Source: Candidatus Pacearchaeota archaeon | GTDB lineage: Archaea > Nanobdellota > Nanobdellia > Pacearchaeales > GW2011-AR1 | NCBI GenBank assembly: GCA_018304165.1 | Contig: JAGVWS010000033.1 | Location: forward strand, 60 to 64,059 | Direction of reading: 5' to 3' | Length of the DNA stretch: 64,000 nucleotides | In this document: positions 1 to 64,000 of the stretch, piece after piece | Numbering within the stretch: position 1 is the stretch's first letter | How the letters are laid out: the number at the start of each line of letters is the position of its first letter | Translations under genes and position numbers: made by a program | The notes under the pieces: generated by a model | Database searches by the model: none | Seen by the model: only the letters and a program-made list of their open reading frames with translations | Told to the model about the DNA's origin: nothing

Positions 1-872
1 CAAAGAAAACTATCCTTGAGCTCCAGACAAGGCTCATTCGTATGATAACAACAGGCAACCGCAATTTTAATAACCTCGCCGGCAGTTCGACATGCGCCCA
101 GGCCATTAAGCTCCAGCACGCCATTGAACTTATTGAAACCCAGACTTTAGAAACCGCTTTCCAATATTTAAAAGAACTCTTTGATCAGTCTGCAAAGAAG
201 AAGAGCAAGGCTGTCCAGAATCTTGTCAAACAAAAGGAGTTTAATGAAGCTTACATCTCCCTCACCGAATTAATCTCCAGAAAGGTTGAGCATCCTAAGC
301 TTTCAAGAGTGAAGGACGTTGTTAAAGAGGAGATTAATGACGTAAAGAAAAGAGCTATCATTTTTACCCAATATCGTGCTACAGCCTCCAGAATTTGCAA
401 GGAATTAAATTCCCTGCAAAATATCAATGCCAGAGTCTTTGTAGGACAGCTGAAGAAAGGAGATACAGGCCTTTCACAAAGAGAACAGAAAGAGCTCCTC
501 GATGAATTTCGAGCGGGAAAAATAAATTTGTTGGTCGCGACCTCGATCGGTGAAGAGGGTTTGGACTTGCCGGAGGTTTCCCTCGTGGTTTTCTATGAGC
601 CAATTCCCAGCGCCATCAGAAAAATACAGCGCGGCGGCCGTACAGCCCGCCTCAAGCCCGGGAAGATTATTACTTTAGTAACTCAAAAAACCCGCGATGA
701 AACTTATTACTGGGCTGCATTTCACAAGGAAAAAAGAATGCACAGCGCCATTGACAGCATCAATAAGGATTTCAGGATAAAAGAGCAGGTTATAAATAAA
801 GAGCAGAAGACCTTGGAAGAATTTAATAATAGTGATAGTGTGAAAAATAGCGATGACAAAGAAGAAAAATAA
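1..872 (+). CDS. Hef/FANCM-type helicase, C-terminal part (reading frame open to the window edge; helicase C-terminal domain)
   Basis: Helicase C domain motifs (LLVATSIGEEGLDLPEVSLVVFYEPIPSAIRKIQRGGRTAR). No stop codon in frame back to position 3, so the gene continues upstream of the window. Confidence 0.6.
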   Translation, partial: KKTILELQTRLIRMITTGNRNFNNLAGSSTCAQAIKLQHAIELIETQTLETAFQYLKELFDQSAKKKSKAVQNLVKQKEFNEAYISLTELISRKVEHPKLSRVKDVVKEEINDVKKRAIIFTQYRATASRICKELNSLQNINARVFVGQLKKGDTGLSQREQKELLDEFRAGKINLLVATSIGEEGLDLPEVSLVVFYEPIPSAIRKIQRGGRTARLKPGKIITLVTQKTRDETYYWAAFHKEKRMHSAIDSINKDFRIKEQVINKEQKTLEEFNNSDSVKNSDDKEEK

Positions 873-994
873 TTAGCCGTAATCCTTCTAATAATCTAAG
901 TAGTCTGACTAATGGTTAGTCAAAGTTGAATGCATGAACAGTTAATTATCTTAATTTTCTTATCCGTTAATTATTTATATCTGCTTAATTTTTA

Positions 995-1729
995 TTGTTT
1001 ATTAAAAAAATGATCTTTGAAAACATATTCGGCAAGTTAAAGAGAAAAGCTAATATTAAAAGCAGAACATTAGAAATCGTTGCAGACTACCGCGAGAAGA
1101 ATTCTTTAGTCATTGCAGAGCTTGTAAGCAGCAATATTAGAGTTAAATTTGAAAACCTTCAGGTCGGCGACTTCTTAATAGGGGATGTAGCTATAGAAAG
1201 AAAAACTGTCCGCGATTTTCTGTCAAGCATGATTAATAAGCGTTTGATTATGCAATTAAAAAACCTCCGGAAATACAAGAGAAGGCTGCTCATTATTGAA
1301 GGAATAGATGATGAATACATCTATACAGAAAACGCCGAAGTAACTGGCATTAATGCTAATGCAGTCCGCGGCTTCTTATTGTCAATAATCTTTGAATATA
1401 ATGTTCCCATAGTTCTCTCAAAAGACTCTCAAGACACTGCTAAGTTTATCATCACCATCGCAAAGCGGAACAACAAGAACAAAACACCAATGAGCCTCCG
1501 GGCCTCAAGAAGCAGCCTTTCTGCATCAGAGCAGCTTGCTTATATTTTGGAAGGCTTTCCGGGAATCGGCCCGGTAACCTCAAGAAAACTTCTTAAAAAA
1601 TTCGGAACTTTAAGAGAAATTTTTGACACCAAAAGCAACGAAGAGCAGATAAAGAAAATTATTGGCAAGAAGTTTGATAAGTTTAAGGAATTAATCGAGA
1701 GCGATTATAGATTAGATAAGGCAAAATAA
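995..1729 (+). CDS. XPF/ERCC4-family nuclease with C-terminal HhH2 (Hef nuclease module as a separate ORF)
   Basis: ERCC4 nuclease signature (GDFLIGDVAIERKTVRDFLSS) and HhH2 motif (GFPGIGPVTSRKLLKKFGTL). Confidence 0.7.
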   Translation: MFIKKMIFENIFGKLKRKANIKSRTLEIVADYREKNSLVIAELVSSNIRVKFENLQVGDFLIGDVAIERKTVRDFLSSMINKRLIMQLKNLRKYKRRLLIIEGIDDEYIYTENAEVTGINANAVRGFLLSIIFEYNVPIVLSKDSQDTAKFIITIAKRNNKNKTPMSLRASRSSLSASEQLAYILEGFPGIGPVTSRKLLKKFGTLREIFDTKSNEEQIKKIIGKKFDKFKELIESDYRLDKAK

Positions 1730-1794
1730 ACCTACGGGCAATCCATCATTATCGTCAATACAACTCGCGCTACTTCAACTTATAGCAACAGACT

Positions 1795-1940
1795 TAAATA
1801 TTTGACCATTTTGTCTGTTGCTGCATCAAGATTTAAAAAATCTTGAGTGTGCTCAAGATGCAAGCTCCAGCATCTTGACATATTCGAGAGAACAAAAAAC
1901 ATGGTAAAACATTTTGGTCTCTCGTTATAGTTTAGCTTAA
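1795..1940. repeat. Structured hairpin-rich element; an inverted, rearranged copy lies at 25515-25641
   Basis: Four perfect or near-perfect stem-loops (gcaacagac/gtctgttgc, tcaagattt/aaatcttga, tcaagatgc/gcatcttga, cgagaga/tctctcg). About 40-nt and 45-nt segments are about 90-95% identical to the reverse complement of 25517-25606. Confidence 0.6.
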
Positions 1941-1969
1941 CACAGAGTTGCGGATTACAGTTATTTAGG

Positions 1970-2506
1970 TTAACTCAACTCAAACTCTTCTATAACTTCA
2001 TACTCCGGCCCTTTTTCCGTCAATACTGATTTGATTAAGCTGAACTTATTAACTTTAAACTCTTTTCCTAATTTTATTTTCTTTAGCTCTTCCATTAATT
2101 TTTTTGATGCTATGGGAGTTATGTGTTTTACTCTTGCTATTGTTATATGTGACATAAACCTCTCCTCTTTTTTGAACCCTTCTTTCTCCATCACTGCATC
2201 AATTTGCTTTTGCAGTTCTTCAGCTCCAGCCAGATGCAGCCACACTATTCTTGGCCTGCTCGGTGTGAACAGCCCCGCCCCTTCAAGAGAAGAATTAAAT
2301 GATTTAGATTTAATTTGTTTCAGCGCTTCTTTTATCTCTTCCAGCTTTCCCTCATCCACTTCACCCAAGAATTTCAATGTCAGGTGCAGATTTTCCAGTT
2401 CCGCATACTTTCCGTTAAATAAACCAGATTTTTCTAATTTTCTTTGTATTTCTTCTACTTGTTTTCTTATTTCTTCCGGCAGGAATATTCCTATAAATAA
2501 TCTCAT
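1970..2506 (-). CDS. RNA 2',3'-cyclic phosphodiesterase / 2'-5' RNA ligase family (2H phosphoesterase, ThpR/LigT-like)
   Basis: Two H-x-T-x motifs (HLTLKF, HITIAR) spaced as in the LigT/ThpR family. Confidence 0.8.
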   Translation of the reverse strand: MRLFIGIFLPEEIRKQVEEIQRKLEKSGLFNGKYAELENLHLTLKFLGEVDEGKLEEIKEALKQIKSKSFNSSLEGAGLFTPSRPRIVWLHLAGAEELQKQIDAVMEKEGFKKEERFMSHITIARVKHITPIASKKLMEELKKIKLGKEFKVNKFSLIKSVLTEKGPEYEVIEEFELS

Positions 2507-2548
2507 ATAATCTGTTTGTTTATCTTATTTTTAAAGATGAGTATTCCA

Positions 2549-2820
2549 GGGTATCTCCGATAATCATAAATCAACTATTAAATTTAAGGTCCGTAATTAA
2601 TGTAAATCTTATTCAGCCAGCTTGGTGCTTAACTTGTTGAACATCACGAGCCGCGTTGTGTACAATTAATTATAAACTAGTTATTTATAAAGACGATAAA
2701 TGCTGTTAATGATAGTTGTATTAAACATTAATGCTGTTAATGATAGTTGTATTAAACATTAATGCTGTTAATGATAGTTGTATTAAACATTAGTGTGGGT
2801 TTCTGCGGATCATTTAATTA
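2549..2820. repeat. Composite repeat element: TIR-like left end (GGGTATCTCCGAT), a conserved 85-bp module, 31-bp x3 tandem array, degenerate TTAGTG...GCGGA right module
   Basis: Left end matches the MITE TIR. The 2596-2680 module recurs at 37640-37727. The 31-bp unit aatgctgttaatgatagttgtattaaacatt occurs x3 (2699-2791) and has a related single copy at 55670-55700. Confidence 0.5.
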
Positions 2821-2876
2821 TTAATGGTGTTTTCAACAAAATTGATATGCTCAATTACACTTCGCTATTTCAATTT

Positions 2877-3551
2877 TCATCCCGCTTCTACTTCAATCTC
2901 CATCTTCCATGTCCTTCCATCACCGCTTATTTTTTTGTTAATCACTTTCAGTTCTTTCCTGAACATTGGCTGCCATAGTACGAATGTTTCTGCCTCTCCT
3001 CCTTCAAATCCTAAATGAAAATTGTGCTTCCTGCTCAATCTTTTTAGTTCTTCATAATTTTCTTTGTTTATTTCCATCCCTAGCCATTCTCTTCCTAATC
3101 CTTCTGCCGACACTCTGACAATCATTACTTTAAATCCCAAGTCCAGAATTTCTCTCCAGTATTCTTCAGGATTCTTATGCCATAATGGATTGATGCACCT
3201 TATTTCCAACTCGTCGCATATTCCTTGTATTCTTGATGCCTGATAGACGCTATCCAATGCACCAGTTACTATCCCTTCTATTTTGTATTTATCAATGGCT
3301 CTTTTAATCGCTTTTTTCAAATCAACCAACTCTTCTTCTTTTATTCCCTTAGTCTTTATTTTTATTATCGGTAAGCCCATTGCCTCCGCCTGCTTTTCAG
3401 TCTTGCTTACTGATGCTGTTTGAAACATATAGCTCTCCTTATTTTCAGATATCATCGTTATTAAGCAGATTATTTCATGTCCTGCCTGCTTCGCTAAATA
3501 CATCGAATAATTGCTGTCCTTTCCTCCGGAATATAAAATACCGAGATTCAT
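2877..3551 (-). CDS. PP-loop ATPase of the MJ0570/diphthine-ammonia ligase (Dph6-like) family
   Basis: N-terminal PP-loop LYSGGKDS and overall size/shape of the MJ0570 family. Confidence 0.55.
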   Translation of the reverse strand: MNLGILYSGGKDSNYSMYLAKQAGHEIICLITMISENKESYMFQTASVSKTEKQAEAMGLPIIKIKTKGIKEEELVDLKKAIKRAIDKYKIEGIVTGALDSVYQASRIQGICDELEIRCINPLWHKNPEEYWREILDLGFKVMIVRVSAEGLGREWLGMEINKENYEELKRLSRKHNFHLGFEGGEAETFVLWQPMFRKELKVINKKISGDGRTWKMEIEVEAG

Positions 3552-3553
3552 TT

Positions 3554-4081
3554 TTACTTACTCACCCACTCATTTCCTTTAATATAAAACCTGTAATGCC
3601 TCTCCAAATCCTTAGTTACTCCTATCCTCTTTGATGTTTCCACTTCAATTCTTTCATGCAGGGGTTTAGGAATTATTTTAATCTCACTAATATCCGATAA
3701 GTCTTTTCTGTGTAATTTCTTATTAATCTTTAGCACTTTAGTCAGCCTTCCAGGCCCTCTCGTATTTCCCTTGTAATTTATCGGCTCAACCGCTCTTATT
3801 AATACTGCCTGTGCTCTCCCTTTCCTTCCAGTAACAAAATTTAGCATCCACTGCTGATGAATGCCATAAATTAATATTGTTCCGGGCTTCATCTTCATAG
3901 TCTCTCTTAAATCTCCTCCCTTCACTGCCCTGCTTGCCGGGTCTTTCTCATCAAAATATGCTTCTGTCTCAACAATTCTTGATTTCATTATCTTTTTGCC
4001 AATTTTTCTAATTAAAACATCACCCAATAACGCTCTTGCTACAATATCAGCTTGCCGGCCAAAGTATTTCTCCATGTCCAT
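3554..4081 (-). CDS. 3-methyladenine DNA glycosylase (Mpg/AAG family)
   Basis: Mpg family motifs (GPGRLTKVLKI, VETEAYFDEKDPASRAVKGG). Confidence 0.7.
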   Translation of the reverse strand: MDMEKYFGRQADIVARALLGDVLIRKIGKKIMKSRIVETEAYFDEKDPASRAVKGGDLRETMKMKPGTILIYGIHQQWMLNFVTGRKGRAQAVLIRAVEPINYKGNTRGPGRLTKVLKINKKLHRKDLSDISEIKIIPKPLHERIEVETSKRIGVTKDLERHYRFYIKGNEWVSK

Positions 4082-4132
4082 AATAACCCCCAGTAAAGTA
4101 TTATTTAAATATCATTCATTGTTTCATTATTC

Positions 4133-5044
4133 ATGGCATCCACAAACGCCGGCCCAGAATACGGAAAGGCCCAGAGTAATTACTTAGCAGCCAAAGATAT
4201 TGACGAGAAAATATTCTGGCTTCAGGAAATGATTAAGTTCTGTCCGCGGCACAAATCAAGCGAGAAAATGCTTGCAGAGCTTAAAACTAGGCTGATCAAG
4301 CTTCGCGATAAAAAGGAAAAATCCAGAAGCGTCGGCAAATCCACTGCTAAAGTTATTAGGAAAGAAGGCCCTCAAGCCGTTCTCGTTGGTTTCACTAATT
4401 CAGGGAAGTCCTCAATTCTTAACGTTCTTACTAATGCCCAATCTCCTGTTGCTGATTATGGTTTTACAACTATAGAACCTGTTATTGGTACGATGGATTA
4501 TGACGGCGTTAAAATACAGATTATTGACCTCCCTGCCGTCAACCATGAATCTTTTGACAAGAGCATTGCTAACAGCGCAGATCTGATTCTGATAGTCATT
4601 AACTCTTATGATGATCTGTCAAAGATTTCTCCTTATCTTGAGAGAACTATCGGCAGGAGGCTCATTGTATGGAATAAGTCTGACTTAATGGATTATGATG
4701 CTGCAAGAAAAACAGAAGCCAAGCTCATGATGCTCAGGCAGGATTTTATCAGGTTTTCTTGTGTTAATGCCTTAAATCTTAATGAATTGAAAAAGAAGAT
4801 TTTTGAGAAGTTTGATATAATGAGAATTTACACCAAAGAGCCTCACAAAGAAAGAAGTGAAACTCCCATAATCATGAAGCCAAACTCTGCTGTGGAGGAT
4901 TTGGCAGAAAAAATCTATCATGGCATGTCAAAAAACATTAAGGAAACACGCATCTGGGGCCCCAGCAGCAAGTTTTCGGGCCAGGGCGTAGGTCTGAAAC
5001 ATCAGCTTAAAGATTTGGATGTTGTTGAGTTTAGGACGAAATAG
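4133..5044 (+). CDS. Obg/DRG-family GTPase with C-terminal TGS-like domain
   Basis: G1 GFTNSGKSS, G2/G3 YGFTTIEP...DLPA, NKSD G4; C-terminal TGS-like region. Confidence 0.65.
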   Translation: MASTNAGPEYGKAQSNYLAAKDIDEKIFWLQEMIKFCPRHKSSEKMLAELKTRLIKLRDKKEKSRSVGKSTAKVIRKEGPQAVLVGFTNSGKSSILNVLTNAQSPVADYGFTTIEPVIGTMDYDGVKIQIIDLPAVNHESFDKSIANSADLILIVINSYDDLSKISPYLERTIGRRLIVWNKSDLMDYDAARKTEAKLMMLRQDFIRFSCVNALNLNELKKKIFEKFDIMRIYTKEPHKERSETPIIMKPNSAVEDLAEKIYHGMSKNIKETRIWGPSSKFSGQGVGLKHQLKDLDVVEFRTK

Positions 5045-5046
5045 TT

Positions 5047-5298
5047 TTATTTCAGCCATCTTGTCAAGAATATTATTCCCACTACTCCCAATACTGTAAT
5101 TATTAACGCTGCCACAATATCAACTTCATAGCTTATCGTGCTGTTAACTATTTTTTCTGATAAAGCCTGGAAGAATCTCAGCAATGGCTGCTTCCATGCA
5201 TAAGCTATTAAAAACCCTATTGCTGCAGTTATCCCATACCTTAATTGCCTCTTAAATTCCTTCTTAAAAATCCCGCGCTTCCTCTTTCTCTTGGGCAT
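5047..5298 (-). CDS. Small basic membrane protein (two TM helices)
   Basis: Hydrophobic segments flanked by a lysine/arginine-rich N-terminus; no family recognised. Confidence 0.3.
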   Translation of the reverse strand: MPKRKRKRGIFKKEFKRQLRYGITAAIGFLIAYAWKQPLLRFFQALSEKIVNSTISYEVDIVAALIITVLGVVGIIFLTRWLK

Positions 5299-5373
5299 GA
5301 AAATGACAATATCTTCCTATTTATAAGTTTATAGAAGAGGATTTATCGTCAGAACGCATAGAAAGTATTATTT

Positions 5374-5670
5374 ATGGGTTGTTCTCTTACTACCATGCGC
5401 AAACTCACCAGTTTATACCTTATTCTGTCGCTTATAGGTATCTTAGCATTGCTTTTTATAAACAATTTTAACGCTCAGGAAATCAAAAGTATAATTATTA
5501 ATTATTCAATATCATCCATTTCAGTTATCAATTCTTCAAACAGCACTGTAATCATCTACTGCGATTCCTGCAACTTTGAGCCTTCTATAATTAATAATAA
5601 TGTCTCGGCGATTATAAGGGAATTTGACGGCTCTCTCTTTTTGGAGAAGCTGGAGGTGTTAGATGATTGA
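5374..5670 (+). CDS. Small secreted/membrane-anchored protein of unknown function
   Basis: N-terminal signal/TM segment (LTSLYLILSLIGILALLFI); Asn/Ser/Ile-rich. Confidence 0.25.
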   Translation: MGCSLTTMRKLTSLYLILSLIGILALLFINNFNAQEIKSIIINYSISSISVINSSNSTVIIYCDSCNFEPSIINNNVSAIIREFDGSLFLEKLEVLDD

Positions 5671-5766
5671 GCTATTACTGGCTTTAGTTATAGGCATTAT
5701 ACTGGAGATATCAGATGATTGGGCTATTACTGGCTTTAGTTATAGGCATTATACTGGAGGTATTGG

Positions 5767-6969
5767 ATGATTGAATTGTTTTTAGCTTTCTTTGTTGGCA
5801 TTATTATCGGAATTATTACGGGACTTATTCCGGGATTGCATATTAATCTTGTTGGAAGCATAATTCTTTCTTATCCCGTTCTTTCTTTTGCTGACGGATT
5901 GAGCATTGCGGTCTTTGTTTCCTCCCTTTCCATAACTCACACCTTTCTTGATTTGATTCCCGGAGTTTTTCTCGGCACTCCTAACGACGATAGTGGCTTA
6001 TCCGTTCTTCCGGGCCATCGCCTATTGCTCGTGGGAAGGGGCTTTGATGCTATTGTTCACGCCATGAGGGGCGGGCTTATAGGACTCATAGCATTAGTAC
6101 TACTGCTTCCGGTCATCATCTTAGTCATGCCAAAAATTTATAATTACCTGTTAAATGTCGTCTGGATAATCCTTATTCTCGCTTCTCTATATCTTATTCT
6201 TTCCCAAAGCTCTAAAGTCCTTGCCCTCTTCATATTCCTGCTCTCAGGTTTCCTTGGAGCAGGCACACTCGGTTTGTCTGTTAATCAATCTCTTCTCCCG
6301 CTTCTTTCAGGATTATTCGGGGCTTCCACTATTATCGGCAGCTTGTTGGACAGGAGCGCTATTCCAAAGCAGATTGCCAGCCATATCAATGCGTGGAAAC
6401 TGGGTTTTAAAGAATCTCTTTCCACTTTTAAAACAATTATTATTTCCTCTCCAATTCCTGCCTTCATGCCCGGAATGGGCTCCAGCCAGGCAGTGATTAT
6501 CGGCTCTTCAATGATTGACGATCATAAAAATCCTAAGGGCTTCCTCTCTTTGATTGGAGGAACTAATGTTCTTGTCATGGGCCTTTCTTTCCTTGCCGTC
6601 TTCCTCATTGGCAAGGCCAGGACTGGTTCAGCAGCGGTTATTCTTGAGGTTTTAAAAAACATCACAGCTTATCAATTAACAATTGTGCTCATCAGTGTAA
6701 TAATTGCAGGCATTATCTCCTTCGCTATAGGGATTTTCATTGCCAAGAGGCTCTCCAAGATTATCGGCAGCATTAATTACTCTTACTTATCAATTGCTAT
6801 ACTGCTAATAATTACTGCATTTGTAATTATTTTTTCAGGATTTGTGGGATTATTAGTTTTCATAACTTCCGCCTGTCTTGGTTTATTATGCATGTCTCTA
6901 GATATCAGAAGAACAACCCTCATGGGCGCTTTAATACTTCCGACGATTTGGCTGTACTGGCCGTTTTAA
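5767..6969 (+). CDS. Polytopic membrane protein, TctA/DUF112-like transporter family
   Basis: Multiple TM helices with LIPGL/LIPGVFLG motifs reminiscent of TctA-family permeases. The start region is tandemly triplicated upstream. Confidence 0.4.
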   Translation: MIELFLAFFVGIIIGIITGLIPGLHINLVGSIILSYPVLSFADGLSIAVFVSSLSITHTFLDLIPGVFLGTPNDDSGLSVLPGHRLLLVGRGFDAIVHAMRGGLIGLIALVLLLPVIILVMPKIYNYLLNVVWIILILASLYLILSQSSKVLALFIFLLSGFLGAGTLGLSVNQSLLPLLSGLFGASTIIGSLLDRSAIPKQIASHINAWKLGFKESLSTFKTIIISSPIPAFMPGMGSSQAVIIGSSMIDDHKNPKGFLSLIGGTNVLVMGLSFLAVFLIGKARTGSAAVILEVLKNITAYQLTIVLISVIIAGIISFAIGIFIAKRLSKIIGSINYSYLSIAILLIITAFVIIFSGFVGLLVFITSACLGLLCMSLDIRRTTLMGALILPTIWLYWPF

Positions 6970-7031
6970 ATGTCTCTTAAAACACCCGTAGATGCAACAA
7001 TGCACTACCGAAGAAGTGGTTCTTCATGAAA

Positions 7032-10000
7032 TCAGAACCATTTCTTTAACTCAACCTGCTTATCCTTTTCTTTCCCAAATATGCTCTCAATATAACTCTT
7101 GGCCAAAAAAAGGCTCTGCCTGATATAGGGAGAAACATTGTACTTTGTCGCCAATTCAAGAGCCGGCTCAAGGTATTTTACAATGCTTCCATGAGAAACA
7201 GTAAATATGATCCTCCCCCCGCATTTCAGGCACTTTCCAACCAGGGGCGGCCTCCTGTAAATCTCGTTGCATCCAACGCACCTAAATGTCTGCTGTGAAA
7301 ACTTTCTTAAATTTCCCCTTATGTCTCTTATAAAGTGCCTTTCAATTATCAACCTTGCAACGTCTGATTCATCAACAGCCCTTATTTTCTTGTCTAATTC
7401 CATTTGCTTGTTTACTTTATCACGCATCGTCGGAAGGAATTTATAGGAAGAATTCAAAAGGCCCTTGTTGATATCGTCTGTTTCATGAGTATATCCTATA
7501 TTTGAAAATGCATCTTCTCCTTTTTTTAGGACATCCCTGATAGTCTTCACCTGCACTTCCGAAGAGTGTGCGCCCTTCTCTGAAAGTTCATATAACTGCA
7601 GGGGATATTCCATACCTACTTCAAAATCAAGAATCTGCTCATCAACTTCTCCTGCTCTCAGCCTGGAATTAAGGACAAGAGGCGCATCCTGCGTCCCTCC
7701 GCGATGCGCCGGAAGAAATTCTCTTGAGAAATTCAAAAGGACGTCAAGAAGCAGCATGACCGCGGCTTCATCGCCGTCGCATTGGCGTGTAAGAATTCCA
7801 TTAGCTAACACTACATGATTCTCTACATTTAAACAATAAGTTATTTGTTCCTTTTCGGCAGAAATTTCAATTATTGGATCATAAATAAAATTAGTATCTT
7901 GTTTAAGCCCCATATCCTTGCCGCCTTTTTTGTTTATATCATTGATTGCTATATCATTTATTTTAGAAAAGCTTTCCAAGAAATTAACTCTACAATTATT
8001 CCTATTAAAGAGGGGTCTTAGTCTTGGTAAAATTAAAAGATCTCCGATTTTCAGACCAGATGCAAATGCTGTTTTAATTGTATTCTCTTTAACTAAAAAT
8101 TTATGATTTTCTGTGGTAGTAATCTCTTTTCCTGTTGCAGTTTTTATTTTAATTGTTCTACTGGGAGAATGTTTAGTAAAGTTGTTAATACTAACTATTG
8201 ATAGATTATTTTCATTATCAAATCCAACAGTTTTATAATTTTCTACTTTTATCTCTTTAGTCCCATAATTATCAACAATATTTATTGGATTTAATTTTTC
8301 AACTAATTCTCCGATTTTTATATTATTCCATTGTTGACCATTATAAATTGGAAGCTTGGTATTATAATCAAAACAGTCCCTCCTCATAGCCGCATGTATA
8401 AACGGAGACGCAAGCAATCCCTGAGTCTTGCTGAATCCAATTATTCTTCCCAAAACCCCTGCGCAGTTGTGTGGAGACATGCAGGCGACCAGCTGCCCGA
8501 CAAGCTGGTCCTTCCTTTCAATATTATAAAAGGGCTTTGCTCCATACATTTTAACAAGAAGTTCGTCAATAAATCCGGCTATGTTCAGGAATACCTCTTC
8601 GGACTTCTCATCTTTTGACTCCGGACACGATGGAAGGATTATATCATGCGGTTTTATCTCCAGAATTTGCTCATCACTTGTTAATTCCTTGCCGCAAATA
8701 TCCTTTTCATAACCCATCTCCTTAAGCCTCTTGCTGCTCACTCCAATCTCTTTCGGCTTGAAGTGGGTTACTGGAAGCTCGGTAGCATCATACCTCACAG
8801 TTCCATCTTTATTCACACTAAGATTGTGCTTTGCTCTCAATATTCCTTTAGCCAGATTTTCCATAGAGTGGTTCTTATTGCTCGTTCCCCTGACTCCTTT
8901 TATTAAATGGGGGATATCCTTGCCAGACATTCCTAATTTTTTTGCTGCAGCTGCAAGATAGTTCGTGCTGTCAATTCTCCTGTTCAAATAAGAAGTAATA
9001 TTATTATGCCCTTCCTTGCCGCACTTCTTGGAGTAAATAATCTCCCTGCAGTCGCGGCAGTAATGCCTCTGCTCCGTATTTTTATCACAGCCCTCGCATC
9101 TTGCATAAATAGTATCCCTCCTGCAATTATTGCAGTAGTAAATTGGAAAATCCCCTTTTATAGTTCCTTTCTCGCTGGCCTCATTCACGCTTCTGAACCT
9201 TCCCCCCTCCTCTCCGACAGGAAAGAGAACGCTTGGGCTTCCAACCAGCTTCCTGAGCTTTGCCTTCTCTGGCCTCCCCATCCTGGCCCCTATAAAAGTC
9301 CCTGCCCTGTCTTTTATTGGCACAAATGCCAGTTTGTTAATTATATCCAAAACCTGCATGGAAGGATTTACTTTCAGCTTGAGATGTGCTATATCCTCTT
9401 TAAGAGAATATTGGTTATTTTCAAGAATATCCTGTAAAATTCCGAGATTATAAAGCAATGCCTTGCTCTCCTCTTCCTTAAGCACAACATTCTCCGTGGC
9501 AACTTCATGTGGCACGCCAAGCAATTCCAGCGCCCTCTTGCCTTCGGCAAACTGCTGTTTCTGCGGAAGGGAATAAGGAAGTATGATCTTCTTTTCTATA
9601 TAACTGTTTTCAAGCCAATAAAGCAAAGAGCAAAATAAACTGTAATCAATCTGCGTCCAATAATAAATATACTTTGGATGAAGCGGGATATTATACTCTT
9701 CACTCATCTTTGCCGCTTCATCAAAAGACACTTTGGAGGAGTCTATGTTCAGGGCAGGAACAGCTTTCTTTGCTTCAAGAGCCCACCATTCTTCGACATA
9801 CCCCTGCTTTAGAAGAGGCTGATTTCTATTCAATACATCTCCAAAAGAAAAGAGAATGTCTCCAAGATAAATAATCTCTTCAACATCCTTATAGCAGTTC
9901 TTTGCCTCTTCAATATTATTCACTCTCCTTACACTACCATTATACAATTTAACAATGGGCCCCTCAATGCTGTCGCAAACAGTAACAGCACATCCTTTAA

Positions 10001-11096
10001 TTGGCTTTTCTACTTTGAGTTGGGTTCCTATGGATATAAATCCTGCCGCAATCGCCATGGTAGCAGGATGTATTGAAGCTGCCGAAAACCCTCCAAACCG
10101 GCTCCTCCCGTACCTGAACCTAAAAGAACCTGATGCAGAAGGATGCCCGAATATCGGCCTCCCTGCAACCAGATCTTTAATATATGTGGGCGACAATTCT
10201 TTCTTTCCCTCATCTCTCTTCCTGTGAAGAGAAGTATACTCTTCAAGAAATTCCCACTCAGAAATTTTAAATCCACTCTTCTGAAGCTTTCTCAAAATCC
10301 TCAGGCCTTTCTGGGCCTTTTGCGCCAGCCCCTCTCCCAGAATCAGGCAGAAGCCACCCCTTATAAAATTAGTCTCCACTCTCTTAAGATCCTTGTAATT
10401 TGAAACTTCCCTGTCTTCTGTAGGCTCCCCGGAAACCTGGATTGGAAGATGCCTTGCCAAAAACTCCGCTTCTTCTTCAGTAGGCAGGTATTGTAAATTA
10501 GTAATCCTTTCATGATAATCATAAATCTCTGCTATTGTTCTCTTGATTTCTCTTTCTGTCGGCTTGTACTTTGCATATCCAAATGCCTCCCTGAGGTAAT
10601 CAATTAATATCAGCACTACGCAGGATGCTGTTGTTCCGGCGCTTCTTATTGGTCCTGAAAAGTAGGGCACAAAGTACTCTCCGCCGTCCTCATTCTTGTT
10701 AGTCTTTAATGCAGTATACCCCTCTATGGGGCTGCTTACCACTCCAAGCGTGCTATACGCGAAGCCTATTCTTATTCCTGCATCTATTGCTTCTAACTGG
10801 CTGCTAAAAGAACAAAATTTCTGCCTTGCGATTTCCTCAGCTATCTTAAAAGAAATTTCTGGCGCTAATTGCCCATACTCCTTCTCAAGCTCCATTATTC
10901 TGTTTACTATCTCTTGCTTGTCTATCTGGGGATAAATTGTTGAAATTAATCCAACAGCCTTAGCTGCAAGAGTAGCCGCCAGCTTAACTTCCACTTCCCC
11001 CACAGGATCATATCCTTTGGCTCTTGCTTCTCTTGCTATCTCATACAAAAGATTAACTCTGTCTTGTAACTCCGCAAAGTATTCTTCATTGCTCAT
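7032..11096 (-). CDS. polC: DNA polymerase II (PolD) large subunit DP2, containing a mini-intein
   Basis: 1354 aa with DP2 hallmark regions and Zn-finger clusters (CNNCRRD...CEGC; CVGCNEIYRRPPLVGKCLKCGG). Catalytic CDGDE motif immediately after the intein. Confidence 0.9.
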   Translation of the reverse strand: MSNEEYFAELQDRVNLLYEIAREARAKGYDPVGEVEVKLAATLAAKAVGLISTIYPQIDKQEIVNRIMELEKEYGQLAPEISFKIAEEIARQKFCSFSSQLEAIDAGIRIGFAYSTLGVVSSPIEGYTALKTNKNEDGGEYFVPYFSGPIRSAGTTASCVVLILIDYLREAFGYAKYKPTEREIKRTIAEIYDYHERITNLQYLPTEEEAEFLARHLPIQVSGEPTEDREVSNYKDLKRVETNFIRGGFCLILGEGLAQKAQKGLRILRKLQKSGFKISEWEFLEEYTSLHRKRDEGKKELSPTYIKDLVAGRPIFGHPSASGSFRFRYGRSRFGGFSAASIHPATMAIAAGFISIGTQLKVEKPIKGCAVTVCDSIEGPIVKLYNGSVRRVNNIEEAKNCYKDVEEIIYLGDILFSFGDVLNRNQPLLKQGYVEEWWALEAKKAVPALNIDSSKVSFDEAAKMSEEYNIPLHPKYIYYWTQIDYSLFCSLLYWLENSYIEKKIILPYSLPQKQQFAEGKRALELLGVPHEVATENVVLKEEESKALLYNLGILQDILENNQYSLKEDIAHLKLKVNPSMQVLDIINKLAFVPIKDRAGTFIGARMGRPEKAKLRKLVGSPSVLFPVGEEGGRFRSVNEASEKGTIKGDFPIYYCNNCRRDTIYARCEGCDKNTEQRHYCRDCREIIYSKKCGKEGHNNITSYLNRRIDSTNYLAAAAKKLGMSGKDIPHLIKGVRGTSNKNHSMENLAKGILRAKHNLSVNKDGTVRYDATELPVTHFKPKEIGVSSKRLKEMGYEKDICGKELTSDEQILEIKPHDIILPSCPESKDEKSEEVFLNIAGFIDELLVKMYGAKPFYNIERKDQLVGQLVACMSPHNCAGVLGRIIGFSKTQGLLASPFIHAAMRRDCFDYNTKLPIYNGQQWNNIKIGELVEKLNPINIVDNYGTKEIKVENYKTVGFDNENNLSIVSINNFTKHSPSRTIKIKTATGKEITTTENHKFLVKENTIKTAFASGLKIGDLLILPRLRPLFNRNNCRVNFLESFSKINDIAINDINKKGGKDMGLKQDTNFIYDPIIEISAEKEQITYCLNVENHVVLANGILTRQCDGDEAAVMLLLDVLLNFSREFLPAHRGGTQDAPLVLNSRLRAGEVDEQILDFEVGMEYPLQLYELSEKGAHSSEVQVKTIRDVLKKGEDAFSNIGYTHETDDINKGLLNSSYKFLPTMRDKVNKQMELDKKIRAVDESDVARLIIERHFIRDIRGNLRKFSQQTFRCVGCNEIYRRPPLVGKCLKCGGRIIFTVSHGSIVKYLEPALELATKYNVSPYIRQSLFLAKSYIESIFGKEKDKQVELKKWF
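7782..8375 (-). other. Mini-intein (198 aa, no homing endonuclease domain) inserted between ...HAAMRRD and CDGDEAA of DP2
   Basis: Starts with Cys (CFDYNTKL), TxxH block (TENHKFL), block F/G (YCLNVENHVVLANGILTRQ), ends in Gln followed by Cys+1. Coordinates verified codon by codon (C908=8373-8375, Q1105=7782-7784). Confidence 0.75.
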
Positions 11097-11545
11097 GTTA
11101 ATTATCAGTTAATATGGTTTAATGCCACATTTAGTTTATAACCCCATTTTGTTTATTTTTCATGTTAATTATTGGTTGGTAAGACTTTTATTTTTCATGT
11201 TAATTATTGGTTGGTAAGACTTTTATTTTATAACCATTCTTTATTTATTATCTGGGTTAATTATCAGTTAATATTCGTTAACAGCACATTTAATTTATAA
11301 CCTCATTTTATTTATTGCTCATGTTAATTATTGGTTGATAATTCTCCTCAGCAATTTATAATAATTGTTATGGTGGGTTATTGCAGATATTTATGCTATC
11401 TTTTCAGGATATATCCCATGACTTTAGTATTTCCCTATAATGTCTTGTGCTATATTATTTCCTCAATGCAGACAATAGCTTCAAAGTATATTTATTTTCT
11501 TAATGCAAACGATATTCTCAAAGCATGTTTATTAAAACAAAATTA
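11097..11545. repeat. Intergenic block of duplicated modules, including 3 extra copies of the DP2 start context (catgttaatta)
   Basis: Module gttaattatcagttaata / acatttaRtttataacc / tcatgttaattattggttgg is duplicated (11098-11230 and 11257-11345), with an internal 37-bp tandem duplicate at 11158/11195. Confidence 0.6.
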
Positions 11546-13222
11546 TCAGGCCTGGCTGAAATCAAGCACCCTCATCTTTCTTGTTTTCATATTAAACACA
11601 GGCACTTTGCAGGGGTCCGGATGATTTCCCATTTTCTCTTCAAAGGGCGTTATTGACTGCCAGCATGAAGAGGCTATCATCAAAATATTATTATAAACAT
11701 CAATATCCAATTTATGCAAATCCCCCGTAGCAACTATGTCTGGAACTGTATCAATAAACATAGGATCCCTGTCATGATGAGGGATATATGGGTTGAATGA
11801 ATGCGTTGGGGAAAGGTGCCTTCTTTTAAGAAGGTACTTTATAACTTTCGTCGGCGAATCATGAGCCCTTCCCAGCCTCAATTCATCAATTTCATTGATT
11901 ATATTATGAAAGCTCGCCCCATGATACATTAAAACTCTGAATCCTCTCTTCTCTTTGCTCCTGCCGATTCCTATTTCTACCAGAGAAGGATTGCTCACCA
12001 GTATTAAATTACTTAAGTCATATAATGCCGCCCCATAATCCCTCCCCACAGGGGGCTGCGGCTCTGCTACTCTTACCGCATCGTGCTGTCCCGGGCAGAG
12101 AATGATAGTTATATCCTTTCTTATCATCTTTAAGTATTTTGCAAGCTCTTTGTACTGCTCTTCAATATCCGGCAGCTCCAGAAGCTTTTCCTGGGCAGGA
12201 TAAACTCCCACCCCGTCAATTGTATCCCCAACTATAAACAGATATTTGACCTTCAGGGCCTCTTTTTTCTCCTCTTCCTCCCCCAGCCCTCCATTAATCC
12301 AATTTATAAATCTCAAAAGATTGTCTTTCAGAAACATCTTGCTTCCTACATGAATATCTGATATGAATGCCGCCGATTCATCTTCATCAATCTTTAATTT
12401 GTCTTCTATGAGTGAATCTGGATAAAATATATCATTAACGAAAACAAAATCCTTGTCTCCCATTCCCCTAATTCCGATAACATCATCAAGGAGGATCTCT
12501 TTAGCCAAGTTGTATAACTCCTCCTTGTTCCTGTTGACCAGCACGCTTATTTTTCCGGTGTTGTCCTCCATTTCTAAAATCATGTTCTTGTTCTTCGTTA
12601 TTCTCTTGTCATAAACCAGCCCGATAATAGAAAGTTCCTGTCTCTTAAGCCCTATTTTATTTATGGAAGTAAGGTTATTTAGTCCCTGCCTCTGCTGGAG
12701 TATGCCTTTTATTCCGTTGAATCTCGTACGAAAGTATTTTACAAAATCATCAACTTCTACCTTCTTCGCCAGCCCGCCATACACTGCCAAAACTCTTACT
12801 CTATTCAAGCTCTGCGTGTCAGATAATAACTTATCTCCCGGCGCTTCCAAGCCGGATGGTTGTTTAATTTCCCCTACACCCGCCGCCTCATCTATCTGAT
12901 TGATAATCATTTCTTTCGCCGGGCTTTCTTCGAGAATACCAATTTCCTTTCGTTCTTTAGACAATTCAATATTTATTCCCAAACTTATCCATATCTTTTC
13001 AACTGTTGTTTTTCCAACAACCATCCCAAAAGCATTCTGCAGCTGCTGGGAATTCTTCAAAAGGCTCGATTTGGTTATAACTTTCTGATTCATCCCTTCG
13101 CTAAAAGATTCTATTATCTTTTTAACGGCTTCTAAATTCCCTATTTTTTCAAGAACCTGGCATACTTCAGAATCCACCAAAACTCCTTTCTCAAGACAAA
13201 ATTTTAATATTCTTTGATCCAT
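11546..13222 (-). CDS. polB: DNA polymerase II (PolD) small subunit DP1 (calcineurin-like phosphoesterase)
   Basis: MPP-fold motifs (FLFIVGDTIDG, CPGQHD, MYHGASFH, GDLH) with N-terminal OB-like region. Immediately upstream of DP2. Confidence 0.85.
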   Translation of the reverse strand: MDQRILKFCLEKGVLVDSEVCQVLEKIGNLEAVKKIIESFSEGMNQKVITKSSLLKNSQQLQNAFGMVVGKTTVEKIWISLGINIELSKERKEIGILEESPAKEMIINQIDEAAGVGEIKQPSGLEAPGDKLLSDTQSLNRVRVLAVYGGLAKKVEVDDFVKYFRTRFNGIKGILQQRQGLNNLTSINKIGLKRQELSIIGLVYDKRITKNKNMILEMEDNTGKISVLVNRNKEELYNLAKEILLDDVIGIRGMGDKDFVFVNDIFYPDSLIEDKLKIDEDESAAFISDIHVGSKMFLKDNLLRFINWINGGLGEEEEKKEALKVKYLFIVGDTIDGVGVYPAQEKLLELPDIEEQYKELAKYLKMIRKDITIILCPGQHDAVRVAEPQPPVGRDYGAALYDLSNLILVSNPSLVEIGIGRSKEKRGFRVLMYHGASFHNIINEIDELRLGRAHDSPTKVIKYLLKRRHLSPTHSFNPYIPHHDRDPMFIDTVPDIVATGDLHKLDIDVYNNILMIASSCWQSITPFEEKMGNHPDPCKVPVFNMKTRKMRVLDFSQA

Positions 13223-13261
13223 TTTTCAAATGAGTTTAATTTGTTAAACATTTTGTTATTA

Positions 13262-13400
13262 TTTGTCAAAACTATAGCTGGGAACTTTAATAGCTGAACT
13301 GTTAATCATTGACTACATACTCTGGATACCTCAATAGCTGAACTGTTAATCATTGACTACATACTCTGGATACTTTAATAGCTGAACCGTTAATCATTGA
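13262..13400. repeat. 45-bp tandem repeat x about 2.7 (aatagctgaactgttaatcattgactacatactctggatac) between cdc6 and DP1
   Basis: Direct repeats seen in sequence at 13280, 13325 and 13371. Confidence 0.7.
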
Positions 13401-13509
13401 CTATTAAGTAAAGGACATGCTATTTTGGTTAATTATTTATGTCTTTCACTATATCTCAATAATTTGAATGTACCTTGCCCGTCTGAACTTTTGAATATTA
13501 AATAAAAAA

Positions 13510-14982
13510 TCAAAAGTTCAGGCTGTCTGTTATTATTTCTCTCGCTCTTGGTATTATTTGCTCTGGAATGAGAAGCTTAATCTCCCTGGTTCTTCCATAC
13601 CTTCCCTTGCTTATTACTCTTGCATTTATCAATCCAAGCATGTCAAATTCGGCTATCAGATCTCCCACCCTTCTCTGAGTAAGTATTTCGTTCCTGCTCT
13701 TCCTGCACAGTTCCTGATATAAATTGTATATGTCTCCTGTAAAAATTTTCTGGTTTTTTTGGTTCTGGGCCCGTCTTTTATTATTCATCAACTCCAGTGC
13801 AGCAAGAAGAACTATCTGAAACTGCTTAGGAGCAGAGGAGATTATATCTAATATTTTATCCTTGTCTATTTTCTCATTGGCTATATCAATATGCTTTACA
13901 TCTATTCCACTCTCTCCGGCTCTCTCTGCAATTTCTCCTGCCACTCTTAGCAAGTCTAGAGCTCTTCTTGCATCTCCATGCTCTCTCGCAGCGTACGCTG
14001 CACATTTAGCTATAACTCCCTCTCCCAAAACCCCCTGTTTAAAAGAAACATCTGCTCTTTTCTTTAGAATATCCTGCAACTGCAGGGCATTGTACGGCGG
14101 AAAAATAATTTCTTCTTCAGACAAACTGCTCCTCACTCTTGGATCAATCAAGTCCAGAAATTTTAGATCATTGCTTATCCCTACTATGCTTAATGTTGTT
14201 TTATCTAGCTCAGAATTCATTCTCGTCAGATTATATAAGAAATCACTGGATATTTTCTTGACTGCCTGGTCTATTTCATCCAATATCAGGATGAATGTTT
14301 GTTTTTCTGATTCAATAAGGTCTATAAATTTATTATAAACCTGGTCTGTTGGAAGCCCGGTAGCAGGCACTTCTCCCCCCATCTTTTTAATAAGTTCTGC
14401 AAGAATTCTATATTCCGTATCTGCAACTTTTTTCAGTTTGCAGTTTAAGTATTCTATTTTAAGGGGAATTTCTAATTTTTTAGCCTTGTTTAAAAGTTGC
14501 TCCTTCATATACTTAATGCATATAGTCTTACCGCTTCCCGTCTGCCCGTAAACAAATAAGTTGCTTGTCCTCTCCCCCCTCAAAGCAGGTGCAAGAATGC
14601 TTGCAACCTGCTCAAGCTGCTCATCTCTGTGAATTATTTCATCAGGATGATACTTTGTCTGCAAGTGGCTCTTATCTTGAAATATACTTTCCTTAGCAAA
14701 AGAATCAAAAATCCGGTCTATTTTGCTCTTCATTCCCTGATTATTAATATTATCAGAATTATTTTTTATCCCATGATTAATTAGGTTATTAGAACTATTT
14801 TCCATCTCCCAATTAGTTAGATTATTAACATTACTTTTTATTTCCTGATTAAGTATATTATTAACATTACTTTTTATCTCTGCATTATTAATTTCTCTAT
14901 TATTAATATTATTAACACCCCTCTTTACTTCCTGATTATTAATTACGCTATTATCAATATTATAAATATTATCAACACTCAT
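13510..14982 (-). CDS. cdc6: Orc1/Cdc6 replication initiator (AAA+ plus winged helix), with a repetitive Asn/Ile-rich N-terminal extension
   Basis: Walker A GQTGSGKT, Walker B ILDEID, sensor motifs, C-terminal wH. Canonical Cdc6 N-terminus begins near M84 (IFQDKSHLQTKYHPDEIIHRDEQL). Residues 1-83 are about 12-aa periodic repeats encoded by 36-bp DNA repeats. Confidence 0.9.
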   Translation of the reverse strand: MSVDNIYNIDNSVINNQEVKRGVNNINNREINNAEIKSNVNNILNQEIKSNVNNLTNWEMENSSNNLINHGIKNNSDNINNQGMKSKIDRIFDSFAKESIFQDKSHLQTKYHPDEIIHRDEQLEQVASILAPALRGERTSNLFVYGQTGSGKTICIKYMKEQLLNKAKKLEIPLKIEYLNCKLKKVADTEYRILAELIKKMGGEVPATGLPTDQVYNKFIDLIESEKQTFILILDEIDQAVKKISSDFLYNLTRMNSELDKTTLSIVGISNDLKFLDLIDPRVRSSLSEEEIIFPPYNALQLQDILKKRADVSFKQGVLGEGVIAKCAAYAAREHGDARRALDLLRVAGEIAERAGESGIDVKHIDIANEKIDKDKILDIISSAPKQFQIVLLAALELMNNKRRAQNQKNQKIFTGDIYNLYQELCRKSRNEILTQRRVGDLIAEFDMLGLINARVISKGRYGRTREIKLLIPEQIIPRAREIITDSLNF

Positions 14983-15414
14983 TTTTACCCTCTTACCTCT
15001 TTTCTTTAAAATAGATTAGATTCAACCATTTCTTCATTTTATAAAACTTTAGATACTCTATAATATGGTAACAACTTATATTTATCCTATTTATCTCACC
15101 CTTTTATCTCACTATCTCCCCTTCTTATCTCACACCTCTATTTCTTATGGAAACCATATAATAACAAAAAATTTCCTTGAAAAAAGGTATTTTTTAGTTT
15201 ATATCTGATAAAATTAAAAAATAACAGTTAACCTTTTCTTCCTGTGGAAATATTAAGCTAATATATATTCTAAGTTATATTATATTATATTATAATTATT
15301 TTAATATATATAATATATAATATAAAACTTTTTAAACAAAAAAAGAAAAAAGAAAACCAACTTTCATTTTATAAAGTTTTCTATGAGAAACAAAGGGGTC
15401 AGGGTCTATATTAC
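14983..15414. promoter_or_regulatory. Candidate replication origin (oriC): ORB-like boxes plus extreme AT tract (DUE) upstream of cdc6
   Basis: ttcCTGTGGAAATat (15237) and TGGAAACC (15145) resemble the archaeal mini-ORB core CCAGTGGAAAC. ttatctcac occurs x3 (15092-15135). A (tatat)-rich tract at 15258-15345 is a DUE candidate. Position next to cdc6 and PolD matches typical archaeal origins. Confidence 0.4.
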
Positions 15415-15798
15415 TCAATAACCTAAATTTTTAAGGTAATAAGCTGTATAAGGCGCTAAAGGATGAGGCAAATTGTTGATATCAAACCATTCTAATGCTT
15501 CACACTTATGTAGCTCCATTATCTTTGGTTCTCCTTCTGTTATTTCTGCTTCATATCCACTAAATTCTTCTTCTGCTTCTTCTATCTTCCATTTATAAAC
15601 CCCTAAATTTTTCTTCAAACTTATTATTATTCCTAACTCTTCTTTTGCCTCTCTTACTATTCCATTTTTTATTGTTTCTCCTTCTTCTATTTTTCCACCC
15701 GGGTTTGACCATTGATTATTGAAGAACTTCACATTTTTTCTCTTCATTAATAACACCTTCCCCCCACTAATTATTATGCATCCTCCTCCAATTATCAT
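15415..15798 (-). CDS. Nudix hydrolase
   Basis: Nudix box GGKIEEGETIKNGIVREAKEELGI. Confidence 0.7.
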   Translation of the reverse strand: MIIGGGCIIISGGKVLLMKRKNVKFFNNQWSNPGGKIEEGETIKNGIVREAKEELGIIISLKKNLGVYKWKIEEAEEEFSGYEAEITEGEPKIMELHKCEALEWFDINNLPHPLAPYTAYYLKNLGY

Positions 15799-15842
15799 AC
15801 ATTATTGACTGTAGAAAAGTTTATAAAGAATTTCATTATTAA

Positions 15843-16109
15843 TTGCTTATGGCAATTGATAAGAAGCCTTTCAGCGCTATTCTAAGCAAGCTCATAGTAA
15901 CGAAAGAGGGTAAGAGATTAGGGATGGTTAAGGATATTACATTTGAAACCAGAACAGGAGAATTAATTCATTTAGTTGTTAAAGATCCTACCCCTTACAC
16001 AAAAAACCTGAACTTGGAATCTACACAATCCAAAGAAATTCTCATACCTTATAATTCTATAATTGCTATCGGCGACTTTGTTGTTGTTTCTGAAGAAGAT
16101 TTAGTTTAA
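15843..16109 (+). CDS. PRC-barrel domain protein
   Basis: Size and pattern (GKRLGMVKDITFETRTGELIHLVV...IPYNSIIAIGDFVVV) typical of archaeal PRC barrel proteins. Confidence 0.45.
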   Translation: MLMAIDKKPFSAILSKLIVTKEGKRLGMVKDITFETRTGELIHLVVKDPTPYTKNLNLESTQSKEILIPYNSIIAIGDFVVVSEEDLV

Positions 16110-16154
16110 GTTATTGTTATCAAAATATAAAATAATATCTTCCTTATTTATTCA

Positions 16155-16359
16155 GTATCTCTGATACAGCTATAAATTAGCAATAAGTTCAGAAGCCTGC
16201 AGTTAATGTGAATATTATAAGATAAGCATTAATAGGCAATTTATAATACTTACCATCAGGAATAATTATACTACGTTATCGTCTCAAGATTGATTAATGT
16301 GTTCTATTTATTGATAACCCTAATTCTATTGAATATAATACTATTCATCAGAGATACTT
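16155..16359. mobile_element. MITE-like element (about 205 bp), inverted orientation relative to the copies at 53.4 kb and 60.6 kb
   Basis: Ends GTATCTCTGATACAGC... and ...CATCAGAGATACTT match the family TIR (GAGTATCTCCGAT). Length matches the other copies. Confidence 0.6.
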
Positions 16360-16400
16360 GCTACAACAAACTTTAAAAAGCAATTCTTCCAACCATCCTA

Positions 16401-16847
16401 ATGAAAGTTATAGGATTCGGCCTTACAAAGCAATTTGCAGAAAAGCTTATTGAGCCCCAGAACAATTTTTCAGTTAATACCGGAATAAACATTAAAGATA
16501 TCCAGCCGGCTAAAGTAGACTTTCTCAGGAATGAAGAAGCTCTAAGCTTCAGTTTTGAGCTTAAAATATCGTATGAGAAGGATATAGCTAAACTCTCCTT
16601 TAACGGAAATGTTCTTGTGGCTATGGATAAAAAATCTGCCTCTGATGTTCTTAAAAAGTGGAAAGATAAAAAAATCCCCGACCTGGTAAGAATATCCTTA
16701 TTTAATTTTATTATGGCCCGCTGCACTGTTAAGGCCCTGCAGTTTGAAGAGGAATTTAATCTTCCCAAACATATTCAAATCCCCCAATTCAGGGGGGAAG
16801 CAGCTGAGCCGGAAATGCCCGAAAAGGCCAAAGAAAAGAGCAGATAA
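16401..16847 (+). CDS. Hypothetical protein
   Basis: ORF with no recognised motif. Confidence 0.3.
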   Translation: MKVIGFGLTKQFAEKLIEPQNNFSVNTGINIKDIQPAKVDFLRNEEALSFSFELKISYEKDIAKLSFNGNVLVAMDKKSASDVLKKWKDKKIPDLVRISLFNFIMARCTVKALQFEEEFNLPKHIQIPQFRGEAAEPEMPEKAKEKSR

Positions 16848-16911
16848 TTACTATTTTATTATTCTACTATTCTAAGGCAAGATATAAAAATACTTATCCT
16901 TTCTTCCTATT

Positions 16912-17184
16912 ATGAGCAAGCTATCCAAAGAAAAGAGGGAGAGAATAATGTCTAATATTCTGTCTCTTCTTTATAATATTTTTCCACAATCTCTCTTTAC
17001 AGCGAAAATAAGTGAGGAAGAAGCAAGAGATGAAGAATTCACAAAGGGCCTCTTAATTGAGCTGGAAAAGAGGGGGCTCGTGAAGGCAATAAGGAAAAAC
17101 CCCCATGGCTCTCCCTACTCCAGAAGGATTAGGTGGACTCTTTCTCCGAGAGTTTATAAGATATATAAAGATAAATTTACTTAG
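16912..17184 (+). CDS. Small basic protein, possible winged-helix DNA-binding protein
   Basis: 90 aa, basic C-terminus; weak wH-like pattern. Confidence 0.3.
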   Translation: MSKLSKEKRERIMSNILSLLYNIFPQSLFTAKISEEEARDEEFTKGLLIELEKRGLVKAIRKNPHGSPYSRRIRWTLSPRVYKIYKDKFT

Positions 17185-17447
17185 AACCTGTCCTTATAGG
17201 CAGGGGTTGAAGGCTTTGTCGTTGATAAAAGGTTTATAACCAACCCTGTGCGGATGACTCTAAATATATAATAAAACATCTCAAAGCAAAGAAATCATAA
17301 GATTTCTGGCATTTAAGATTGTAAAAATAAACATATACTCAACAATCTTAATACATAAAAACTTTTCAAGTTTTTTAGCCTTGACATGTAATCAGATATA
17401 TACTAAAACATCTCAAAGTTTATAAAAAACCAATCTTATCCTTAATA

Positions 17448-18404
17448 ATGGATCCTAAAATAAAAGAGGCCTTTGATAAAGTTAAAGAAGATGTTTACCT
17501 CTTGTCTAAAGAAACTTATAATGTAGGGGTATATCTAGAGTCCACAAGAACAGAAATAAGAAGAGATATAAAAGTAGAAATTTCTCAATCCATAGATATC
17601 ATAAATAATCTCTTAAATGAGAAGCTAAATACGCTTAAAATACAGATAGAGAGACTGAATGACCAAATTCTTTCAGTAATCAATATTACTACATCAACCC
17701 CAACCCCGACACCAACATCAACACAAGCCCCAATTTCCCTCCCCACCCCCACACCCCTCCTCACCCTAACTCCAACACAAGACTTCCAAAAATCAACAAC
17801 TCCAACACATAATCCAACAATCCAACAGTTTCAACAGCCCTTAAAACAGCAAAAAACAGCATTTTCCATAGGAAACGAAGGGGTTCCAACAGACAAACCA
17901 ACAGACAAACCAACAGACAAACCAACAGACAAATATGAACCCCCTTTAGTTAAAACAGCACAAATACCCTCACAAAACATAGTGCCTAAAGAACTAAGAA
18001 TAGTAGAAATAGGTACTACAACAGAAAAAACATTTAATGATATAAATAATAGCATAACTAAAAAAAGAAATGATTTTGATGAAGCCATAAAAATCCTCGA
18101 AAGTTTGGACGGAATAAAGAAAGAAATTCGCCGCAAATTCAAGCAATTGACTTCAATGGAGATGAAAGTTTTTTCCCTACTCTACTCTTTGGAGGAAAAA
18201 GGAGAACTTGTCGATTACAGGCTATTAGCCTCAAAATTAGAACTTTCGGAGAGTTCTATAAGAGATTATATTGGCAGAATTATGAATAAAGGAATCCCCA
18301 TCATTAGAGAAAGAGTAAACAATAAAAAAATCCTCCTTAAAATTTCTTTAGATCTCAAAAAAATAGCAACTCTTGACACAATACTTCAATTAAGAGGATT
18401 ATAA
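17448..18404 (+). CDS. Coiled-coil / low-complexity linker / C-terminal winged-HTH protein (paralog of 18626-19297)
   Basis: N-terminal helical region (AFDKVKEDV...), PT-rich and PTDK x4 linker, C-terminal wHTH (MEMKVFSLLYSLEEKGELVDYRLLASKLELSESSIRDYIGRIMNKG). Confidence 0.5.
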   Translation: MDPKIKEAFDKVKEDVYLLSKETYNVGVYLESTRTEIRRDIKVEISQSIDIINNLLNEKLNTLKIQIERLNDQILSVINITTSTPTPTPTSTQAPISLPTPTPLLTLTPTQDFQKSTTPTHNPTIQQFQQPLKQQKTAFSIGNEGVPTDKPTDKPTDKPTDKYEPPLVKTAQIPSQNIVPKELRIVEIGTTTEKTFNDINNSITKKRNDFDEAIKILESLDGIKKEIRRKFKQLTSMEMKVFSLLYSLEEKGELVDYRLLASKLELSESSIRDYIGRIMNKGIPIIRERVNNKKILLKISLDLKKIATLDTILQLRGL

Positions 18405-18625
18405 GGGCTATAAATCCCCTTTTTAGCTTGTTTAATCCTATAATTTCAATTAAGTAGATATTTTGTATAACGAATATCTTTACAAATTTCTTAGTATATT
18501 CTTGCTTTTTAAACCTTATAAGCTTAAAATTTAAGCTTTTTATATTTTTTCACACTTTCCTTACTTTTCTTTCAAATCTTATTTAATTTTCTTTAATTTT
18601 TCTCTGTTTTTCAGTTAGTGCCCTC

Positions 18626-19297
18626 TTAATCTTCTCTTTCCTGTTCTTTTTTAGTCTTTTTAACTCTCACTTTTACATCTTTTAACAAAATTTCCTTAAC
18701 GGAGTCTGGTATAAAGACTCTCTTTTTACCATTTTTTTCAATTATTTCTTCTATTAAGCTCTCACTTTTCTGTTTTATGCTATTTATCTGTCCTCTTATT
18801 GTTGTTCTTGTTTTTCCCAGCATAGCTGAAAGATCATCATAACTAAGCTTTAACTCCGTGTTTATTAAGACATACACTAATGTTCTTTCCATAGAAGAAA
18901 GTCCTCTTAAAAAATCACTACTTCCACCTGTTTGAACACCTGTTTGAACACCTGTTTGAACACCATAAACAGCTGTTTGTTTGCCTTGAACAGCTGTTGG
19001 TTGCTTAAACACCTGTTTAGAAATTCTTCCTCCAGTCAAAAAAACAAAATTTTTTACAGAAATTAAATCCTGCTCTACCGACGATAAACGCAAATCCATC
19101 TCATCAAACCTTTTTTCAGTGTTGTTGTCTGCCTGTTTAAGGTGTTCAAGCCACTTAGAAACACTCTTTATATCTTCTTTAACAATTTCAAAAGCATTCC
19201 TGGTATCTGTTTTTACCCTTTCAACCTCTTTTTTCCTGCCAAAGAGCCATCCAAACATGTTCTCCCTTACATAGCCTTCTTTATAAACCTTTTCCAT
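18626..19297 (-). CDS. Coiled-coil / Q-T-G-V repeat linker / C-terminal winged-HTH protein (paralog of 17448-18404)
   Basis: Same architecture as the 17448-18404 protein (AFEIVKEDI..., C-terminal MERTLVYVLINTELKLSYDDLSAMLGKTRTTIRGQI). The linker is encoded by ctgtttgaacacc repeats. Confidence 0.5.
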   Translation of the reverse strand: MEKVYKEGYVRENMFGWLFGRKKEVERVKTDTRNAFEIVKEDIKSVSKWLEHLKQADNNTEKRFDEMDLRLSSVEQDLISVKNFVFLTGGRISKQVFKQPTAVQGKQTAVYGVQTGVQTGVQTGGSSDFLRGLSSMERTLVYVLINTELKLSYDDLSAMLGKTRTTIRGQINSIKQKSESLIEEIIEKNGKKRVFIPDSVKEILLKDVKVRVKKTKKEQERED

Positions 19298-19379
19298 TAT
19301 TTTTCTTTACCGTCGATAAAAATGGATAAAATTGATATATTTTTTGCAGGTTTTTATGTTTTCTAAACTCTTAGGGATG

Positions 19380-19760
19380 TGTTGGAATGACTCCAACACA
19401 TGGCTGTTTAAACACCATTTTTGTGTGATTTTGACTCTTAAACAGCTGTTTAAACACCTATAAACACCTATAAACACCTATAAACACCCCTAAACAGCAT
19501 TTAATAGCTGTGATGTTATCCTTAAAATTCCCATAAACATCTTTTCTTCACAATATCCTCACTATCTTTATCTTAATTTGTCTTAATTTTGCCTGAAATT
19601 TTTTAAAAGTAGATTAAAAGCAGACTTGTCGTCGGCAAATTTTTATTCCCACCAAAGATTATTTAAACACCTCAACGTTCTTAAAAATACCCTGTTCTGA
19701 GATAGTTTTAAATACTCATTATTATTTATTCTATTTAGGGGGTGTTTAAAATGGCTAAGT
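19380..19760. promoter_or_regulatory. Array of palindromic GGTGTTTAAACACC-type sites and a GTGTTGGA-n5-TCCAACAC palindrome upstream of the wHTH gene
   Basis: ctgtttaaacacc at 19397 and 19447; ctataaacac x3 at 19456-19485; gtgtttaaa at 19669 and 19743; perfect inverted repeat gtgttggaatgactccaacac at 19380. Confidence 0.45.
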
Positions 19761-19909
19761 TAACTGCCTGGTTGATGACTCTCATAGGAGTTTTATGGGT
19801 TCTTCCATTACTCGGGCTCGATATTGGAGCGGTTATCAGCAACTGGCTAATAGCTCTTTCATTCCTAGTAATAGGTGTGAGCAAGCTAATGAGGAATTAC
19901 AAGAAGTAA
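19751..19909 (+). CDS. Small membrane protein (52 aa, 2 TM), paralog of 20174-20314
   Basis: Below the ORF-track cutoff. MAKLTAWLMTLIGVLWVLPLLGLDIGAVISNWLIALSFLVIGVSKLMRNYKK; stop verified at 19907-19909. Confidence 0.45.
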   Translation: MAKLTAWLMTLIGVLWVLPLLGLDIGAVISNWLIALSFLVIGVSKLMRNYKK

Positions 19910-20044
19910 TCCTCTTGCGAAAGTTGTTTTTTGTTTTTGATTAAAACTTTTGACGCAGAAAAAGATGTGTAGGAAAAGATACGTAGAAAGGGCTTGAGCT
20001 TCATATGATGCAATGATAGCTTTTACAACAGCAAAACAACTATA

Positions 20045-20142
20045 TTAATTGAGATACATTAATTGAGATACATTAATTGAGATACATTAATTGAGATACA
20101 TTAATTGAGATACATTAATTGAGATACATTAATTGAGATACA
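20045..20142. repeat. 14-bp tandem repeat x7 (ttaattgagataca)
   Basis: Perfect tandem copies seen directly, immediately upstream of the small membrane protein gene at 20174. Confidence 0.8.
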
Positions 20143-20173
20143 AGTAGAGGAAGTAATTGAGAGGAAATAAATA

Positions 20174-20314
20174 ATGGTAACAATAAATCTCGCAATCTCG
20201 GGCATCCTAGCCATTCTTGTCGGGCTTTTAATCCTGATTGTTCCGCGTTTGCTGAGGTGGGCCATAGGGTTATATCTGATAATCGTAGGAATTCTAAGCT
20301 TCATACCTATGTAA
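20174..20314 (+). CDS. Small membrane protein (46 aa, 2 TM), paralog of 19751-19909
   Basis: MVTINLAISGILAILVGLLILIVPRLLRWAIGLYLIIVGILSFIPM. Overlaps the antisense ORF 20101-20433, which is probably spurious. Confidence 0.45.
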   Translation: MVTINLAISGILAILVGLLILIVPRLLRWAIGLYLIIVGILSFIPM

Positions 20315-20477
20315 GAATCAAATCGGGTTGAATCTTTTAGTTTTTGCTTAAAACTTTCTGCATGAATAAACTCTGTAAAAAGCCGGCCAAAAACGACTAA
20401 AAATCGCCAAAAAGATGAGCTTTTTGATAACATTGTAGTATAGAAATAGTTAAAAAGTATTCCAATCTATCTAATCA

Positions 20478-20768
20478 ATGGCCTACAAACCTTTCAATAT
20501 ACCTCGGCCAAACAAAGATACCTTAAAAATTGGCGACTATGTTATTGGGTTAAAAGACTCTACTAATTCTGATATTGTCAAGATTGAGAGTGTAGAAAGA
20601 GATAAATTTAGTTACGTTGATTTAGAAGGCAACAGGCACTTTATAAATTATGTACGCGCTGGAGCCAGGCACAGTCCTCCAGTAATCTTTATGAGGATTC
20701 ATGGAACTGGCTTAGAGGTTGTTGCAGCCTCATTATGGCTCAATGAGGAACTTGAAAAACTACTTTAA
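20478..20768 (+). CDS. Hypothetical protein
   Basis: ORF with no recognised motif. Confidence 0.3.
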   Translation: MAYKPFNIPRPNKDTLKIGDYVIGLKDSTNSDIVKIESVERDKFSYVDLEGNRHFINYVRAGARHSPPVIFMRIHGTGLEVVAASLWLNEELEKLL

Positions 20769-21127
20769 ATCTTTCTATCAACGCTTAAAACTTCCTACAT
20801 AAATCACAAAGAGGCAAAGAGGGCTAATAAACAACTTAATAAACAACCCAATAAACCTTGAAAAACCCTCTAAAGTTTGCACAAGGTTTATTGTGCATAC
20901 ATTAGTTTTTGATGGTTTTTGATGATATCGTCCCTTACATTATCTTACGGAGCTCTACTTTCCTCTATTAATCACTTAATAGCGGCTCGCTAAACAAATT
21001 ATAATCTCTTTAAAATACTATAACCTTGCAATGATTGTGTCCACTTACAACCTTCAGGTTATATACCATTATATTATGAGTGTTTAGATTAGATAATTCC
21101 TGATGCCTAAATTCTTTTATATCCTCT

Positions 21128-22000
21128 TTGCTGTCACTACTCATGCCTTTAGAGATTATTCTGCCAAGTTTCTATGAAAGCTCAAGGAATTCTAAAGATA
21201 TTATAATCTCAATTCTTACCAGGAACCACCCATTAAGTATAAAGAAAGTTTACAACAAAATGAGGTCCGGCCACAAATATGGAGGTACGTTTCAGTCAGT
21301 TTTCAAGAGCATTAAAGAGCTTCAGTTACAGAATATCCTAATGCGGGCAGGAAAAGAGTATTCCCTCAATCCAAACTGGATTGAAAAAATAAGAAGCTTT
21401 GCTAATGAACTGCATAGAGGTTACTTTGAGCCGATAAACAAAGAGGAAGCAGATATCAGCGAGATGTCTCTTAAGAAGGAAGTCCACAAATTTGAATTCA
21501 ACAACCTCTCTAATCTATATTTTTTTGTTAAGAATATAGAGAAGAGTTACATAGACAATTCGCAGGGAAAAAAGAGATGTCTGTGGATAATGTCTCATTA
21601 TTGGCCTACTTTTCTATTTCCTCATGAAGAGCATGACAGGGGCATATTCCTCAGCTCAAAGAAAGTCAATTATTATATCACTCACAAGTCCGAAAATGCA
21701 TTGGACAAATGGGCGCTGAAGATTTTTTCCGGAAAGGGAGTTAATATTCTCTGTAAAGCAGGCATTTCAGAGCGTTCTGATGTAGGTGTATATGGAGATT
21801 GGGTGGTTGAAGTTTACTATTCGGAATCTTTTAAGAATATTCATAAATATTTCAGGGAAGTTTCAAATATTTCAGAGATAGATTTAAGCAGTTTTATCGG
21901 AGATCTAAAAAAAGATTACAAGATTGTAGTAGTCATGCACAAAGATAAATTTGTAGCAGATCAAATCTGGGATTCCATATATAAAAAAATATTAGCTTAA
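21128..22000 (+). CDS. Hypothetical protein with possible N-terminal wHTH
   Basis: N-terminal region (IISILTRNHPLSIKKVYNKMRSG) resembles a wH fold. The 3' end of the gene is tandemly duplicated at 21961-22075. Confidence 0.3.
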   Translation: MLSLLMPLEIILPSFYESSRNSKDIIISILTRNHPLSIKKVYNKMRSGHKYGGTFQSVFKSIKELQLQNILMRAGKEYSLNPNWIEKIRSFANELHRGYFEPINKEEADISEMSLKKEVHKFEFNNLSNLYFFVKNIEKSYIDNSQGKKRCLWIMSHYWPTFLFPHEEHDRGIFLSSKKVNYYITHKSENALDKWALKIFSGKGVNILCKAGISERSDVGVYGDWVVEVYYSESFKNIHKYFREVSNISEIDLSSFIGDLKKDYKIVVVMHKDKFVADQIWDSIYKKILA

Positions 22001-22232
22001 AACATAAATGGTATTCCATATATAAAAAAATATTAGCTTAAAACATAAATGGTATTCCATATATAAAAAAAAATTTATCATGGTAATTCAACTTTTTAGT
22101 TTACTGAATTAAACATTATAGTTTAATGAGTTAAATAAATCTCTTTAATTTCCATTAAACCTCATCTTTATTACTTATTTTGTCCACTTAGACTCAGCAA
22201 AAAACGGATGTTTATTAAAAGGGTGATGATTT

Positions 22233-24101
22233 ATGGGGATAAATTTTTTCAAAAAACCATGGTTTATAATCTTGGCTGTAGTTGTTTTGGTAATTCTCTT
22301 CTTAGTCATTGCATATGCAAGCGGCTCTAAAGTGGTTAATGAGCCTGAGATTCAATGGGTATCTCATACAGAGTACTGGAGCGGAGGCGATGCTTCTACT
22401 ATAGTGAGGCTGGTAGATTATAAGGGAAGGCCGATTGAGGGTGCTGCATGTACAGCAAGCATATTCAGGCCCGATGGAAGTATTTTTGTAAGCGGGCAGC
22501 CCATGCAGGCTTCTGCAATTGCGGGCAATTTTGAGAGAAAGGACTCGCTGGGAGGGCAGCCCGTCGGAACATACCAGCAGGAAGTAACATGTGTCTATGG
22601 AGGAAATACTATCAGGACTTCGGAGTCGTTCCATGTAAATCCCGCTCTTGAGAATATCAGAGAAGCAACGACTAATTTGTCTTTGTTAAGAAATGAGTTG
22701 AGCAACGTTAATATTTCAGTAAGCGCTCTTGTAACTTCCACAGGAGAGAGCATCAATCTCAAAATAGATTCAACGAGAACAAACCTCACTGAATTGATGA
22801 GGGCTGTTGAAAGCAGCATAATCAGCGATATAGGCAGCACTAAAGCCAATCTAACAACGCAGTTGAGCAGTATTAATGTCTCTTTAAGCGGAAACATTGC
22901 AGATACCCGTGCAGCTGTAACAACACAGCTCTCAAATGTTAATGCAAGCATAACTAACTTAATTACCAATACACTTCAGCCGGCGCTGGAAGCAAAGATA
23001 GAAGAGCAGATAGCAATTCTTACCACTCTTCTTAATAATGTTAATGCCTCAATAACTGCTACTGTAACTTCCACAGGAGAGAGCATCAATTTAAACATTG
23101 ACATGACAAGAACCACTCTCTCTGGCCTTCTTGACACTGCAGAATCCAATGTAATGAGCAACATTGACACGACGCGGGCGTCTTTAAGCACTCAATTAAG
23201 CAATGTCAACATCTCCTTGACAAGCAATCTGGCAAATACAGAAAACAGAATTTCCACACAGCTTTCAAATGTTAATGGGAGCATAAGTACTTTAATTACC
23301 AATACACTTCAGCCGGCTCTTGAAGCAAAGATAGAAGAGCAGATTGCATTGTTAATGGCTCAGATGAGCAACATTAATGCTTCCTTGACAGCAGTTGTGA
23401 CTTCTACAGGAGAGAATATTAATTTGAACGTTGACACGACAAGAACAAGCCTGACAAACACTCTGAACAGCGTCGAGACAAATGTTCTTAACAGCATTAC
23501 AAGCACACAGGCAAATCTTGGAACTCAGCTAAGCAATATTAATGTATCTTTGACAAACAATCTTGCCAGCACTCAAAACGTTCTTTCAACACAGCTCTCT
23601 GTGGTAAATACAAATATAAGCAGCTTAATTACAGACACTCTCAGGCCGGGGCTCGAGTCTTTAATGAACCAGCATTACAACAACTTAAGCACAGCGATAA
23701 CAAATGTTTATACAGATACACAATGGCTTGTTTCCAATTCTATGAATCAGCAGGATATGGCGGAGATATCAGGCAGGTTTGACAGCATTGACTCCAACCT
23801 TGCGGTGATAGAGGCATTTTGCGGAAATCCGGAAACCACAAACTCTGCTCTTTGTAATGAACTGGACACAATAAACGCCGCCATAGACACTCTTCAGTCT
23901 GAGCAAAACACAAGGCTTAGTGAGATAAATGCCACAGTCTCAAACACGTGGGAATTGCTGAGCGGAACAATCACAGACAACATAAACACCATCCTGGTAG
24001 ATTTGAACATTATAAAGTCAAGGACAGGAGAAATTAATACAACTGTTTACTCAATAAAAGAAACTGTAGAGAGCGCAGTAGATATAAGAGTGATATCTTA
24101 A
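22233..24101 (+). CDS. Membrane-anchored surface protein with three long internal repeats of about 115 aa (Ser/Thr/Asn-rich)
   Basis: N-terminal TM, then repeats LSNVN(I/A)S...TSTGESINL(K/N)ID.TRT.L...QLS.VN.S...LITNTLQPALEAKIEEQIA. Antisense ORFs 22302-23191 are repeat artefacts. Confidence 0.55.
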   Translation: MGINFFKKPWFIILAVVVLVILFLVIAYASGSKVVNEPEIQWVSHTEYWSGGDASTIVRLVDYKGRPIEGAACTASIFRPDGSIFVSGQPMQASAIAGNFERKDSLGGQPVGTYQQEVTCVYGGNTIRTSESFHVNPALENIREATTNLSLLRNELSNVNISVSALVTSTGESINLKIDSTRTNLTELMRAVESSIISDIGSTKANLTTQLSSINVSLSGNIADTRAAVTTQLSNVNASITNLITNTLQPALEAKIEEQIAILTTLLNNVNASITATVTSTGESINLNIDMTRTTLSGLLDTAESNVMSNIDTTRASLSTQLSNVNISLTSNLANTENRISTQLSNVNGSISTLITNTLQPALEAKIEEQIALLMAQMSNINASLTAVVTSTGENINLNVDTTRTSLTNTLNSVETNVLNSITSTQANLGTQLSNINVSLTNNLASTQNVLSTQLSVVNTNISSLITDTLRPGLESLMNQHYNNLSTAITNVYTDTQWLVSNSMNQQDMAEISGRFDSIDSNLAVIEAFCGNPETTNSALCNELDTINAAIDTLQSEQNTRLSEINATVSNTWELLSGTITDNINTILVDLNIIKSRTGEINTTVYSIKETVESAVDIRVIS

Positions 24102-24141
24102 TCCTAAAAATCAATTATATTTATCCTGATCCTTACAAAAT

Positions 24142-24891
24142 GTGCATGGGATGGAATATTACGACAGAAAAAATGAAAGAGTAAAAAATATCTTAAAATA
24201 CTTAGTCATTGCTATAATTCTTGCTGGTTTTATTTTTTCTATGTATTATTTTTCTGACAGGATCTTGTTTAGTCCCAATGAGCCAACACTCAAAATGGTT
24301 TCCGGAACAGAGTATATAAGCTCTGAAGAAGGCCAGATAATCGTAAGGCTTGCGGATTACCAGGGAAATTCTATTGAAGGAGCAGATTGCGTAGCCTCAG
24401 TTTTATACCCCGATAAATCTTATTTCTTTATAGACAGAATAATGTATTCAACTACAGTTCCTGGCAATTATTATACAAGCTTCACAACTCCATCGACATC
24501 AGGAGTATATGAAGAGCATATAAGCTGCATTATAAGGGATGGAGACTCATTCAGGACAATAAAAGTATCATCATCTTTTCATGTTTCAGAAGGGCTGAAT
24601 ACTGTTTTGGAGATATCACGATCCCAAAGAGAGCAGTACACAGATATAGTCGGCAGGATAAATACAATAAATTTAAGTTACAATGAATTAAATGAAAGAA
24701 TTGACGGACTTAATGATTCCATACAAAACCAATTTTATCTCTTCTATGAAAGCTTCGGGGCTGCAACTCAAGCCATGGCAGACGTTTTAAGAGCAGCAGG
24801 AGGCAACAGGACTTTTTACTTGCCCCCCCAGCAAAACGGCTCGGGAGAATCAAACAACTCTCAAAATAATGCTTCTAACAGCTCTGGCTGA
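24142..24891 (+). CDS. Membrane-anchored surface protein, paralog of the N-terminal domain of 22233-24101
   Basis: SGTEYISSEEGQIIVRLADYQGNSIEGADCVASV compared with SHTEYWSGGDASTIVRLVDYKGRPIEGAACTASI. Asn/Ser-rich C-terminus. Confidence 0.5.
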   Translation: MHGMEYYDRKNERVKNILKYLVIAIILAGFIFSMYYFSDRILFSPNEPTLKMVSGTEYISSEEGQIIVRLADYQGNSIEGADCVASVLYPDKSYFFIDRIMYSTTVPGNYYTSFTTPSTSGVYEEHISCIIRDGDSFRTIKVSSSFHVSEGLNTVLEISRSQREQYTDIVGRINTINLSYNELNERIDGLNDSIQNQFYLFYESFGAATQAMADVLRAAGGNRTFYLPPQQNGSGESNNSQNNASNSSG

Positions 24892-24901
24892 TAATATTCT
24901 G

Positions 24902-25235
24902 GGACGTTATAATAATTATTCGCGTCGATAAGTTACTTTGAAACCAGAAGTGATTAACTGATAACATATAAAACAATAATTAGCGTCGATAAGTTACTTT
25001 GAAACCAAGGAATCAAGGATAATTAACTAATATTAATTGATAAACTGCAAAACATAAAACGCTGCTCTAATCTGAATGTATGATTCAACACTATTGATAA
25101 ATCTCTAATAAGCTAATATCTGAATGTATGATTCAACACTATTGATAAATCTCTAATAAACTAATTTATTATTATAAGAACTATTGCGATAGATATATTA
25201 AAAATTAGTGCGGAATTTACCTAATCACCTATAGT
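24902..25235. repeat. Mosaic repeat region homologous to 55480-55735
   Basis: Both carry ataagttacYttRaaacca...aattaactgataa x2, a 47-bp direct duplicate (25071/25120), and the module TTAGTGCGGAATTTASCTAATCAC. Confidence 0.55.
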
Positions 25236-25420
25236 GAAAGACATAATTCTTTCCCTAAATAGCCAATGACAAATCAGGGAAATATTAAAGTCCTTGGCTA
25301 TAATGTTAATATTAATCAGATATTAAGTATAAGCAAGCAAAGTATAGCATCTATCCTCGTCAATAACATAGCAGCCTTATCGTATCAAAAACTCGTCTTA
25401 GTCATCAAAAATGTTAATCA

Positions 25421-25641
25421 TCAAGGATGTTAATCCTTGACTGCGCTCAAGAATTGTAAATTCTTGACGTTTTGAATGTGCTCAAGAACTAATGTTCTTG
25501 ACATTTTGAGCATACTTATAACGAGAGACCAAAATATTTCACCATGTTTTTTGTTCTCTCGAATACAGCAACAGACAAAATGGTCAAATATCTAAGTCTG
25601 TTGCCGTAAGATGCAAGCTCCAGCATCTTGATTATGCTGGC
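25421..25641. repeat. Hairpin array (GCTCAAGA-Nn-TCTTGAC units x3) followed by an inverted copy of the 1795-1940 structured element
   Basis: Units tcaaggatgttaatccttgac, tcaagaattgtaaattcttgac, tcaagaactaatgttcttgac with compensatory inner-stem changes. 25517-25606 is the reverse complement of segments of 1795-1920. Confidence 0.6.
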
Positions 25642-25928
25642 GTCTTCACTACAATGTCTTCCCTGCTTTTTCTGGTCGTTTCATCAACCCATGTTGGAGG
25701 CCCGCCCCTCATTCTTTGGAAAACAGCTTCATACACAGGGCAATTTCCTTTAAGTATTGTGCATAATACTTTTCCTTCATTTTCTCCGGAACAATCTCCG
25801 ATGCCATCATCGCAATTAAAATTATAAGGGGTAATCATATCACCCCTTTTGGCATCAGCAATACTAGCTACTTTATGGAACCTTTCACACTTAACAGTAT
25901 ATATCACAGCCATATTACATAGAAGCAA
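25632..25928 (-). CDS. Small Cys-rich protein of unknown function
   Basis: Seven Cys in 98 aa (CDDGIGDCSGENEGKVLCTILKGNCP). Confidence 0.3.
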   Translation of the reverse strand: MLLCNMAVIYTVKCERFHKVASIADAKRGDMITPYNFNCDDGIGDCSGENEGKVLCTILKGNCPVYEAVFQRMRGGPPTWVDETTRKSREDIVVKTPA

Positions 25929-25959
25929 GTATGGTATTTAATCATTTATGTCCTGAAAA

Positions 25960-27768
25960 CTACAGCGCCAGAGATTTTTCTTCTACCATCTTTTTTATTC
26001 TTTCAGCGATTTTCTCAATCTTCATCTCTCCGATAATTTCTCCGCCTCTCAATCTTACATTAGCTGTTCCTGCTTTTTCTTCCTTCTCTCCAACAATAAG
26101 CATATAAGGAATCTTCTTGAGTTGGGCATTTCTTATTTTTTTCTGCAGAGTTTCGTTGCTTAAATCAATCTTAACTCTCAGTCCGGGAATTAATTTTTTT
26201 AATTTATTGGTTGTTTTTTCTGCTGATTTTGTGAATTTCTCGCTTATTGGCAGTATTATTGCCTGATTCGGCGAAAGCCATACTGGAAACGCTCCGGCAA
26301 AGTGCTCAAGCATAATCATCATAAACCTCTCCGGAGACCCTATAATTGCACGATGTATCATCACTGGGCGCTTTATCGTTCCGTCCCTGGCAGCATATTC
26401 CAGTCCAAAACGCTCCGGCATCACAAAATCTATTTGTATTGTAGACAACTGCCATTCTCTTCCCAGTGCGTCTGTTGCTATAAGGTCCATCTTTGGAGCA
26501 TAGAATGCTGCCTCTCCAGGACCATCAAAATATTCTATTTTATTCCTCTTCATTATTTTGACTGCCCATGCTTCCACTCTATCCCATATTTCTGGATTAC
26601 CTAAATATTTTTCAGGATGCTTTTGATCGCGCGTTGACAAACGATACTTATATTTCAGCCCAAAAGTATTTATTATTTCTTTAGTCATTGTTAAGGCTTT
26701 GTCAATTTCTTCATCCACCTGTTCTTCTGTACAGAAGATGTGGCAGTCATCCTGAGAGAATGCCCTTACCCTGGATAATCCGCTTAGCTCTCCCGGCTTT
26801 TCATCTCTGTAGAGCATGGAGAAATCTGAAAATCTCAATGGCAAATCACGGTAACTATGGGGTTCAGCAGAATATATCTGGGTATGCTGAGGACAGTTCA
26901 TGGGCTTGAGGAAGAACTCTTCATTAGAATAACTGCTTGATACTTTAAACATAGCGTCTTTATACTTGTCATAATGTCCTGATATTTTAAACAGTTTCGC
27001 CTTTGTCATCTGTGGAGTCCAGACCTGCGTATAATCCTGCGCAGACTGGACAGATTCTACATAATTATTAACTGCAATCCTGACGAAAGCACCGTCGGGA
27101 GTATATAACGGCAAGCCGCTTCCTACCAATTCTGAAAATGTAAACAATCCCAGCTCCTTTCCTAATTTTCTATGGTCCCTCTTTTCTGCTTCTTCAATCC
27201 TCTTCAGATGCTCATCAAGCTCTTTCTGCGTCGGAAAGCAAGTTCCGTAAATACGCGTAAGCATTTTGTTCTTCTCACTTCCCCTCCAGTATGCTCCTGC
27301 TATTTTTAATAGTTTGAATGCTGTTATATCTTTCGAAGGATTATCAACATGCCCGCCCCTGCATAAATCAGTGTAATTGCCGCTCTTGTAAAGAGTTAGT
27401 TTTTGCCCGTCCTTTGAGAATTCATCAATGAGTTCTAATTTATATTCGTTATTCTTGAATTCTTTCTTGGCTTCCGATGCAGTTACTTCCTTTCTCTGAA
27501 AACTTTTCCACGTCTTCAATATCTCCGCCATTCTGCCTTCAATCCCCGGCAGATCGCCGTCTTTTAATTCAACTTCTCCGAAATCAAAATCATAGTAAAA
27601 TCCGTTTTCTATTGGAGGCCCTATAGTTCTCTTCGCTTTTGGAAACAGCCCGATCACTGCTGCGGCAAGAAGATGAGCGCAGCTGTGTCTCAATCTGTCG
27701 AGATATTCATTTGAATATTCCTTGCTCTTTTTCCTGTCTGGCATCTCATTATATCTTATAAAGAGCAT
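25960..27768 (-). CDS. thrS: Threonyl-tRNA synthetase (class II; SAD HxxxH domain, catalytic core, anticodon-binding domain; no N-terminal TGS/editing domain)
   Basis: SCAHLLAAAV (HxxxH), class II motifs (FRLSTRDQ, HRDLPLRFSDFSMLYRDEKPGELSGLSRVRAFSQDDCHIF, GFGLEY). Confidence 0.9.
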   Translation of the reverse strand: MLFIRYNEMPDRKKSKEYSNEYLDRLRHSCAHLLAAAVIGLFPKAKRTIGPPIENGFYYDFDFGEVELKDGDLPGIEGRMAEILKTWKSFQRKEVTASEAKKEFKNNEYKLELIDEFSKDGQKLTLYKSGNYTDLCRGGHVDNPSKDITAFKLLKIAGAYWRGSEKNKMLTRIYGTCFPTQKELDEHLKRIEEAEKRDHRKLGKELGLFTFSELVGSGLPLYTPDGAFVRIAVNNYVESVQSAQDYTQVWTPQMTKAKLFKISGHYDKYKDAMFKVSSSYSNEEFFLKPMNCPQHTQIYSAEPHSYRDLPLRFSDFSMLYRDEKPGELSGLSRVRAFSQDDCHIFCTEEQVDEEIDKALTMTKEIINTFGLKYKYRLSTRDQKHPEKYLGNPEIWDRVEAWAVKIMKRNKIEYFDGPGEAAFYAPKMDLIATDALGREWQLSTIQIDFVMPERFGLEYAARDGTIKRPVMIHRAIIGSPERFMMIMLEHFAGAFPVWLSPNQAIILPISEKFTKSAEKTTNKLKKLIPGLRVKIDLSNETLQKKIRNAQLKKIPYMLIVGEKEEKAGTANVRLRGGEIIGEMKIEKIAERIKKMVEEKSLAL

Positions 27769-27788
27769 TTAAAACTTTCCTTAAGATA

Positions 27789-28054
27789 AGTATCTCCGAT
27801 GGATTGCTATTACATATTAGAAATAAGAGATATAGAATCTATTAATTAATTTTGAAACACCAGCCATCTAGTTCTTAACGATGATAAATACTGGCAAGCC
27901 ATCTAGTTCTTAACGATGATAAATACTGGCAAGCCATCTAGTTCTTAACGATGATAAATACTGGCAAGCCATCATCCAAGTTATCCTAATCTGATTTACA
28001 ATATTAATTGAGCCCTGAATCTATTACTAAGCTATATTTGTATTGGAGATACTT
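27789..28054. mobile_element. MITE-like element carrying an internal 35-bp x3 tandem array, abutting the 3' end of tRNA-Ala
   Basis: Ends AAGTATCTCCGATGG (27789) and GTATTGGAGATACTT (28040) match the family TIR. 35-bp unit ccatctagttcttaacgatgataaatactggcaag x3 at 27864-27968. Confidence 0.55.
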
Positions 28055-28060
28055 AAGATA

Positions 28061-28134
28061 TGGACCTATCGGGAATCGGACCCGAATCTCGTCGTTGCGA
28101 ACGGCGCGTAATTAAGCCATTATACTATAGGCCC
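28061..28134 (-). tRNA. tRNA-Ala (anticodon CGC); CCA not encoded
   Basis: Manual fold: acceptor GGGCCTA/TAGGTCC with G3:U70 (Ala identity pair), A73, anticodon loop TTCGCAA, T-stem TCGGG/CCCGA. One C.A mismatch in the anticodon stem and a non-canonical T-loop (TCCGATT). Confidence 0.6.
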
Positions 28135-28184
28135 TCTTCTGCTTTTACCAGCTATAAGCTTTGCGCTCTGTGAACTACCCTTAC

Positions 28185-29363
28185 CTAACATTCTGTTGAG
28201 GTTAGGGCTTCTTGCTTCATAGAACTTGTTTGCTCCAACGGAGTATTGACAGATTTCTCCACACAGGACAATTCCTGCCCTGCTAATTTATTTAGTATGT
28301 TTATCGCCGAGTTGTAATCTCTGTCTATGACAAAGCCACATTCAGCACACTCGTAAGTTCTCTTATATAGGGACATATCCTGAATATGTCCACATTGAGA
28401 ACAGATTTTACTTGTGTTTCTTGGGTCTATCTTAACTATCTGACAACCAGCGTTCTCAGCTTTGAAGTCCAGTAGTTGAGCAAATTTACCCCAAGAAGCA
28501 TCCATCATATTTTTAGCGTTGAAATATTTTTGTTGTGACATTTGCTTTATGTCCAAATTTTCCATAACAATTATCTTACATTCCTTTATTAATTTTGTTG
28601 TAATCTTATGCAAGAAATCTGTTCTTTGATTTGTGATTTTGAGATGAAGTTTTGATAATCTTATTCTTGCCTTTTTTCTGTTAGAACTTCCTTTCTTTTT
28701 TCTTGACAAATCTTTCTGTAGATGCTTTAACTTTGATAAATTTTGCTCCAAGATTTTGGGGTTTTCTATTTTGTTTCCTTCGCTGTCAACGAGATAATTA
28801 TTTATCCCTAAATCAATTCCCACAACTTTATTTCCGCAAATAATTTGCTTTTTCTCGTCGGTAATTATAATAGCGTACCATCTGTCGATCTCTTTCTTTA
28901 TCTGAATTTGCTTTATGTTTCCATTCACTTCCCTATGAACTTTAATTTTTATATCCCCTATTTTTGAAAGATGAAGTTTATTATCTTCCAGAGAAAAACC
29001 ACTTTGATTATAATTTATTGTCTTGAACCATCCCTTTCCTTTGAACCTCAATCTCCCAACTTTTTTATGATTTCCTTTCAAAACTTTTAATGCTGATAAA
29101 TTAGAAAATAATCTATAACATTCGTATTGAAGTGTTTTAGAATAAACTTCTCTGAATCTCGGCTCACAGATTTTTAAGTCCGGGAGAATTGCCTGAATCA
29201 TATTTCTGTCTATAACAACTTGGTCTCTTAATTCTCCGAGCATCATATTATAAGCCCGTCTACATGTATCCAAAGCAAATTCTAACTTATCAGTTTGCTC
29301 TTTGTTTGGATATAGTCTGAATTTATTTGCTAACATTTTTTGGTTCTCCCTGACTTTCAACAT
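28185..29363 (-). CDS. tnpB: TnpB (IS605 OrfB; RuvC-like RNA-guided nuclease family)
   Basis: C-terminal RuvC-III plus zinc finger region (CSQCGHIQDMSLYKRTYECAECGFVIDRDYNSAINI). Overlaps tnpA by 41 nt. Confidence 0.8.
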   Translation of the reverse strand: MLKVRENQKMLANKFRLYPNKEQTDKLEFALDTCRRAYNMMLGELRDQVVIDRNMIQAILPDLKICEPRFREVYSKTLQYECYRLFSNLSALKVLKGNHKKVGRLRFKGKGWFKTINYNQSGFSLEDNKLHLSKIGDIKIKVHREVNGNIKQIQIKKEIDRWYAIIITDEKKQIICGNKVVGIDLGINNYLVDSEGNKIENPKILEQNLSKLKHLQKDLSRKKKGSSNRKKARIRLSKLHLKITNQRTDFLHKITTKLIKECKIIVMENLDIKQMSQQKYFNAKNMMDASWGKFAQLLDFKAENAGCQIVKIDPRNTSKICSQCGHIQDMSLYKRTYECAECGFVIDRDYNSAINILNKLAGQELSCVEKSVNTPLEQTSSMKQEALTSTEC

Positions 29364-29751
29364 ATTTTTTTAGAACATCAAGAGTTACCTGTCCTGATGT
29401 TATAAGACAATAACTTCCGCTCCAAAATACATCTTTCCAAAGTTTGTCTTTTATCTTGTCTCTGAATTTGTTTCTTAATGCTTTTGAAGTTGCTGATTTC
29501 CAGTTGTTTATGAACTTTAATAAATCTGTTTGTGGCTTGGCTATAAACAAAATATGAACGTGGTCTAAATCGCTTTCTATCGCTGTTATTTTTATTCCAT
29601 AAATTTCTGCAATCTTGTGGGTTCTTGATTTTAGTTCATCAATTATCTCTGGAAAAGATAATACTTTTCTTCTGTATTTTATGCACTGAACTAAGTGATA
29701 ATTCAGTGTATATACTGAATGTGCGTTCTTATCAAATTTGTATATTCCCAT
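29323..29751 (-). CDS. tnpA: IS200-like Y1 (HuH) transposase TnpA
   Basis: HuH motif HVHILF and catalytic Tyr region (WSGSYCLITSG); 142 aa. Confidence 0.8.
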   Translation of the reverse strand: MGIYKFDKNAHSVYTLNYHLVQCIKYRRKVLSFPEIIDELKSRTHKIAEIYGIKITAIESDLDHVHILFIAKPQTDLLKFINNWKSATSKALRNKFRDKIKDKLWKDVFWSGSYCLITSGQVTLDVLKKYVESQGEPKNVSK

Positions 29752-29900
29752 AGTTTTTATTATTCTTTCTCCTTGATATATCTTGTGTTTGGCTACTCAA
29801 ATTCATCTATAACCTAATGAGATTTAGGATATAGACTTCTTGGAGACGAAGTTAAATTTTTTATTACTGCCATAGGATAAACAAGGTTTTAATACCTGCT

Positions 29901-30905
29901 ATGATTATATCTATACGCATGATATTGAAAAGGTTGGGAGCTTCCCTGGCCGCGCTTTGCGCGGGCTCCATTGGAGTGGGATGCGTTAGTGATGTAAATG
30001 CAATTACAAGAGAGATTGAGAGCTATGAGCGGACTAAGATAATTCTTGAGGAATTAATTGAGCACTTTGAGAGGCAGAGAGATCAGAGAGATAATACATA
30101 CTCAAATAAAGATGATTCATATCACTATGCATCTTCTGAACAGTTATCAGAGCAGCTTTCAGAACATGAGAATTCTGCACCCGTTATAGAGCCGGACAGG
30201 AGCAGCCTTTTTTACAGAATAATTCCCGGCGTGAACGCTCTGCAAAGAAGCAATACAAACAATATGAACAGATTAAACAGCAGTGCAAGCAGTATCAACA
30301 ATGCAACAATGAGTATCAACAATGCAACAATGAGTATCAACAATGCAACAAGCAGTTTGCAAAACAGCATTTTATCTGGGCATAACAATATCAGGGCCCA
30401 AAATGCCGTTGATGCAACTCTTAACAGCCTTGATGATCCAAAAAGAGATTTTGACGAGGGAGATGCTAAGCGAGTAGCCCTGACTCTTCTTACCGGCCAG
30501 GACATAGGGGCTGTCGTTGAGTGGGGTTATTCTCAGGTAGATGAAGTCAGGAGAGTAAAGAAAGAATGGCTGGAAAAGCCTCTCGAAGAATATACTGGAG
30601 TTAAATGGGGCTTCTCATTTAGCGGAGGCATTTCCGGTGAGGTTGATGCAGGGATCAGGGCAAGAAAGAAACTTAATGTCTTTGGACTTTCCGGTGAATT
30701 ATCCCTTGAATTAAAAGAACAGTCCTGGAGCGATTTTGCTTACGGAAATTCTCAAGCTTCCGCTCTTACCTCTTCTTATGCATATAGATACAGAGAACCA
30801 GTTCTTAACTCTCCACTATGGCTCATGGCTCTTAGTGATGAAGATGAATCTCCCACTATTACTCTTGCTTACACCATAAAATTCCCTTCCGGAAAAAGGC
30901 GCTGA
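29901..30905 (+). CDS. Secreted/lipoprotein-like protein of unknown function
   Basis: Signal peptide with lipobox-like GVGC; SEQLSEQLSE and NNATMSINNATMSINNAT repeats. Confidence 0.35.
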   Translation: MIISIRMILKRLGASLAALCAGSIGVGCVSDVNAITREIESYERTKIILEELIEHFERQRDQRDNTYSNKDDSYHYASSEQLSEQLSEHENSAPVIEPDRSSLFYRIIPGVNALQRSNTNNMNRLNSSASSINNATMSINNATMSINNATSSLQNSILSGHNNIRAQNAVDATLNSLDDPKRDFDEGDAKRVALTLLTGQDIGAVVEWGYSQVDEVRRVKKEWLEKPLEEYTGVKWGFSFSGGISGEVDAGIRARKKLNVFGLSGELSLELKEQSWSDFAYGNSQASALTSSYAYRYREPVLNSPLWLMALSDEDESPTITLAYTIKFPSGKRR

Positions 30906-31172
30906 TTTCTGATACAATCCCAATTTAGCAGGAAGATTTAAAGAATCAACCAATAATGTAAATCCTCTTAATAAGCACGAACAGGCATGAGCAAGCCTTT
31001 GTTAGCCTTTGTTAGCAATTACCATCGATTGAACTCGTTGATAAAGGTCATACCTAATTAATAATGGAATTATTTCTGATAGTTATATCATTCTTATGCT
31101 ACTAAAATAATTACCCATTGGAGATGCTGGCTCTTAACCAACACTTATAAAGAAGTATGCACAATCCATTGG

Positions 31173-32009
31173 ATGAAAAAAGAGGATTTTCTGAAAAAAA
31201 TTGAAATAGAATTAAGAATTTCAAAGAACAGCCCATACACTATAAGAAATTATCTGAAAGCGAATGAAGAGCTTCTTGACTTTGCGAAGAAAAACCCGGA
31301 AAATATTGAGCAGAATGATGTCAAGAGCTTTCTTGCAGAAAACTCAGGTAAAGCTTCAAGCTCTATAATCCTGATTCTTGCAGCAATAAGATTTGCATAT
31401 ACCTCTCTACTTCAAAAAGATCCTACGGTGAGCATCAAGAGGCCGAAGAAGGAAAGAACTCTCCCCGACGTTTTAACGAAAGAAGAAGTTCTCAAGCTTA
31501 TTGAAAACACAAAGACATGGAAGAGCCGCCTGATAGTCAGCTTGTTATACGCCTCTGGAATGAGGGTGTCTGAATTAATAAACCTTCGGCTGAAGAACCT
31601 TCATTTCGAAGAGAAAATCGGGCATATAAAGAAAGCCAAGGGAAACAAAGACAGAATTTTCAATATACCTAATTATTTGATTGAAGATTTGAAGAGGCAG
31701 GCTGAGGAGCAGAAGCAAAAGGGCAGGGAATTTTTATTCACAGGCCGTGAGGGAAAGCAGATTTCCGCCCAAAACCTCCAGAAAATTGTAAGGCTTGCAG
31801 CAAAGCGGGCAGGAATTAAAAAAAGCGCCCATTGTCACACCCTGCGTCATAGCTACGCGACACATCTCTTGGAGTCCGGAACAGATATTAGACTGATACA
31901 AACCCTGCTTGGACACAGTTCAATCTCCACGACGGAAATTTACACCCACATTTCTACCGCGCAGTTAAAGAGAGTTGTTTCTCCTCTGGATGAGCTGATG
32001 AAGAAATAA
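31173..32009 (+). CDS. Tyrosine recombinase, XerA/XerCD-like
   Basis: Catalytic residues in context (R..., HTLRHSYATHLLESGTDIRLIQTLLGHSSISTTEIYTH). 278 aa, as for archaeal XerA. Confidence 0.8.
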   Translation: MKKEDFLKKIEIELRISKNSPYTIRNYLKANEELLDFAKKNPENIEQNDVKSFLAENSGKASSSIILILAAIRFAYTSLLQKDPTVSIKRPKKERTLPDVLTKEEVLKLIENTKTWKSRLIVSLLYASGMRVSELINLRLKNLHFEEKIGHIKKAKGNKDRIFNIPNYLIEDLKRQAEEQKQKGREFLFTGREGKQISAQNLQKIVRLAAKRAGIKKSAHCHTLRHSYATHLLESGTDIRLIQTLLGHSSISTTEIYTHISTAQLKRVVSPLDELMKK

Positions 32010-32176
32010 AATTATCATTAAGGGTTATTGATTATTATTTGGATAATAAATCATAATTAACTAATAATCTATAAGACTTAGACATAATCTGATGCAATTG
32101 TCCGGCATATTAAGGGCTATCAATAATGGCTATACTAAAAGTTATTTTGAATTTATATTAATCAATAGAATTATTC

Positions 32177-32584
32177 TCACCTGTACGACTTCTGTCTCTT
32201 CGTCCTTGCCTTGGAATCTCCGGGCTTGTAAGCTTCCTTTCTCCTTACATCCGCCACAAGCAGGGCCTTGTCATAAGTGAGGTAAGCTCTCTTCAGCGCT
32301 TCTGACTTGCTGAATTTTACAATTGCTCTTGCAATAGCCAGCCTTGCAGCTTCTGTCTGGCTTTCCTTCCCTCCTCCCCTTGCAATAACACTTACATCAT
32401 AATTATTGTTTCCTAAAGTTTCCATAGCAATGTTTATAGGCTCTTCAATGTACAGCCTCCTCAATTTAGGGAGTGCCGTGTAGGGAACTTTATTAATAGT
32501 AACTTTGCCCTTTCCTTCTGTTATCGTCGCTGTAGCTTTTGAAGACTTTCTCTTCCCGGAAGCAATAATGCCTTTAATTTTCAT
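32177..32584 (-). CDS. rps9: 30S ribosomal protein uS9
   Basis: uS9 signature with C-terminal ...RTKRQKSYR. Confidence 0.9.
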   Translation of the reverse strand: MKIKGIIASGKRKSSKATATITEGKGKVTINKVPYTALPKLRRLYIEEPINIAMETLGNNNYDVSVIARGGGKESQTEAARLAIARAIVKFSKSEALKRAYLTYDKALLVADVRRKEAYKPGDSKARTKRQKSYR

Positions 32585-32585
32585 T

Positions 32586-33029
32586 TTATCCTCTGTATTT
32601 TAGTCCCCCGGATAATTTTTCCAGAGATATTGATTTAATTGGGGCAGTGCTCCTGCTTGATTTTACCATCCTGAAATTTTTAAGTTCCTCCGGAATTCTT
32701 ATATAGCACCTTACTCTCTTTAAAGCATCCCTTCCCCTGCCTTTCTTTTGTGGCAGCATTCCTCTTATAATTCTTTTAAGAAGCCTGTCCGGGCCGGAAG
32801 GAAAAAACGGGCCTTTCATGGCGCTCCCTCCCTTTCTTCTTAATATTAAATATTTATTCAATATATCTCTTTCATTGCCTATTATTACTGCCTTTTCAGA
32901 ATTAACGATTTTTATTTTCTTGCCTAAGAGAAGCTGCTTTGCAGTATAACTGGCTAATCTTCCCGCAATGGCGTTTTCCGCATCTATAACAACCTCTTCC
33001 ATCCCTGCAGGTGCATTTTCTTTTTTCAT
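32586..33029 (-). CDS. rpl13: 50S ribosomal protein uL13
   Basis: uL13 pattern (VIDAENAIAGRLAS...). Conserved position L18e-L13-S9. Confidence 0.9.
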   Translation of the reverse strand: MKKENAPAGMEEVVIDAENAIAGRLASYTAKQLLLGKKIKIVNSEKAVIIGNERDILNKYLILRRKGGSAMKGPFFPSGPDRLLKRIIRGMLPQKKGRGRDALKRVRCYIRIPEELKNFRMVKSSRSTAPIKSISLEKLSGGLKYRG

Positions 33030-33154
33030 AGTGTTATATTTTTGCCTCTTGATTGATAATTGATAAATTTATTCTTCTTAATTAATAATTGATAAATTTA
33101 TTTTGATAAATCTTTGTTTCTTAATTAATAAATTTATTTTCATAGTATTAAATT

Positions 33155-33529
33155 TTATAAAATTATTTTTATTCCGGAAGCTTTAGGATTTATCTTTATT
33201 TCTTCAATTATTGCAGCCACCCCGCATTTTTTATTCTTAAGTTTAGCAGCTGCTTCCTGTGAAAATTTGAATGCACAAACTCTTATCTTCTTGGTTATTT
33301 CTCCGCTTCCCAAGACTTTTCCCGGTATTACTATAGTGTCGCCTTCTTCAGCATTAGAATCTATTTTTGACAGGTTAACCTCTTTCATTTCCTTTGTTGG
33401 CGAAGACAAATGCCTCGCAACTTCAATCCATCCGGAATTTTTCTTCGCAGTATTTATGGTTTCTACCAGCTCGGTGTTAGTTTTCTTCCTCATTCTCTTC
33501 TTTATCCTTGTTTTTGATGCCCTTTTCAT
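33155..33529 (-). CDS. rpl18e: 50S ribosomal protein L18e
   Basis: Basic 124-aa protein in the conserved rpoD-L18e-L13-S9 position. Confidence 0.7.
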   Translation of the reverse strand: MKRASKTRIKKRMRKKTNTELVETINTAKKNSGWIEVARHLSSPTKEMKEVNLSKIDSNAEEGDTIVIPGKVLGSGEITKKIRVCAFKFSQEAAAKLKNKKCGVAAIIEEIKINPKASGIKIIL

Positions 33530-33607
33530 ATTGGTTTTATCGGCGCAGTTTCATTAATTTTATCTGTTCTCTCAAAGGAGAGTTGATAAGGAACCTTTGG
33601 TTCCTTA

Positions 33608-33691
33608 TGCGGGAGAAAGGATTCGAACCTTTGCAGGCACTAAGCCATGTGGTCCTTAGCCACACCCGTTTGACCACTCCGGCACTCCCGC
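33608..33691 (-). tRNA. tRNA-Leu, type II, anticodon read as AAG (A34 unusual in Archaea); CCA not encoded
   Basis: Acceptor GCGGGAG/CTCCCGC, A73, D-arm CCG/CGG, anticodon stem TGTGG/CCACA with loop CTAAGGA, 15-nt variable arm, T-arm AAAGG-TTCGAAT-CCTTT. Confidence 0.75.
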
Positions 33692-33741
33692 CCGGATGGT
33701 ATTAAGGTGAAGCTTTAGTTTAAAAACCTTCCAGAGTTATA

Positions 33742-34506
33742 TTAATTCTTCATGAAAGGCTCAAGATTCTTCTTTAGAGCTTCTATAGCCCCGATAACAA
33801 TTTCTTCTGCCTTTATCTGTCCAAAAGACTCGGCGAAGAATATTATTCCCTTCCCTTTTTCTATAGAGACATTGCTTTTAAGCTCTTCATACATCTCCCT
33901 GGTATTCTTCCCATTCTTGAATTTGTACCTTTCAAATTCGGGTTCTTCTCCGTTTTCCCCGGGGTTTATTATTAATATGGGGAAATTCTCTAAAAATTCT
34001 TTATCCGCATCCTTTCCTTTTTTTGGGATGACTTCATAAAACTCTCTATAGTAAAACATTCCCGGGGAATATTTGGCATGCTCAATGCCCTTTCCAAGAG
34101 CGGCTGTTGCAACCAGTTCTATTTCATGTCCCTTTTTTAATACAGTAAGAGGCATTTCCTTGAATACAACTTCTGCTCCTCCCCCAATATCTCCGGAATA
34201 AACTATGCATGGACCCTTCTTTGAAAGCTTGAGCTTGGCTTCGTAAAGCATTCCCTCTTCTTTCTTTTCAGAACTCTTCTTCTTCCTGCTTTTTTCAAGC
34301 ATAGTTTTGTCTGTTTTTAAGGGAAGGAGCCCAAGCCTGTGAGCAAGAACCTCGTCATACAAAACAGAATCATTCTTGAAAACCTCTATTTCATCTATGG
34401 CCAGAATCGGGATTTCCTGGACAGAACGCCTTATGGCATTGGCCAATGGCTCTTCTATGTCCGCAGAAAAAACTGCATCTTCCGGAGTTTTTTTATAAAT
34501 TTTCAT
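33742..34506 (-). CDS. rpoD: DNA-directed RNA polymerase subunit D (Rpb3 homolog)
   Basis: N-terminal dimerisation-domain pattern ([42 protein letters not shown]). Conserved operon position after S11. Confidence 0.85.
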
Positions 34507-34554
34507 TTTTATTGCTTGTATGTTCCCTACATATTTTATCTGTAATTTGCTTTT

Positions 34555-34944
34555 TTAAACTCTTCTTCCGCGCTTTCCTCCCTTTTTCTTTGGCCCGCCT
34601 CTGGGTATCTTAGTTACATCAGAGATGCTTATTATCTTAAAACTCTCTCTTGACAGAGATTTTATTATGGCATGGGCGCCGGGGCCGGGAGAGGTATTTC
34701 CCGTCTTTGCTCTTATCCTGACATATAAATTTTTCATTCCAATCTCATTTGCAGATTCAGCTATCTTCTTAGCTATGAACATTGCAACAGTCGGATTGGC
34801 TTTTAACCTGTCCTGTTTTGTTATCATTCCTCCGGAAACTCTCGCTATCGTATGGCCCGATAAATCAGTCAGGTTAACAAGAGTATTATTAAAGCTGGTG
34901 AATATATGCACGATCCCTGTATTTTCCTGAAGATTCTTACTCAT
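34555..34944 (-). CDS. rps11: 30S ribosomal protein uS11
   Basis: GIVHIFTSFNNTLVNLTDLSGHTIARVSGGM... uS11 signature. Confidence 0.9.
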   Translation of the reverse strand: MSKNLQENTGIVHIFTSFNNTLVNLTDLSGHTIARVSGGMITKQDRLKANPTVAMFIAKKIAESANEIGMKNLYVRIRAKTGNTSPGPGAHAIIKSLSRESFKIISISDVTKIPRGGPKKKGGKRGRRV

Positions 34945-35461
34945 TTTTCACTCCTGTCAAATCTGTTTTCTTAACTTCCTGAGCAACAGCATTGTTTTTT
35001 ACAGCTTTTTTGCTTTCCACCACTTCTATCTTATCCTCTTCATCCACTCTCACGATATAAGATGGCTGGTTAACAATCCGCCCTTTAATCTTTACTCTCT
35101 TATGAACTATTAATTGTCTTGCATGGGGTGGCGTCCTGGCTAATTTTTTCCTGAGCAGAACACTTTGTAATCTCCTCTTTATCCAGTCTCTCTTCTCCAG
35201 AGCAAGGACTTCCGGAATGGAAGAAACCTTGAGTCCAATCTTGTTCAGCTTGTTGAAAAGTTCTTCCTGCTCTTTTTGGCTGGAGGTTATAAGCTTCTTT
35301 GCTATTCTTCTCAACCTGCTTATCGCAGCTTCAGCCTTCCATATCTCTCTCTTGTTTTTAAGCCCATATTCTTTTATTATCTCATTTTCTTCTTCTATTC
35401 TCTGCTTTTCAAAAGGCTTTTTCGGCCTAGAGTACCTCTTGTGCTTTCTTGTCCAGGCCAT
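34937..35461 (-). CDS. rps4: 30S ribosomal protein uS4
   Basis: uS4 N-terminus (KRYSRPKKPFE...), S4 domain. Confidence 0.9.
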   Translation of the reverse strand: MAWTRKHKRYSRPKKPFEKQRIEEENEIIKEYGLKNKREIWKAEAAISRLRRIAKKLITSSQKEQEELFNKLNKIGLKVSSIPEVLALEKRDWIKRRLQSVLLRKKLARTPPHARQLIVHKRVKIKGRIVNQPSYIVRVDEEDKIEVVESKKAVKNNAVAQEVKKTDLTGVKNE

Positions 35462-36003
35462 TATCTGCCTCCTGACTTTCCTTCAACAGGTTTATTCTTT
35501 GATGCGCCAACTCCCACACTGATTCTGGACTTCTTATTTTCCCTAAAGTGGCTCTTAGTCCTCTGTCCTCTTGTTGGAAGCCCAAGAGCATGCCTCAATC
35601 CCCTGTAACTTCTTATCTTCTTCAATAGCTTGATATCAAATTCCTTCCTTAAGTCCAAATCAGTGCTTGTCAGATGCCTGTCCTCTCCGGTATTAGCATC
35701 CTTTCTTCTATTCAGCAGGAAAGAAGGCAATTTTGGATTTTTTATAAACTCTTCAATTGTTTTTATCTCTTCTTTGCTCAAATCGCCTATCTTTTTTGCA
35801 GGATTTATTTTGATAGCAGAGCATATTCCGTTGGATACGGCCCATGAGACGCCTTTTATTCTTGTCAGCCCAACTATTACTTTCTTGCTGCTTTTTATGT
35901 CTTTATCGAGAATTCTTATTAGAGATTCTGTCTGCTGTTCCGCCGACGGGCGATCTTTTATTTTATCTTCTTTTACTTTCTCTTTCGTTTCTTGTTTTTT
36001 CAT
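35461..36003 (-). CDS. rps13: 30S ribosomal protein uS13 with KE-rich N-terminal extension
   Basis: uS13 core (GLTRIKGVSWAVSNGICSAI...GLRHALGLPTRGQRTKS). Confidence 0.85.
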   Translation of the reverse strand: MKKQETKEKVKEDKIKDRPSAEQQTESLIRILDKDIKSSKKVIVGLTRIKGVSWAVSNGICSAIKINPAKKIGDLSKEEIKTIEEFIKNPKLPSFLLNRRKDANTGEDRHLTSTDLDLRKEFDIKLLKKIRSYRGLRHALGLPTRGQRTKSHFRENKKSRISVGVGASKNKPVEGKSGGR

Positions 36004-36004
36004 T

Positions 36005-36550
36005 TTACCTCACAAACAATCTGTGCCTCTCATTTTGTGTTAACTCCTCAAATATTCTTTTCTCTACTGCTTTAACAGGATTTGGCAGGGAATGCAGCCT
36101 TTCTCTTATATCTTTAAAACTTTCGAAGGGCTTTTTCTCCCTTTCCTTTAAGATTTCTGTAGTGTGCTTTCTTCCGAAGCCGGGAAGCAATTCCAATTGA
36201 TGCATTCGCGTGTTTATAGCATCTGCCTTGTTGAAAAATTCAATAAACCTTTTCTCGTTTTCCTCAACTATTGATGCAATAATTTCTGCAAGATTTATCT
36301 TGGCAGTTTCTGTCAGATTCTCTCCGGGTAATCTTCCCAGGATATAATATACCTTGTCTCTCTTTCCCTCTCCTATATATACCTTTTCTTTAAGTGCTAA
36401 GGACATGCCCTTCCTTGGCACCAGATGAAGCAGGGTAAATCCAGAAAGCCCCATAGCTTGGGCTACAGGAGTCCTTTTCTTTTCTAGCGGATAACCATAT
36501 GGCAGGTAATCTAGCACAATAGCATACTCTTCCCTTTCCATCTTCATCAC
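36005..36550 (-). CDS. DUF655-family protein (predicted HhH RNA-binding protein; conserved neighbour of L21e/RpoF)
   Basis: Characteristic start EEYAIVLDYLPYGYP and HhH region (LELLPGFGRKHTTEILKER). Confidence 0.6.
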   Translation of the reverse strand: MMKMEREEYAIVLDYLPYGYPLEKKRTPVAQAMGLSGFTLLHLVPRKGMSLALKEKVYIGEGKRDKVYYILGRLPGENLTETAKINLAEIIASIVEENEKRFIEFFNKADAINTRMHQLELLPGFGRKHTTEILKEREKKPFESFKDIRERLHSLPNPVKAVEKRIFEELTQNERHRLFVR

Positions 36551-36858
36551 TTGTATTTCTTGACAAGTTCAAGTATTTTATTGATTTCATCTTTTGACAA
36601 TCCCGTATCAGCGAATATTTTCAATATGTCTGCCTCATCTTCCGGCAGAGTGTCAATTATTTTTATGACATGCTCTGGTTTTACTTTTAGATAGTCAAGC
36701 TTTTCTATTTCATCCCTCAGACTCTTTGCATCTTTGACGCTTATTTTATTGAACTTCTTTATGAAAGCCATTATCTCTTTCTTTTCTTCTTTGTCACCGG
36801 CATTTTCAATTATCTCTTCCGATTCGCTCAAGCTCAATGGTTTAATGTCAATTATCAT
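36547..36858 (-). CDS. Probable RNA polymerase subunit F (Rpb4 homolog)
   Basis: Acidic helical 103-aa protein in the conserved L21e-RpoF-DUF655 arrangement. Confidence 0.45.
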   Translation of the reverse strand: MIIDIKPLSLSESEEIIENAGDKEEKKEIMAFIKKFNKISVKDAKSLRDEIEKLDYLKVKPEHVIKIIDTLPEDEADILKIFADTGLSKDEINKILELVKKYK

Positions 36859-36913
36859 TTTTCTGTTTTATCTGGTTTCTGATTTAATGTCAATTATCAT
36901 TTTTCTGTTTTAT

Positions 36914-37186
36914 CTAAGCAAGTTTTTTTAAATGAACGGGATGTATTATATGTGTTTTTTCCTGGTCGTAATCCATTATCCTGACAATATAGAACTTTCC
37001 TTTCTTGCCGTCAACAGTTCCTGTCCTGCCCTGCAGAGTCTTTGGAAATTTAGGCATTTCCGAAAGTTCCCTGACTACTGCTACCCTGTCGCCTTTATTA
37101 AGCTCTTTGAAGTATTCACTAAGCCTCAGCTTCCCTCTCCGACGGATTCGTTTTCTCTTCATCATTTTGCTTTTTATCCCAGTCAA
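36914..37186 (-). CDS. rpl21e: 50S ribosomal protein L21e
   Basis: KGDRVAV...QGRTGTV...KFYIV... pattern and size (90 aa) typical of L21e. Confidence 0.7.
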   Translation of the reverse strand: MTGIKSKMMKRKRIRRRGKLRLSEYFKELNKGDRVAVVRELSEMPKFPKTLQGRTGTVDGKKGKFYIVRIMDYDQEKTHIIHPVHLKKLA

Positions 37187-37354
37187 TTAAAATATTTCTC
37201 TTTCTACCTTTTTAAGCTTATCTCTTCGTCATCTTATAGTGCTAATATAAGTAAGATATAAATTGTGTATATAATTGAATAACTCATGATATGACCTAAA
37301 ATAAATAAGACAGCAGATTCTATACACAATATTCTAAATAATCTTTGCTGTAAC

Positions 37355-37552
37355 CTACATCCTCTTTGACATCCGAGGGTAGTTTGTTTCCACACTTCCC
37401 TGCATTAAATCTCCTCTTTCCCTGGCATCCTGCATGCTCTTTACGATTGTATTGAACATCTTTTCCCCCCATACACCCTTCCCGCAGTCGTTGCAGAAGT
37501 CTATGACAGAATTCTCATCAATCTCTTTTTTGCAGTAGATGCATTTTTTCAT
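37355..37552 (-). CDS. Zinc-ribbon protein (two CxxC pairs)
   Basis: CIYCKKEI...CNDCGKGVWG. Confidence 0.4.
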   Translation of the reverse strand: MKKCIYCKKEIDENSVIDFCNDCGKGVWGEKMFNTIVKSMQDARERGDLMQGSVETNYPRMSKRM

Positions 37553-37597
37553 CTGTTCGTCTAATAGAATGCTTTTTTTAAATCTTTCTTTATTTCA

Positions 37598-37727
37598 GTA
37601 TCTTATGTGCTTAATTAGAAGTTAAACTTAAAGTATACTGCTAATGTAAATCCTATTTGTTTATTCTAATGCTCTGGCTTGTTGAACATCACGAGCCGCG
37701 GCGTATATAATTAATTATAAGAGGATT
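37598..37727. repeat. Conserved about 85-bp module shared with 2596-2680, preceded by a degenerate TIR-like end
   Basis: taatgtaaatcYtat...cttgttgaacatcacgagccgcg..gt.ta.aattaattataa is shared. Both copies lie about 130 bp upstream of minus-strand genes (2506 and 37552). Confidence 0.55.
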
Positions 37728-37798
37728 AGAATATTATATCTTATTTATTAAAGATATATTCATCTTTTAAGCAATTCTATCAGAAATGCTCAATTTCA

Positions 37799-38134
37799 TC
37801 ACTCATACCTTAGGGCATCAACGGGCTTTAGATTTGAAGCTCTCAATGCGGGCACTACTCCTGAAAATGCTCCAATAAGGAAGGAGAATGCAAGGCAGCT
37901 AATTATTAAAGGAGCCCCGATATATGCTTTGAGCAAATTCGTTTCAAGTTGGTTTATTGCTATAAATTCAACGGTCTTGCTTACTCCAATCCCCAGTAAA
38001 ACTCCAACAATTCCTCCAACCAGTCCTATTAACCCCGCTTCAATGAGGAAAATCATCATAATGTCTTTATTCTTAGCCCCAACAGCCTTCATCACTCCAA
38101 TATCCTTTGTTCTTTCAAGCACTGAAGTAAACAT
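37799..38134 (-). CDS. FtsX/MacB-type ABC permease, C-terminal fragment (TM3-TM4), paralog 1
   Basis: Starts at the conserved FTSVLERTKDIG loop motif; two TM helices. Its N-terminal partner is ORF 38115-38915, in another frame. Confidence 0.55.
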   Translation of the reverse strand: MFTSVLERTKDIGVMKAVGAKNKDIMMIFLIEAGLIGLVGGIVGVLLGIGVSKTVEFIAINQLETNLLKAYIGAPLIISCLAFSFLIGAFSGVVPALRASNLKPVDALRYE

Positions 38135-38915
38135 TTCCGAGGAGTTCTTCCGGAGTTAAAATATTAAAATCCTGAGTTTTTTCAGTTACTCCTCTTGCTT
38201 TCCTTAACTCTTCTTCCACATCTCCTGCAACTTTAATTAAATCCTCTCCCTCATCAACCTGTATGACGCTCCAGTCCACTCTTTCAGATATATTGAAGAA
38301 CTCCCTGAATCTTTCTATGTCCATTATTATTAATCTGTCATCGTCTGGGTTTCCAATTTTCTTTATAATGCCTCTCACCTTGAATTTTTCTTCGTTAAGA
38401 GAGAGCGAATCGCCCGATCTGATTTCCCTGCCAAATAGGTTTCCTGTCTTGTGCAAATTCCCCAAAACTATCCCGCTCTCCCCCTTTCTTATGAATCTTC
38501 CCTCATCTATCTTGTAATTTCCCATTTCAATATACAGTTCTGTTTCAGTCTTCATTCCCCAGACCATCATGTATCTTACATTGTCATTAAATTCCACCCT
38601 TGCATTTCCAACGACTGCAGGAAGAACATCTCTTACTCCTTTCACATTTTCTATAACTCTTACATCTTCATCTGTAAGAATCACTCCCCCGACGCTTCCC
38701 GGAGGTCCTAAAAAGCCTGTTCCTGGCTGAATGAAGAATTTGTCCGTCCCAAGAGATTTAAATTGCTCCTCAACGGCGTTTTGCAGCCCCAATGATAAAC
38801 TGATAAGCATGAAGATTGTCGCAACAGAAACAAAAATTCCTATTATAGCGAGGGCAGTCCTAAGCTTCCGCCTCTTCAGATTCTTTAACGCCAGTAACAT
38901 ATAGTCTCTCATCAT
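38115..38915 (-). CDS. FtsX/MacB-type ABC permease, N-terminal fragment (TM1 plus extracytoplasmic domain), paralog 1
   Basis: N-terminal TM (LRTALAIIGIFVSVATIFMLISLSLG) plus MacB-like periplasmic core. Ends 20 nt inside the next ORF; TM2 is absent. Confidence 0.55.
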   Translation of the reverse strand: MMRDYMLLALKNLKRRKLRTALAIIGIFVSVATIFMLISLSLGLQNAVEEQFKSLGTDKFFIQPGTGFLGPPGSVGGVILTDEDVRVIENVKGVRDVLPAVVGNARVEFNDNVRYMMVWGMKTETELYIEMGNYKIDEGRFIRKGESGIVLGNLHKTGNLFGREIRSGDSLSLNEEKFKVRGIIKKIGNPDDDRLIIMDIERFREFFNISERVDWSVIQVDEGEDLIKVAGDVEEELRKARGVTEKTQDFNILTPEELLGNVYFSA

Positions 38916-38957
38916 TTTGCTTTCCTTTATCTCATTTTTTATCTTTGTTCATTCTCT

Positions 38958-39290
38958 TTATTTTCTTAAAGCTTCAACCACATTTAGTCTGCTTGCCCTT
39001 CTCGCAGGAGTTATTCCGGATAATACTCCTATGAAGAACGAAAATACCACTGCTCCTATAAGCAGGGGATAGGATATTTCTGCCGCAAGAAGCTCTACCC
39101 CCAAAGCCCGGTTTGCCATTGCAGAAACTCCGAGAGCTGCTCCAATACCAATCACTGCTCCCACTACTCCTCCTATAAGCCCGAACAATCCTGCTTCAAT
39201 GAGGAAAATCATCATAATGTCTTTATTCTTAGCCCCAACAGCCTTCATCACTCCAATATCCTTTGTTCTTTCAAGCACTGAAGTAAACAT
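38958..39290 (-). CDS. FtsX/MacB-type ABC permease, C-terminal fragment, paralog 2
   Basis: First 35 codons and about 100 bp of DNA are identical to paralog 1 (39185-39290 versus 38035-38134). Confidence 0.55.
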   Translation of the reverse strand: MFTSVLERTKDIGVMKAVGAKNKDIMMIFLIEAGLFGLIGGVVGAVIGIGAALGVSAMANRALGVELLAAEISYPLLIGAVVFSFFIGVLSGITPARRASRLNVVEALRK

Positions 39291-40111
39291 TTTACTATGT
39301 CAAGGATAGTGCTTACAGATTCCAGGGCCTGAAGAGGAGTTTCAACGCTGAAGCTCTCCTCTCCAAATTTTTCGTTCCTGTCCTTTCTCATCTTTTTTTC
39401 AATTTCAGAAGCTACCTTTTCAATATTATCCTCTTCATGGACTTTTGCGACAATGAGGTCATATTCATCTCCTATACCAAGAGTTTCCTTCATGTCCCTG
39501 TTTGGCATTAATATTGCTCCATTGACTGCGAAGGTGCTCGCAGGCTCGAGGATTCCGATGACTTCAAAATTCCTTCCGTTAATCCTGAGCTTGCTTCCAA
39601 CCCTTATCTTCTTTTCAAAAATATTTTCCTTAGCTATCTCCGAGCCGAGCATTATCTTACTTTTGTCATCATTTCTTAGAAGCCTGCCTTCGCCAATCCT
39701 TGCGTCTATTACATCATATACGACATCCGCATCTTCTTCATCCTGCGGCAAGTCTCCAACATAAACAAATCTTGATACTTTGTTATATTCAACGCTTGTG
39801 ACTCTTATCAGTCGCGTGATTGTATTCCTTACTCCTGAAACTTCTTCTATAATCTTCAAATCATTATTATTCAACTTCTCAACAACTGCGCTTCCCGGTG
39901 GGGCGAAGCCAGTCTGCTTATTCTGTATTGTCAGAACATCCAATGAAAGCCCTCCAAACTGCCCCGTTATCGCTCTCTCAAGCCCGCTTCCGAGAGTAAT
40001 TAAGGAAACAACTGCCGCAATGCCTATAAAAATTCCAAGCAGGGTCAGCCAGCTCCTCAATCCTCTGTGCCTTAGGTCGCTCATCGCAAGAGAGAAATAA
40101 TTTTTAATCAT
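39248..40111 (-). CDS. FtsX/MacB-type ABC permease, N-terminal fragment, paralog 2
   Basis: TM1 (LRSWLTLLGIFIGIAAVVSLITLGSGL) plus periplasmic domain. Reads through the start of the C-terminal fragment in another frame. Confidence 0.55.
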   Translation of the reverse strand: MIKNYFSLAMSDLRHRGLRSWLTLLGIFIGIAAVVSLITLGSGLERAITGQFGGLSLDVLTIQNKQTGFAPPGSAVVEKLNNNDLKIIEEVSGVRNTITRLIRVTSVEYNKVSRFVYVGDLPQDEEDADVVYDVIDARIGEGRLLRNDDKSKIMLGSEIAKENIFEKKIRVGSKLRINGRNFEVIGILEPASTFAVNGAILMPNRDMKETLGIGDEYDLIVAKVHEEDNIEKVASEIEKKMRKDRNEKFGEESFSVETPLQALESVSTILDIVKCLLQCLKEQRILE

Positions 40112-40183
40112 AAAAATTCTTCCAGGATTTGAATTTTTTGGCTTAAAAATTTAGAAATCCGAAAATTTTTAATCATGGGCTCA

Positions 40184-41077
40184 TCACCCCCTGCTCATCA
40201 TCTTCTTTCTCGCTCTTCTCTTTTTTATAATTCTCCAGACGCTCCATAAAATTATAACCAGTGCAATTAATAAAATTATTATTCCCGTATTGCTCTCTTT
40301 TATTATCCCCAGCTCAACTGCTCTTTCTCTGCTATATACTGTTAAGAGTATCTGTATATTCTCAACTATTTTCTTGTTATCAAAGTCCCTGTATTCTACT
40401 GCAGCGTTCATGACAGGAGAAAGGCTGTTCAGGTAAACATCAAAGCCCGCAGTTTCAAAATCATCTGAATCAACACTCCCTATATAAACTTCTTCATCTG
40501 AAAGAAGAGTGTAACCCTGCGGAGTTAATTTCACTGAGACAAATCTTGCATCAGCAAATCCCTTATTAATTATTTTGAGATTTATTCTTGTCTGTTCGTT
40601 AATAACGGGCCTTTCAATTGAAGCAGAGTATTCAAGTGAAGGATTTCCCCTTATTGTTATCCCTATATTTCCATTTTCAGTTTTTGTCACATTCTCCAAT
40701 TCATATTTAATGATATAAGGAATAACATAATCCCCCGGCTTTGCGGAGCCTGAAGCCTTTATTTCAAATGTGAATGTTTCATCATCATCTTCATTTATCT
40801 CATCGGCAGAATCCTGCGAGCTTCCAATGACTGAAAAAGGAGTTCCCGCAGTATTGACTGACAAAGAAACATCTTTAACGTCTCTTGAGAAATCATTATC
40901 CACTTTAATTGTCAGGGCGCTCTGGCTTCCCGGAGTTAAAGTAGAATAATCCACTGATTTTATAGTAAGAGCAGAAGCATAACCTGCACTTGCCAATACT
41001 ATTATTATAGCTGTGATTGATAATAGTGCAAGAGCTACTTTGATATTCCTGCCATTCATGCCATCCATGCCATCCAT
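40184..41077 (-). CDS. Cell-surface protein with N-terminal signal/TM and C-terminal TM anchor plus basic tail
   Basis: ALALLSITAIIIVLASAGYA N-terminal; C-terminal IIILLIALVIILWSVWRIIKKRRARKK. Confidence 0.45.
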   Translation of the reverse strand: MDGMDGMNGRNIKVALALLSITAIIIVLASAGYASALTIKSVDYSTLTPGSQSALTIKVDNDFSRDVKDVSLSVNTAGTPFSVIGSSQDSADEINEDDDETFTFEIKASGSAKPGDYVIPYIIKYELENVTKTENGNIGITIRGNPSLEYSASIERPVINEQTRINLKIINKGFADARFVSVKLTPQGYTLLSDEEVYIGSVDSDDFETAGFDVYLNSLSPVMNAAVEYRDFDNKKIVENIQILLTVYSRERAVELGIIKESNTGIIILLIALVIILWSVWRIIKKRRARKKMMSRG

Positions 41078-41170
41078 ATAACTCCCAATTTGGCCAGCTT
41101 TAAAAACCTTATGTAATAGTCATTTAAAAGTTAGGACAAAGTTTAAATACTCCTCCCTCATAGAAAAAAC

Positions 41171-41992
41171 ATGGAAATTTATAAAAGGCACAGGGGAAAT
41201 TTTGCAGTTGCTCTAGGAAAATTAGCCAGAGCTAAAACAAAGCAAGCCTTTGCAACACCTGCGCAGGGTATGCAGGAAAGAATGCGGCAGGGAATTGAAG
41301 CGGATATTTCTACAGAGGGAGCATGGTATAATGCAAGCTTTAATGAAGTTGGCGGAAGAATTCTCGGAACAAGGGCAGAATTTAATCCATTAATTGATTG
41401 CGCTGAACAGGCAGTAGAATCCACGAGAATAGGAGAGTTTTATTTAGAAGGAGTTTTAATTAATGGAAATCCTGCATCAGAAGTTCTTGCTGAAGCTGCG
41501 GAAAGAGATGCACAAAAACCAATTCATAAAAGACGGGTTGCAGATTTTGGGCAGATGAAGACCCATGATGTTCCGGCTGACTGCTTTGGAGATGATGATA
41601 CAATTGTATTTCTTGCAGAAAGCAAGGCAGGAGCGAATAAGTATGGGTCATGGTTGAGAAAAAATGCAGGAGTTAAGGAATCAAGAGTCCGTATGCAGGA
41701 TATAGATGGGAAGGATAAATCAAGAGGATTTTGGCTTGGCAGGCTTGCTGATGACGGCAGGTCTGATTTCTATTGCGACGACAGGTTCCTCGGCAATGGC
41801 GGCGGCTCTCTGTTTGGGGTATATGAAAGTGCCGAAGGCACACAAAAAATTTCTGAACAGCATGAACATGCTGAACAAAGAAGAATCATTTCTCCGAATT
41901 TGTCAGACATGCTTAAATATTCAAGGCCCTTTGTTCATTCAAGAGACTGGAAAGATTTTGAAAGAGGATTAAGGGCAAAATTTGAAAAGTGA
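41171..41992 (+). CDS. GC-rich (about 45-50% GC) protein of unknown function, probably horizontally acquired
   Basis: Composition clearly above the about 33% background. A decaying partial copy of its 3' part lies at 42330-42430. Confidence 0.45.
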   Translation: MEIYKRHRGNFAVALGKLARAKTKQAFATPAQGMQERMRQGIEADISTEGAWYNASFNEVGGRILGTRAEFNPLIDCAEQAVESTRIGEFYLEGVLINGNPASEVLAEAAERDAQKPIHKRRVADFGQMKTHDVPADCFGDDDTIVFLAESKAGANKYGSWLRKNAGVKESRVRMQDIDGKDKSRGFWLGRLADDGRSDFYCDDRFLGNGGGSLFGVYESAEGTQKISEQHEHAEQRRIISPNLSDMLKYSRPFVHSRDWKDFERGLRAKFEK

Positions 41993-42329
41993 TATTTTTT
42001 AAAGTATATCTCTGTCTAATTGAGTTCTGGCGCAGCCAGAACTACACGCCGGTTTACTAGGGCATATTTAACTTCATTTTACGCCATAAAATTCAGAAGC
42101 GACATTGAGTAGCGATGAAGAAACTAAGAGTGCGCAGAGCGAAACTGAGAAAACAAAAGTTTTCGAGGACTCAAGATGTCAAAATTAAAATAATTTTGAG
42201 CACATTCAAAAATTAACATTTTTGATGAGTGACCTTCTTGAAGTATGAAGCTTCAGTGTGCAGATTAAATTCTGCTCTGTACGGGCAAGATTCTCGGCAT
42301 GAAAGAAATTTCATGAGGTAAACTGGCTA

Positions 42330-42430
42330 CACTGTGTCTTGGCTCAACAGGCTTGCTGATGACAACAGGTCTGATTTCAATTGCAACAACAGGAACCTCG
42401 ACAATGACGACGGCTCTCTGTTTGGAATAG
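42330..42430 (+). pseudogene. Decaying partial duplicate of the 3' region of gene 41171-41992
   Basis: About 85% identity to 41727-41825; the differences are predominantly G-to-A (ggc to gac/aac). Confidence 0.6.
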
Positions 42431-42525
42431 TTTTGGCTGCCAGAACATTGTTGTGGATAAATAATCTGCGGAATATCTAATGCTGAAAACAGCTAATTGT
42501 CAAAACTTTTTAAGAATTTGACAGA

Positions 42526-43230
42526 TTACTTTTTCTTCCTTGATTTTGTTATTCTCTCCACTCTTCCATCCTTGACGTGATAGATTGTCCTTGCATGCTT
42601 CTTTGCCAGTTCAGCATCATGGGTTACCATTATTATTGTCTTTCCTTTTTTGTTTAATTCTTCCAGAAATTTCATTATTTTTTCTCCGGTCTTTGTATCA
42701 AGGTTTCCCGTAGGCTCGTCGGCCAGTATTACATCAGGATTATTAGCAAGGGCTCTTGCTATTGCAACTCTCTGCTGCTGCCCTCCGGAAAGCTGGCCGG
42801 GATAGTGGTTTGCTCTGTCAGATAATTCCACTAATTCTAGCAGCTCATCAGCCCTGGCCTCTCTTTCACTCTCATCAATGTCCTGGAAGAGCATCGGGAG
42901 CATTATGTTTTCCCTTGCTGTCAGATTCGGCACGAGATTGAACTGCTGGAAAATAAATCCTATTTTTCTCCCCCTTATCTGCGCGAGGTCTGATTCCGGA
43001 AGATGTTCTATATTGAGCCCATCAAGATAAATATCTCCCTTCGTCGCCAGGTCCAGGCTTCCTACTAAATTCATAGCACTTGATTTCCCGCTTCCGCTCG
43101 GACCCATTATCGCCACAAAATCACCCTTGTTAATTTCAAGATTAATGCCATCTATTGCTTTGACGATAGCCTCTCCCATCTCATAATACTTCGCGACGTT
43201 TTCCAGGCGGATTAATTCTCTGTTATTCAT
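42526..43230 (-). CDS. ABC transporter ATP-binding protein (MacB/LolD-like)
   Basis: Walker [10 protein letters not shown], signature [15 protein letters not shown], Walker [12 protein letters not shown]. Start set at MNNRELIRL (43228-43230) because the longer ORF to 43500 would overlap rpoN. Confidence 0.8.
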
Positions 43231-43281
43231 AAGATTATCATGAGAGGAAAGCTTTAAAAATATGCTTTTTATGAAGAATAT

Positions 43282-43479
43282 ATGATCATAGTCATCCGTT
43301 GTATGAGCTGCGGCAAACCCATTGCGCACTTGTACGAAAAGTTTAAACAGCGTACTGCCAATGGAGAATCTGCGCGGGACGTTCTTGATGATCTTGGACT
43401 CAAGAGATATTGCTGCCGCTCCGCTTTCATGGGTCAGGTTGATTTGATTGAGGAGATTTCTAAATTCAAAAAATCTTGA
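43282..43479 (+). CDS. rpoN: DNA-directed RNA polymerase subunit N (Rpb10 homolog)
   Basis: IRCMSCGKPI...LGLKRYCCR... zinc-bundle signature; 65 aa. Confidence 0.85.
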   Translation: MIIVIRCMSCGKPIAHLYEKFKQRTANGESARDVLDDLGLKRYCCRSAFMGQVDLIEEISKFKKS

Positions 43480-43584
43480 AGATTTGATTTTTTGAGCCAC
43501 GAAAATTGAAAATTTTTGATGTTTAAGAAGAGTTAAAAAATCCTTATCTGATAAGCTCCATAATCAACCTAATATGTGTAATCC

Positions 43585-43752
43585 GCTCAGATTATAATAA
43601 GTTGCATGATTTGTATTAGTGATAATTAATTCTGCAAAACGCTCAGATTATAATAAGTTGCATGATTTGTATTAGTGATAATTAATTCTGCAAAACGCTC
43701 AGATTATACTATGTTGTATGATTTGTATTAGTGATAATTAATTCTGCAAAAT
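43585..43752. repeat. 56-bp tandem repeat x3
   Basis: cgctcagattataataagttgcatgatttgtattagtgataattaattctgcaaaa repeated; third copy slightly diverged. Confidence 0.8.
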
Positions 43753-43774
43753 TAGTTGACATATAAAATATTGG

Positions 43775-44032
43775 TTATTTTATTGCCCATCTTCTCTTCG
43801 TTCCACAATTACTGCACACAATTACTTTCAGATTATTTTTTATTCTTATCTTATCATTAAAGTTATAGATGCGATAGCACTTCTGGCAGAACCTTCTTTT
43901 AAGCTTTCCAAGTTTAAAATTAATTGACATAGCTTTCTTCTTGATCTTTCTTATCTGTTCAGGTGTTTTATCTTTAAGATTTTCAAAGAACTTGTCAACC
44001 TCGTTCTTTATTTCTTCGCGGTTTTTGGGCAT
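43775..44032 (-). CDS. RNase P protein subunit Rpr2/Rpp21-like (zinc ribbon)
   Basis: Basic helical N-terminus, then FCQKCYRI...CSNCGTKRR zinc ribbon; 85 aa. Confidence 0.55.
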   Translation of the reverse strand: MPKNREEIKNEVDKFFENLKDKTPEQIRKIKKKAMSINFKLGKLKRRFCQKCYRIYNFNDKIRIKNNLKVIVCSNCGTKRRWAIK

Positions 44033-44087
44033 GAAAGACTAAATATCTTCACTTATAAAAACCTTGGGTGCTCAAAATTAAAGAATG

Positions 44088-44205
44088 ACGAAGACAGCAC
44101 CCAAGCTTCGCCTCTTGTGGGAGACTAACACAGTAGGCGTAACCTGCTTGACTTCCGAGTTCGGGATGAGTTCGGGTATTTCCAGGTTACTATGGCCGTC
44201 TTCTG
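44088..44205 (-). rRNA. rrf: 5S ribosomal RNA (unlinked)
   Basis: Reverse complement reads GAAGACGGCCATAGTAACCTGGAAATACCCGAACTCATCCCGAACTCGGAAGTCAAGC...GGGTGCTGTCTTC, with the CCCGAAC...GGAAGT.AAGC core and a 9-bp terminal helix I. Confidence 0.8.
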
Positions 44206-44265
44206 GATTAGGGAAACTTAAAGGTATTTAAAGCTTGTGTTATGCAATATTTTAGGGAAGTTGAA

Positions 44266-44349
44266 GCAGGAGTAGCGAAGTGGTCAAACGCGCGGGACTC
44301 AAGATCCCGTCCTTTAGTAGGTTCGGAGGTTCAAATCCTTCCTCCTGCA
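44266..44349 (+). tRNA. tRNA-Leu (anticodon CAA), type II
   Basis: Acceptor GCAGGAG/CTCCTGC, A73, anticodon stem CGGGA/TCCCG with loop CTCAAGA, long variable arm, T-loop TTCAAAT. Confidence 0.85.
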
Positions 44350-44358
44350 TCTTGGAAA

Positions 44359-44850
44359 ATGTATGACTCACAAAAAGCACACTATATTGTTGTAACTGGA
44401 ATAATCATAAAAGATGGAAAATTCCTAATTACTAAAAGAGCACCAACAGAGAAGGCGTTCCCAAATCAATGGACTGTTCCAGGAGGAAAATTAGAATTAA
44501 AAGATTATCTAAATAGGCCAAAGGACACTTCCTCTCATTGGTACAATATCTTTGAAGAATTGTTAAAAAGAGAGGTCATGGAGGAAGTCGGACTGAAAAT
44601 TAAGAATCTTGGTTATTTGACAAGCCTTTCTTATATTCGTTCAGATAGCATTCCCACAATAATAGTCAGCCTTTTTGCTGATTATGATGATGGAGAAATA
44701 AAACTCTGCTCAGCACTTACAGAGTATGCTTGGGTTACATTAGAAGAAGCAAAGAGTTATGACTTGATTGAAGGAATCTATGAAGAATTAGGAATGCTGG
44801 ATAGGCTTCTAAAGGGTGATTCTGCTGGTACTTGGGAAAAGAGAGGTTAA
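44359..44850 (+). CDS. Nudix hydrolase
   Basis: Nudix box region (GGKLELKDY...FEELLKREVMEEVGL). Start set at Met 44359 because ORF 44242 reads through tRNA-Leu. Confidence 0.6.
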   Translation: MYDSQKAHYIVVTGIIIKDGKFLITKRAPTEKAFPNQWTVPGGKLELKDYLNRPKDTSSHWYNIFEELLKREVMEEVGLKIKNLGYLTSLSYIRSDSIPTIIVSLFADYDDGEIKLCSALTEYAWVTLEEAKSYDLIEGIYEELGMLDRLLKGDSAGTWEKRG

Positions 44851-44905
44851 ACTTCTTTCTACATAAAAGATACTTTTAAAATACAAACTCTCTTGTTTAA
44901 TTCAT

Positions 44906-44981
44906 GCACTCGTAGCTCAGCTTGGATTAGAGCGAAAGGTTCCTAACCTTTAGGTCGCAGGTTCAAATCCTGCCGAGTGCG
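44906..44981 (+). tRNA. tRNA-Arg (anticodon CCT)
   Basis: Acceptor GCACTCG/CGAGTGC, anticodon stem AAAGG/CCTTT with loop TTCCTAA, T-arm GCAGG-TTCAAAT-CCTGC. Confidence 0.85.
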
Positions 44982-45088
44982 TTTTTGAATTACGACAGGA
45001 TTTTCGATTATCTTTAAAACTCCTCGAGAGAGTTTTAAACCTATAACAAGAAACATTTAAAACTCTCTTAAATCAAATAAATTATAAA

Positions 45089-45160
45089 GCATCGGTCGTA
45101 TAGTGGTTAGTATCTCAGCCTTCCAAGCTGATGACCGGGGTTCAAATCCCCGCCGATGCA
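45089..45160 (+). tRNA. tRNA-Gly (anticodon TCC)
   Basis: Acceptor GCATCGG/CCGATGC, anticodon stem TCAGC/GCTGA with loop CTTCCAA, T-arm CGGGG-TTCAAAT-CCCCG. Confidence 0.85.
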
Positions 45161-45173
45161 TAAAAGATAAGAA

Positions 45174-46328
45174 ATGGACAAGGAAAAATTATCAAAATTG
45201 TATGATAAGTATTACCTGCTCTTAGCGCTGATTCCTGTTGTTCTGGTAATTAGCTCTCTTGTATATCTTGCTGGCTTTTATTCTCAGAACGGCAGTTTTA
45301 TCGCTAAGGATGTTTCTCTGTCAGGAGGAACTACTATCACTCTTACTGATCCTTCAACCCTTTCTGATCTCTCTGATGCCGAGTTCCTTCTCAGTTCAAA
45401 GATTCCTGATGCTAATTTCAGAAGACTGACCGATATCAGGACTAGCTCTCCCCTGGCTCTTGTTCTTGAATCTTCTCTTAGTCCTGAAGAGCTGAAACCA
45501 CTTATCAAAGAAGCTCTTGGTTATGAGTTAACTTCTGAGAATTCAAGTATAGAATTTAGCGGGCCATCAATCAGTAATTCTTTTTATTCTGAGCTTTTAA
45601 GAGTTGTTCTATTATCCTTCATCCTCATGGGTCTTGTTGTCTTCATGATTTTTGGCACCAGCAGGTTCTTTAAATCTCTTGCCCTTTTATTATCTGTTCT
45701 TGCTATAAGGCTGACTTTTCCCCTTAGTTCTGGCTTGATGATTTTTGTTATCCTTGTTGTTACAGGTTCTTTGGTTTACTGCTTGCTGAAACTTGAGAAG
45801 AAGAAGCAGAATTATCTTATTCTGCTTCTTGGTATTGTTTTTGCTGTAGTCTCAATAATTTATCCTGCCTATTTTTTGATTTATGTTCTTTTAGTCTTTT
45901 TATTGCTGGTTTACATCTTTAACAGCGTCCCAAGCATAGCTGTTATTTTTGCCGCTTTTTCTGACTTAGTGTTGACTGCCGCAGTTATTGATATTCTTGG
46001 CATTAGGGTTTCTGCTCCCGGACTTGTCGCTTTCCTGATGCTCATTGGTTATAGTGTTGATACGGATATATTGCTTACTAATAAAGCCCTGAGAGGTTCC
46101 GGAAGCATTAACTCCAGAATTTATGATGCTTTCAGGACAGGATCCTTCATGACCCTTACAGCTCTTGCGGCTGTCCTTCCTGCATTCTTACTGATTACAG
46201 GCCTTCCCGATGCTTTCAGGCAGATCTTTCTCGTTGTTTCCATTGGATTAGTTGCTGACTTGTTCAATACATGGCTTACTAATTCAGGCATAATTAAATG
46301 GTACTGCCAAAGGAAGGGGATGATATGA
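45174..46328 (+). CDS. secF: Protein-export membrane protein SecF
   Basis: TM1, periplasmic region with the G-x-D-x-x-GG-like motif (DVSLSGGTTITL), then five C-terminal TM helices. Confidence 0.65.
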   Translation: MDKEKLSKLYDKYYLLLALIPVVLVISSLVYLAGFYSQNGSFIAKDVSLSGGTTITLTDPSTLSDLSDAEFLLSSKIPDANFRRLTDIRTSSPLALVLESSLSPEELKPLIKEALGYELTSENSSIEFSGPSISNSFYSELLRVVLLSFILMGLVVFMIFGTSRFFKSLALLLSVLAIRLTFPLSSGLMIFVILVVTGSLVYCLLKLEKKKQNYLILLLGIVFAVVSIIYPAYFLIYVLLVFLLLVYIFNSVPSIAVIFAAFSDLVLTAAVIDILGIRVSAPGLVAFLMLIGYSVDTDILLTNKALRGSGSINSRIYDAFRTGSFMTLTALAAVLPAFLLITGLPDAFRQIFLVVSIGLVADLFNTWLTNSGIIKWYCQRKGMI

Positions 46329-47839
46329 TAAAATTTTCTCTTAGAGTTTGGATTCTGATCATTGCTCTTGCCCTGTCTTTATTGGCAATTTCTCCCAGCT
46401 TTTCTGATGGGGTGATTATTAAGAGTGTTGAGAAAAACTCTTCTTCCTATGATGAGGGTCTTCGTCCTGGCATGATTATCAAGTCTGTTAATGGAGCCCT
46501 TATATCCAACATGGCAGATTATTCTGATGTTCTAAGGGAAATTTTTAATGATAGTTTTGAGAAGAAAGTTTCTGTTAATACTGATAAAGGGGCATTCATC
46601 ATTTTTAGTGCCAGTGAGCCTAACATCACTATTGGTGACAAGCCTAAAACTAAGCTTAAAATGGGTTTGGATCTTCTGGGCGGAGCGAGGGCTCTTGTTC
46701 AGCCCGAAGGGGTTCTTTCCAATCAGGAATTGACTGATTTGATTGATGTTACAAGCAACAGATTGAACATTTTTGGTCTTAGTGATGTGACCATAAGGCC
46801 GGTTACTGATATTTCTGGAAATAAATACATGCTTATTGAAATTGCGGGGGCTACTCCTTCGGATATCAGGGACCTAGTTGCTAAGCAGGGGAAGTTTGAG
46901 GCCAAGATTGGTAATGATACTGTGTTTAGGGGGGGTGAGGAGGATATAAAGGAGGTCTGCCGTTTTGATGCTACTTGTTCCGGAATCAGGTCTTGCAGTC
47001 CTCAACCAGATGGTACTACTGTTTGTCAATTCGCATTCGTGGTATATCTCTCTCCTGAAGCTGCTCAGAGGCATGCCAACATTACATCTAAACTCAAGCT
47101 GGATCCTGGCCAGGGGGGAAGATATCTTGATAAGAAGCTCGACTTATTAATTGATGATGTCCTTACTGATTCTTTATTGATAAGTGAAGGATTGAAAGGC
47201 CAGGTAACAACCGAAATCAGCGTTCAGGGTTCCGGCGTTGGTGCTAATCAGGAGGAAGCATTCCAGTCAGCTACCGAGTCAATGAACAAGCTTCAGACTA
47301 TAATGATTACCGGAAGTCTTCCTTATAAAATAAATATTGTAAAACTTGACAGTCTTTCGCCAAATCTTGGTCATGAATTCACAAAGAATATTCTTCTCTT
47401 GGGGTTGATGGTCTTCGCGATAGTTTCTTTAATCATATTCATAAGATATAGAAAGATTAAAATTACTCTGTCAGTTATTCTTACGATGTTTTCCGAGGCT
47501 TTCATAACTCTTGGCGTTGCTGCTCTTATTGGCTGGAATCTTGACGCTCCAAGCATTGCCGGAATAATCGCCGGAATTGGTACTGGTGTCAATGACCAGA
47601 TAATTATTCTTGCAGAATCGACAAGCCGGGGCCAAAGGAGCATTAAAGAAAGGATTAGGAGTGCTTTATTCGTAATTTTTGCTGCTTTCTCAACGATTGT
47701 TGTTGCCATGATACCTCTGTTCTGGACTGGTGCCGGCCTTCTGAAAGGATTTGCGTTCACAACAATTGTCAGCATCAGCATAGGAATTTTGATAACGAGG
47801 CCGGCCTTTGCAGACATAATAAAAAAGATGGAGTCATAA
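46298..47839 (+). CDS. secD: Protein-export membrane protein SecD
   Basis: Large periplasmic domain with GLDLLGGARALVQPE (LDLxGG); six TM helices in total. Confidence 0.7.
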   Translation: MVLPKEGDDMIKFSLRVWILIIALALSLLAISPSFSDGVIIKSVEKNSSSYDEGLRPGMIIKSVNGALISNMADYSDVLREIFNDSFEKKVSVNTDKGAFIIFSASEPNITIGDKPKTKLKMGLDLLGGARALVQPEGVLSNQELTDLIDVTSNRLNIFGLSDVTIRPVTDISGNKYMLIEIAGATPSDIRDLVAKQGKFEAKIGNDTVFRGGEEDIKEVCRFDATCSGIRSCSPQPDGTTVCQFAFVVYLSPEAAQRHANITSKLKLDPGQGGRYLDKKLDLLIDDVLTDSLLISEGLKGQVTTEISVQGSGVGANQEEAFQSATESMNKLQTIMITGSLPYKINIVKLDSLSPNLGHEFTKNILLLGLMVFAIVSLIIFIRYRKIKITLSVILTMFSEAFITLGVAALIGWNLDAPSIAGIIAGIGTGVNDQIIILAESTSRGQRSIKERIRSALFVIFAAFSTIVVAMIPLFWTGAGLLKGFAFTTIVSISIGILITRPAFADIIKKMES

Positions 47840-47874
47840 AAAGATGGAGTCATAAACACAAGTTCAATTTTAAA

Positions 47875-48336
47875 ATGCTTCCGAAATACCACCTTCTCTA
47901 TGGAGCTATTTTTGCATCTGTCCTGCTTGCCGTTTTTCCGCAGATTACTTTAGTTGGAGCTATTGTAATCCTTGCTTCAACTTTTTTCATAGATGGCGAT
48001 CATTATCTTGTCTATGTTTTCAGGAAGAGAGATATAAGTTTGAGAAATGCCCTGAATTATTACATGGAAATAAGGAGGAAGTATGGCCTGACGCATAAGA
48101 AAGGGGTGAAGATGCCCCTTCTTTACTTCCATATTGGTGAAGCAGTAATTCTTGCTGCTATCCTTTCTTTAAGATATGAACTCTTCCTGTGGATTTTAAT
48201 AGGTTTTTTATTCCATATCTTTTTGGATTTCATAGACATGAAGAGGCTTGGTGTTTTAGGCCAGAGAGATTACTTTGCTCTGCAGAGATTTATGAGAAAA
48301 AGATTTTCTAAGAAAGACTATTACAAGTATGTTTGA
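47875..48336 (+). CDS. Membrane protein of unknown function
   Basis: Four predicted TM segments; no family recognised. Confidence 0.3.
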   Translation: MLPKYHLLYGAIFASVLLAVFPQITLVGAIVILASTFFIDGDHYLVYVFRKRDISLRNALNYYMEIRRKYGLTHKKGVKMPLLYFHIGEAVILAAILSLRYELFLWILIGFLFHIFLDFIDMKRLGVLGQRDYFALQRFMRKRFSKKDYYKYV

Positions 48337-48763
48337 TAAGGGGATTAGTAAAATTTGATAGCCATGATAATTATTAAACAAATATGTTTTACGTTATAAT
48401 TGATTATTAAACTTTGATAGCCATGATAATTATTAAACAAATCTGCAATAATCATAAAATAATGGTGCAGTTCAGAATTTGGTGAGCAGTGTAAATTCAC
48501 ACTAAGTTTTGATATAACTATTATTAATAGCTTTTATGCTCACTATAAACAACTATCTTAATATTAATTAATATGTCGGACACTTGCATGCGGCTTATGT
48601 CTGTGTTTTACAGTTATCAGTTAATTATTCTTGGTTCTAACAGTCTATCCGCATAGGTTTAGTTATAGGCAACTTGTTAAGGGCAAAACAACCTAACCTA
48701 TGCCTATAATGACAGATTCTAAGGTAACTTATTGGTCTGTTATTGCTATAATCCCCCAGAACC

Positions 48764-50218
48764 TTAATCAACAATCCTGTAACTATCAAACCTTTCCTTT
48801 AGCTTATTCCAATTCTCCGGATTCTCCCCGCTGATTATATGCTCATAAGTGCGGAGAGCCATGTCCCATGAATGGTCTGTATTGTTGTAATTAAACCTTC
48901 CCGGCCTCCCGATTGTGTACAATCCTTTTATCGAATCGCAGTAATTTAATACTGCATTTAAAGGCTCTAAAAAGCCCCTTAGATAAACAGGGTATACTCT
49001 TGGGCCTGTTTTAACAATATACTCCTGAATTTCTTTCCTGCTTTTTAATATTCCTGCTTCTTCCAGCTGCTTAAAAATTAAATCTATATTCTCCTTAGTC
49101 GGCTCTTTTGTAGTTTCAACCATCAATCCTGTTTTTCCCGGAGGACATGTCAGTTTAGAGAAAGCTTTCTGCTCGCTTACTCTTTGAAACAGGAATTCCT
49201 TTTCAGGAAAGAACACCCAGCAGTCTTCCATTGCGCGCTCTTTATTTAAAATAATGTAAATTATGCTGACAGGACGGTAAGTTAAATTAAGTGTTGCTTC
49301 TCTAGCCCTTGAATACTCTGAACCATTATCTTTAACTATGCCAAGAAGATAATCAAGGTAGATGGTAGATATAACATAGTCCGGCTTGAGCTTTACTTTC
49401 TTTATTTTTACGTAATTTATTTTTTTATCTGTTACATTAATCTCTGAAATTTCTGTTTCCAGAAGGACCTGCCCGCCATTTTTTTCTATATTCTTAACTA
49501 AGTCTTCAGCAATCTGCTTCATCCCATGGGGAGGATAATGAAAAAACTGGGCTGAAAACTTGGAGCTGTCGCCAAAAACTGCTCCTTTAATGAGTTGGAA
49601 GATGTTGGAAACTGCAACTCTTCTTATAGCAAGCTCCCTGTCAAGGTTGCCTGCTTCAGTGTTCCATACTTTTTCAGCATAGCCTTTAAAAGAAAGATTA
49701 TAAAGAGTTCTTCCAAATCTGTTTGTCAGGTAATTCTCGTAAGAATCATCTGGCCGCCTGCTTATCAATTTTCCCGCAATGTCCAGCATCGCTCTTGCGG
49801 CAATGACAGGCATCTTTGTCATTATTTGTGACATTTTAAGGGGAAATTCAAAGTAATTATTGCGCAGGTAAATTCTGTTTTTCTTTTTTACTTTAAGGAG
49901 AGGCGTAACTTTATCCATTTCTTCAAGAATTCCCTGCAGAATAGTGTATATTTTGTGCGGGCCAAAATCAAAATGAAATCCCTTGTAGTCAAAACCCCTT
50001 GCCAATCCGCCGACATAATCCTGCCTTTCAACAACGAAAACTTCATATTCTGGATTCTGCGAAAAGTAGTATCCAGCAGCAAGTCCCGCAATTCCTGCTC
50101 CAATAATAACAACTTTCTTTTTATTCTTAACAGTAGATTCTTTAGCAACCATTTTATTCTTAACAGTAGATTCTTTAGCAACCATTTTATTCTTAACAGT
50201 AGATTCTTTAGCAACCAT
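48764..50218 (-). CDS. FAD/NAD(P)-binding oxidoreductase (amine oxidase / phytoene desaturase-like) with MVAKESTVKNK x3 N-terminal repeat
   Basis: Rossmann dinucleotide motif VVIIGAGIAGLAAGYY. 33-bp tandem repeats x3 at the 5' end (50120-50218). Confidence 0.55.
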   Translation of the reverse strand: MVAKESTVKNKMVAKESTVKNKMVAKESTVKNKKKVVIIGAGIAGLAAGYYFSQNPEYEVFVVERQDYVGGLARGFDYKGFHFDFGPHKIYTILQGILEEMDKVTPLLKVKKKNRIYLRNNYFEFPLKMSQIMTKMPVIAARAMLDIAGKLISRRPDDSYENYLTNRFGRTLYNLSFKGYAEKVWNTEAGNLDRELAIRRVAVSNIFQLIKGAVFGDSSKFSAQFFHYPPHGMKQIAEDLVKNIEKNGGQVLLETEISEINVTDKKINYVKIKKVKLKPDYVISTIYLDYLLGIVKDNGSEYSRAREATLNLTYRPVSIIYIILNKERAMEDCWVFFPEKEFLFQRVSEQKAFSKLTCPPGKTGLMVETTKEPTKENIDLIFKQLEEAGILKSRKEIQEYIVKTGPRVYPVYLRGFLEPLNAVLNYCDSIKGLYTIGRPGRFNYNNTDHSWDMALRTYEHIISGENPENWNKLKERFDSYRIVD

Positions 50219-50395
50219 TATCAGAACATGAAATTCAGAGTTTATTTAAAGATTTGTTTACTTGATTGCTCAGTTGCCCAATGATTTATTATAACTTGTA
50301 CTGGCAACTATTAGCGGACCATTTCTATTATAAATTTACCAAACATCAATCAATTATTATATGCTTAACTATATTACTAAACATTAATCCAAACA

Positions 50396-51100
50396 TCAAT
50401 CAATTATCCTGTACTTAATTAATGTCCACACGGCTTCCAAGCCATCGCGCCAGTTTATCTTCTTTCCCTCGGCGACAGTTCTTGGATGATAGCTTATTGG
50501 AACCTCAAGAATCTTATAGCCTTTTTTGAGGACTTTTGCAGTAACTTCGGGGCAGAATTCAAAGCGGTTGGATTTTAAATCAAGGGATTTTAGAACTTTA
50601 GCATCAAAAGTCTTGTAACATGTTGGCTCGTCGGTGATGTTGGCGTCGTAGAGGAGATTAGCCAGAAAAGTTAAAACTCTGTTTCCAATGAAGAACTTAT
50701 TCAATAAAGAAGGCATTTTCTTTGTCTTTGGAAACCTTGTTCCGTAAACAACCTTTGAGCTTCCTTCCAATATGGGCCTGACAAGTTTATAATAGTCCTG
50801 CGGATCATACTCCAAATCTGCATCCTGAATTATAATAATATCCCCTCTGGCCTCTTTAATCCCTCTCCTGACAGAATAGCTCTTCCCCACATTCTTCCTG
50901 TTCAAAAATATTCTTATATCACTCTCCTTAATGCCCTTCAAAATCTCTCTTGTTGAGTCTTTAGAGCCGTCATCAATGATTATTATCTCTTTTGGAATTT
51001 TTACTGCCTTGACTTTTTTTATTATTTCTTTTATTGTTTTTTCTTCGTTGTAAGCGGGCATCACAACCGAGAGCTTTATACTGCGGGACTTCTTGTTCAT
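50396..51100 (-). CDS. Family 2 glycosyltransferase (dolichyl-phosphate sugar synthase-like)
   Basis: VVMPAYNEE...IIIDDGSKDST...DADLEYDP (DxD) signature. Confidence 0.8.
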   Translation of the reverse strand: MNKKSRSIKLSVVMPAYNEEKTIKEIIKKVKAVKIPKEIIIIDDGSKDSTREILKGIKESDIRIFLNRKNVGKSYSVRRGIKEARGDIIIIQDADLEYDPQDYYKLVRPILEGSSKVVYGTRFPKTKKMPSLLNKFFIGNRVLTFLANLLYDANITDEPTCYKTFDAKVLKSLDLKSNRFEFCPEVTAKVLKKGYKILEVPISYHPRTVAEGKKINWRDGLEAVWTLIKYRIID

Positions 51101-51156
51101 AAGAAGAATTGTAGAGGAGCATATTTAAAATTTGCCTTAAGAGATTATAGAATGAA

Positions 51157-51426
51157 TTATAAGGAGTCTTGGGTTAACTCTACAGTTCCGTGCTTGAGTC
51201 TGCACTGGCAGGAAAGCCTCTTACCGCCTTTTAAATCAATTCCCATAACCTTTTCTGCCTCTGTTGGAGGGGTAAGATTTTCTTTTCCTTTAACCACTCT
51301 TACTTCACAAGTTCCGCAAACCCCCTCCTGACAGGCTATTAAAATTCCCAATGATTCGCAGGTTTCCCTAATCTCGCTGCCATCAGCAACTTCCGCACTG
51401 CTGCTGCCAATTTTTACAAAGCCCAT
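51157..51426 (-). CDS. 2Fe-2S ferredoxin-like protein
   Basis: Cys pattern CQEGVCGTCEV...CQC. Confidence 0.5.
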   Translation of the reverse strand: MGFVKIGSSSAEVADGSEIRETCESLGILIACQEGVCGTCEVRVVKGKENLTPPTEAEKVMGIDLKGGKRLSCQCRLKHGTVELTQDSL

Positions 51427-51578
51427 TGCAGGAAAAAAATAACAGAGTATAAAAGGTTTACTAAAATCTGGACTGGTGATCAGAGGATTTCACCAGCGCT
51501 TCATTTCCAGATCTAAAACAATTCCAACAATTTTCTGTATCATTTGTGTTCAAAATTACGCCAATTTTCATAGTTAGT

Positions 51579-51974
51579 CTAACTCGCATTATTCACCATT
51601 TCAATTACATCTTTTTCAACTTGTTCGGCTTCCTTCCTGTCTACTTCTGGAAAGAATTGAGAAATCATGGTCGGTTTCATTCCAACAATTTTTACTTTTT
51701 TGTATTCCTCCAGAACATTAATTTTACATGGCATGCAGAGAGAGATAAGCCTATTCTTGTTCAAAAATTGGTTAGCATATTTTCCAGAGCATATCTCAAT
51801 AATTTTTAGCGGTTTTTGACTAAATCCTTTAGCAGCCAGCCTTTCCTTTACATCATAAATCTGAAATAATGCCCAGCCTTTTTGCTCAACGGCCTTCAAA
51901 ACTGAAACAACCGCATCATCAAAACTCTTTTTTGTTTCAACAATGTATGCGAAATCATCAGTTTTCATTATCAT
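51579..51974 (-). CDS. DUF302-family protein
   Basis: Size and pattern (FDDAVVSVLKAVEQKGWALFQIYDVKERLAAKGF) of DUF302. Confidence 0.5.
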   Translation of the reverse strand: MIMKTDDFAYIVETKKSFDDAVVSVLKAVEQKGWALFQIYDVKERLAAKGFSQKPLKIIEICSGKYANQFLNKNRLISLCMPCKINVLEEYKKVKIVGMKPTMISQFFPEVDRKEAEQVEKDVIEMVNNAS

Positions 51975-51977
51975 ACC

Positions 51978-52277
51978 TCACTTCAGTTCTTTTTTCATTT
52001 CTTCATATTGCTTCTTCTTTATTTCTCCTGATGCATACCTTTTTTTGAGTATGTTTAATGAATCTTCCTCTTTCTTGCCTGACTGAGCCGCATTGATAAG
52101 AGTAACAACCAGCCATATTAACACTCCCCAAAAAAGCAGCATAAAAAGGAATCCGAATCCCATTCCAAATCCCATCATGCCGTAGCTACCCATTCCAAAA
52201 CTGCCAAATAAGAGCAGTACTGCTACTGCAACAAGAACTAATACCCAAACATTTTTGTTTTCTTCCATAAATATCAC
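51978..52277 (-). CDS. Small membrane protein with C-terminal SHOCT domain
   Basis: TM region, then LNILKKRYASGEIKKKQYEEMKKEL. Confidence 0.5.
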   Translation of the reverse strand: MIFMEENKNVWVLVLVAVAVLLLFGSFGMGSYGMMGFGMGFGFLFMLLFWGVLIWLVVTLINAAQSGKKEEDSLNILKKRYASGEIKKKQYEEMKKELK

Positions 52278-52855
52278 TCCCCAAACTCCTTTTTCATGTC
52301 TTCAAACTCTTTTTTTGTTATTTCTCCTTTAATAAATCTCTTTTTCAGAATATTGAGAGGCGTCTTAGAGGCAGTATTTCTTATCCAAAATCTAGGAGTA
52401 ATCCACACTATTAAAAAAATGACTGCTGCAAAAAGCAATATCCAGAAAATGTTCCAATAACCATAATTGCTATAAGCATAACTAGTTGGGTAAATGCCCA
52501 TCATTCCTCTACCCATCATATTCATCATGCCTCCAGAACCCATCATTCCATAGCTGATATAGACATTATCATTACAGTAAATCCTTTTTGCCATGTTGAT
52601 ATGCACTTGTTTCAAGGATTCAGAGCCTTCTCCGCCCATCATGTTGTCCATAATTTCATGGGCTTCTCCGGGATGCATTTGCTCCATGTAATAATCCCCA
52701 ATAGCCTCAAGTTGTTCATTACTTAGCTTGTTGCAGCTTATCTTGCTTTCCACAAGCTTCTTGCCTTCCTCAATTTCATTATTATGGCCTTCTTGCGCCA
52801 AAACTGCAGCAGTGCTCAACAAAAATATTGCTAAAATCAATATAGTCTTTTTCAT
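52274..52855 (-). CDS. Secreted Met-rich protein (candidate metal-binding) with C-terminal TM and SHOCT domain
   Basis: Signal peptide; Met-rich motifs (MHPGEAHEIMDNMMGGEG, MMGSGGMMNMMGRGMMG); SHOCT LNILKKRFIKGEITKKEFEDMKKEF. Confidence 0.5.
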   Translation of the reverse strand: MKKTILILAIFLLSTAAVLAQEGHNNEIEEGKKLVESKISCNKLSNEQLEAIGDYYMEQMHPGEAHEIMDNMMGGEGSESLKQVHINMAKRIYCNDNVYISYGMMGSGGMMNMMGRGMMGIYPTSYAYSNYGYWNIFWILLFAAVIFLIVWITPRFWIRNTASKTPLNILKKRFIKGEITKKEFEDMKKEFGE

Positions 52856-52864
52856 GGTTTCACT

Positions 52865-53164
52865 TTAGAGCATCCTACTCCTCAATCTTTCGCTTAACAC
52901 TTCCTTTATTATATCAAAAGCTTTGATGATTTTCGGATTTATGAGTTTGTAATAGACATTCTTGCCCTTCCTATTTGATATAACAATACCTTTGGACTTC
53001 ATAATTGACAAATGCTGGGAAATATTGGCTTGGCTTAATTTTGTTTTTTCAATAAGTTCTGTTACTGACATTTCTTTATCTTTCAAAAGATTCAATATTT
53101 CTAATCTTGTAGGATTTGAGAATGTCTTACATAATTCAGCGTGTATTTTGTATAATTCCTTCAT
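52865..53164 (-). CDS. ArsR/SmtB-family metalloregulator
   Basis: HTH region NPTRLEILNLLKDKEMSVTELIEKTKLSQANISQHLSIMKSKGIV. Confidence 0.8.
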   Translation of the reverse strand: MKELYKIHAELCKTFSNPTRLEILNLLKDKEMSVTELIEKTKLSQANISQHLSIMKSKGIVISNRKGKNVYYKLINPKIIKAFDIIKEVLSERLRSRML

Positions 53165-53422
53165 AATAACATATTAGAATATCATAATATTTAAATACTT
53201 TTCGGTTAAAAACTAAGGTGGGGCTTCCTAACAACTAACTGAAAACGAAAAAACGCTCGGGGGCAAACTCTGATTTTTTCCTGCAGAACGTTGCACTAAA
53301 AATCCAACTTCTGACAAGGGCAACTAACAGGAATTATACCCGACGCTAACCTTACAGCTCACTAAAATCCATATATAAGCCGGTAAATTCTTTTACATTA
53401 CTTATGAAATTAACCATGAGTG

Positions 53423-53639
53423 GAGTATCTCCGATGAATAGCATTATAGTCAATAGAAGTACAGTTATTAAGAAATAGAGCATGTTAATTAACCTTGAAA
53501 AGATGACATAGTATGATTATTATCAATGGTAAGTGCTATAAAACGCTTACTAATAATTATCAAGTCATATTCACATTAATTGTAAATTCGGGGGTTTATT
53601 GCTACTTATTACTAATTTATGGCTGTATCGGAGATACTC
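53423..53639. mobile_element. MITE-like element (217 bp) with 13-bp terminal inverted repeats GAGTATCTCCGAT
   Basis: Left GAGTATCTCCGATGAATAG and right CTGTATCGGAGATACTC (reverse complement GAGTATCTCCGATACAG). Contains the small ORF 53513-53740, which is probably spurious. Confidence 0.65.
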
Positions 53640-53650
53640 AAATGAATGCC

Positions 53651-55435
53651 CTACTCCCTGATGCTCTTCTTAAGCATCCTGAATATGAGCACTATGCAAG
53701 CCAGTGCAATTATCAGGCTTGCCCAGATGATGAGCTTTGATATAAAAAAAAGCAAATTGTCAGGAATTCCTTTAACGCTGTAATTGTCAAGAACCTGTGA
53801 TTTAGGGGTATATCGTTCAGGATAGTAAAAGAAGCTGTGTGTTGAATCTATGACATTAACAATTCCCGGCTTGAGAGAGATTGTTGCAGAATAGATATTG
53901 AAGTATGGCTCTGAGCTGCTGCGTGTGCCTTCTCTCCTGCCATAGATGGTTTTTTCCAGCTGCATGTCTGGCTTTATGGAATCAAGCATTTTCTCTACAG
54001 ATTCATTCAGCTCCTTTCCGACAGTGCCCCATCCGCAGTCATCAATAACGCACTCTGCAAGGTATATCTTCTGGGGGATATTCTGCCCGGGAAGCTGCTC
54101 ATTGGTATTAAAAATATCCCCAAGATAGCTTGACTCAAGGTAATGCTTGTCAAGGAACATCCATGATATTCTTCCGCGATAAATCCTTGCATCAGCTATT
54201 ACAATAGAATTACTATCAACGTTTTCATTAACATAGCTTCTCATGGATGCAACAGCAGACTTTTGGGTTATGTATGGCCATGCAGAGTAGATGCTTGTTA
54301 AAGTAAAGATAATTAATATAATGGAGATGAGCGTCTTTGGCTTTACTTTAGAAGAATATTTATCTGACAGCCAGCCAATTAATCCTGCCGAGTAAACAGC
54401 GAATATTGGTGAAAAAATAGCAAAATGCGTTGTAAGCCTGTTAGTATACACTAACAGCAGGAAAGGTATCATTTGAAACAAAAGGAAAAAGACAGATAAC
54501 CTCTTTTTTCTGTAAACAAAGAACAACAAAGCTATGAGTCCTGCAATCAGGTTTAAAGGGTCTGTCTTTAAATAGTATTTTGATATCTCCCAGCTCCCCT
54601 TAATCAATTCGCCAACTTTGAATCCCTGGTTAATTCCCTGAATTGTGCTGTAAACCTCTCTTGACTTGCCAACATCAAAGTACTGCGCAAGGTAAGCGTC
54701 AACCATCCCTGAATCCTTGTACCAAAGGTAGTTATGGACGATTACTGGGGAGAAAACGAGAAGAATTATTAATACAAATTTAGCTACATTAATAATCTCT
54801 TCTTTCCTGAAAAGCTTCTTCCTGTGCATCCAATAACCAATCAGGAATACCGGAATAAAGAACAGCGTTAGAGTCTTAATTAATGCTGCAACTCCAAGAA
54901 GAACTGCGGACATCTTGGACATTTTTCCGCTGGATTTTAATTCTCTGATAAATGTAAATGCTGCAAGAAGGATGAAGAAAATTGCGGGAATATCCATTTC
55001 TATCATTGTATAAATCACATGGTAGGATGATATTGCCAGAAGGAATGATGCTATAATAGCTGTTTTGTTGCTGTTAAACAGCTCCTTTGCAATAAGAAAT
55101 ACTAAAATTATTGTGAGGCTGCCAAAAAGAAAGGAAAGGAATCTCGTGCTGAACATGCTTATCCCGAGAATAATCTGAAATAAGTCAGTCATGTAAGACC
55201 AAAGGACCGACTGCCAAACCCTTCCTATAACTCCTGCCTGAATAATGCCTGACGCATGGGGTCCATGAACCATCTCGTCAGCGTTTGGCTCAACTCCTAC
55301 GGCTGCAAAATATCTCAGGACAATCCCGAGCAGGAATATTAAAAGAATGATAACAAGAGTTTTGTTATTGAACGCCCAGTCTATTACGCTGCCAAGAGAA
55401 TCATTCTCTTTTTTGTTGCTATTTTCTTCAGCCAT
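53651..55435 (-). CDS. Polytopic membrane glycosyltransferase (GT39/PMT- or ArnT-like, GT-C fold)
   Basis: At least 11 TM helices; N-terminal loop with the acidic DE motif (VEPNADEMVHG) typical of GT-C mannosyl/arabinosyl transferases. Confidence 0.55.
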   Translation of the reverse strand: MAEENSNKKENDSLGSVIDWAFNNKTLVIILLIFLLGIVLRYFAAVGVEPNADEMVHGPHASGIIQAGVIGRVWQSVLWSYMTDLFQIILGISMFSTRFLSFLFGSLTIILVFLIAKELFNSNKTAIIASFLLAISSYHVIYTMIEMDIPAIFFILLAAFTFIRELKSSGKMSKMSAVLLGVAALIKTLTLFFIPVFLIGYWMHRKKLFRKEEIINVAKFVLIILLVFSPVIVHNYLWYKDSGMVDAYLAQYFDVGKSREVYSTIQGINQGFKVGELIKGSWEISKYYLKTDPLNLIAGLIALLFFVYRKKRLSVFFLLFQMIPFLLLVYTNRLTTHFAIFSPIFAVYSAGLIGWLSDKYSSKVKPKTLISIILIIFTLTSIYSAWPYITQKSAVASMRSYVNENVDSNSIVIADARIYRGRISWMFLDKHYLESSYLGDIFNTNEQLPGQNIPQKIYLAECVIDDCGWGTVGKELNESVEKMLDSIKPDMQLEKTIYGRREGTRSSSEPYFNIYSATISLKPGIVNVIDSTHSFFYYPERYTPKSQVLDNYSVKGIPDNLLFFISKLIIWASLIIALACIVLIFRMLKKSIRE

Positions 55436-55479
55436 TCTGTTCTTTACAAAAAGTATTATAGAAGATAAAAGAAATAGCT

Positions 55480-55735
55480 ATTATTAAACTTGGTGATTGA
55501 TGCAATTTAGCACCAATAAGTTACCTTAAAACCAATAATAATTAACTGATAAGCACCAATAAGTTACCTTAAAACCAATAATAATTAACTGATAAGCTGT
55601 AAAACATTAACATAAGTTGCATGCAATTATCTGACATGTAGCTAATTAATGTTAAGAATGCCGTTTATAATGAGCATAAATGCTATTGATAATAGTTATA
55701 TCAAAACTTAGTGCGGAATTTAGCTAATCACTTAA
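55480..55735. repeat. Mosaic repeat region homologous to 24902-25235 (43-bp x2 tandem, module TTAGTGCGGAATTTAGCTAATCAC)
   Basis: Shared modules seen directly; also contains a relative of the 31-bp unit of 2699-2791. Confidence 0.55.
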
Positions 55736-56535
55736 ACTTTCTCAGCAACGCAAAAAACACTCAGGCCGAAGGGGGGCCTTACTATTGTCTCGCAGAGCTT
55801 GAAAACAGGCACTAAAGAGTTATAGAGCCCAAAAGTTCCCTTGGAGTAAATTCTCTTCTTCATCAGGACATTTATTACATACCATCCAAGAGCCCCTGGA
55901 AGATTGAAGTAATGCAGTCTTTTTATCTTAAAGCCGGCTTTCTTTATTCTTTGTGATATTTCTGATGTTGTATACCTCCTAAAATGCCCACCTTCATAGT
56001 CAAGAATTGAGTAGAGAAAGCCCATTGCAGGAACAATTATCAGGAATTTTCCACCCTTCTCTAAAATCCTGTAAGCATTGTCAAAGGCGGGCTGGTCATT
56101 CTTTATGTGCTCCAAGGTGTTCATTGTAATAATTGTATCAAACTTGTATTTTTTTATAGCATCTGCAGCTTTCTTATCCGTAGCATCCATGAGAATTGAT
56201 TTTACGTTGGGCTTGCCTTTAAACCGCTCATTGAATCTTCTTATATAATCCTCGGAATAATCGAGGCCCACAAGAAGTTCTTTGTCCAGGAAGAAGGCAG
56301 ATAAATTGCCATTGCCGCAGCCAAAGTCAAGAATTCTTTTGCCGGCATACTTCCTCATCAACCCTCCTATCCATTTGTAATAATTATCCATTGTTGACAG
56401 GATATCCATATTCTCAACTAAAGTTGAGTCAAACTTTGCTATTTTCTCGTATGCTTTAAGATTTGCTTCAGGCATGACACTCTTAGGTCTTAAGGATTTA
56501 AAAGCTTTTATGGCATAGAGTGATAAATTCTTCAC
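55732..56535 (-). CDS. Class I SAM-dependent methyltransferase
   Basis: Motif I ILDFGCGNGNLS. Confidence 0.7.
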   Translation of the reverse strand: MKNLSLYAIKAFKSLRPKSVMPEANLKAYEKIAKFDSTLVENMDILSTMDNYYKWIGGLMRKYAGKRILDFGCGNGNLSAFFLDKELLVGLDYSEDYIRRFNERFKGKPNVKSILMDATDKKAADAIKKYKFDTIITMNTLEHIKNDQPAFDNAYRILEKGGKFLIIVPAMGFLYSILDYEGGHFRRYTTSEISQRIKKAGFKIKRLHYFNLPGALGWYVINVLMKKRIYSKGTFGLYNSLVPVFKLCETIVRPPFGLSVFCVAEKV

Positions 56536-56645
56536 AGAAATCAGGGAAGATTAATGATTGCTGCGAATATCTTTCACAGAAATCAGGGAAGATTAATATT
56601 TGCTGCGAATATCTTTCACAGAAATCAGGGAAGATTGATGCATGC
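56533..56645. repeat. 42-bp tandem repeat x about 2.7
   Basis: tcacagaaatcagggaagattaatgattgctgcgaatatctt repeated. Confidence 0.8.
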
Positions 56646-56705
56646 TAATCAAATTTCTCTCCTTTCTTGGAAGAGTTTAAAAACATAAAATCCTACTAGT
56701 GAATT

Positions 56706-58280
56706 ATGCTGAAGAATGATGGTAAAAAACTAAGCACTTCTCTGAAATTTCTTGCAAAGAGTTCTCTTGTTGTCTTAATAGGACTCCTTTTATCAAAGCT
56801 CTTCAATTATATATACAGAATAGTTATAGCAAGATATTTTGGCGCAGAAGAATACGGCCTTTTTTCTCTGGCGGTCATACTTTTTATCCTGTTTATCGCA
56901 GCCTCTTCATTGGGCCTGTCTGACGGGGTTTTAAGGTTTATCTCTTTTTATAGAGGGAAGAAGCAGCTGGGAAAAATAAATTTCATTATCAAGTTTTCTC
57001 TTGCAACGACCCTTGTTTCAGGGATTTTGGCAGGCATTATCCTTTATTTAACTTCAGGGATGATTGCAGAGAAGATAGTTCATAATCAGGGCATTCTGAT
57101 ATACTTAAAAGTGTTCAGCTTTTTAATACCCGTCAGTGTTCTGTCAAATGTCCTGCTCTATATTCTCCGGGCACACGAGAAAGTAAAACTTTATTCGTTT
57201 TCGATGAATATTTTCCAGAACTTCACCAAAGTATTTTTCCTTGTTTTATTTGTTTTTATCGGCTTGAAATTTAATCCAATAATCGCCTCTTTTTTCCTGA
57301 GCGCGGTTCTTCTGCTGTTGCTTGCTTTTTTTCTCTGTAAGTATAAACTGCCGGGCGTTTTCATAAAGCGCTTTATTTCAAAAAAACAGAAAGGGCAGAT
57401 TTCCAGAGAGCTTTTTTCTTATTCATGGCCCTTCATCTTTGTAGGGGTTATCTCAAATATCTTCTATTGGACGGATTCTTTGGTTTTAGGATATTTTAAG
57501 TCGGCTTTTGATGTGGGGATATATAATGTTGCCATACCTCTGGCATCGCTTTTAGGAATAGCCCCGGAATTGTTTATGCAGCTCTTTTTTCCCATGATCA
57601 GTTTTGAATATTCAAGAAAGAACTTCCCGCTGATTAGGGAGATTAGCAAGCAGATTGGCAAGTGGATATTCATCATAAACCTTCCCCTGTTTTATCTGAC
57701 GGCTTTCTTTCCGGAGGTGCTCATTAATGTTCTTTTCGGCAGCGAATACCTGCCGGCAGTAAATGTCCTGAGGATGCTGTCTCTTGGGGCTCTTATTGGC
57801 ACCAGCTTTACTATCTCCAACAGCCTCCTGTCAATGGCAGGCAAGTCAAAGCTAATCCTGCTGAACTTCAGCATCATTGCGGTGTTTAACCTTGTTTTAA
57901 ACATTCTCTTAGCTCCGAAGTATGGCATGAACGGCACTGCTTTCTCAACACTCTTGTCGTTCTTTCTTCTTACATTGATAGTTACTATGCAGGCCAGAAA
58001 ATACACGGGCATACTCCCCTTTAGGCGAAAAATGTTCAGGATATTGATAGTATCTTTAATTCTGCTTGTTCCTGCACTGATTATTAAATCCTTCTTTGAT
58101 CTGAGTTTAATTGCTATTCTGGTTTCTTTCATAGTCTTTTTAATTGCTTATGCAGCTATGATTTACTTCTCAGGCTGCTTAGACAGCAATGACCTTGAAG
58201 TTTTAGGGGCTGTAAAGAGAAAACTGCGCGATTATAAGCCGTTGCATAAATCTTTAAATATATCAAATAACAGCTCTTGA
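56706..58280 (+). CDS. Polysaccharide biosynthesis protein / flippase (Wzx-like, MOP superfamily)
   Basis: About 14 TM helices and size typical of Wzx/MATE-like flippases, inside a glycan cluster. Confidence 0.65.
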   Translation: MLKNDGKKLSTSLKFLAKSSLVVLIGLLLSKLFNYIYRIVIARYFGAEEYGLFSLAVILFILFIAASSLGLSDGVLRFISFYRGKKQLGKINFIIKFSLATTLVSGILAGIILYLTSGMIAEKIVHNQGILIYLKVFSFLIPVSVLSNVLLYILRAHEKVKLYSFSMNIFQNFTKVFFLVLFVFIGLKFNPIIASFFLSAVLLLLLAFFLCKYKLPGVFIKRFISKKQKGQISRELFSYSWPFIFVGVISNIFYWTDSLVLGYFKSAFDVGIYNVAIPLASLLGIAPELFMQLFFPMISFEYSRKNFPLIREISKQIGKWIFIINLPLFYLTAFFPEVLINVLFGSEYLPAVNVLRMLSLGALIGTSFTISNSLLSMAGKSKLILLNFSIIAVFNLVLNILLAPKYGMNGTAFSTLLSFFLLTLIVTMQARKYTGILPFRRKMFRILIVSLILLVPALIIKSFFDLSLIAILVSFIVFLIAYAAMIYFSGCLDSNDLEVLGAVKRKLRDYKPLHKSLNISNNSS

Positions 58281-58323
58281 ATAAGCCGCTGCATAAATCT
58301 TTAAATATATCAAATAACAGCTC

Positions 58324-59718
58324 TTGAGCATGGAAAAGAAAGTCTTTTTGTTCAGCCCAAATTCAGAAGATGATCTTGATCCTTCTCTCGTATCTTACTC
58401 TCTTGCATTGGGCTTCCTGGCCGCTTATGCGGAAAAAGCTGGCTGGATTCCGATAGTCAGGGACTGTTATTGCTCAAACTGGGAGAATACAAAAAGCCAG
58501 ATTATTGATATTATTCGGAAGGAGAATCCTTCAGTTATAGGGATAAACTGCGTTACTATGAACCGCATGGCTGCTTATAAGTCAGTAGACCTCATTAAAA
58601 GAATAAAACCCGAAATAAAAGTCATTCTTGGAGGAGTTCATCCAACAATATACCCTCAACATTTCCTGATAAATCATAATGCTGATGTCATAGTTCTGCA
58701 TGAGGGAGAGGAAACTTTTGAAGAGCTTCTTAATCATTATTCTCAGGGTAAGCCAATAACAGATATTAAGGGAATTGCTTACAAAAACAAGAAAGGCGAA
58801 GTTGTAATTAATCCCCCGAGGGAACAGATTAAAGATATTAATCAGATACCTTTCATGAAGCATGATTCTTTCCTGAATCCAGACAGCACAAAAGCTTACT
58901 TTTTTACTTCCCGCGGCTGTCCCAGCAATTGCAACTTCTGCTCTGCTTCAGTGCATTGGGGGAGGAGGTGGAGGTTCAGAACTCCAAAAAATGTTGTTGA
59001 CGAAATTGAGTTCGTTATCAAAAAATTTCCCAAGATTAATGAAATAAGATTCATGGATGATACATTTACTCTGGATAATAAAAGGGTTATTGAGATATGC
59101 AAGGAGATGATTAATAGAAATATTAATGTAAGGTGGAGATGCTCAGGGAGAGTCCACCCGGTTTCTGTTGAAATGATTCAGTGGATGGAGAAAGCAGGGT
59201 GCATCATGATTAGCTTTGGCGTGGAGACGGGGTCTGTAAGGCTTCTTGGAGAGATGGGCAAGAATCAGACCGTTGAGCAGATTTTTAATGCATTCAAGAT
59301 AGTTTATGAGAATTCTAATATTACTCCGGAGATGTTCATCATTCTTGGCCTTCCAAATGAGAATAAGGGAACTGTTGATGAAACTATTGCTCTCATCAAG
59401 AGGGTTATTAAAGTATCTAAAAAGCCCCTGATTTTGACTGCCGCAAGAATTCTTGAGATCTACCCCGGCACCAGGATTTATAGCCTGACCAAATCAAGAG
59501 GATTAATTGATGATTCTTACTGGCTTACTAATCCCAAGACCCCCCAGTTTTTGGAGCAGACTCCTAAATGGCTTAAGCATCAAAGGAATAGAATATTATT
59601 TGTCAACTGGACTTATGCCGGCTTGCTTCCTGTAGTGCAATTATTCTTTGAAAAGAAGATGTGGAAGCCAAGGAAGATTTACAATATAATCCGCCCCTAC
59701 CTCAAGGGGCTTAATTAG
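58324..59718 (+). CDS. B12-binding domain radical SAM enzyme
   Basis: N-terminal cobalamin-binding-like domain and CPSNCNFC (CxxxCxxC) radical SAM motif. Confidence 0.8.
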   Translation: MSMEKKVFLFSPNSEDDLDPSLVSYSLALGFLAAYAEKAGWIPIVRDCYCSNWENTKSQIIDIIRKENPSVIGINCVTMNRMAAYKSVDLIKRIKPEIKVILGGVHPTIYPQHFLINHNADVIVLHEGEETFEELLNHYSQGKPITDIKGIAYKNKKGEVVINPPREQIKDINQIPFMKHDSFLNPDSTKAYFFTSRGCPSNCNFCSASVHWGRRWRFRTPKNVVDEIEFVIKKFPKINEIRFMDDTFTLDNKRVIEICKEMINRNINVRWRCSGRVHPVSVEMIQWMEKAGCIMISFGVETGSVRLLGEMGKNQTVEQIFNAFKIVYENSNITPEMFIILGLPNENKGTVDETIALIKRVIKVSKKPLILTAARILEIYPGTRIYSLTKSRGLIDDSYWLTNPKTPQFLEQTPKWLKHQRNRILFVNWTYAGLLPVVQLFFEKKMWKPRKIYNIIRPYLKGLN

Positions 59719-59949
59719 TAATTTCAGCTCATCAAGTACTTGTTGACATTTTATTGATAATTTCAAAATCGGCGGCAACCCCCATTTTTAACTATACACG
59801 CGACGACTCTAAAATTTTGCCTTTGGCATCGTTGCACTAAATTTTAGCCCCTCGGGGAATATAACATGCATTAGTTTCAATAAGAGAACAAGCTAAAAGA
59901 TAGTCAAATTTTCAATTTTGAAGAATTAATAAAATAGAGCAGGCATTTT

Positions 59950-60351
59950 TTATTTTCCAAGTAATTCTATCTCATCACTCGGAACACTTCCAATTCTGTC
60001 TCTTGAAAAGTAATCTCTGTCTTTACCACCCCAATGATTTGTCTTGAATTTTATTCTATCTCCAACTTCAATTGCTTCTGCCAAAGCAGCAAGTGGTTTA
60101 GAATATCTTCCTTCTACATTAATTGTATACTTTCCTTGGTCTGTTTCGACAGTTAGAACATAATTTGGATTTCCAAATTTTACAGATTCATTTCCAAAAA
60201 GAGCTCCACTTGATTCTACAATATTAACAACTGTTCCGCTCTCTTTTGTTACTTTTCCCTCTTGGTATTGTGGGTGATGAGAACACCCCACTCCAACTAA
60301 AGCTAATGCTCCGGTTAAAACAATATCTGCCAAAGTTTTTTTGATTGTCAT
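59950..60351 (-). CDS. Lipoprotein of unknown function
   Basis: Signal peptide with lipobox LVGVGC. Confidence 0.35.
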   Translation of the reverse strand: MTIKKTLADIVLTGALALVGVGCSHHPQYQEGKVTKESGTVVNIVESSGALFGNESVKFGNPNYVLTVETDQGKYTINVEGRYSKPLAALAEAIEVGDRIKFKTNHWGGKDRDYFSRDRIGSVPSDEIELLGK

Positions 60352-60558
60352 ACAATTAATAATTAATAGTGTATTTATAAATGTTTTGGTTCTTTACTAC
60401 TATAAAAATACAACGTCCAACCTCTCTAAAAGCTAAAAGCTCGAGACTCAACATTCTTCATTGCTGACACTTTCTGACCACGCTGAGCTCTTACTTCAAT
60501 TTGTTTTGTTTAGGTCTGCTAACAAATATTAGATCACTTTTACTTAATACTCTTCATC

Positions 60559-60776
60559 GAGTATCTCCGATGGATAGTTATTATAATAGCATAAGAATGA
60601 TATAGCCATTAGAGGCAATTCTATTATTAATCAGATACTATGTTTATAGTCAGTTTAATCGAGGGTAATTGCTAACAAATGCTAACCAAAGCTTAGTCAT
60701 GCCTATTAAGCGAATTTACATTATTAATTGATTCTTTAAATCTTCTTGCTAAATTGTGGCTGTATCAGAGATACGC
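60559..60776. mobile_element. MITE-like element (218 bp) with GAGTATCTCCGAT-type TIRs, directly upstream of gmd
   Basis: Left CGAGTATCTCCGATGGATAG and right CTGTATCAGAGATACGC. Internal similarity to the 53.4 kb copy (cgRgggtWattgcta). Confidence 0.65.
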
Positions 60777-60819
60777 CCATCATAATAATCTTTATATAGC
60801 TGATTCTTTAAAATAGTTC

Positions 60820-63273
60820 ATGCAAAAGAAAGTTGCATTTATTACAGGAATTGGCGGCCAGGACGGCTCTTATCTGGCAGAATTCCTGCTGGAAAAAGGG
60901 TATCTTGTCAGGGGAATTATCAGGAGGGCCAGCTATCCGAACACATCTCGTTTTGAACACCTGCTGAAGAAGTATGGTTTCGGCAGCGGGGATGAGAATA
61001 ATCCTTTCATTGTTAAATATGCTGATTTGACTGACCCTGCAAGCGTAAATGCTGTTCTTGATGAGTTCAAGCCAGACGAAATTTATAATATTGCTGCCCA
61101 GAGCCACGTGGGGATAAGCTTTGACAATCCTCATACTACTATCAGCATTAATACTCTCGGAGTGCTCAATATTCTTGAGTATCTGAGGAGGAATAAATCC
61201 CGCTGTAAGTTTTATCAGGCTTCATCTTCAGAGATGTTTGGAATTTCCCCGCCTCCCCAGAATGAGGAAACGCCAATGCTCCCCCAAAGCCCTTATGGCA
61301 TTGCTAAGCTTGCTTCTTATCATCTGACAAGACTTTACAGGAATGCTTACGGAATTTTTGCCTGCAACGGAATACTTTTCAATCACGAATGTGTGTCTGA
61401 AAATATTCCTATAATCGTCAGAAACAAAAGCACTCAAGTAATTTCTGTGAAGAGAATCAAAGACCTTAGAAGAGCCAGAGACAAAGGCAGCAATATTCAG
61501 CAGTGGGTTATTGGCGATGTAGAGATTTGGGATGGAGATAATTTTGTTGATTTATTGTTAGTCACTGCTACTAAGAGGAAGAAGGATGACGAATCTTTCT
61601 CCTGCAAGACCATGAATACAAGGCATGGAATTATTGAAGCTACTAATCACCATAACATGCTATTGAGTAACGAGCACAAGATAAAGTCTAAAGAAGTGAT
61701 GATTGGCGACGAGCTTCTTCACAGGGCATTTCCCGAATTCAGTGAGTTGTCCAGCGTGACTAATGAGGAAGCATTATTCCTGGGGATGATGGTTGGTGAT
61801 GGCTATATAAGCAAGGAAGGCGGGGGGCAGTTCACTAATAATAATCCAGAGGTTATGGGATTATTTGAGAAGATTTGGAAGAAAGTTGGCCTTGGAACTA
61901 TCACTAAGAGAGAATTCAAAACTGAATACGGTAGGGCTGCTCAGGCTAAGCTGAACAGCAATCATGGCTATCTTAGGCTTTTAAGAGAAGAGATTTATAC
62001 TTATGACGGTTTCAAGAAAATTCCTGATAGGATACTAAATGCAGGTAAGGAAGCCAAGAGGGCATTCTTATCAGGTTATAACCTTACTGACGGGCTTAAG
62101 TCTAATCCCTGCACTTATGAGTTCAAGAACTTCAAGACGAATTCTGTAATTTTAGCTCAGGGGTTATTATTAATAATGAATGAAGTGACCGGCCAGGACT
62201 ACAATATTACTTTTGAGTATGACGAAAAAAATTATGGTTACTATTCTATTAATCTGTTAAGCCCGATTGATAATTCTGCTAAAGAGATGCAGATTATTGA
62301 ACTCTTATCTTCCGGTATGAGCCAGAGAGAAATTTGCAGGCAGAGCGGCATTTCCCGGACATTTATTAGAAAGATTCAGAATGGCGGTCATGCTGAAACT
62401 GTTCATCATTTGGCCCTGGAGAAAAATGTTGTTAAAAAGATGTTTTATCATACTCAACAACCTGTGTGGGTTTATGACATTGAGACTAGTTCAGGAAAAT
62501 TCATGGCCGGAACCGGCAATATAGTCATTGCTAATTCTCCCCGCCGCGGCCACAACTTCGTCACTAAAAAAGTTACCAATCAACTGGCAAAGATTCTTGT
62601 TGGCGAGGATGATGAGCTTGTGCTTGGCAATCTTGATTCTAAGAGAGACTGGGGCTTTTCCAAGGAATATGTTCAGGTCATGTGGGCTATACTCCAGCAT
62701 TACGAGCCGGACGATTTTGTAATAGCTACTCAGGAGACTCACACTGTTGAAGAATTTGTTAAGGAGTGTTTTAGCCTTGTAGGGCTTGACTACAAAGATT
62801 TTTTGAAAACTAATCAGCGTTTCAGAAGGCCGGCAGAAGTTCCGGCATTGCTTGGCGACGCTACTAAGGCCAGAAAAGTTCTTGGCTGGACTCCAAAAGT
62901 TAAGTTCAAGGAGATTGTCAGAATGATGGTTATTGAAGACATTAAGAAAAAGCTCATCGAGAAGAACATAGTTCCAATAGAGTCGGGAGTGGAAAGAGAT
63001 GATGAGTTTTATCTTGAAAAGGCAAGGGAGCTCGCTAAGAGGATTGCTCATAACAAGTTTGGCGAGCTTGCCAAAAAGTTTATTGAAGTAGAGCAGAAGA
63101 TAAAGTCCGCAGTTCCGGAATTCTTGCAGAAAGAGTATCTCTTAAATAATGAGAACGGGGGTCATATAGAGAAGGCAAGGGAATTATCCAAGGTCTTTGT
63201 TGATAATACCTCCCTTTTTGATAGTTACTCTGCGGATAGGCTTAAGAAGTTGCCTAATCTTAGTGATAATTAA
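60820..63273 (+). CDS. gmd: GDP-mannose 4,6-dehydratase containing a 382-aa LAGLIDADG intein and an about 100-aa C-terminal extension
   Basis: GMD N-terminus (KVAFITGIGGQDGSYLAEFLLEKGY), catalytic region ...GILFNHE[intein]SPRRGHNFVTKK. Confidence 0.85.
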   Translation: MQKKVAFITGIGGQDGSYLAEFLLEKGYLVRGIIRRASYPNTSRFEHLLKKYGFGSGDENNPFIVKYADLTDPASVNAVLDEFKPDEIYNIAAQSHVGISFDNPHTTISINTLGVLNILEYLRRNKSRCKFYQASSSEMFGISPPPQNEETPMLPQSPYGIAKLASYHLTRLYRNAYGIFACNGILFNHECVSENIPIIVRNKSTQVISVKRIKDLRRARDKGSNIQQWVIGDVEIWDGDNFVDLLLVTATKRKKDDESFSCKTMNTRHGIIEATNHHNMLLSNEHKIKSKEVMIGDELLHRAFPEFSELSSVTNEEALFLGMMVGDGYISKEGGGQFTNNNPEVMGLFEKIWKKVGLGTITKREFKTEYGRAAQAKLNSNHGYLRLLREEIYTYDGFKKIPDRILNAGKEAKRAFLSGYNLTDGLKSNPCTYEFKNFKTNSVILAQGLLLIMNEVTGQDYNITFEYDEKNYGYYSINLLSPIDNSAKEMQIIELLSSGMSQREICRQSGISRTFIRKIQNGGHAETVHHLALEKNVVKKMFYHTQQPVWVYDIETSSGKFMAGTGNIVIANSPRRGHNFVTKKVTNQLAKILVGEDDELVLGNLDSKRDWGFSKEYVQVMWAILQHYEPDDFVIATQETHTVEEFVKECFSLVGLDYKDFLKTNQRFRRPAEVPALLGDATKARKVLGWTPKVKFKEIVRMMVIEDIKKKLIEKNIVPIESGVERDDEFYLEKARELAKRIAHNKFGELAKKFIEVEQKIKSAVPEFLQKEYLLNNENGGHIEKARELSKVFVDNTSLFDSYSADRLKKLPNLSDN
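61390..62535 (+). other. Intein with LAGLIDADG homing endonuclease domain (residues 191-572 of the GMD ORF)
   Basis: Inserted between LFNHE and SPRRG (contiguous in intein-free GMDs). Cys1, TxxH block (TNHH), LAGLIDADG-like LGMMVGDGY and LSGYNLTDG, block F/G VWVYDIETSSGKFMAGTGNIVIAN with Ser+1. Penultimate residue is Ala, not His. Confidence 0.75.
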
Positions 63274-63335
63274 TAATAAAAAGGATTTTTTAGACAATAG
63301 TAATCTTTAAAAAGTGACGACTATTAAGGCATATC

Positions 63336-63899
63336 ATGGTAACTTATAATACTAAGTCGTACTTTATCCATGAATCATGGCCTTCTGATGGCTTTGTTGA
63401 TATTGCACAGTTAAGAGCAGGATCTCTTGATGATGCCCAATTCTCCCTAGTTCATCGTAATGTGATAGTCCCTTGTCATGATGCTTTCATTGAGTATGAA
63501 CTTGAAGGTAAAACAGGGATATTGTTGAGTAGGAGGACTACTTTTCCTCTTAGAGGTTTTTGGTGGACTTTTGGTGGTAAGAGAACTCGTGGTTTGGATC
63601 CTGAAGAGTCTTTGAGAAGGAGAATCCGCACAGAATCTGGTCTTGAGCTTGAAAACCTCATTTATCTTGGGTGGGCCGATACCATCATGGATGCTGATCC
63701 GCTGGGCCATGACCACGGCACTCATACTACTGACCTTCAATACTTTGCTAAGGGTGTTGGAGAATTAAAGACTGATAGGACTCATTCTGAAGTAAGGGTT
63801 GTGACTCCTTATGAATATCTTGGGGGATTCAGAGGGACTCTTCATCCAAGGCTTACTGATTTCATGGACTTAATTCCCGGATATCAGCCTAGAGATTAA
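63336..63899 (+). CDS. Nudix-like hydrolase (possible GDP-mannose mannosyl hydrolase, by context next to gmd)
   Basis: Degenerate Nudix box GGKRTRGLDPEESLRRRIRTESGLE. Confidence 0.45.
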   Translation: MVTYNTKSYFIHESWPSDGFVDIAQLRAGSLDDAQFSLVHRNVIVPCHDAFIEYELEGKTGILLSRRTTFPLRGFWWTFGGKRTRGLDPEESLRRRIRTESGLELENLIYLGWADTIMDADPLGHDHGTHTTDLQYFAKGVGELKTDRTHSEVRVVTPYEYLGGFRGTLHPRLTDFMDLIPGYQPRD

Positions 63900-64000
63900 T
63901 TTTTGTTGAATAAATCCTAATCTATCATCTTATTCATTTCTATAACTTGTACTATTGTCCCCAATAACTTCGCGTTAGGTTCTAATAGCTAATGGTTGAG

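Follow-up and report, generated by a model that had tools for sequence, protein, structure and literature searches.

We analysed a 64,000-nt stretch of DNA from Candidatus Pacearchaeota archaeon (assembly GCA_018304165.1, contig JAGVWS010000033.1, positions 60-64,059 of the forward strand), hereafter the window. Near its start the window encodes an ERCC4 nuclease (1010-1729, + strand) and, convergently, a LigT protein (1970-2506, - strand), and the 240-nt spacer between them holds a cluster of hairpins that we call copy A. An inverted counterpart, copy B, occupies a 740-nt convergent spacer after a 93/98-aa ORF (end 25632, - strand) downstream of the ThrRS gene. The replication genes DP2 (7032-11096), DP1 (11546-13222) and Cdc6 (13510-14982) lie between the two copies, as an earlier note on this DNA had stated, and each copy does sit in a convergent spacer directly 3' of a gene. 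DP2 carries an intein. The Hef-like helicase (42-872) and the ERCC4 nuclease are separate adjacent ORFs, as they are in relatives at L123 and L126 (labels of this form denote individual loci).

Two inverted copies of a hairpin element

A repeat scan of the window links the two spacers through two pairs of inverted arms, 1881-1940 with 25506-25565 (60 nt, 88% identity) and 1776-1826 with 25563-25613 (51 nt, 90% identity). Two hairpins are common to both copies. H1 (GCAACAGAC, 19-nt loop, GTCTGTTGC) is the same at 36 of 37 nt (1785-1821 against 25568-25604 on the - strand), and H4 (TATTCGAGAGAAC...GGTCTCTCGTTATA) at 47 of 49 nt (1881-1929 against 25517-25565 on the - strand); neither pattern was matched in 100 dinucleotide shuffles. 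The middle hairpin of copy A, TCAAGATGC-AAGCTCCA-GCATCTTGA (1853-1878), occurs a second time at 25606-25631 (24 of 26 nt the same), on the opposite side of H1. Its loop keeps the + strand sense in both copies, so that relative to the H1-to-H4 axis the hairpin has been not only relocated but flipped. The earlier description of two inverted copies with shared hairpins and a middle hairpin moved to the other end is borne out, with the flip added to it.

Four hairpins form when the region 1730-1969 around copy A is folded (+ strand, z = -5.75; - strand, z = -7.39), in keeping with the four strong hairpins described for 1795-1920, and copy B gives z = -6.3 and -6.8 on its two strands. Both copies fold equally well on either strand, with z between -5.8 and -7.4 relative to shuffles. 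The fold also suggested an extra closing helix between the outer flanks of copy A (1730-1779 and 1930-1969), which we rejected on an alignment score below the shuffle mean. The features are as follows, with scores from R1, a covariance model built from 18 units of the element (alignment A1).

1781-1825 (+): copy A H1; TATA, stem GCAACAGAC 1785-1793, 19-nt loop TTAAATATTTGACCATTTT 1794-1812, stem GTCTGTTGC 1813-1821; R1 47.5 bits over 1780-1837
1826-1846 (+): copy A, TCAAGATTT-AAA-AAATCTTGA, an inserted hairpin that forms one half (the first) of a TCAAGR double-hairpin module
1853-1878 (+): copy A, TCAAGATGC-AAGCTCCA-GCATCTTGA, also inserted, completing the TCAAGR double-hairpin module as its second half
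1881-1929 (+): copy A H4; TATT-CGAGAGAACAAAA 1885-1897, loop, TTTTGGTCTCTCG 1912-1924, TTATA; R1 45.8 bits over 1847-1929
25606-25631 (+): copy B TCAAGATGC hairpin, beginning directly after the stop codon of the 93/98-aa ORF
25564-25609 (-): copy B H1, core 25568-25604, 1 mismatch relative to copy A; R1 95.6 bits over 25517-25609, E 7e-20
25517-25565 (-): copy B H4, directly adjoining H1 (compact form)
25421-25501 (-): three more TCAAGR..YCTTGA hairpins 3' of the copy B H4 (25482-25501, 25447-25467, 25421-25440)
25230-25303 (-): third, partial element; H1 variant GCCAAGGAC..GTCATTGGC, then a hairpin AGGGAAAGA..GTCTTTCACT replacing H4; R1 36.9 bits, E 3e-6
13403-13453 (+): possible weak relative of a GGGAAAGA/GTCTTTCAC hairpin module, forming an inverted repeat with 25230-25259; R1 only 17 bits, E 0.13

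The window contains five TCAAGR..YCTTGA hairpins against 0.97 expected, and all five are at the copy A and copy B loci.

Other repeats are also present between the genes of the window. Tandem repeats, as a rule with a 31-56-nt unit present three times, lie at 2696-2795, 11152-11221, 13278-13409, 20027-20156, 21968-22090, 27862-27973, 43577-43751, 50119-50219 and 56531-56656, and near Cdc6 a 14-nt unit is repeated eight times. In several of these arrays the copy number is not constant among metagenome contigs from one strain. Three other long inverted repeats, of 78-82% identity, pair 30905-31128 with 60560-60772 (~220 nt), 16200-16358 with 53424-53582 (159 nt) and 48482-48570 with 55643-55731 (89 nt), and probably represent further intergenic repeat families. 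One arm of the ~220-nt repeat is just upstream of a gene for an Xer-like tyrosine recombinase (31173-32009).

A dispersed family in DPANN genomes

The earlier note treated the element as a pair, a view that the third partial copy, in the same spacer as copy B, already contradicts. A scan for the H1 stem pattern in one genome per species found 21 loci in eight species MAGs of Woesearchaeota/Nanoarchaeota, with 10 of the contigs from a single MAG, as well as chance matches in assorted bacteria. H4 stands next to H1 at nearly all 21 loci, giving a unit TATA-H1-TATAT-H4-TTATA. Scanning metagenomes for an H4 21-mer of the window yielded 18 stretches, corresponding to ~14 further loci, in JGI metagenomes that also hold the window's organism, among them a 54-kb contig with three copies. 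Model R1 detected additional copies within the same 8-12-kb slices (four each in L143 and L044, for example), up to a maximum of four in 11 kb. The source population has at least 16 loci, at a density of ~1 copy per 20-30 kb, and at least eight other species MAGs of Woesearchaeota/Nanoarchaeota carry many copies each, bringing the family to at least nine species. Judged by sequence, copies A and B are ordinary members of a dispersed, many-copy, modular intergenic repeat found in several DPANN genomes. Our search of the literature returned no description of an H1/H4 repeat.

The frame of the element consists of two hairpins. H1 reads TATA-GCAWMWGAC, a ~19-nt loop, and GTCWKWTGC-TATA; H4 reads TTCG, a stem of 9-14 bp around a ~20-nt loop, and CGTTATA. 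Read on opposite strands the two have the same design, and a loop core of 12-14 nt is common to both in inverted orientation: H1 and the reverse complement of H4 each run TATA, R-C, a stem ending in ..AGAC, a loop core such as AAATAATTGAGC, stem, TATA. They appear to behave like terminal inverted repeats, each of which is itself hairpin-shaped. When copies from the same genome are compared, similarity ends exactly at the TATA/GC... boundary on one side and directly after ...CGTTATA on the other.

A smaller second module is formed by a pair of TCAAGR..YCTTGA hairpins joined by GTGYGC, which can lie between the frame hairpins, beside them or nested in the loop of another hairpin. These hairpins come in 36 sequence variants, are usually paired at a distance of 26-30 nt, and in some cases lie away from H1 and H4. 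Depending on the copy there are 0, 2, 3 or 4 internal hairpins between H1 and H4. Copy B and many others have nothing there; copy A, L087 and L064 (both from other species), L127, L130, L142 and L143 have the TCAAGR pair with GTGYGC; and L062, L082, L083 and L115 have other internal hairpins (GTCAACGAC.., AGGGAAAGAC..), including, as an internal module, the GGGAAAGAC hairpin of the third window copy. In the nested form the hairpin pair sits within the loop of TCAAGATTT-AAAA-AATCTTGA (L129, L137/L138, L128), and the middle hairpin of copy A is found in identical form at L128, L129 and L138. Some copies are irregular: the H1 loop of L089 is flipped, L135 is chimeric with a foreign, non-complementary H1 loop, and the H4 stems of L066, L090 and L087 have decayed. 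Overall size ranges from 90 to 260 nt, with individual hairpins of 37-49 nt. As read from these sequences, the variation bears the marks of a repeat family that has been copied, rearranged and left to decay.

A 12-mer, GCAGTTATCCAT, which the window lacks, recurs at a distance of 50-400 nt from elements in one MAG and in the window's population, which makes two species (L044 5457-5468, L062 4317-4328, L064 1604-1615, L074 6536-6547, L128 464-475), and may be a second co-located repeat module.

Genomic context and gain of the copy A spacer

All 39 elements examined are intergenic. Gene 3' ends are faced by 45 of 70 element flanks, and a position between divergent genes is rare (two of 32 elements). 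Among H4 sides, 24 of 32 point toward a gene 3' end; for H1 sides the figure is 21 of 38, so orientation relative to the genes is biased rather than fixed. The neighbours are unrelated housekeeping genes and operons, met in either orientation.

In the two nearest relatives, whose ERCC4 proteins are 58% and 55% identical to that of the window, the gene order is the same (Hef helicase, ERCC4, convergent LigT, diphthamide synthase) and the gap between ERCC4 and LigT is 1-3 nt; R1 has no match in three loci from these relatives. Since ERCC4 and LigT abut there, the 240-nt spacer together with copy A is a lineage-specific gain, which counts against a conserved regulatory element of these two genes. 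The relatives are distant, and the gain is accordingly old, or its exact junction untraceable. In a search of 5.8 billion proteins the 58% identical protein is the best ERCC4 homologue, followed by Pacearchaeota/Nanoarchaeota proteins at 50-55%, and no empty site for copy A was found close enough in sequence to be compared base by base. Strain-level presence/absence polymorphism was not seen, copy A being identical in the eight contigs that span it.

The earlier note had also suggested that the two copies bracket the replication genes as a substrate for inversion of the intervening 23.5-kb segment. Recombination between inverted segments of this size (37-49 nt, 96-97% identity) is possible in principle. 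Gene order, the check proposed for inversion polymorphism, speaks against this. LigT was found on twelve metagenome contigs and ThrRS on twelve, and altogether ~20 contigs, drawn from at least eight samples, cover one of the two copies or almost the entire segment. Every one is collinear with the window at 99.5-100% identity, differing only in tandem repeat copy number, and there is no inverted junction among them (copy A is spanned by eight contigs and copy B by five). On the 49.7-kb scaffold_2193 a ribosomal protein cluster is followed without rearrangement by copy B, Cdc6, DP1 and DP2, as far as position 3510. The pair is moreover not special within so large a family: at ~1 copy per 20-30 kb, any 23-kb segment is expected to be flanked by copies by chance. 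A functional pair mediating inversion is therefore very improbable, and the flanking of the replication genes is a coincidence, uninformative about those genes. GC skew shows no clear origin in the window, and we set aside an argument from replication direction.

Conservation of the two-hairpin structure

The earlier note proposed structural covariation in the homologous elements of relatives as the observation on which its structured element should stand or fall, and such covariation is present, in the H4 stem and in a pairing between the two loops. In alignment A1 the H4 stem is paired in 90.6% of cells and has five pairs changed on both sides. The H1 stem is nearly invariant (99.6% of cells paired, one pair changed on both sides), in part an artefact, because the search used the exact H1 stem sequence; variants with compensatory changes do occur (GCATAAGAC/GTCTTATGA, GCAACTGAC/GTCAGTTG, GCCAAGGAC/GTCATTGGC). 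RNAalifold independently predicts both hairpins. The H1 loop (columns 17-28) is complementary to the H4 loop and 3' arm (columns 71-82) in 89% of cells, with five compensatory pairs, against 31-49% when the 3' partner is slid by 1-3 columns as a control. This complementarity may reflect a kissing interaction within a folded single strand, or H1 and the reverse complement of H4 may be versions of one design that change in concert. The flipped (L089) and chimeric (L135) copies violate the pairing. The covarying loops, and stems kept between species with no more than 58% identity in ERCC4, indicate a functional constraint beyond that on a purely selfish repeat, through recognition of RNA or by protein.

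One form this constraint could take is a structured RNA family, in which H1 and H4 make a kissing-loop pseudoknot with optional further hairpins, acting in cis in 3' UTRs (on stability or termination) or in trans as an sRNA. The compensatory changes in the H4 stem and between the loops, seen across species and between paralogues (L086 and L109), are what such a family would produce, and the strong folding (z ~ -6 to -7) and the tendency of the H4 side to face gene 3' ends agree with it. On the H1-to-H4 strand there are 21 G.T and 12 A.C wobbles, a slight excess in the same direction; it is weak and comes from copies that are not independent, and we rejected it as a guide to the acting strand. 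The GUGYG/CRUAU extension helix offers no clue to the strand either, because it covaries only at Watson-Crick positions. Several observations weigh against an RNA. Folding is equally strong on both strands, the wobble bias and the gene-orientation bias indicate opposite strands, and the H1 side faces 3' ends without a fixed orientation. No conserved promoter lies upstream of the elements, whose flanks diverge immediately. The number of modules varies, hairpins are nested in hairpins, the H1 loop can be flipped or non-complementary, and the complementary loops are equally explained by two inverted copies of one recognition site. Rfam gave no match: a scan of the whole window with Rfam 15 at gathering scores returned nothing for copies A and B, and scans of both loci at E <= 10 returned only sub-threshold microRNA and snoRNA noise. 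The nearest relatives lack the orthologous spacer altogether. We consider a structured RNA unlikely. An oligo-T terminator was also considered and rejected, since the T6 run in H4 of the window's species is not conserved in other species.

What survives of the structured element first described is that its stems are kept by compensatory changes across species. Its reading as a two-copy RNA or 3'-UTR element of the adjacent genes falls: relatives lack the spacer, neighbours elsewhere are unrelated and in either orientation, modules vary and decay, and the Rfam check proposed for it found no relevant match for either copy.

The Rfam scan did identify an RT-16 RNA (69 bits, 42025-42335) within a diversity-generating retroelement at 41171-43500. 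It lies between the two copies of an 87-nt repeat, one variable (41731-41817, inside the ORF 41171-41992) and one template (42339-42425), which differ only where the template has A and the variable copy another base; the ORF at 42526-43500 (- strand) is probably the reverse transcriptase.

The search for a mobilising enzyme

The window encodes an IS200/IS605-type element at 28185-29751 (- strand), 2.6 kb from copy B and at the same site in all fetched contigs. Its tnpA (29323-29751, Y1_Tnp, 142 aa) overlaps its tnpB (28185-29363, OrfB_IS605/Cas12f1-like, 383-392 aa). We rejected it as the source of the repeat, its ends being unrelated to H1, H4 and the TCAAGR hairpins: the tnpA/tnpB flanks in the window share no 9-mer with the element and have no comparable hairpins. 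Elements are likewise absent near related tnpA-tnpB insertion sequences at all ten loci on other contigs. A tblastn search of 43 loci found one tnpA, at L062 in another MAG, 296 nt from the element and on one side only, which fits chance. A tRNA-Ala(CGC) gene (28061-28134, - strand) lies 50 nt downstream of the window tnpB on the same strand.

Neither ~450 kb of loci nor viral contigs yielded an autonomous element with H1/H4 ends. A viral origin was rejected: the H1 stem pattern has matches in eight viral contigs, all by chance, and R1 has none in these contigs. Apart from three Xer-like recombinases, an all-against-all comparison of 325 neighbouring ORFs returned nothing but multicopy families (AAA_14/DUF4143 ATPases, PIN toxins, tRNA synthetase paralogues), and the idea of a recurrent neighbour gene was dropped except for the recombinases, which we keep as a lead. 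Their genes lie 1-5 kb from elements at three of 34 loci:

window 31173-32009: Xer-like tyrosine recombinase
L035 564-1379: Xer-like tyrosine recombinase
L130 9863-10672: Xer-like tyrosine recombinase

The three proteins are 41-48% identical to one another; that of the window (278 aa) is the nearest tyrosine recombinase, 5.5 kb away. Such proximity is commoner than expected for a single-copy gene, and shared synteny could also account for it. The recombinases bear on the possibility that the elements are DNA sites with a host function (chromosome architecture, replication/segregation or an Xer-type recombinase), at which a putative protein would bind the loop core common to H1 and H4, reading it either as an inverted repeat with a wide spacer or in the form of extruded hairpins. 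A 12-14-nt core that is inverted between H1 and H4 and altered in concert between species would suit such a protein, as would the persistence of the family across deeply diverged species. The spacing from core to core, however, runs from ~45 to more than 170 nt owing to inserted modules, decayed and chimeric copies occur, and the recombinases are near elements at three loci only. We regard binding sites of this kind as improbable, more so than an RNA.

Interpretation and significance

The element is probably a non-autonomous, modular palindromic repeat of REP/BIME or MITE type that has dispersed in Woesearchaeota/Nanoarchaeota genomes. On this reading an enzyme acting in trans would copy units into TA-rich intergenic sites, and copies would persist chiefly downstream of genes, where they do least harm. 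Decay would follow, along with exchange of modules and flipping of loops through recombination or template switching between palindrome arms. By analogy with REP/BIME, hairpin clusters in read-through transcripts probably serve as 3'-end stabilisers or as insulators between convergent genes.

A stronger interpretation, which we advance tentatively and rate as doubtful, is that selection maintains in H1-H4 a specific fold of two hairpins whose loops pair, formed either by RNA or by single-stranded DNA that an undescribed enzyme would recognise. The family would then be either a DPANN-wide, vertically maintained system like REPIN-RAYT with different machinery, or a new class of multicopy regulatory RNA in genome-reduced archaea.

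Repeat families of this sort are well studied in bacteria and hardly described in DPANN archaea, whose genomes are small and under such strong reduction that every non-coding base needs explaining. Here a modular hairpin repeat fills spacers that are otherwise absent and persists in at least nine species with covarying loop-loop complementarity. As a marker it is useful in binning and in strain typing; it probably also causes breaks in assemblies, and it offers a tractable case for the spread of elements without a visible matching transposase.

Comparison with known systems

The family has much in common with the REP, BIME and REPIN repeats. It consists of short extragenic palindromes in many copies, whose two frame hairpins may correspond to the inverted unit pairs of REPIN doublets and BIMEs; it clusters with other small modules, prefers gene ends and convergent spacers, and keeps its hairpins despite sequence drift. 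REP palindromes have a conserved GTAG or CGTC tetranucleotide at one end (PMC3733652), whereas the element ends in TATAGC... and ...CGTTATA, with a TATA(G/A)C tag and without GTAG or CGTC. It differs further from REP and BIME in its archaeal DPANN host, in long ~19-nt loops that carry a shared core, and in pairing hairpins with different stems. As to an alternating arrangement of units, the TATA tag, the ..AGAC stem end and the loop core of H1 recur in H4 when it is reverse-complemented, but the stems of the two differ. In contrast to REPIN-RAYT systems, none of the 43 loci has a repeat-flanked RAYT gene, and the window tnpA is paired with tnpB and has no flanking elements.

The resemblance to MITEs is also close: the element is non-coding, multicopy, intergenic and 90-260 nt long, its terminal modules appear mutually inverted, and the number of its internal modules varies. 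Modular, hairpin-rich MITEs include the pneumococcal BOX elements (boxA-boxB(n)-boxC) and the Correia elements of Neisseria. Presence or absence at orthologous sites, a MITE trait, is seen in the ERCC4-LigT spacer, 240 nt long here and 1-3 nt in relatives. A bulk MITE census includes one Woesearchaeal genome, with 105 MITEs per Mb, among the highest-density archaea (PMC11602168). As to terminal inverted repeats, the termini here, TATAGCAACAGAC and TATAACGAGAGAC (the latter the reverse complement of the 3' end), match at ~7 of 13 positions, and the strong core is internal, in the loops. TATA stands on both sides of the element, with a differing fifth base, but since TATA also flanks every hairpin module a target duplication is indistinguishable from part of the element itself. 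Unlike a MITE, the element has no autonomous insertion sequence with matching ends in the searched loci.

The IS200/IS605 elements and their gene-less derivatives, PATEs, are similar in being recognisable by their hairpins and not by plain terminal repeats, and the window does encode a Y1 transposase and TnpB. Their end hairpins are on the same strand, however, whereas the core of the present element is on opposite strands; the ends of the insertion sequence have no sequence in common with the element, and related insertion sequences have no element adjoining them. Integron attC sites, too, are imperfect palindromes 3' of genes in which structure is kept more than sequence. The present elements differ from them in having no RYYYAAC/GTTRRRY core sites, cassette arrays or adjacent IntI, and in having housekeeping genes as neighbours. 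The family thus lacks the defining features of REP, IS200/IS605 derivatives and attC sites, and it belongs to no Rfam family. By analogy with REP/BIME/REPIN and the modular MITEs, which it appears to resemble in behaviour, it would belong with the dispersed intergenic palindromic repeats, among which the covarying complementarity of the loops of its frame hairpins is an unusual feature.

Follow-up and report, generated by a model that had tools for sequence, protein, structure and literature searches.

The closest known counterparts of the locus studied here are the origins of the Thermococcales and of several crenarchaeal and haloarchaeal chromosomes. In Pyrococcus and other Thermococcales, oriC lies upstream of cdc6, which is followed by both PolD genes (Matsunaga et al. 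2007, PMC1904270). Sulfolobus oriC1, Aeropyrum oriC1 and haloarchaeal oriC1 (ORB plus G-string, PMC4010727) each have inverted ORBs on either side of an A+T-rich unwinding region, beside the initiator gene. Both arrangements recur in the 64-kb stretch of DNA analyzed here (hereafter the window), the source of which is a Candidatus Pacearchaeota (DPANN) archaeon. The gap upstream of its cdc6 gene is supported as a candidate chromosomal origin of the classical, cdc6-adjacent ORB/DUE type. We consider it quite probable that two things hold together, namely that the gap is a replication origin and that the 36-bp repeats with which cdc6 opens are translated and arose by duplication of the start region. 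The genes concerned and the gap are as follows.

13510-14982, minus strand: cdc6/orc1, 490 aa from M1, with AAA+, lid and winged-helix domains
13510-14733, minus strand: canonical Orc1/Cdc6 core, M84 to stop, identified with Pfam and NCBIfam
11546-13222, minus strand: PolD DP1, downstream of cdc6
7032-11096, minus strand: PolD DP2 with an intein, downstream of cdc6 and DP1
14983-15414: intergenic gap of 432 bp, candidate origin, abutting the cdc6 5' end

The cdc6 product has the AAA+ ATPase, the lid and the C-terminal winged-helix domain of an Orc1/Cdc6 protein (PF13191/PF13401, PF22703 and PF09079 in Pfam; TIGR02928 at 407 bits in NCBIfam). Block-mean pLDDT (AlphaFold) was mostly 75-94 over residues 81-490, and the core was 62-90% identical to 81 homologues of Pacearchaeota, Nanoarchaeota and Woesearchaeota. 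DP1 and DP2 were confirmed downstream of cdc6, as expected from an earlier note on this DNA in which the origin was said to adjoin both PolD genes. DP1 comes after cdc6 in 79 of the 81 loci compared, and the gene order PRC-barrel gene, origin, cdc6, DP1 is conserved among relatives. ORC1/Cdc6 is a single-copy core gene in the phylum (bioRxiv 10.64898/2026.05.13.725050), and Pacearchaeota appear to have one initiator and one such origin locus. The open reading frames 16401, 16912 and 17448 matched no family in Pfam or NCBIfam. Elsewhere in the window, a reverse transcriptase beside an RT-16 RNA match was considered and rejected; the flanking frame 42526-43500 encodes an ABC ATPase, and 41171-41992 had no Pfam match.

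A position matrix for ORBs was built from relatives only, with 63 ORB sites in 80 related genomes and the family consensus TTTCCATARGAAAT-N3-GGTGTGRGGG. In total, 128 kb of strand was searched with a cut-off of 8 bits, and the maximum over 20 shuffles was 12.4 bits. Four sites exceeded the cut-off in the 64 kb, and three of the four fell inside the 432-bp gap; this is the outcome of the ORB search that the earlier note had proposed as a check on its origin. The elements found are listed below.

15376-15409, plus strand: ORB-A, GTTTTCTATGAGAAACAAAGGGGTCAGGGTCTAT, 15.1 bits
15253-15375: spacer between ORB-A and ORB-B with a putative DNA unwinding element, the A+T tract at 15258-15345
15219-15252, minus strand: ORB-B, TATTTCCACAGGAAGAAAAGGTTAACTGTTATTT, 15.0 bits, including CCTGTGGAAAT
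15122-15155, minus strand: ORB-C, GGTTTCCATAAGAAATAGAGGTGTGAGATAAGAA, 31.4 bits, the top match of the window
15091-15133, minus strand: cluster of three GTGAGATAA copies (plus strand: TTATCTCAC) with a 21-nt tandem duplication
17861-17894, plus strand: distal ORB, ATTTTCCATAGGAAACGAAGGGGTTCCAACAGAC, 20.6 bits, inside the open reading frame 17448-18404, about 2.5 kb from the origin

ORB-C is near the family consensus; 32 of 67 relatives have its core TCCATAAGAAA upstream of cdc6, as opposed to none of 67 coding controls. The scores of ORB-A and ORB-B exceeded the shuffle maximum only modestly. ORB-A, which had escaped the earlier reader, is inverted relative to ORB-B and ORB-C, is directly preceded by TTTATAAAG and is conserved in the relative L001. 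In most relatives an equivalent inverted ORB sits 220-720 nt upstream of cdc6, and a proximal ORB precedes the ATG of cdc6 by 25-100 nt (in many by about 25-35 nt). Over the 81 loci, ORB density was 3.0/kb within 900 bp upstream of cdc6, as opposed to 0.03/kb elsewhere, a 93-fold increase. The two mini-ORB-like boxes reported earlier are present within ORB-B and ORB-C, although their coordinates were 3-4 nt off: CCTGTGGAAAT is at 15241-15251 (given as 15237) and TGGAAACC at 15148-15155 (given as 15145). The triple TTATCTCAC cluster described alongside them was also recovered, with exactly three copies at 15091, 15104 and 15125, the one at 15125 within ORB-C, and one further copy in the whole window. 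The copies in the cluster resemble the right, G-rich half of ORB-C but lack its TTCC core; with a right-half ORB matrix, GAGATAAAAGGGTGAG (5' end 15110, minus strand) scored 11.9 bits, above the 99.99th percentile. Among the relatives the GTGAGATAA cluster was not found, only L069 having two copies, and it is lineage-specific.

ORB-A (plus strand) and ORB-B (minus strand) are inverted around the least stable and most A+T-rich DNA of the window. Among 80-bp stretches, stability was lowest at 15247-15326, with -69.6 kcal/mol compared with a mean of -101.3 (SD 6.9), i.e. 4.6 SD off. Whether taken over 60, 80 or 100 bp, the A+T maximum of the window lies in the tract 15258-15345. This tract had been described as a (ta)n tract; it is indeed A+T-rich, unstable and suited to a DUE, but at 93% A+T it is not pure (TA)n. 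Inverted plus direct ORBs occurred in 56 of 66 relatives. In all 56 of these the spacer was richer in A+T than the locus (median 87% versus 68%), with an A+T tract of 120-220 bp and 87-98% A+T. Because 56 of the 66 relatives have the same ORB layout, the origin reading is supported. The proposal of an oriC upstream of cdc6 is supported, on stronger evidence than the earlier note had: the clustering of family ORBs, the inverted pair at the least stable DNA and the conserved layout. Initiator adjacency, multiple ORBs, inverted ORBs flanking A+T-rich DNA and conservation in relatives were all found.

We propose that Orc1/Cdc6 from the adjoining gene would bind the three ORBs. The TTCC...GAAA cores of ORB-A and ORB-B face the A+T tract and their G-rich ends point outward, a geometry that, to judge from the archaea studied, would direct MCM helicase loading onto the unwinding element. 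According to structural work on Sulfolobus, ORB cores face the DUE, a rule that the window fits by inspection.

The cumulative GC skew, which the earlier note had named as a check over the full genome, was computed over the 64-kb window and had no extremum or minimum at 15 kb, where the candidate origin lies. Raw GC and AT skew profiles track the gene strand. After correction for gene strand, the GC3 skew of the two sides differed in the expected direction (0.081 +/- 0.022), and in a change-point scan by regression over the 64 kb, positions from 10 to 53 kb all fit equally, so that nothing was localized. Skew without a localized signal would also be expected if the ORB cluster were only an operator through which Orc1 controls cdc6, with replication starting elsewhere or without a fixed origin. 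The proximal ORB, at about 25-35 nt before the ATG in many relatives, would overlap the promoter, and origin-independent growth is documented in Thermococcus, some archaea growing without use of their origin (PMC5663688). Against this stands the layout itself, which is that of archaeal origins mapped by experiment (PMC4010727, PMC1904270). An operator alone also leaves unexplained the inverted ORB beyond the A+T tract in 56 relatives, and we regard it as very improbable. In known systems, autoregulation and origin function occur together, and an operator role is therefore more an addition to the origin reading than an alternative to it.

The value of an origin of this textbook type is practical. 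It gives a sequence-defined ORB consensus and an origin layout for Pacearchaeota and related Nanoarchaeota, the complete genomes of which are at present simply rotated to ORC1 (bioRxiv 10.64898/2026.05.13.725050). At least 14 relatives have the distal ORB in the orthologous gene, its synonymous positions being invariant. With these positions frozen across species, it is a clean candidate for a functional initiator site outside the origin.

The second part of the reading concerns the start of cdc6, where NCBI annotates the gene from M84 (407 aa) and the gene calls of JGI, ENA and Logan begin at M1 (490 aa). Three features bear on it.

14734-14982, minus strand: Cdc6 N-terminal extension, codons 1-83, made of diverged 36-nt (12-aa) and 51-nt (17-aa) tandem units
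15004-15012, minus strand: cdc6 TATA box, ATTTTAAAG, 28 nt before the M1 ATG
15013-15058, minus strand: block TCTAAAGTTTTATAAAATGAAGAAATGGTTGAATCTAATCT plus a second TATA-like box, conserved in comparison with L001

M84 aligns within 2 codons of the start codon in 79 of 81 related cdc6 genes, in agreement with the earlier placement of the canonical Cdc6 N-terminus. In the window, TTTAWA boxes peak at -30 to -27, and M1 of cdc6 fits this layout of leaderless genes. With a promoter matrix, M1 scored 6.2 (top 2.3% of all ATGs), M84 -4.1 and M60 -7.5. No TATA box was found at the proper distance before M84 or M60, nor was a promoter found before the ATG of L001 equivalent to M84. L001 (85% identical) kept the promoter, GAGG and the M1 context, with a promoter score of 4.5 at -30 for its own M1. 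The GAGG motifs at -17 and -10 could serve as Shine-Dalgarno sites for a transcript from an upstream promoter, and the block at 15013-15058, about 94% identical between the window and L001 with diverged flanks, is probably an upstream cdc6 promoter. The motif TTTATAAAATGAA, which is similar to part of this block, sits beside ORB-A.

Codons 60 and 84 are still in-frame ATGs, and AGGGA directly abuts the M84 ATG. Both are features expected if two isoforms were made, a long one from M1 and a short one from M84 (or M60). We consider this unlikely in view of the low promoter scores of M60 and M84, neither of which has a well-spaced TATA box, and of the position of the G-rich run, which is nearer to the M84 ATG than the 5-11 nt of most GAGG/GGAGG motifs listed for genes of the window. 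Gene callers disagree on where cdc6 begins (490 versus 407 aa), and the analysis most likely settles the matter in favor of M1.

In the repeat region, which is 78% A+T, TRF detected a period of 36 x4.0 at 14736-14880 (74% matches) and a period of 51 x2.3 at 14855-14971, and a second repeat search found five in-register copies starting at 14723. As protein, the extension comprises six 12-residue units and one 17-residue unit, all Asn/Ile-rich. The repeats described earlier, about seven tandem 36-bp units over 83 codons, are thus present. The extension is 37% Asn and has 6 K/R and 9 D/E residues, a net charge of about -3. Its pLDDT of 30-64 (AlphaFold) is compatible with disorder, and structure prediction yielded just a low-confidence helix at residues 17-66 and no fold to search. 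Predicted tryptic peptides of the extension are GVNNINNR, EINNAEIK, SNVNNILNQEIK and NNSDNINNQGMK.

The frame of the extension has 0 stops versus 8 and 32 in the other sense frames, with P < 1/20000 when tested by shuffling and 0.03-0.05 under a neutral model that allows for the repeats. L001 has its own 36-codon Asn/Asp/Ile-rich extension that is independently open (P = 0.017). Divergence among the units was flat over the codon positions (0.28, 0.28 and 0.32), giving no sign of peptide selection beyond the open frame and neither supporting nor excluding coding. The earlier note had suggested that the repeats may be untranslated, origin-proximal DNA; Cdc6 would then start at M84, the canonical family start and that of the NCBI annotation, and the repeats would be iteron-like or structural and open by chance. 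The lack of codon-position bias agrees with this, as do scores of the units at the 99.5-99.9th ORB-matrix percentile in a consistent register on the strand of ORB-B and ORB-C, the ORB-like right half GGAAGTAAAGAGGGGT of one unit at the 99.97th percentile and a 32-nt stretch of the array that is 72% identical to the ORB-B region. All units, however, scored below -6 bits (best -9.4) as opposed to 15-31 at true ORBs. Degenerate ORBs were also tried with full, left-half and right-half matrices and set aside, percentiles of 99.5-99.97 being a weak hint in A+T-rich DNA. Moreover, 79 of 81 relatives have the same origin but lack the repeats, the promoter precedes M1 and not M84 in the window and L001 alike, the frame is open in two lineages, and units of 36 and 51 nt are each a whole number of codons long. 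The units thus do not match the recognition sequence of the initiator, lie in an open frame downstream of the promoter and M1, and are not conserved with the origin; that they are untranslated origin DNA is not supported by these findings and seems to us quite improbable. The 36-bp repeats are most likely translated Cdc6 sequence.

The only repeat-number variant, P0001, is 17 aa shorter and was obtained in one sequencing run together with a full-length copy; it may be an assembly collapse. Metagenome DNA was scanned twice for strain variants of the extension, once for a promoter-block pattern and once for a cdc6-core pattern, and none were found; contigs with the exact Cdc6 protein were 99.9-100% identical over the cdc6 region.

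As to the origin of the extension, an ancestral 36-nt segment spanning the start codon (the first six codons and 18 nt of leader before them) was probably duplicated in tandem and in frame. The genes are mostly leaderless, and transcription would start about 28 nt after the TATA box, so that the first copy would keep the promoter spacing and later copies would become protein. The outcome would be an 83-residue, Asn/Ile-rich, probably disordered tail on a canonical initiator. The repeat family crosses the canonical ATG: a copy lies at 14723-14779, and NQGMKSKID resembles NQEIKSNVN. Gene 48764-50218 opens with a fresh, perfect 33-nt x3 duplication (ATG plus 10 codons), and gene 5767 has both its Shine-Dalgarno site and its ATG within a 52-nt x2.4 duplication. 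Because an in-frame duplication across the start codon of a leaderless gene is automatically translated, this would be a simple route to N-terminal tails, of which cdc6 would be an old example and the perfect triplication a fresh one in the same genome.

About 20 tandem arrays with units of 10-56 nt were counted per 64 kb, and other arrays of the genome differ in copy number between samples. A literature search on tandem repeats of Pacearchaeota found nothing. It is conceivable, though we give the idea little credence, that tandem duplication is unusually active in this lineage and that the Cdc6 tail was kept and is now an Asn-rich self-association module. If so, the tail would aid cooperative assembly of the initiator both at the origin, with its few ORBs, and at the distal ORB 2.5 kb off, and it would be an independently evolved archaeal counterpart of the disordered tails of metazoan initiators.

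Compared element by element, the window shares with Pyrococcus ORBs made of a TTCC...GAA core with a G-rich extension, an inverted ORB pair with A+T-rich DNA and an extra ORB within a neighboring coding gene (PMC1904270). Its predicted ORBs resemble experimentally bound Pyrococcus ORBs (...TTTCATTTCCACTGGAAC..., PMC1904270), and the distal ORB of the relatives, TTTTCCACTGGAAATGAAGGGG, is almost the Pyrococcus ORB as read on the opposite strand (TTCCAGTGGAAATGAAAC..GGGG) (PMC1904270). The two differ in the center of the intergenic ORBs (TTCCATAAGAAA here and TTCCAGTGGAAA in Pyrococcus), in ORB number (three here, two ORBs plus many mini-ORBs in Pyrococcus) and in the intragenic ORB, which here lies in an uncharacterized gene on the opposite side of the origin and in Pyrococcus lies in dp1. 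With the Sulfolobus, Aeropyrum and haloarchaeal oriC1 the window has a G-rich tail per ORB in common (PMC4010727), whereas the ORB consensus of these origins differs from that of the window.

The N-terminal regions of metazoan Orc1, Cdc6 and Cdt1 are reportedly basic, regulated by CDK phosphorylation and DNA-binding. They place a low-complexity, probably disordered tail on an AAA+ core (Parker et al. 2019, PMC6764820), similar to the Cdc6 described here. Unlike the metazoan regions, the Cdc6 tail has an Asn/Ile-rich, slightly acidic composition, occurs in a single shallow lineage and is under no detectable peptide constraint. As in the Asn-rich expansions of the Plasmodium type (PMC7534687), AAT-rich tandem DNA is tolerated within an essential protein of an A+T-rich genome. 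The Plasmodium repeats are codon-level homopolymers, whereas that of cdc6 is a 36-nt minisatellite derived from the start region of the gene itself and, unlike the Plasmodium case, belongs to genome-wide tandem arrays of 10-56 nt.

The genes around the 432-bp gap upstream of cdc6 were arranged as follows in the window, whose G+C content was 31-43% (2-kb windows).

7032-11096, minus strand: DP2, with an intein
11546-13222, minus strand: DP1
13510-14982, minus strand: orc1/cdc6
15415-15798, minus strand: NUDIX hydrolase gene
15843-16109, plus strand: PRC-barrel gene

The earlier note had placed a putative oriC in this gap and claimed ORB (origin-recognition box)-like boxes, a TTATCTCAC triplet, an A+T tract and a 36-bp periodicity upstream of or in cdc6. 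All of these were found; the boxes are real, but their positions had been given 3-4 nt off. The PRC-barrel gene was found in 66 relatives and in most of them adjoins the origin, divergent from cdc6. A NUDIX gene separates the PRC-barrel gene from the origin in the window and in the related locus L001 (391-780) only and is a lineage-specific insertion at the origin border.

For comparison, the cdc6 locus of 81 related genomes was analyzed (Pacearchaeota, Nanoarchaeota, and Woesearchaeota assemblies). The most widespread G+C-containing word within 900 bp upstream of cdc6 was the core TCCATAAGAA/CCATAAGAAA, which 32 of 67 relatives carry there and which was missing from all coding controls; in context, the relatives' consensus read TTTCCATARGAAAT-N3-GGTGTGRGGG. 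A position matrix was built from 63 sites of the relatives, with the window left out, and all 64 kb were scanned on both strands. Only four sites exceeded 8 bits.

15122-15155, minus strand: ORB-C, 31.4 bits
17861-17894, plus strand: distal ORB, 20.6 bits
15376-15409, plus strand: ORB-A, 15.1 bits
15219-15252, minus strand: ORB-B, 15.0 bits

The maximum over twenty block shuffles was 12.4 bits. In the set of 81 loci, the density of sites scoring more than 12 bits was 3.0 per kb within 900 bp upstream of cdc6 and 0.03 per kb elsewhere.

ORB-A and ORB-B form an inverted pair with cores pointing inward. Nowhere is the window richer in A+T than around and between them, and the least stable 80 bp there came to -69.6 kcal/mol (mean -101.3, SD 6.9). 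An order of inverted ORB, spacer, and one or two direct ORBs ahead of cdc6 was seen in 56 of the 66 relatives whose upstream sequence was long enough; in all 56, the A+T content of the spacer exceeds that of the locus (median 87% versus 68%), and the best 60-bp stretch of the relatives' spacers had 98% A+T. In L001, the closest relative with DNA (cdc6 core 90% identical), ORB-A is conserved together with the half of the A+T tract next to it, as is the cdc6 promoter block; the middle of the gap is diverged and contains insertions and deletions. The matrix sites, the inverted pair around the A+T tract, and the layout shared by relatives support the oriC proposal, and the 432-bp gap is very probably the replication origin, as predicted from sequence. 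No paper describing Pacearchaeota ORBs was found in the literature; a recent complete-genome study merely rotates genomes to ORC1 (bioRxiv 10.64898/2026.05.13.725050).

On the cdc6 strand, TTATCTCAC reads GTGAGATAA. The G-rich tail of ORB-C supplies the first copy, and the remaining copies stem from a 21-nt tandem duplication; a right half resembling that of an ORB, GAGATAAAAGGGTGAG (11.9 bits, >99.99th percentile), lies before one of them. We read the triplet as presumptive partial copies of ORB-C. The cluster was not seen in the relatives' loci, L069 alone having two copies ~70 nt apart. A further motif, TTTATAAAATGAA, occurs at 15363-15380 beside ORB-A and at 15033-15050 in the cdc6 promoter block, both kept in L001, and TTTTTAAA or TTTATAAA directly precedes the inverted ORB in several relatives (at least five listed). 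Motifs of this type may serve as a promoter that is linked with the outer ORB, transcription possibly being directed away from or across the origin.

The distal ORB lies inside ORF 17448-18404, where it encodes FSIGNEGVPTD of a conserved uncharacterised 318-aa protein. Orthologous sites were located ~1.8-2.8 kb upstream of cdc6 (L008, L013, L015, L023, L027, L034, L035, L036, L039, L041, L044, L051, L057, and L079). In 15 species with proteins ~33-49% identical, the DNA TTTTCCAC(T/A)GGAAA(T/C)GAAGGGGTTCCAACAGAC was near-invariant; Ser was encoded by TCC, Gly by GGG, and Asp by GAC in 15/15, versus usages of 10, 25, and 35%. Because synonymous positions are near-invariant while the codon right before the site is fully variable, the pattern points to selection on the DNA, and the site is probably a distal Orc1 site. 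An ORB cluster within dp1 of Thermococcales is a precedent (PMC1904270). Immediately behind the distal ORB, this ORF has four perfect copies of CCAACAGACAAA (17886-17933, plus strand) encoding PTDK x4, with a Thr/Pro-rich stretch upstream in the protein.

GC skew over 64 kb carries no origin information. The raw profile tracks gene strand, and a strand-corrected GC3 regression gave a left-right difference of 0.081 ± 0.022 with the expected sign, change points from 10 to 53 kb fitting about equally. Elsewhere in the window, an Rfam RT-16 RNA match was seen at 42025-42335, plus strand (69.4 bits versus a gathering score of 50; 311 nt versus a 158-nt model). A look at its flanking ORFs gave no reverse transcriptase (42526-43500, ABC ATPase; 41171-41992, without Pfam match).

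The cdc6 product was called as 490 aa from M1 (JGI, ENA, Logan) or as 407 aa from M84 (NCBI). It is identical to a protein recorded by NCBI under Candidatus Pacearchaeota archaeon. M84 was borne out as the canonical start, an ATG aligning at most two codons from it in 79 of 81 relatives. An Asn-rich extension ahead of the canonical start was present in the window, where it has 83 codons, and among the 81 relatives in L001 alone (36 codons); the longer open stretches at a few other loci lack this Asn richness and appear to be fortuitous. The repeats forming the extension had been suggested to be untranslated origin DNA. This genome uses leaderless transcripts. Of 34 TTTAWA boxes ahead of genes in the window, 25 start at -30 to -27 relative to the ATG. 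M1 is preceded by TTTTAAAG and 21 nt, the same box and spacing as in gene 42526-43230. With a promoter matrix built on 18 other genes and all 2131 ATGs as background, M1 scored 6.2 (top 2.3%), the in-frame ATG M60 -7.5, and M84 -4.1. The M1 of L001 has its own TATA box at -30 (score 4.5) and AGAGGCAAAA ahead of the ATG; no promoter was found ahead of its internal canonical ATG (-10.5).

The 83 codons (78% A+T) contain no stop in frame, versus 8 and 32 in the other sense frames. Shuffling gave P < 1/20000 for a stop-free frame, and a fairer model, in which seven copies of a stop-free unit evolved neutrally to the observed 29% divergence, gave P = 0.03-0.05. The L001 extension is independently stop-free (P = 0.017), and the repeat units, 36 and 51 nt, are each divisible by three. 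The promoter position at M1, conservation in L001, the open frame, and the unit length argue against untranslated DNA, and the repeats are likely translated from M1. On the other side of the balance, among-unit divergence is equal across the three codon positions, so that the peptide sequence seems unconstrained. For the tail, AlphaFold gave a pLDDT of 30-64 and, over residues 17-66, a helix of low confidence; block means of the core were mostly 75-94.

The repeat family continues through the canonical start codon, with the copy at 14723-14779 in register with the rest. NILNQE-IKSNVN and NLTNWE-MENSSN align with the unit NINNQG-MKSKID, and in one upstream copy the ATG (M60) survives. Given this alignment across the start, the ancestral leader (18 nt) and the first six cdc6 codons would constitute the unit duplicated in tandem. 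If a gene is leaderless, its TATA box would stay at the original distance from the first copy, and an in-frame duplication over the start codon would be translated by default. The gene of an FAD-dependent oxidoreductase (48764-50218, minus strand) starts with three perfect copies of ATG GTT GCT AAA GAA TCT ACT GTT AAG AAT AAA. This 33-nt duplication including the start codon (50119-50219, minus strand) yields MVAKESTVKNK x3 immediately ahead of the Rossmann motif and is a recent analogue of the cdc6 extension. At the TctA gene (5767), the Shine-Dalgarno site, ATG, and first codons are duplicated 2.4 times, out of frame, with a 52-nt period.

About 20 tandem arrays were counted in the 64-kb window; each has 2-7 copies, mostly 95-100% identical, of a 10-56-nt unit (e.g. 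2699-2792, 5650-5774, 11152-11229, 13289-13403, 20044-20142, 27862-27973, 43584-43751, 50119-50219, 55509-55597, 56531-56640, and 58234-58327). All differ in sequence, and most are intergenic or at gene ends, few being intragenic. Copy number differs among samples of one population: L085 has one 44-nt unit fewer in the cdc6-DP1 interval, and the DP1-DP2 gap of L084 is shorter by 35 nt, which is the unit length of the array at that place. L001 has different arrays in similar places. No paper on arrays of this kind was found in the literature. The most economical reading is that tandem duplication produced the cdc6 tail as a by-product that is tolerated. Its likeness to the disordered N-terminal regions found in metazoan initiators (PMC6764820) is superficial; the tail is Asn-rich and slightly acidic, occurs only in a shallow lineage, and shows no constraint on its sequence.

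The origin belongs to a well-known kind. Inverted ORBs flanking an A+T-rich spacer beside cdc6 are the standard archaeal origin architecture (PMC4010727), and the cdc6-DP1-DP2 neighbourhood known from Thermococcales (PMC1904270) is found likewise in the window. The TTCC and GAA core motifs and the G-rich tail of the experimentally bound Pyrococcus ORBs (oligonucleotides in PMC1904270) are all present in the relatives' consensus too.

Follow-up and report, generated by a model that had tools for sequence, protein, structure and literature searches.

Two convergent genes in the Candidatus Pacearchaeota DNA analysed here (a stretch of 64,000 nt, below called the window) each carry, in the segment that encodes an unstructured protein linker, an array of short DNA words; the elements are conserved and phased, selection acts on them at the level of the nucleotides, and they differ in step with the protein subfamily. 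On balance we favour the reading that the linker-coding DNA of these genes, A and B, is made up of protein-binding word arrays to which the products of A and B themselves would bind, while Orc1/Cdc6 would occupy an origin recognition box (ORB) in A; the identity of the binding proteins, the autoregulation and any part played in replication or segregation are what we infer from these arrays. The coordinates of the features are collected in Table 1.

Table 1. Features of the A-B locus and the neighbouring origin (positions in the window)
Feature	Position	Strand	Remarks
Orc1/Cdc6	13510–14982	−	Pfam Cdc6_lid 3e-24, Cdc6_C 1e-22
Canonical oriC	15132–15399		Inverted ORBs 15132–15153 (−) and 15378–15399 (+); TA-rich DUE 15259–15330 between
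Gene A	17448–18404	+	318 aa; coiled-coil N-terminus, linker, winged HTH
A-type word array	17771–17933	+	TCCAACAC x2, TCCAACA x3, (CCAACAGACAAA)x4 at 17886–17933
Candidate ORB TTTCCATAGGAAACGAAGGGGT in gene A	17863–17884	+	Encodes FSIGNEGV
A-B convergent spacer	18405–18625		Repeated AAAGTGAGAGTTAAA in orthologous spacers
Gene B	18626–19258	−	210 aa; long helix, unstructured linker, winged HTH
AAAGTGAGAGTTAAA in B C-terminal tail	18659–18673	−	Encodes K-V-R-V-K; first copy of spacer motif
In-gene B-type array	18921–19019	−	Encodes KQVFKQPTAVQGKQTAVYGVQTGVQTGVQTG; contains AAACAGGTGTTTAAG, AAACAGCTGTTT, (GGTGTTCAAACA)x3 at 18925–18964
TATCGTCG word in B coding sequence	19079–19086	−	Encodes L-S-S; same word beside B promoter
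In-gene word TTGAACACCTTAAACAG	19133–19149	−	Helix region of B; inverted repeat
TATA box of B (TTTATAAA)	19280–19287	−	About 22 nt before ATG 19258
Promoter-proximal word TATCGACG	19311–19318	−	Beside B promoter
Palindrome GTGTTGGA-ATGAC-TCCAACAC	19380–19400		n5 spacer; A-type words
Upstream B-type array	19403–19498	−	Seven SSTGTTTA units on B strand, five at 10-nt spacing

All the sequence features named in the original prediction were recovered. That prediction, made from the window alone, gave A and B one architecture (N-terminal helical domain, disordered low-complexity linker, C-terminal winged HTH). BLASTP of A against B alone does not detect the kinship (not significant, E 0.11), but profile-profile comparison of the two families with hhalign aligns 171 columns at 95.9% probability (E 5.7e-9), and by this comparison A and B are paralogs of the same architecture. 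Gene B had been drawn as 18626–19297; its start was corrected by ortholog comparison to the ATG at 19258, at the conserved MFGWLFGRKK, and the TATA box lies downstream of the ATG at 19297. AF2 was uninformative on the single B sequence (pLDDT 51), and when rerun with 111 sequences it predicted a helix at residues 3–75 and a wHTH domain at residues 115–196 (pLDDT ~90), and the winged HTH fold of the C-terminal domain is confirmed; Foldseek matches of this domain are the MepR/MarR, Lrs14 (AbfR2) and ArsR folds, as well as CadC and SmtB (E 3e-4 to 5e-3), and a profile search gave a weak match to 6cmv. The linker is predicted to be unstructured (pLDDT 48–65), as had been proposed, yet in the family alignments it is the best-conserved segment of both proteins, which the label of low-complexity sequence had not foreseen.

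Homologs number more than 1129 for A and more than 2182 for B (B being present in 425 species genomes), and the two genes occur together, within a few kb of oriC and cdc6, in hundreds of genomes of Pacearchaeota/Woesearchaeota, convergent in 32 of 32 loci. No Pfam or NCBIfam model matches A or B above threshold (HTH_11 reaches 17.8–18.3 bits against a cut-off of 25, and NCBIfam gives no match), and sequence searches of Pfam, NCBIfam, PHROGs and PDB place A, B and the neighbouring o148 and wHTH90 in no family, with weak HTH_11 and coiled-coil matches only; literature searches found no description of the A/B family or of the in-gene array phenomenon. An overlapping antisense gene was rejected, since the opposite strand is open for fewer than 20 aa in 51 of 56 orthologs; by reading of the sequence, the +1-frame ORF in the window is only 18 aa long.

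The DNA of the B linker consists of (SSTGTTCAAACA)x3 plus AAACAGCTGTTT, with a tandem repeat of CACCTGTTTGAA (3.3 copies, 100% identical) at 18925–18964. The pattern TGTTYAAACA has 7 matches in 64 kb where 0.6 are expected, all of them in the B linker or the array upstream of B, in agreement with the claim that the two regions have words in common. Among orthologs the B word TGTYYAAACAG is present in 3–5 copies at a spacing of 12 nt, and the 12-nt unit is identical, nucleotide for nucleotide, across 57 orthologs despite ~50% amino-acid identity; in some lineages all three units have switched jointly from GTT to GTC. Codon choice in the motif, compared with the rest of the gene, is GTT 84% versus 41%, CAA 94% versus 53%, ACA 91% versus 58%, GGT 92% versus 26% and GCT 97% versus 40%, the codon entropy ratio is 0.18 in the linker and 0.83 outside it (p 9e-7, Mann-Whitney), and identity at third positions is 0.87 versus 0.63. 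Synonymous sites of B are frozen only in the linker; wHTH codons are at background, and this includes columns whose amino acid is invariant (L151, G190, T166). The linker array is the stop-free version of the upstream TGTTTAAACAG array: a spacing of 12 nt is the multiple of three closest to a helical turn, and the change of T to C makes TAA into CAA. Elsewhere, TGTYYAAACA has 27 matches in 352 kb, ~4 times the estimated chance number, and some of these extra copies adjoin recombinase genes while others encode KQLFK.

Gene A has a different word class in the homologous segment. CCAACAG occurs at 3.3/kb in A against 0.10/kb in the background, D is encoded by GAC in 98% of motif columns versus 30% elsewhere, and the orthologous arrays are often pure (ACAG)n. 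The ORB pattern has three matches in 64 kb (15132–15153, 15378–15399 and 17863–17884) and nothing else, with 0.02 in shuffles; the first two flank the DUE beside cdc6, and the third, with the same pattern, is the element in A. A G-rich string at one end is a feature of the A. pernix and Sulfolobus ORBs. Haloarchaeal ORBs carry such a string at one end (PMC3528665), and the TTCC...GAA dyad core comprises the motifs that are perfectly conserved in ORB and mini-ORB (PMC1904270). The element in A has the dyad core (TTTCCATAGGAAAC at 17863–17876, found in 46 of 46 A orthologs when 1 nt is allowed) and, after the dyad, the G-rich GAAGGGGT, whose GGG-GTT codons are 100% invariant. The strict pattern is kept in 36 of 46 orthologs and the remainder are 1 nt off, the variation lying in the leading T's; the codons TCC, GGA, GGG, GTT and CCA are each 100% conserved, and the box is kept in divergent A-like genes. 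At nine columns between 140 and 156 all orthologs have the same codon, whereas the wHTH of A is at background. By these features the element is a canonical ORB and a candidate Orc1/Cdc6 site. This ORB, the separate word class in A and the oriC context are features beyond the original prediction.

The spacing of TATA box and ATG implies that the B mRNA is leaderless, and orthologous loci have a conserved TTTTTAAAT / TTTATAAA ~35 nt upstream of the MF.W start. Upstream of this promoter, as had been claimed, there is a genuine multi-site array with 10-nt repeats and a spaced palindrome (19380–19400). Exact copies of the palindrome CTGTTTAAACACC stand at 19404–19416 and 19446–19458 (the coordinate 19397 first given for one was off by 7 nt), the cores being TGTTTAAACA at 19405–19414 and 19447–19456 and AAACAGCTGTTT at 19440–19451, and the 10-nt repeat TAAACACCTA runs for 4.6 copies at 19451–19496. 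There are 2 matches of GTTTAAACAC against 0.09 expected. The copy number of the upstream 10-mer appears to be particular to this genome. A-type words are present as well: four of the five matches of TCCAACAC in the window are at the spaced palindrome or in gene A, and TCCAACA occurs at 1.3/kb upstream of B against a background of 0.24/kb.

Both GTTTAAAC, at 10 times background, and TGTTTAAACAG are found upstream of B in 37 of 48 orthologous loci, where TGTTT accumulates at −220 to −120 of B, conserved in position and phase, and pairs of TGTTT number 94 at a spacing of 10 nt versus 11–15 at 9 or 11 nt. Such phasing fits binding along a single helix face. The position of the array relative to B varies from −120 to −236; it lies 100–220 nt upstream of the TATA box and overlaps neither BRE, TATA box nor start, a placement atypical for a simple archaeal repressor. 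TATCGWCG is the sole promoter-proximal word, except in locus L087, where a site precedes the TATA box by ~30 nt. Only B faces such an array, nothing like it being found upstream of A, which corrects the proposal that both paralogs face one. Half-sites at 19669 and 19743 had also been proposed, and these do not survive: the sites 19659–19671 and 19741–19753 serve a divergent 52-aa membrane-protein gene as its TATA box and its Shine-Dalgarno region, and they show no conservation in 18 orthologous loci. A hairpin (GTGCACTAAGG..CTTAGTGCA) upstream of many arrays is absent in the window, and it belongs to the promoter of the divergent small membrane-protein gene, since in other loci it lies just upstream of that TATA box.

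Further words of the locus are frozen or enriched. TATCGWCG occurs at 1.7/kb in B and 1.8/kb upstream of B against 0.03/kb in the background, Ser72 of B, within the TATCGTCG word, is TCG in 98% of orthologs, the AAA/CAC codons of K51/H52 are frozen in the TTGAACACCTTAAACAG word, and in the AAAGTGAGAGTTAAA copy of the B tail K209 AAA and V210 GTG are each 100% conserved. Orthologous A-B spacers are 93–703 nt long, and 24 of 32 contain AAAGTGAGA; the idea of the spacer as an origin DUE found no support (27% GC versus 31% background, many AAAGTGAGAGTT repeats, and a complete oriC at 15132–15399). The three or four additional words (TATCGWCG, AAAGTGAGAGTT, ORB) show that several factors read the locus, and for this reason the assignment of any single word to A or B is uncertain. 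A single binder common to A and B is disfavoured because their words differ within one genome.

More distant members of the family have words of their own (GTTCATGAAC, GTGACGCGCGTCAC), which repeat every 8–10 nt and are read in shifting frames. Divergent B-like linkers contain arrays of GTTCA/TGAAC or GTGACG/CGTCAC words with periods of 8 and 10 nt (GTTCAATC x3, GTTCACACAT x3, GTTCAATCGC x3), a single DNA word is translated as MNVQ, ERS or TF according to frame, and in each of four divergent loci 7 to 11 of the 9–12 words in the coding sequence fall in nt 210–400. Flanking copies are variously placed: in L087 TTTGGACGGCTGTTTA adjoins the TATA box, in L089 GTGACGCGCGTCAC follows closely after the stop codon, and in L082 about 9 copies of AAAGTGAGAGTTAAA come after a divergent B-like gene. 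Loci L082 and L084 have no flanking array and have kept the in-gene array alone, and because several divergent members lack the flanking array, upstream-operator autoregulation cannot be the common function. The recognition helix and the word pair up as TIRGQIN with TGTYYAAACAG, TVRRHIN with GTTCATGAAC, SIRDYIG with CCAACAG and STIKNII with GTGACG, a correspondence drawn from four subfamilies, and the in-gene words appear to change together with the flanking words and the recognition helix. Selection on the linker peptide was rejected, since synonymous codons are frozen and divergent members read one DNA word in shifting frames; the codon-level and cross-subfamily evidence makes the DNA word the selected unit in the linker, and that evidence supports the idea of binding sites within the gene body.

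The window has an oriC-cdc6-dp1-dp2 neighbourhood, and the prc88-cdc6 spacers of other loci are laid out like its oriC. The B arrays are 3.9 kb from oriC and the A-B locus 2–4 kb from it; cdc6 is present in 43 of 80 loci, and in the 29 located loci its distance to the start of B is 2.9–4.4 kb. Conserved neighbours of A-B are cdc6, a PRC-barrel protein, o148 and wHTH90, among which there is no ParA/SegA Walker-type ATPase gene. Synteny stops at the array, the window genes at 20174–24101 being without counterpart in 80 loci. A Borg-like origin of the window was rejected, as cellular genes (PolD, cdc6, tRNAs, 5S rRNA) are present.

Under the favoured reading the linker segment of each gene would double as a phased array of short DNA words, to which dimers or oligomers of the encoded protein would bind cooperatively on one helix face; Orc1/Cdc6 would bind the ORB within A, and a nucleoprotein complex would form across the A-B locus near oriC. 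At B, occupancy of the in-gene array and looping to the upstream array ~450 bp away would block or throttle the gene's own transcription, giving negative feedback. It is possible, but we think doubtful, that the locus is a self-encoded replicator-like or centromere-like module, in which two winged-helix paralogs loaded onto arrays in their own genes beside an Orc1/Cdc6 box would form an oriC-proximal complex that controls initiation or anchors and segregates the origin region, the linker peptide being a translated by-product of the binding-site array. The conserved N-terminus of B (MFxWLFGKKK) looks like an amphipathic membrane-targeting helix.

An unlikely alternative is that the B-type arrays are accessory origin elements bound by Orc1/Cdc6 or another initiation factor, with A-B an extended or second origin and the A/B proteins not the readers. 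Paralog A has a canonical ORB at the homologous position, the locus is syntenic with oriC and cdc6, and the Thermococcales dp1 gene offers a precedent, an in-gene ORB cluster to which Cdc6 binds in vivo (PMC1904270). The dyad-spacer-GGKGTT layout of the ORB (TTCCATAGGAAA-YGAA-GGGGTT) recurs in the B element AAACAGCTGTTT-AT-GGTGTT, and the oriC ORBs end in AGGTGTT. The B-type units (TGTYYAAACAG) have neither TTCC nor GAA; only the trailing GGTGTT resembles an ORB tail. Against this alternative, the words vary between A and B in one genome and among subfamilies while the ORB is constant. Moreover, canonical oriC contains no TGTTTAAACAG, a complete oriC (inverted ORBs plus DUE) already adjoins cdc6, and the divergent B-like loci show ArgRS or unrelated genes, not cdc6, in the few kb retrieved. 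Nucleotide-level selection in a transcribed region would fit equally well an RNA element, that is, mRNA sites for an RNA-binding protein (possibly the wHTH itself) or a small RNA, or a structure controlling translation or stability, and the palindromic words are able to pair; we regard this as quite improbable, because main-family arrays precede the TATA box of a gene with a leaderless mRNA and are presumably untranscribed, the L089 words are downstream of the stop codon, and 10-nt helical phasing and the presence of the words on either strand (palindromes, TGAAC/GTTCA) speak for duplex DNA. Searches of this locus and of 12 orthologous ones against Rfam gave no match, and the near-invariant sequences give no covariation for a fold.

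Two further explanations concern how the repeats arose or move. On the first, site-specific recombinases would use the TGTTYAAACAGCTGTT words for attachment or crossover, and the DNA upstream of B would be a hotspot of integration. In its favour, synteny does not extend past the array, six loci (L057, L059, L060, L067, L083 and L087) have a gene for a serine or tyrosine recombinase 0.5–3.6 kb upstream of a B-like gene, and extra copies of the word adjoin recombinase genes or flank an inserted gene. Most loci, the window included, have no recombinase nearby, several extra copies merely encode KQLFK, and att sites leave the 10-bp phased arrays, the in-gene arrays and the subfamily-linked word changes unexplained, so we give this explanation very little weight. 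Replication slippage, which the original prediction had offered for the in-gene words, would make the repeats non-functional products, low in complexity and microsatellite-like, kept uniform by concerted evolution in a repeat-prone genome. This genome does have many perfect tandem repeats, the four perfect GGTGTTTATA units at 19451–19496 and (CCAACAGACAAA)x4 resemble recent local expansions, and the joint GTT to GTC change of three B units and the often pure (ACAG)n of the A array are of the kind expected. As the sole explanation, however, slippage is contradicted by a B unit that stays identical among orthologs of ~50% amino-acid identity, whose remaining synonymous sites are saturated, and by single-copy words (ORB, AAACAGCTGTTT, TATCGTCG, AAAGTGAGAGTTAAA) that are frozen too; with a matching non-coding array conserved in position and phase, we find it barely credible.

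If DNA-level function indeed dictates the linker, as the module would require, A and B would be a protein family whose conserved disordered region is set by its DNA, and a clear natural example of dual-use coding sequence, which cautions against inferring peptide function from conserved low-complexity motifs. The arrays provide concrete, testable candidate sites for an uncharacterised, order-wide DPANN gene pair, place a previously unannotated ORB and several conserved motifs near the origin of organisms that are still genetically intractable, and suggest that the recognition sequences of such proteins might be predicted from their own genes.

Among known systems, the in-gene tandem repeats of Borg elements reportedly create disordered regions and are fast-evolving and element-specific; like them, the repeats here encode a low-complexity disordered peptide in a genome with many perfect intergenic repeats, but the B unit is shared by hundreds of species and has a counterpart in a non-coding array. 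Iterons and ParR-parC are built of phased direct repeats, and B similarly has direct repeats beside the presumed binder's gene, four to seven in number and about one helical turn apart, on an archaeal chromosome, with another fold and with the array duplicated within coding sequence. The parS centromere sites are said to lie within the parB/spo0J coding sequence near oriC, and the A-B locus would be analogous in having a palindromic, codon-constraining site in the gene of an origin-proximal DNA-binding protein; the parS outer arms TGTT...AACA happen to resemble the B word, and, as for ParABS/SegAB centromere-like sites, arrays lie within and upstream of B close to oriC. Unlike ParB, A and B have no ParB fold or CTPase domain and their cluster has no ParA/SegA partner, and in place of one 16-bp site the segment that encodes the linker has phased arrays of many copies. 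B also differs from MarR/Lrs14/ArsR regulators in its N-terminal helix of ~70 residues and conserved unstructured linker, and from MarR regulators in lacking MarR-type ligand-binding dimerisation helices.

According to Samson et al. 2013 (PMC3607249), Orc1-1, Orc1-3 and WhiP are each encoded beside the origin they specify, and the A-B locus resembles that replicator-initiator pairing in encoding a winged-helix protein at its proposed target DNA near ORBs; no DUE was identified at A-B, unlike in such systems. UBP/ucm is an origin accessory factor, and an origin may be unable to function without accessory motifs to which proteins other than initiators bind (PMC12141716), although the A/B fold is unrelated to the beta-rich fold of UBP. 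Matsunaga et al. (2007, PMC1904270) describe for Thermococcales a cluster of ORBs and mini-ORBs within dp1, the gene for the small subunit of PolD, to which Cdc6/Orc1 binds both in vitro and in vivo, and the A-B locus is like it in having boxes in a protein-coding gene a few kb from oriC/cdc6 with order-wide conservation. Here, however, the ORB is in a wHTH gene across oriC and the dp1 of the window has no ORB pattern, A has a single ORB followed by a different word array, and its paralog B has a non-ORB word that is also arrayed upstream of the gene.

The linker is the most conserved segment of both proteins (consensus KQTAVxGVQTxVQTxVQT in B and SxGNxGVPTD(R/K)(Q/P)TD in A), and three codon comparisons among orthologs show that this conservation lies at the nucleotide level. 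Codons of the linker motif in 57 B orthologs depart strongly from usage in the remainder of the same genes: GTT for V makes up 84% in the motif vs 41% elsewhere, CAA for Q 94% vs 53%, ACA for T 91% vs 58%, GGT for G 92% vs 26% and GCT for A 97% vs 40%. Median codon entropy relative to background in amino-acid-conserved columns of B is 0.18 at residues 95–125 vs 0.83 elsewhere (p 9e-7), and invariant residues of the B winged helix-turn-helix (wHTH) show normal synonymous variation. In A, nine columns within 140–156 are single-codon in 100% of 46 orthologs, with everything else in that gene at background. The upstream palindrome TGTTTAAACA has its nearest stop-free form in the B unit SSTGTTCAAACA, in which CAA stands for TAA; some genomes have TGTTCAAACAG and TGTCCAAACAG as such in their upstream arrays.

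Across orthologous loci TGTTT is clustered on the B strand 120–220 nt before the start codon, mostly spaced 10 nt apart (94 pairs vs 11 at 9 nt and 15 at 11 nt); GTTTAAAC is present in 37 of 48 upstream regions, at 10 times the background rate, and the core of the array is SSTGTTTAAACAGSTGTTTA. TAAACAG occurs 7.3 times per kb upstream of B, 3.3 in B, 0.18 in A and 0.37 in background; for CCAACAG the values are 0.37, 0.16, 3.3 and 0.10, respectively. All sequence features listed in the original prediction exist, well over chance expectation: GTTTAAACAC occurs twice (0.09 expected), the 13-mer CTGTTTAAACACC with ≤2 mismatches 11 times (1.4 expected; 10 of them at the A–B locus) and TGTTYAAACA seven times (0.6 expected), always in the B linker or upstream array, and the 10 and 12 nt tandem repeats and the palindrome GTGTTGGA-n5-TCCAACAC were also found. 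Its start codon for B, ATG 19297, must be replaced by ATG 19258, which begins the conserved MFGWLFGRKK; the TATA box lies downstream of the former and only ~22 nt upstream of the latter, so the B mRNA is probably leaderless. Nor do the half-sites at 19669 and 19743 hold as B operator sites, as they are not conserved and lie in the TATA box/Shine-Dalgarno region of a divergent small membrane-protein gene. In other loci (L005, L013, L017, L027, L032, L037, L059, L065, L077, L080 and others) a palindrome or hairpin, TTGTGCACTAAGG-N4-CTTAGTGCA, often after ATGCAAAATTTTGCAT, is conserved ~230–330 nt upstream of B, immediately before the TATA box of the small membrane-protein gene where that gene exists; it does not occur in the window.

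Positions of features in and around the A–B locus, in gene order, and of repeats elsewhere in the window
Feature	Positions	Strand	Remark
PolD DP2 (large subunit)	7032–11096		Precedes Orc1/Cdc6 in gene order; intein (Intein_splicing domain, residues 925–1102)
PolD DP1			Precedes Orc1/Cdc6 in gene order
Orc1/Cdc6	13510–14982	-	
Orc1/Cdc6 N-terminal repeats	14736–14982		36-nt and 51-nt tandem units
oriC (canonical), ORB	15132–15153	-	Inverted pair
oriC, TA-rich stretch	15259–15330		Flanked by the ORBs
oriC, ORB	15378–15399	+	Inverted pair
NUDIX gene			
PRC-barrel protein	15843–16109		88 aa
o148			148 aa
wHTH90			90-aa wHTH
Gene A	17448–18404	+	
ORB in A	17863–17884		TTTCCATAGGAAACGAAGGGGT; frozen; TTCC...GAA core and G-string
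AAAGTGAGAGTTAAA copies	18405–18673		Spacer downstream of B
Gene B	18626–19258	-	
TATCGWCG in B	19079–19086		
B TATA box	19280–19287		
TATCGWCG by B promoter	19311–19318		
RT-16 RNA (RF03019)	42025–42335	+	Rfam match, 69 bits vs gathering score 50
Tandem repeats	2699–2792, 11152–11229, 13289–13403, 20044–20142, 21968–22075, 25070–25165, 27862–27973, 43584–43751, 50119–50219, 55509–55597, 56531–56640, 58234–58327		Some overlap ORFs, e.g. 50119–50219, 58234–58327 and the 5′ part of 56531–56640

B has >2182 homologs, is present in 425 species-level genomes, and A has >1129 homologs; they come from MAGs of Pacearchaeota, Woesearchaeota and Nanoarchaeota. Only 500 clusters were recovered when 1.84 billion cluster representatives were searched with a profile, so the family is confined to one lineage. 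No curated family model scored above threshold for these proteins, and the searchable literature yielded no account of either family or arrangement. Judged by hhalign (probability 95.9%, E 5.7e-9; alignment across the N-terminal F..VK.DI motif, linker motif and wHTH), A and B are paralogs. The AF2 model of B (111 sequences) predicts a single long helix (residues 3–75), an unstructured stretch (76–114, pLDDT 48–65) and a confident wHTH (115–196) with Foldseek matches to MarR/MepR, Lrs14-type AbfR2 and ArsR/SmtB. Residues 1–12 of B, which look like an amphipathic membrane-targeting helix, are kept across subfamilies (MFGWLFGRKK, MGFWLFGKKR, MGLLSFLFGNKK); family A does not have this N-terminus.

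The linkers of divergent B-like proteins are different peptides (such as SFMNVQ, VHERS, RTFNRS and SHMFTHVHT) encoded by arrays of GTTCA/TGAAC words (GTTCATGAAC, GTTCGAAC, and three copies each of GTTCAATC, GTTCACACAT and GTTCAATCGC). Because their period is 8 or 10 nt, successive copies of a single word are read in different frames, all three being used. A higher-GC member has GTGACG/CGTCAC palindromes in the linker and again directly 3' of the gene, L087 has TTTGGACAGC-type words in the gene and adjoining its TATA box, and the word class goes with the recognition helix (TIRGQIN, TVRRHIN, SIRDYIG, STIKNII). These results exclude selection on peptide or codons and favour duplex DNA rather than RNA as its target, and the pattern would be expected if each protein reads its own gene's array.

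Across loci, synteny covers cdc6 / PRC barrel–o148–wHTH90–A / B as a block, A and B are convergent neighbours in 32 of the 32 loci in which both were located, and the layout of oriC is repeated in the prc88–cdc6 spacers of related genomes. The ORB (origin recognition box) in A has the same pattern as those bordering the TA-rich element (DUE) beside cdc6, a pattern found three times in 64 kb (0.02 expected). Every A ortholog has it, as do the divergent A-like partners, in which it encodes SSTRNDGV or SSTGNKGV and is followed by other microsatellites. The conserved PRC-barrel protein that adjoins oriC has hits to solved PRC-barrel structures (chains 8qzo and 8onw, E 4e-10), which we take to be archaeal cell-division proteins; it heads the run to A. 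Orc1/Cdc6 has an N-rich N-terminal extension of ~80 aa, which is specific to this genome, since tblastn alignments to other genomes start only from residues 68–88. TATCGWCG is enriched ~57-fold over background at the B locus; in B it encodes Leu-Ser-Ser with a rare TCG codon (98% of orthologs have TCG for Ser72), and by the B promoter it adjoins TATA box and array in orthologous loci. wHTH90 is a candidate reader of it. Between the TATA box of cdc6 and the cdc6-nearest ORB lies the related TTATCGTTGA.

These elements exist and are under selection, and the best-supported reading of the sequences is that the arrays are protein-binding sites embedded in coding sequence. Who binds them, and why, we infer as follows: the wHTH products of A and B would bind the arrays of their own genes, Orc1/Cdc6 would occupy the ORB in A, and together they would form an oriC-proximal complex; B could also exert feedback through its intragenic array, perhaps with looping to the upstream one. 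That the initiator itself binds the arrays, as accessory origin elements, seems unlikely to us, and an element acting at the RNA level is improbable, as the distant relatives favour duplex DNA. Pure slippage, earlier offered as a source of the in-gene repeats, is hardly credible, being untenable by itself given the word arrays of those relatives.

Very improbable, too, is that the words are recombinase att sites, although serine/tyrosine recombinase genes recur 0.5–3.6 kb upstream of B-like genes (L057, L059, L060, L067, L073, L083, L087) and synteny stops at the B array; the region upstream of B may be an integration hotspot. Additional TGTTYAAACAGCTGTT words lie at the promoters of recombinase genes or on either side of an inserted MGMT-like gene, which in L057 apparently splits a recombinase gene. 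AAAGTGAGAGTTAAA encodes K-V-R-V-K at the B C-terminus and recurs in A–B spacers, distant subfamilies included, with 2–9 copies downstream of B-like genes (in L082, 3596–4040). The first copy overlaps the gene end, in distant subfamilies providing the TGA stop codon, and L089 has a reverse-oriented copy directly before a B-like gene.

The window, from a DPANN archaeon of ~37% GC, has an unusual abundance of tandem repeats whose units measure 14–56 nt and recur, perfectly or nearly so, 2–7 times (ATTAATTGAGATAC × 7.1 and a 56-mer × 3, for example), many of them between ORFs or at ORF ends by our reading of the ORF list. Borg elements are likewise repeat-rich, but here the host is a cellular DPANN genome. 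For the ORB inside A, the Thermococcales offer a comparison, as there intragenic ORB clusters near cdc6, within dp1, are bound by Cdc6 (PMC1904270).
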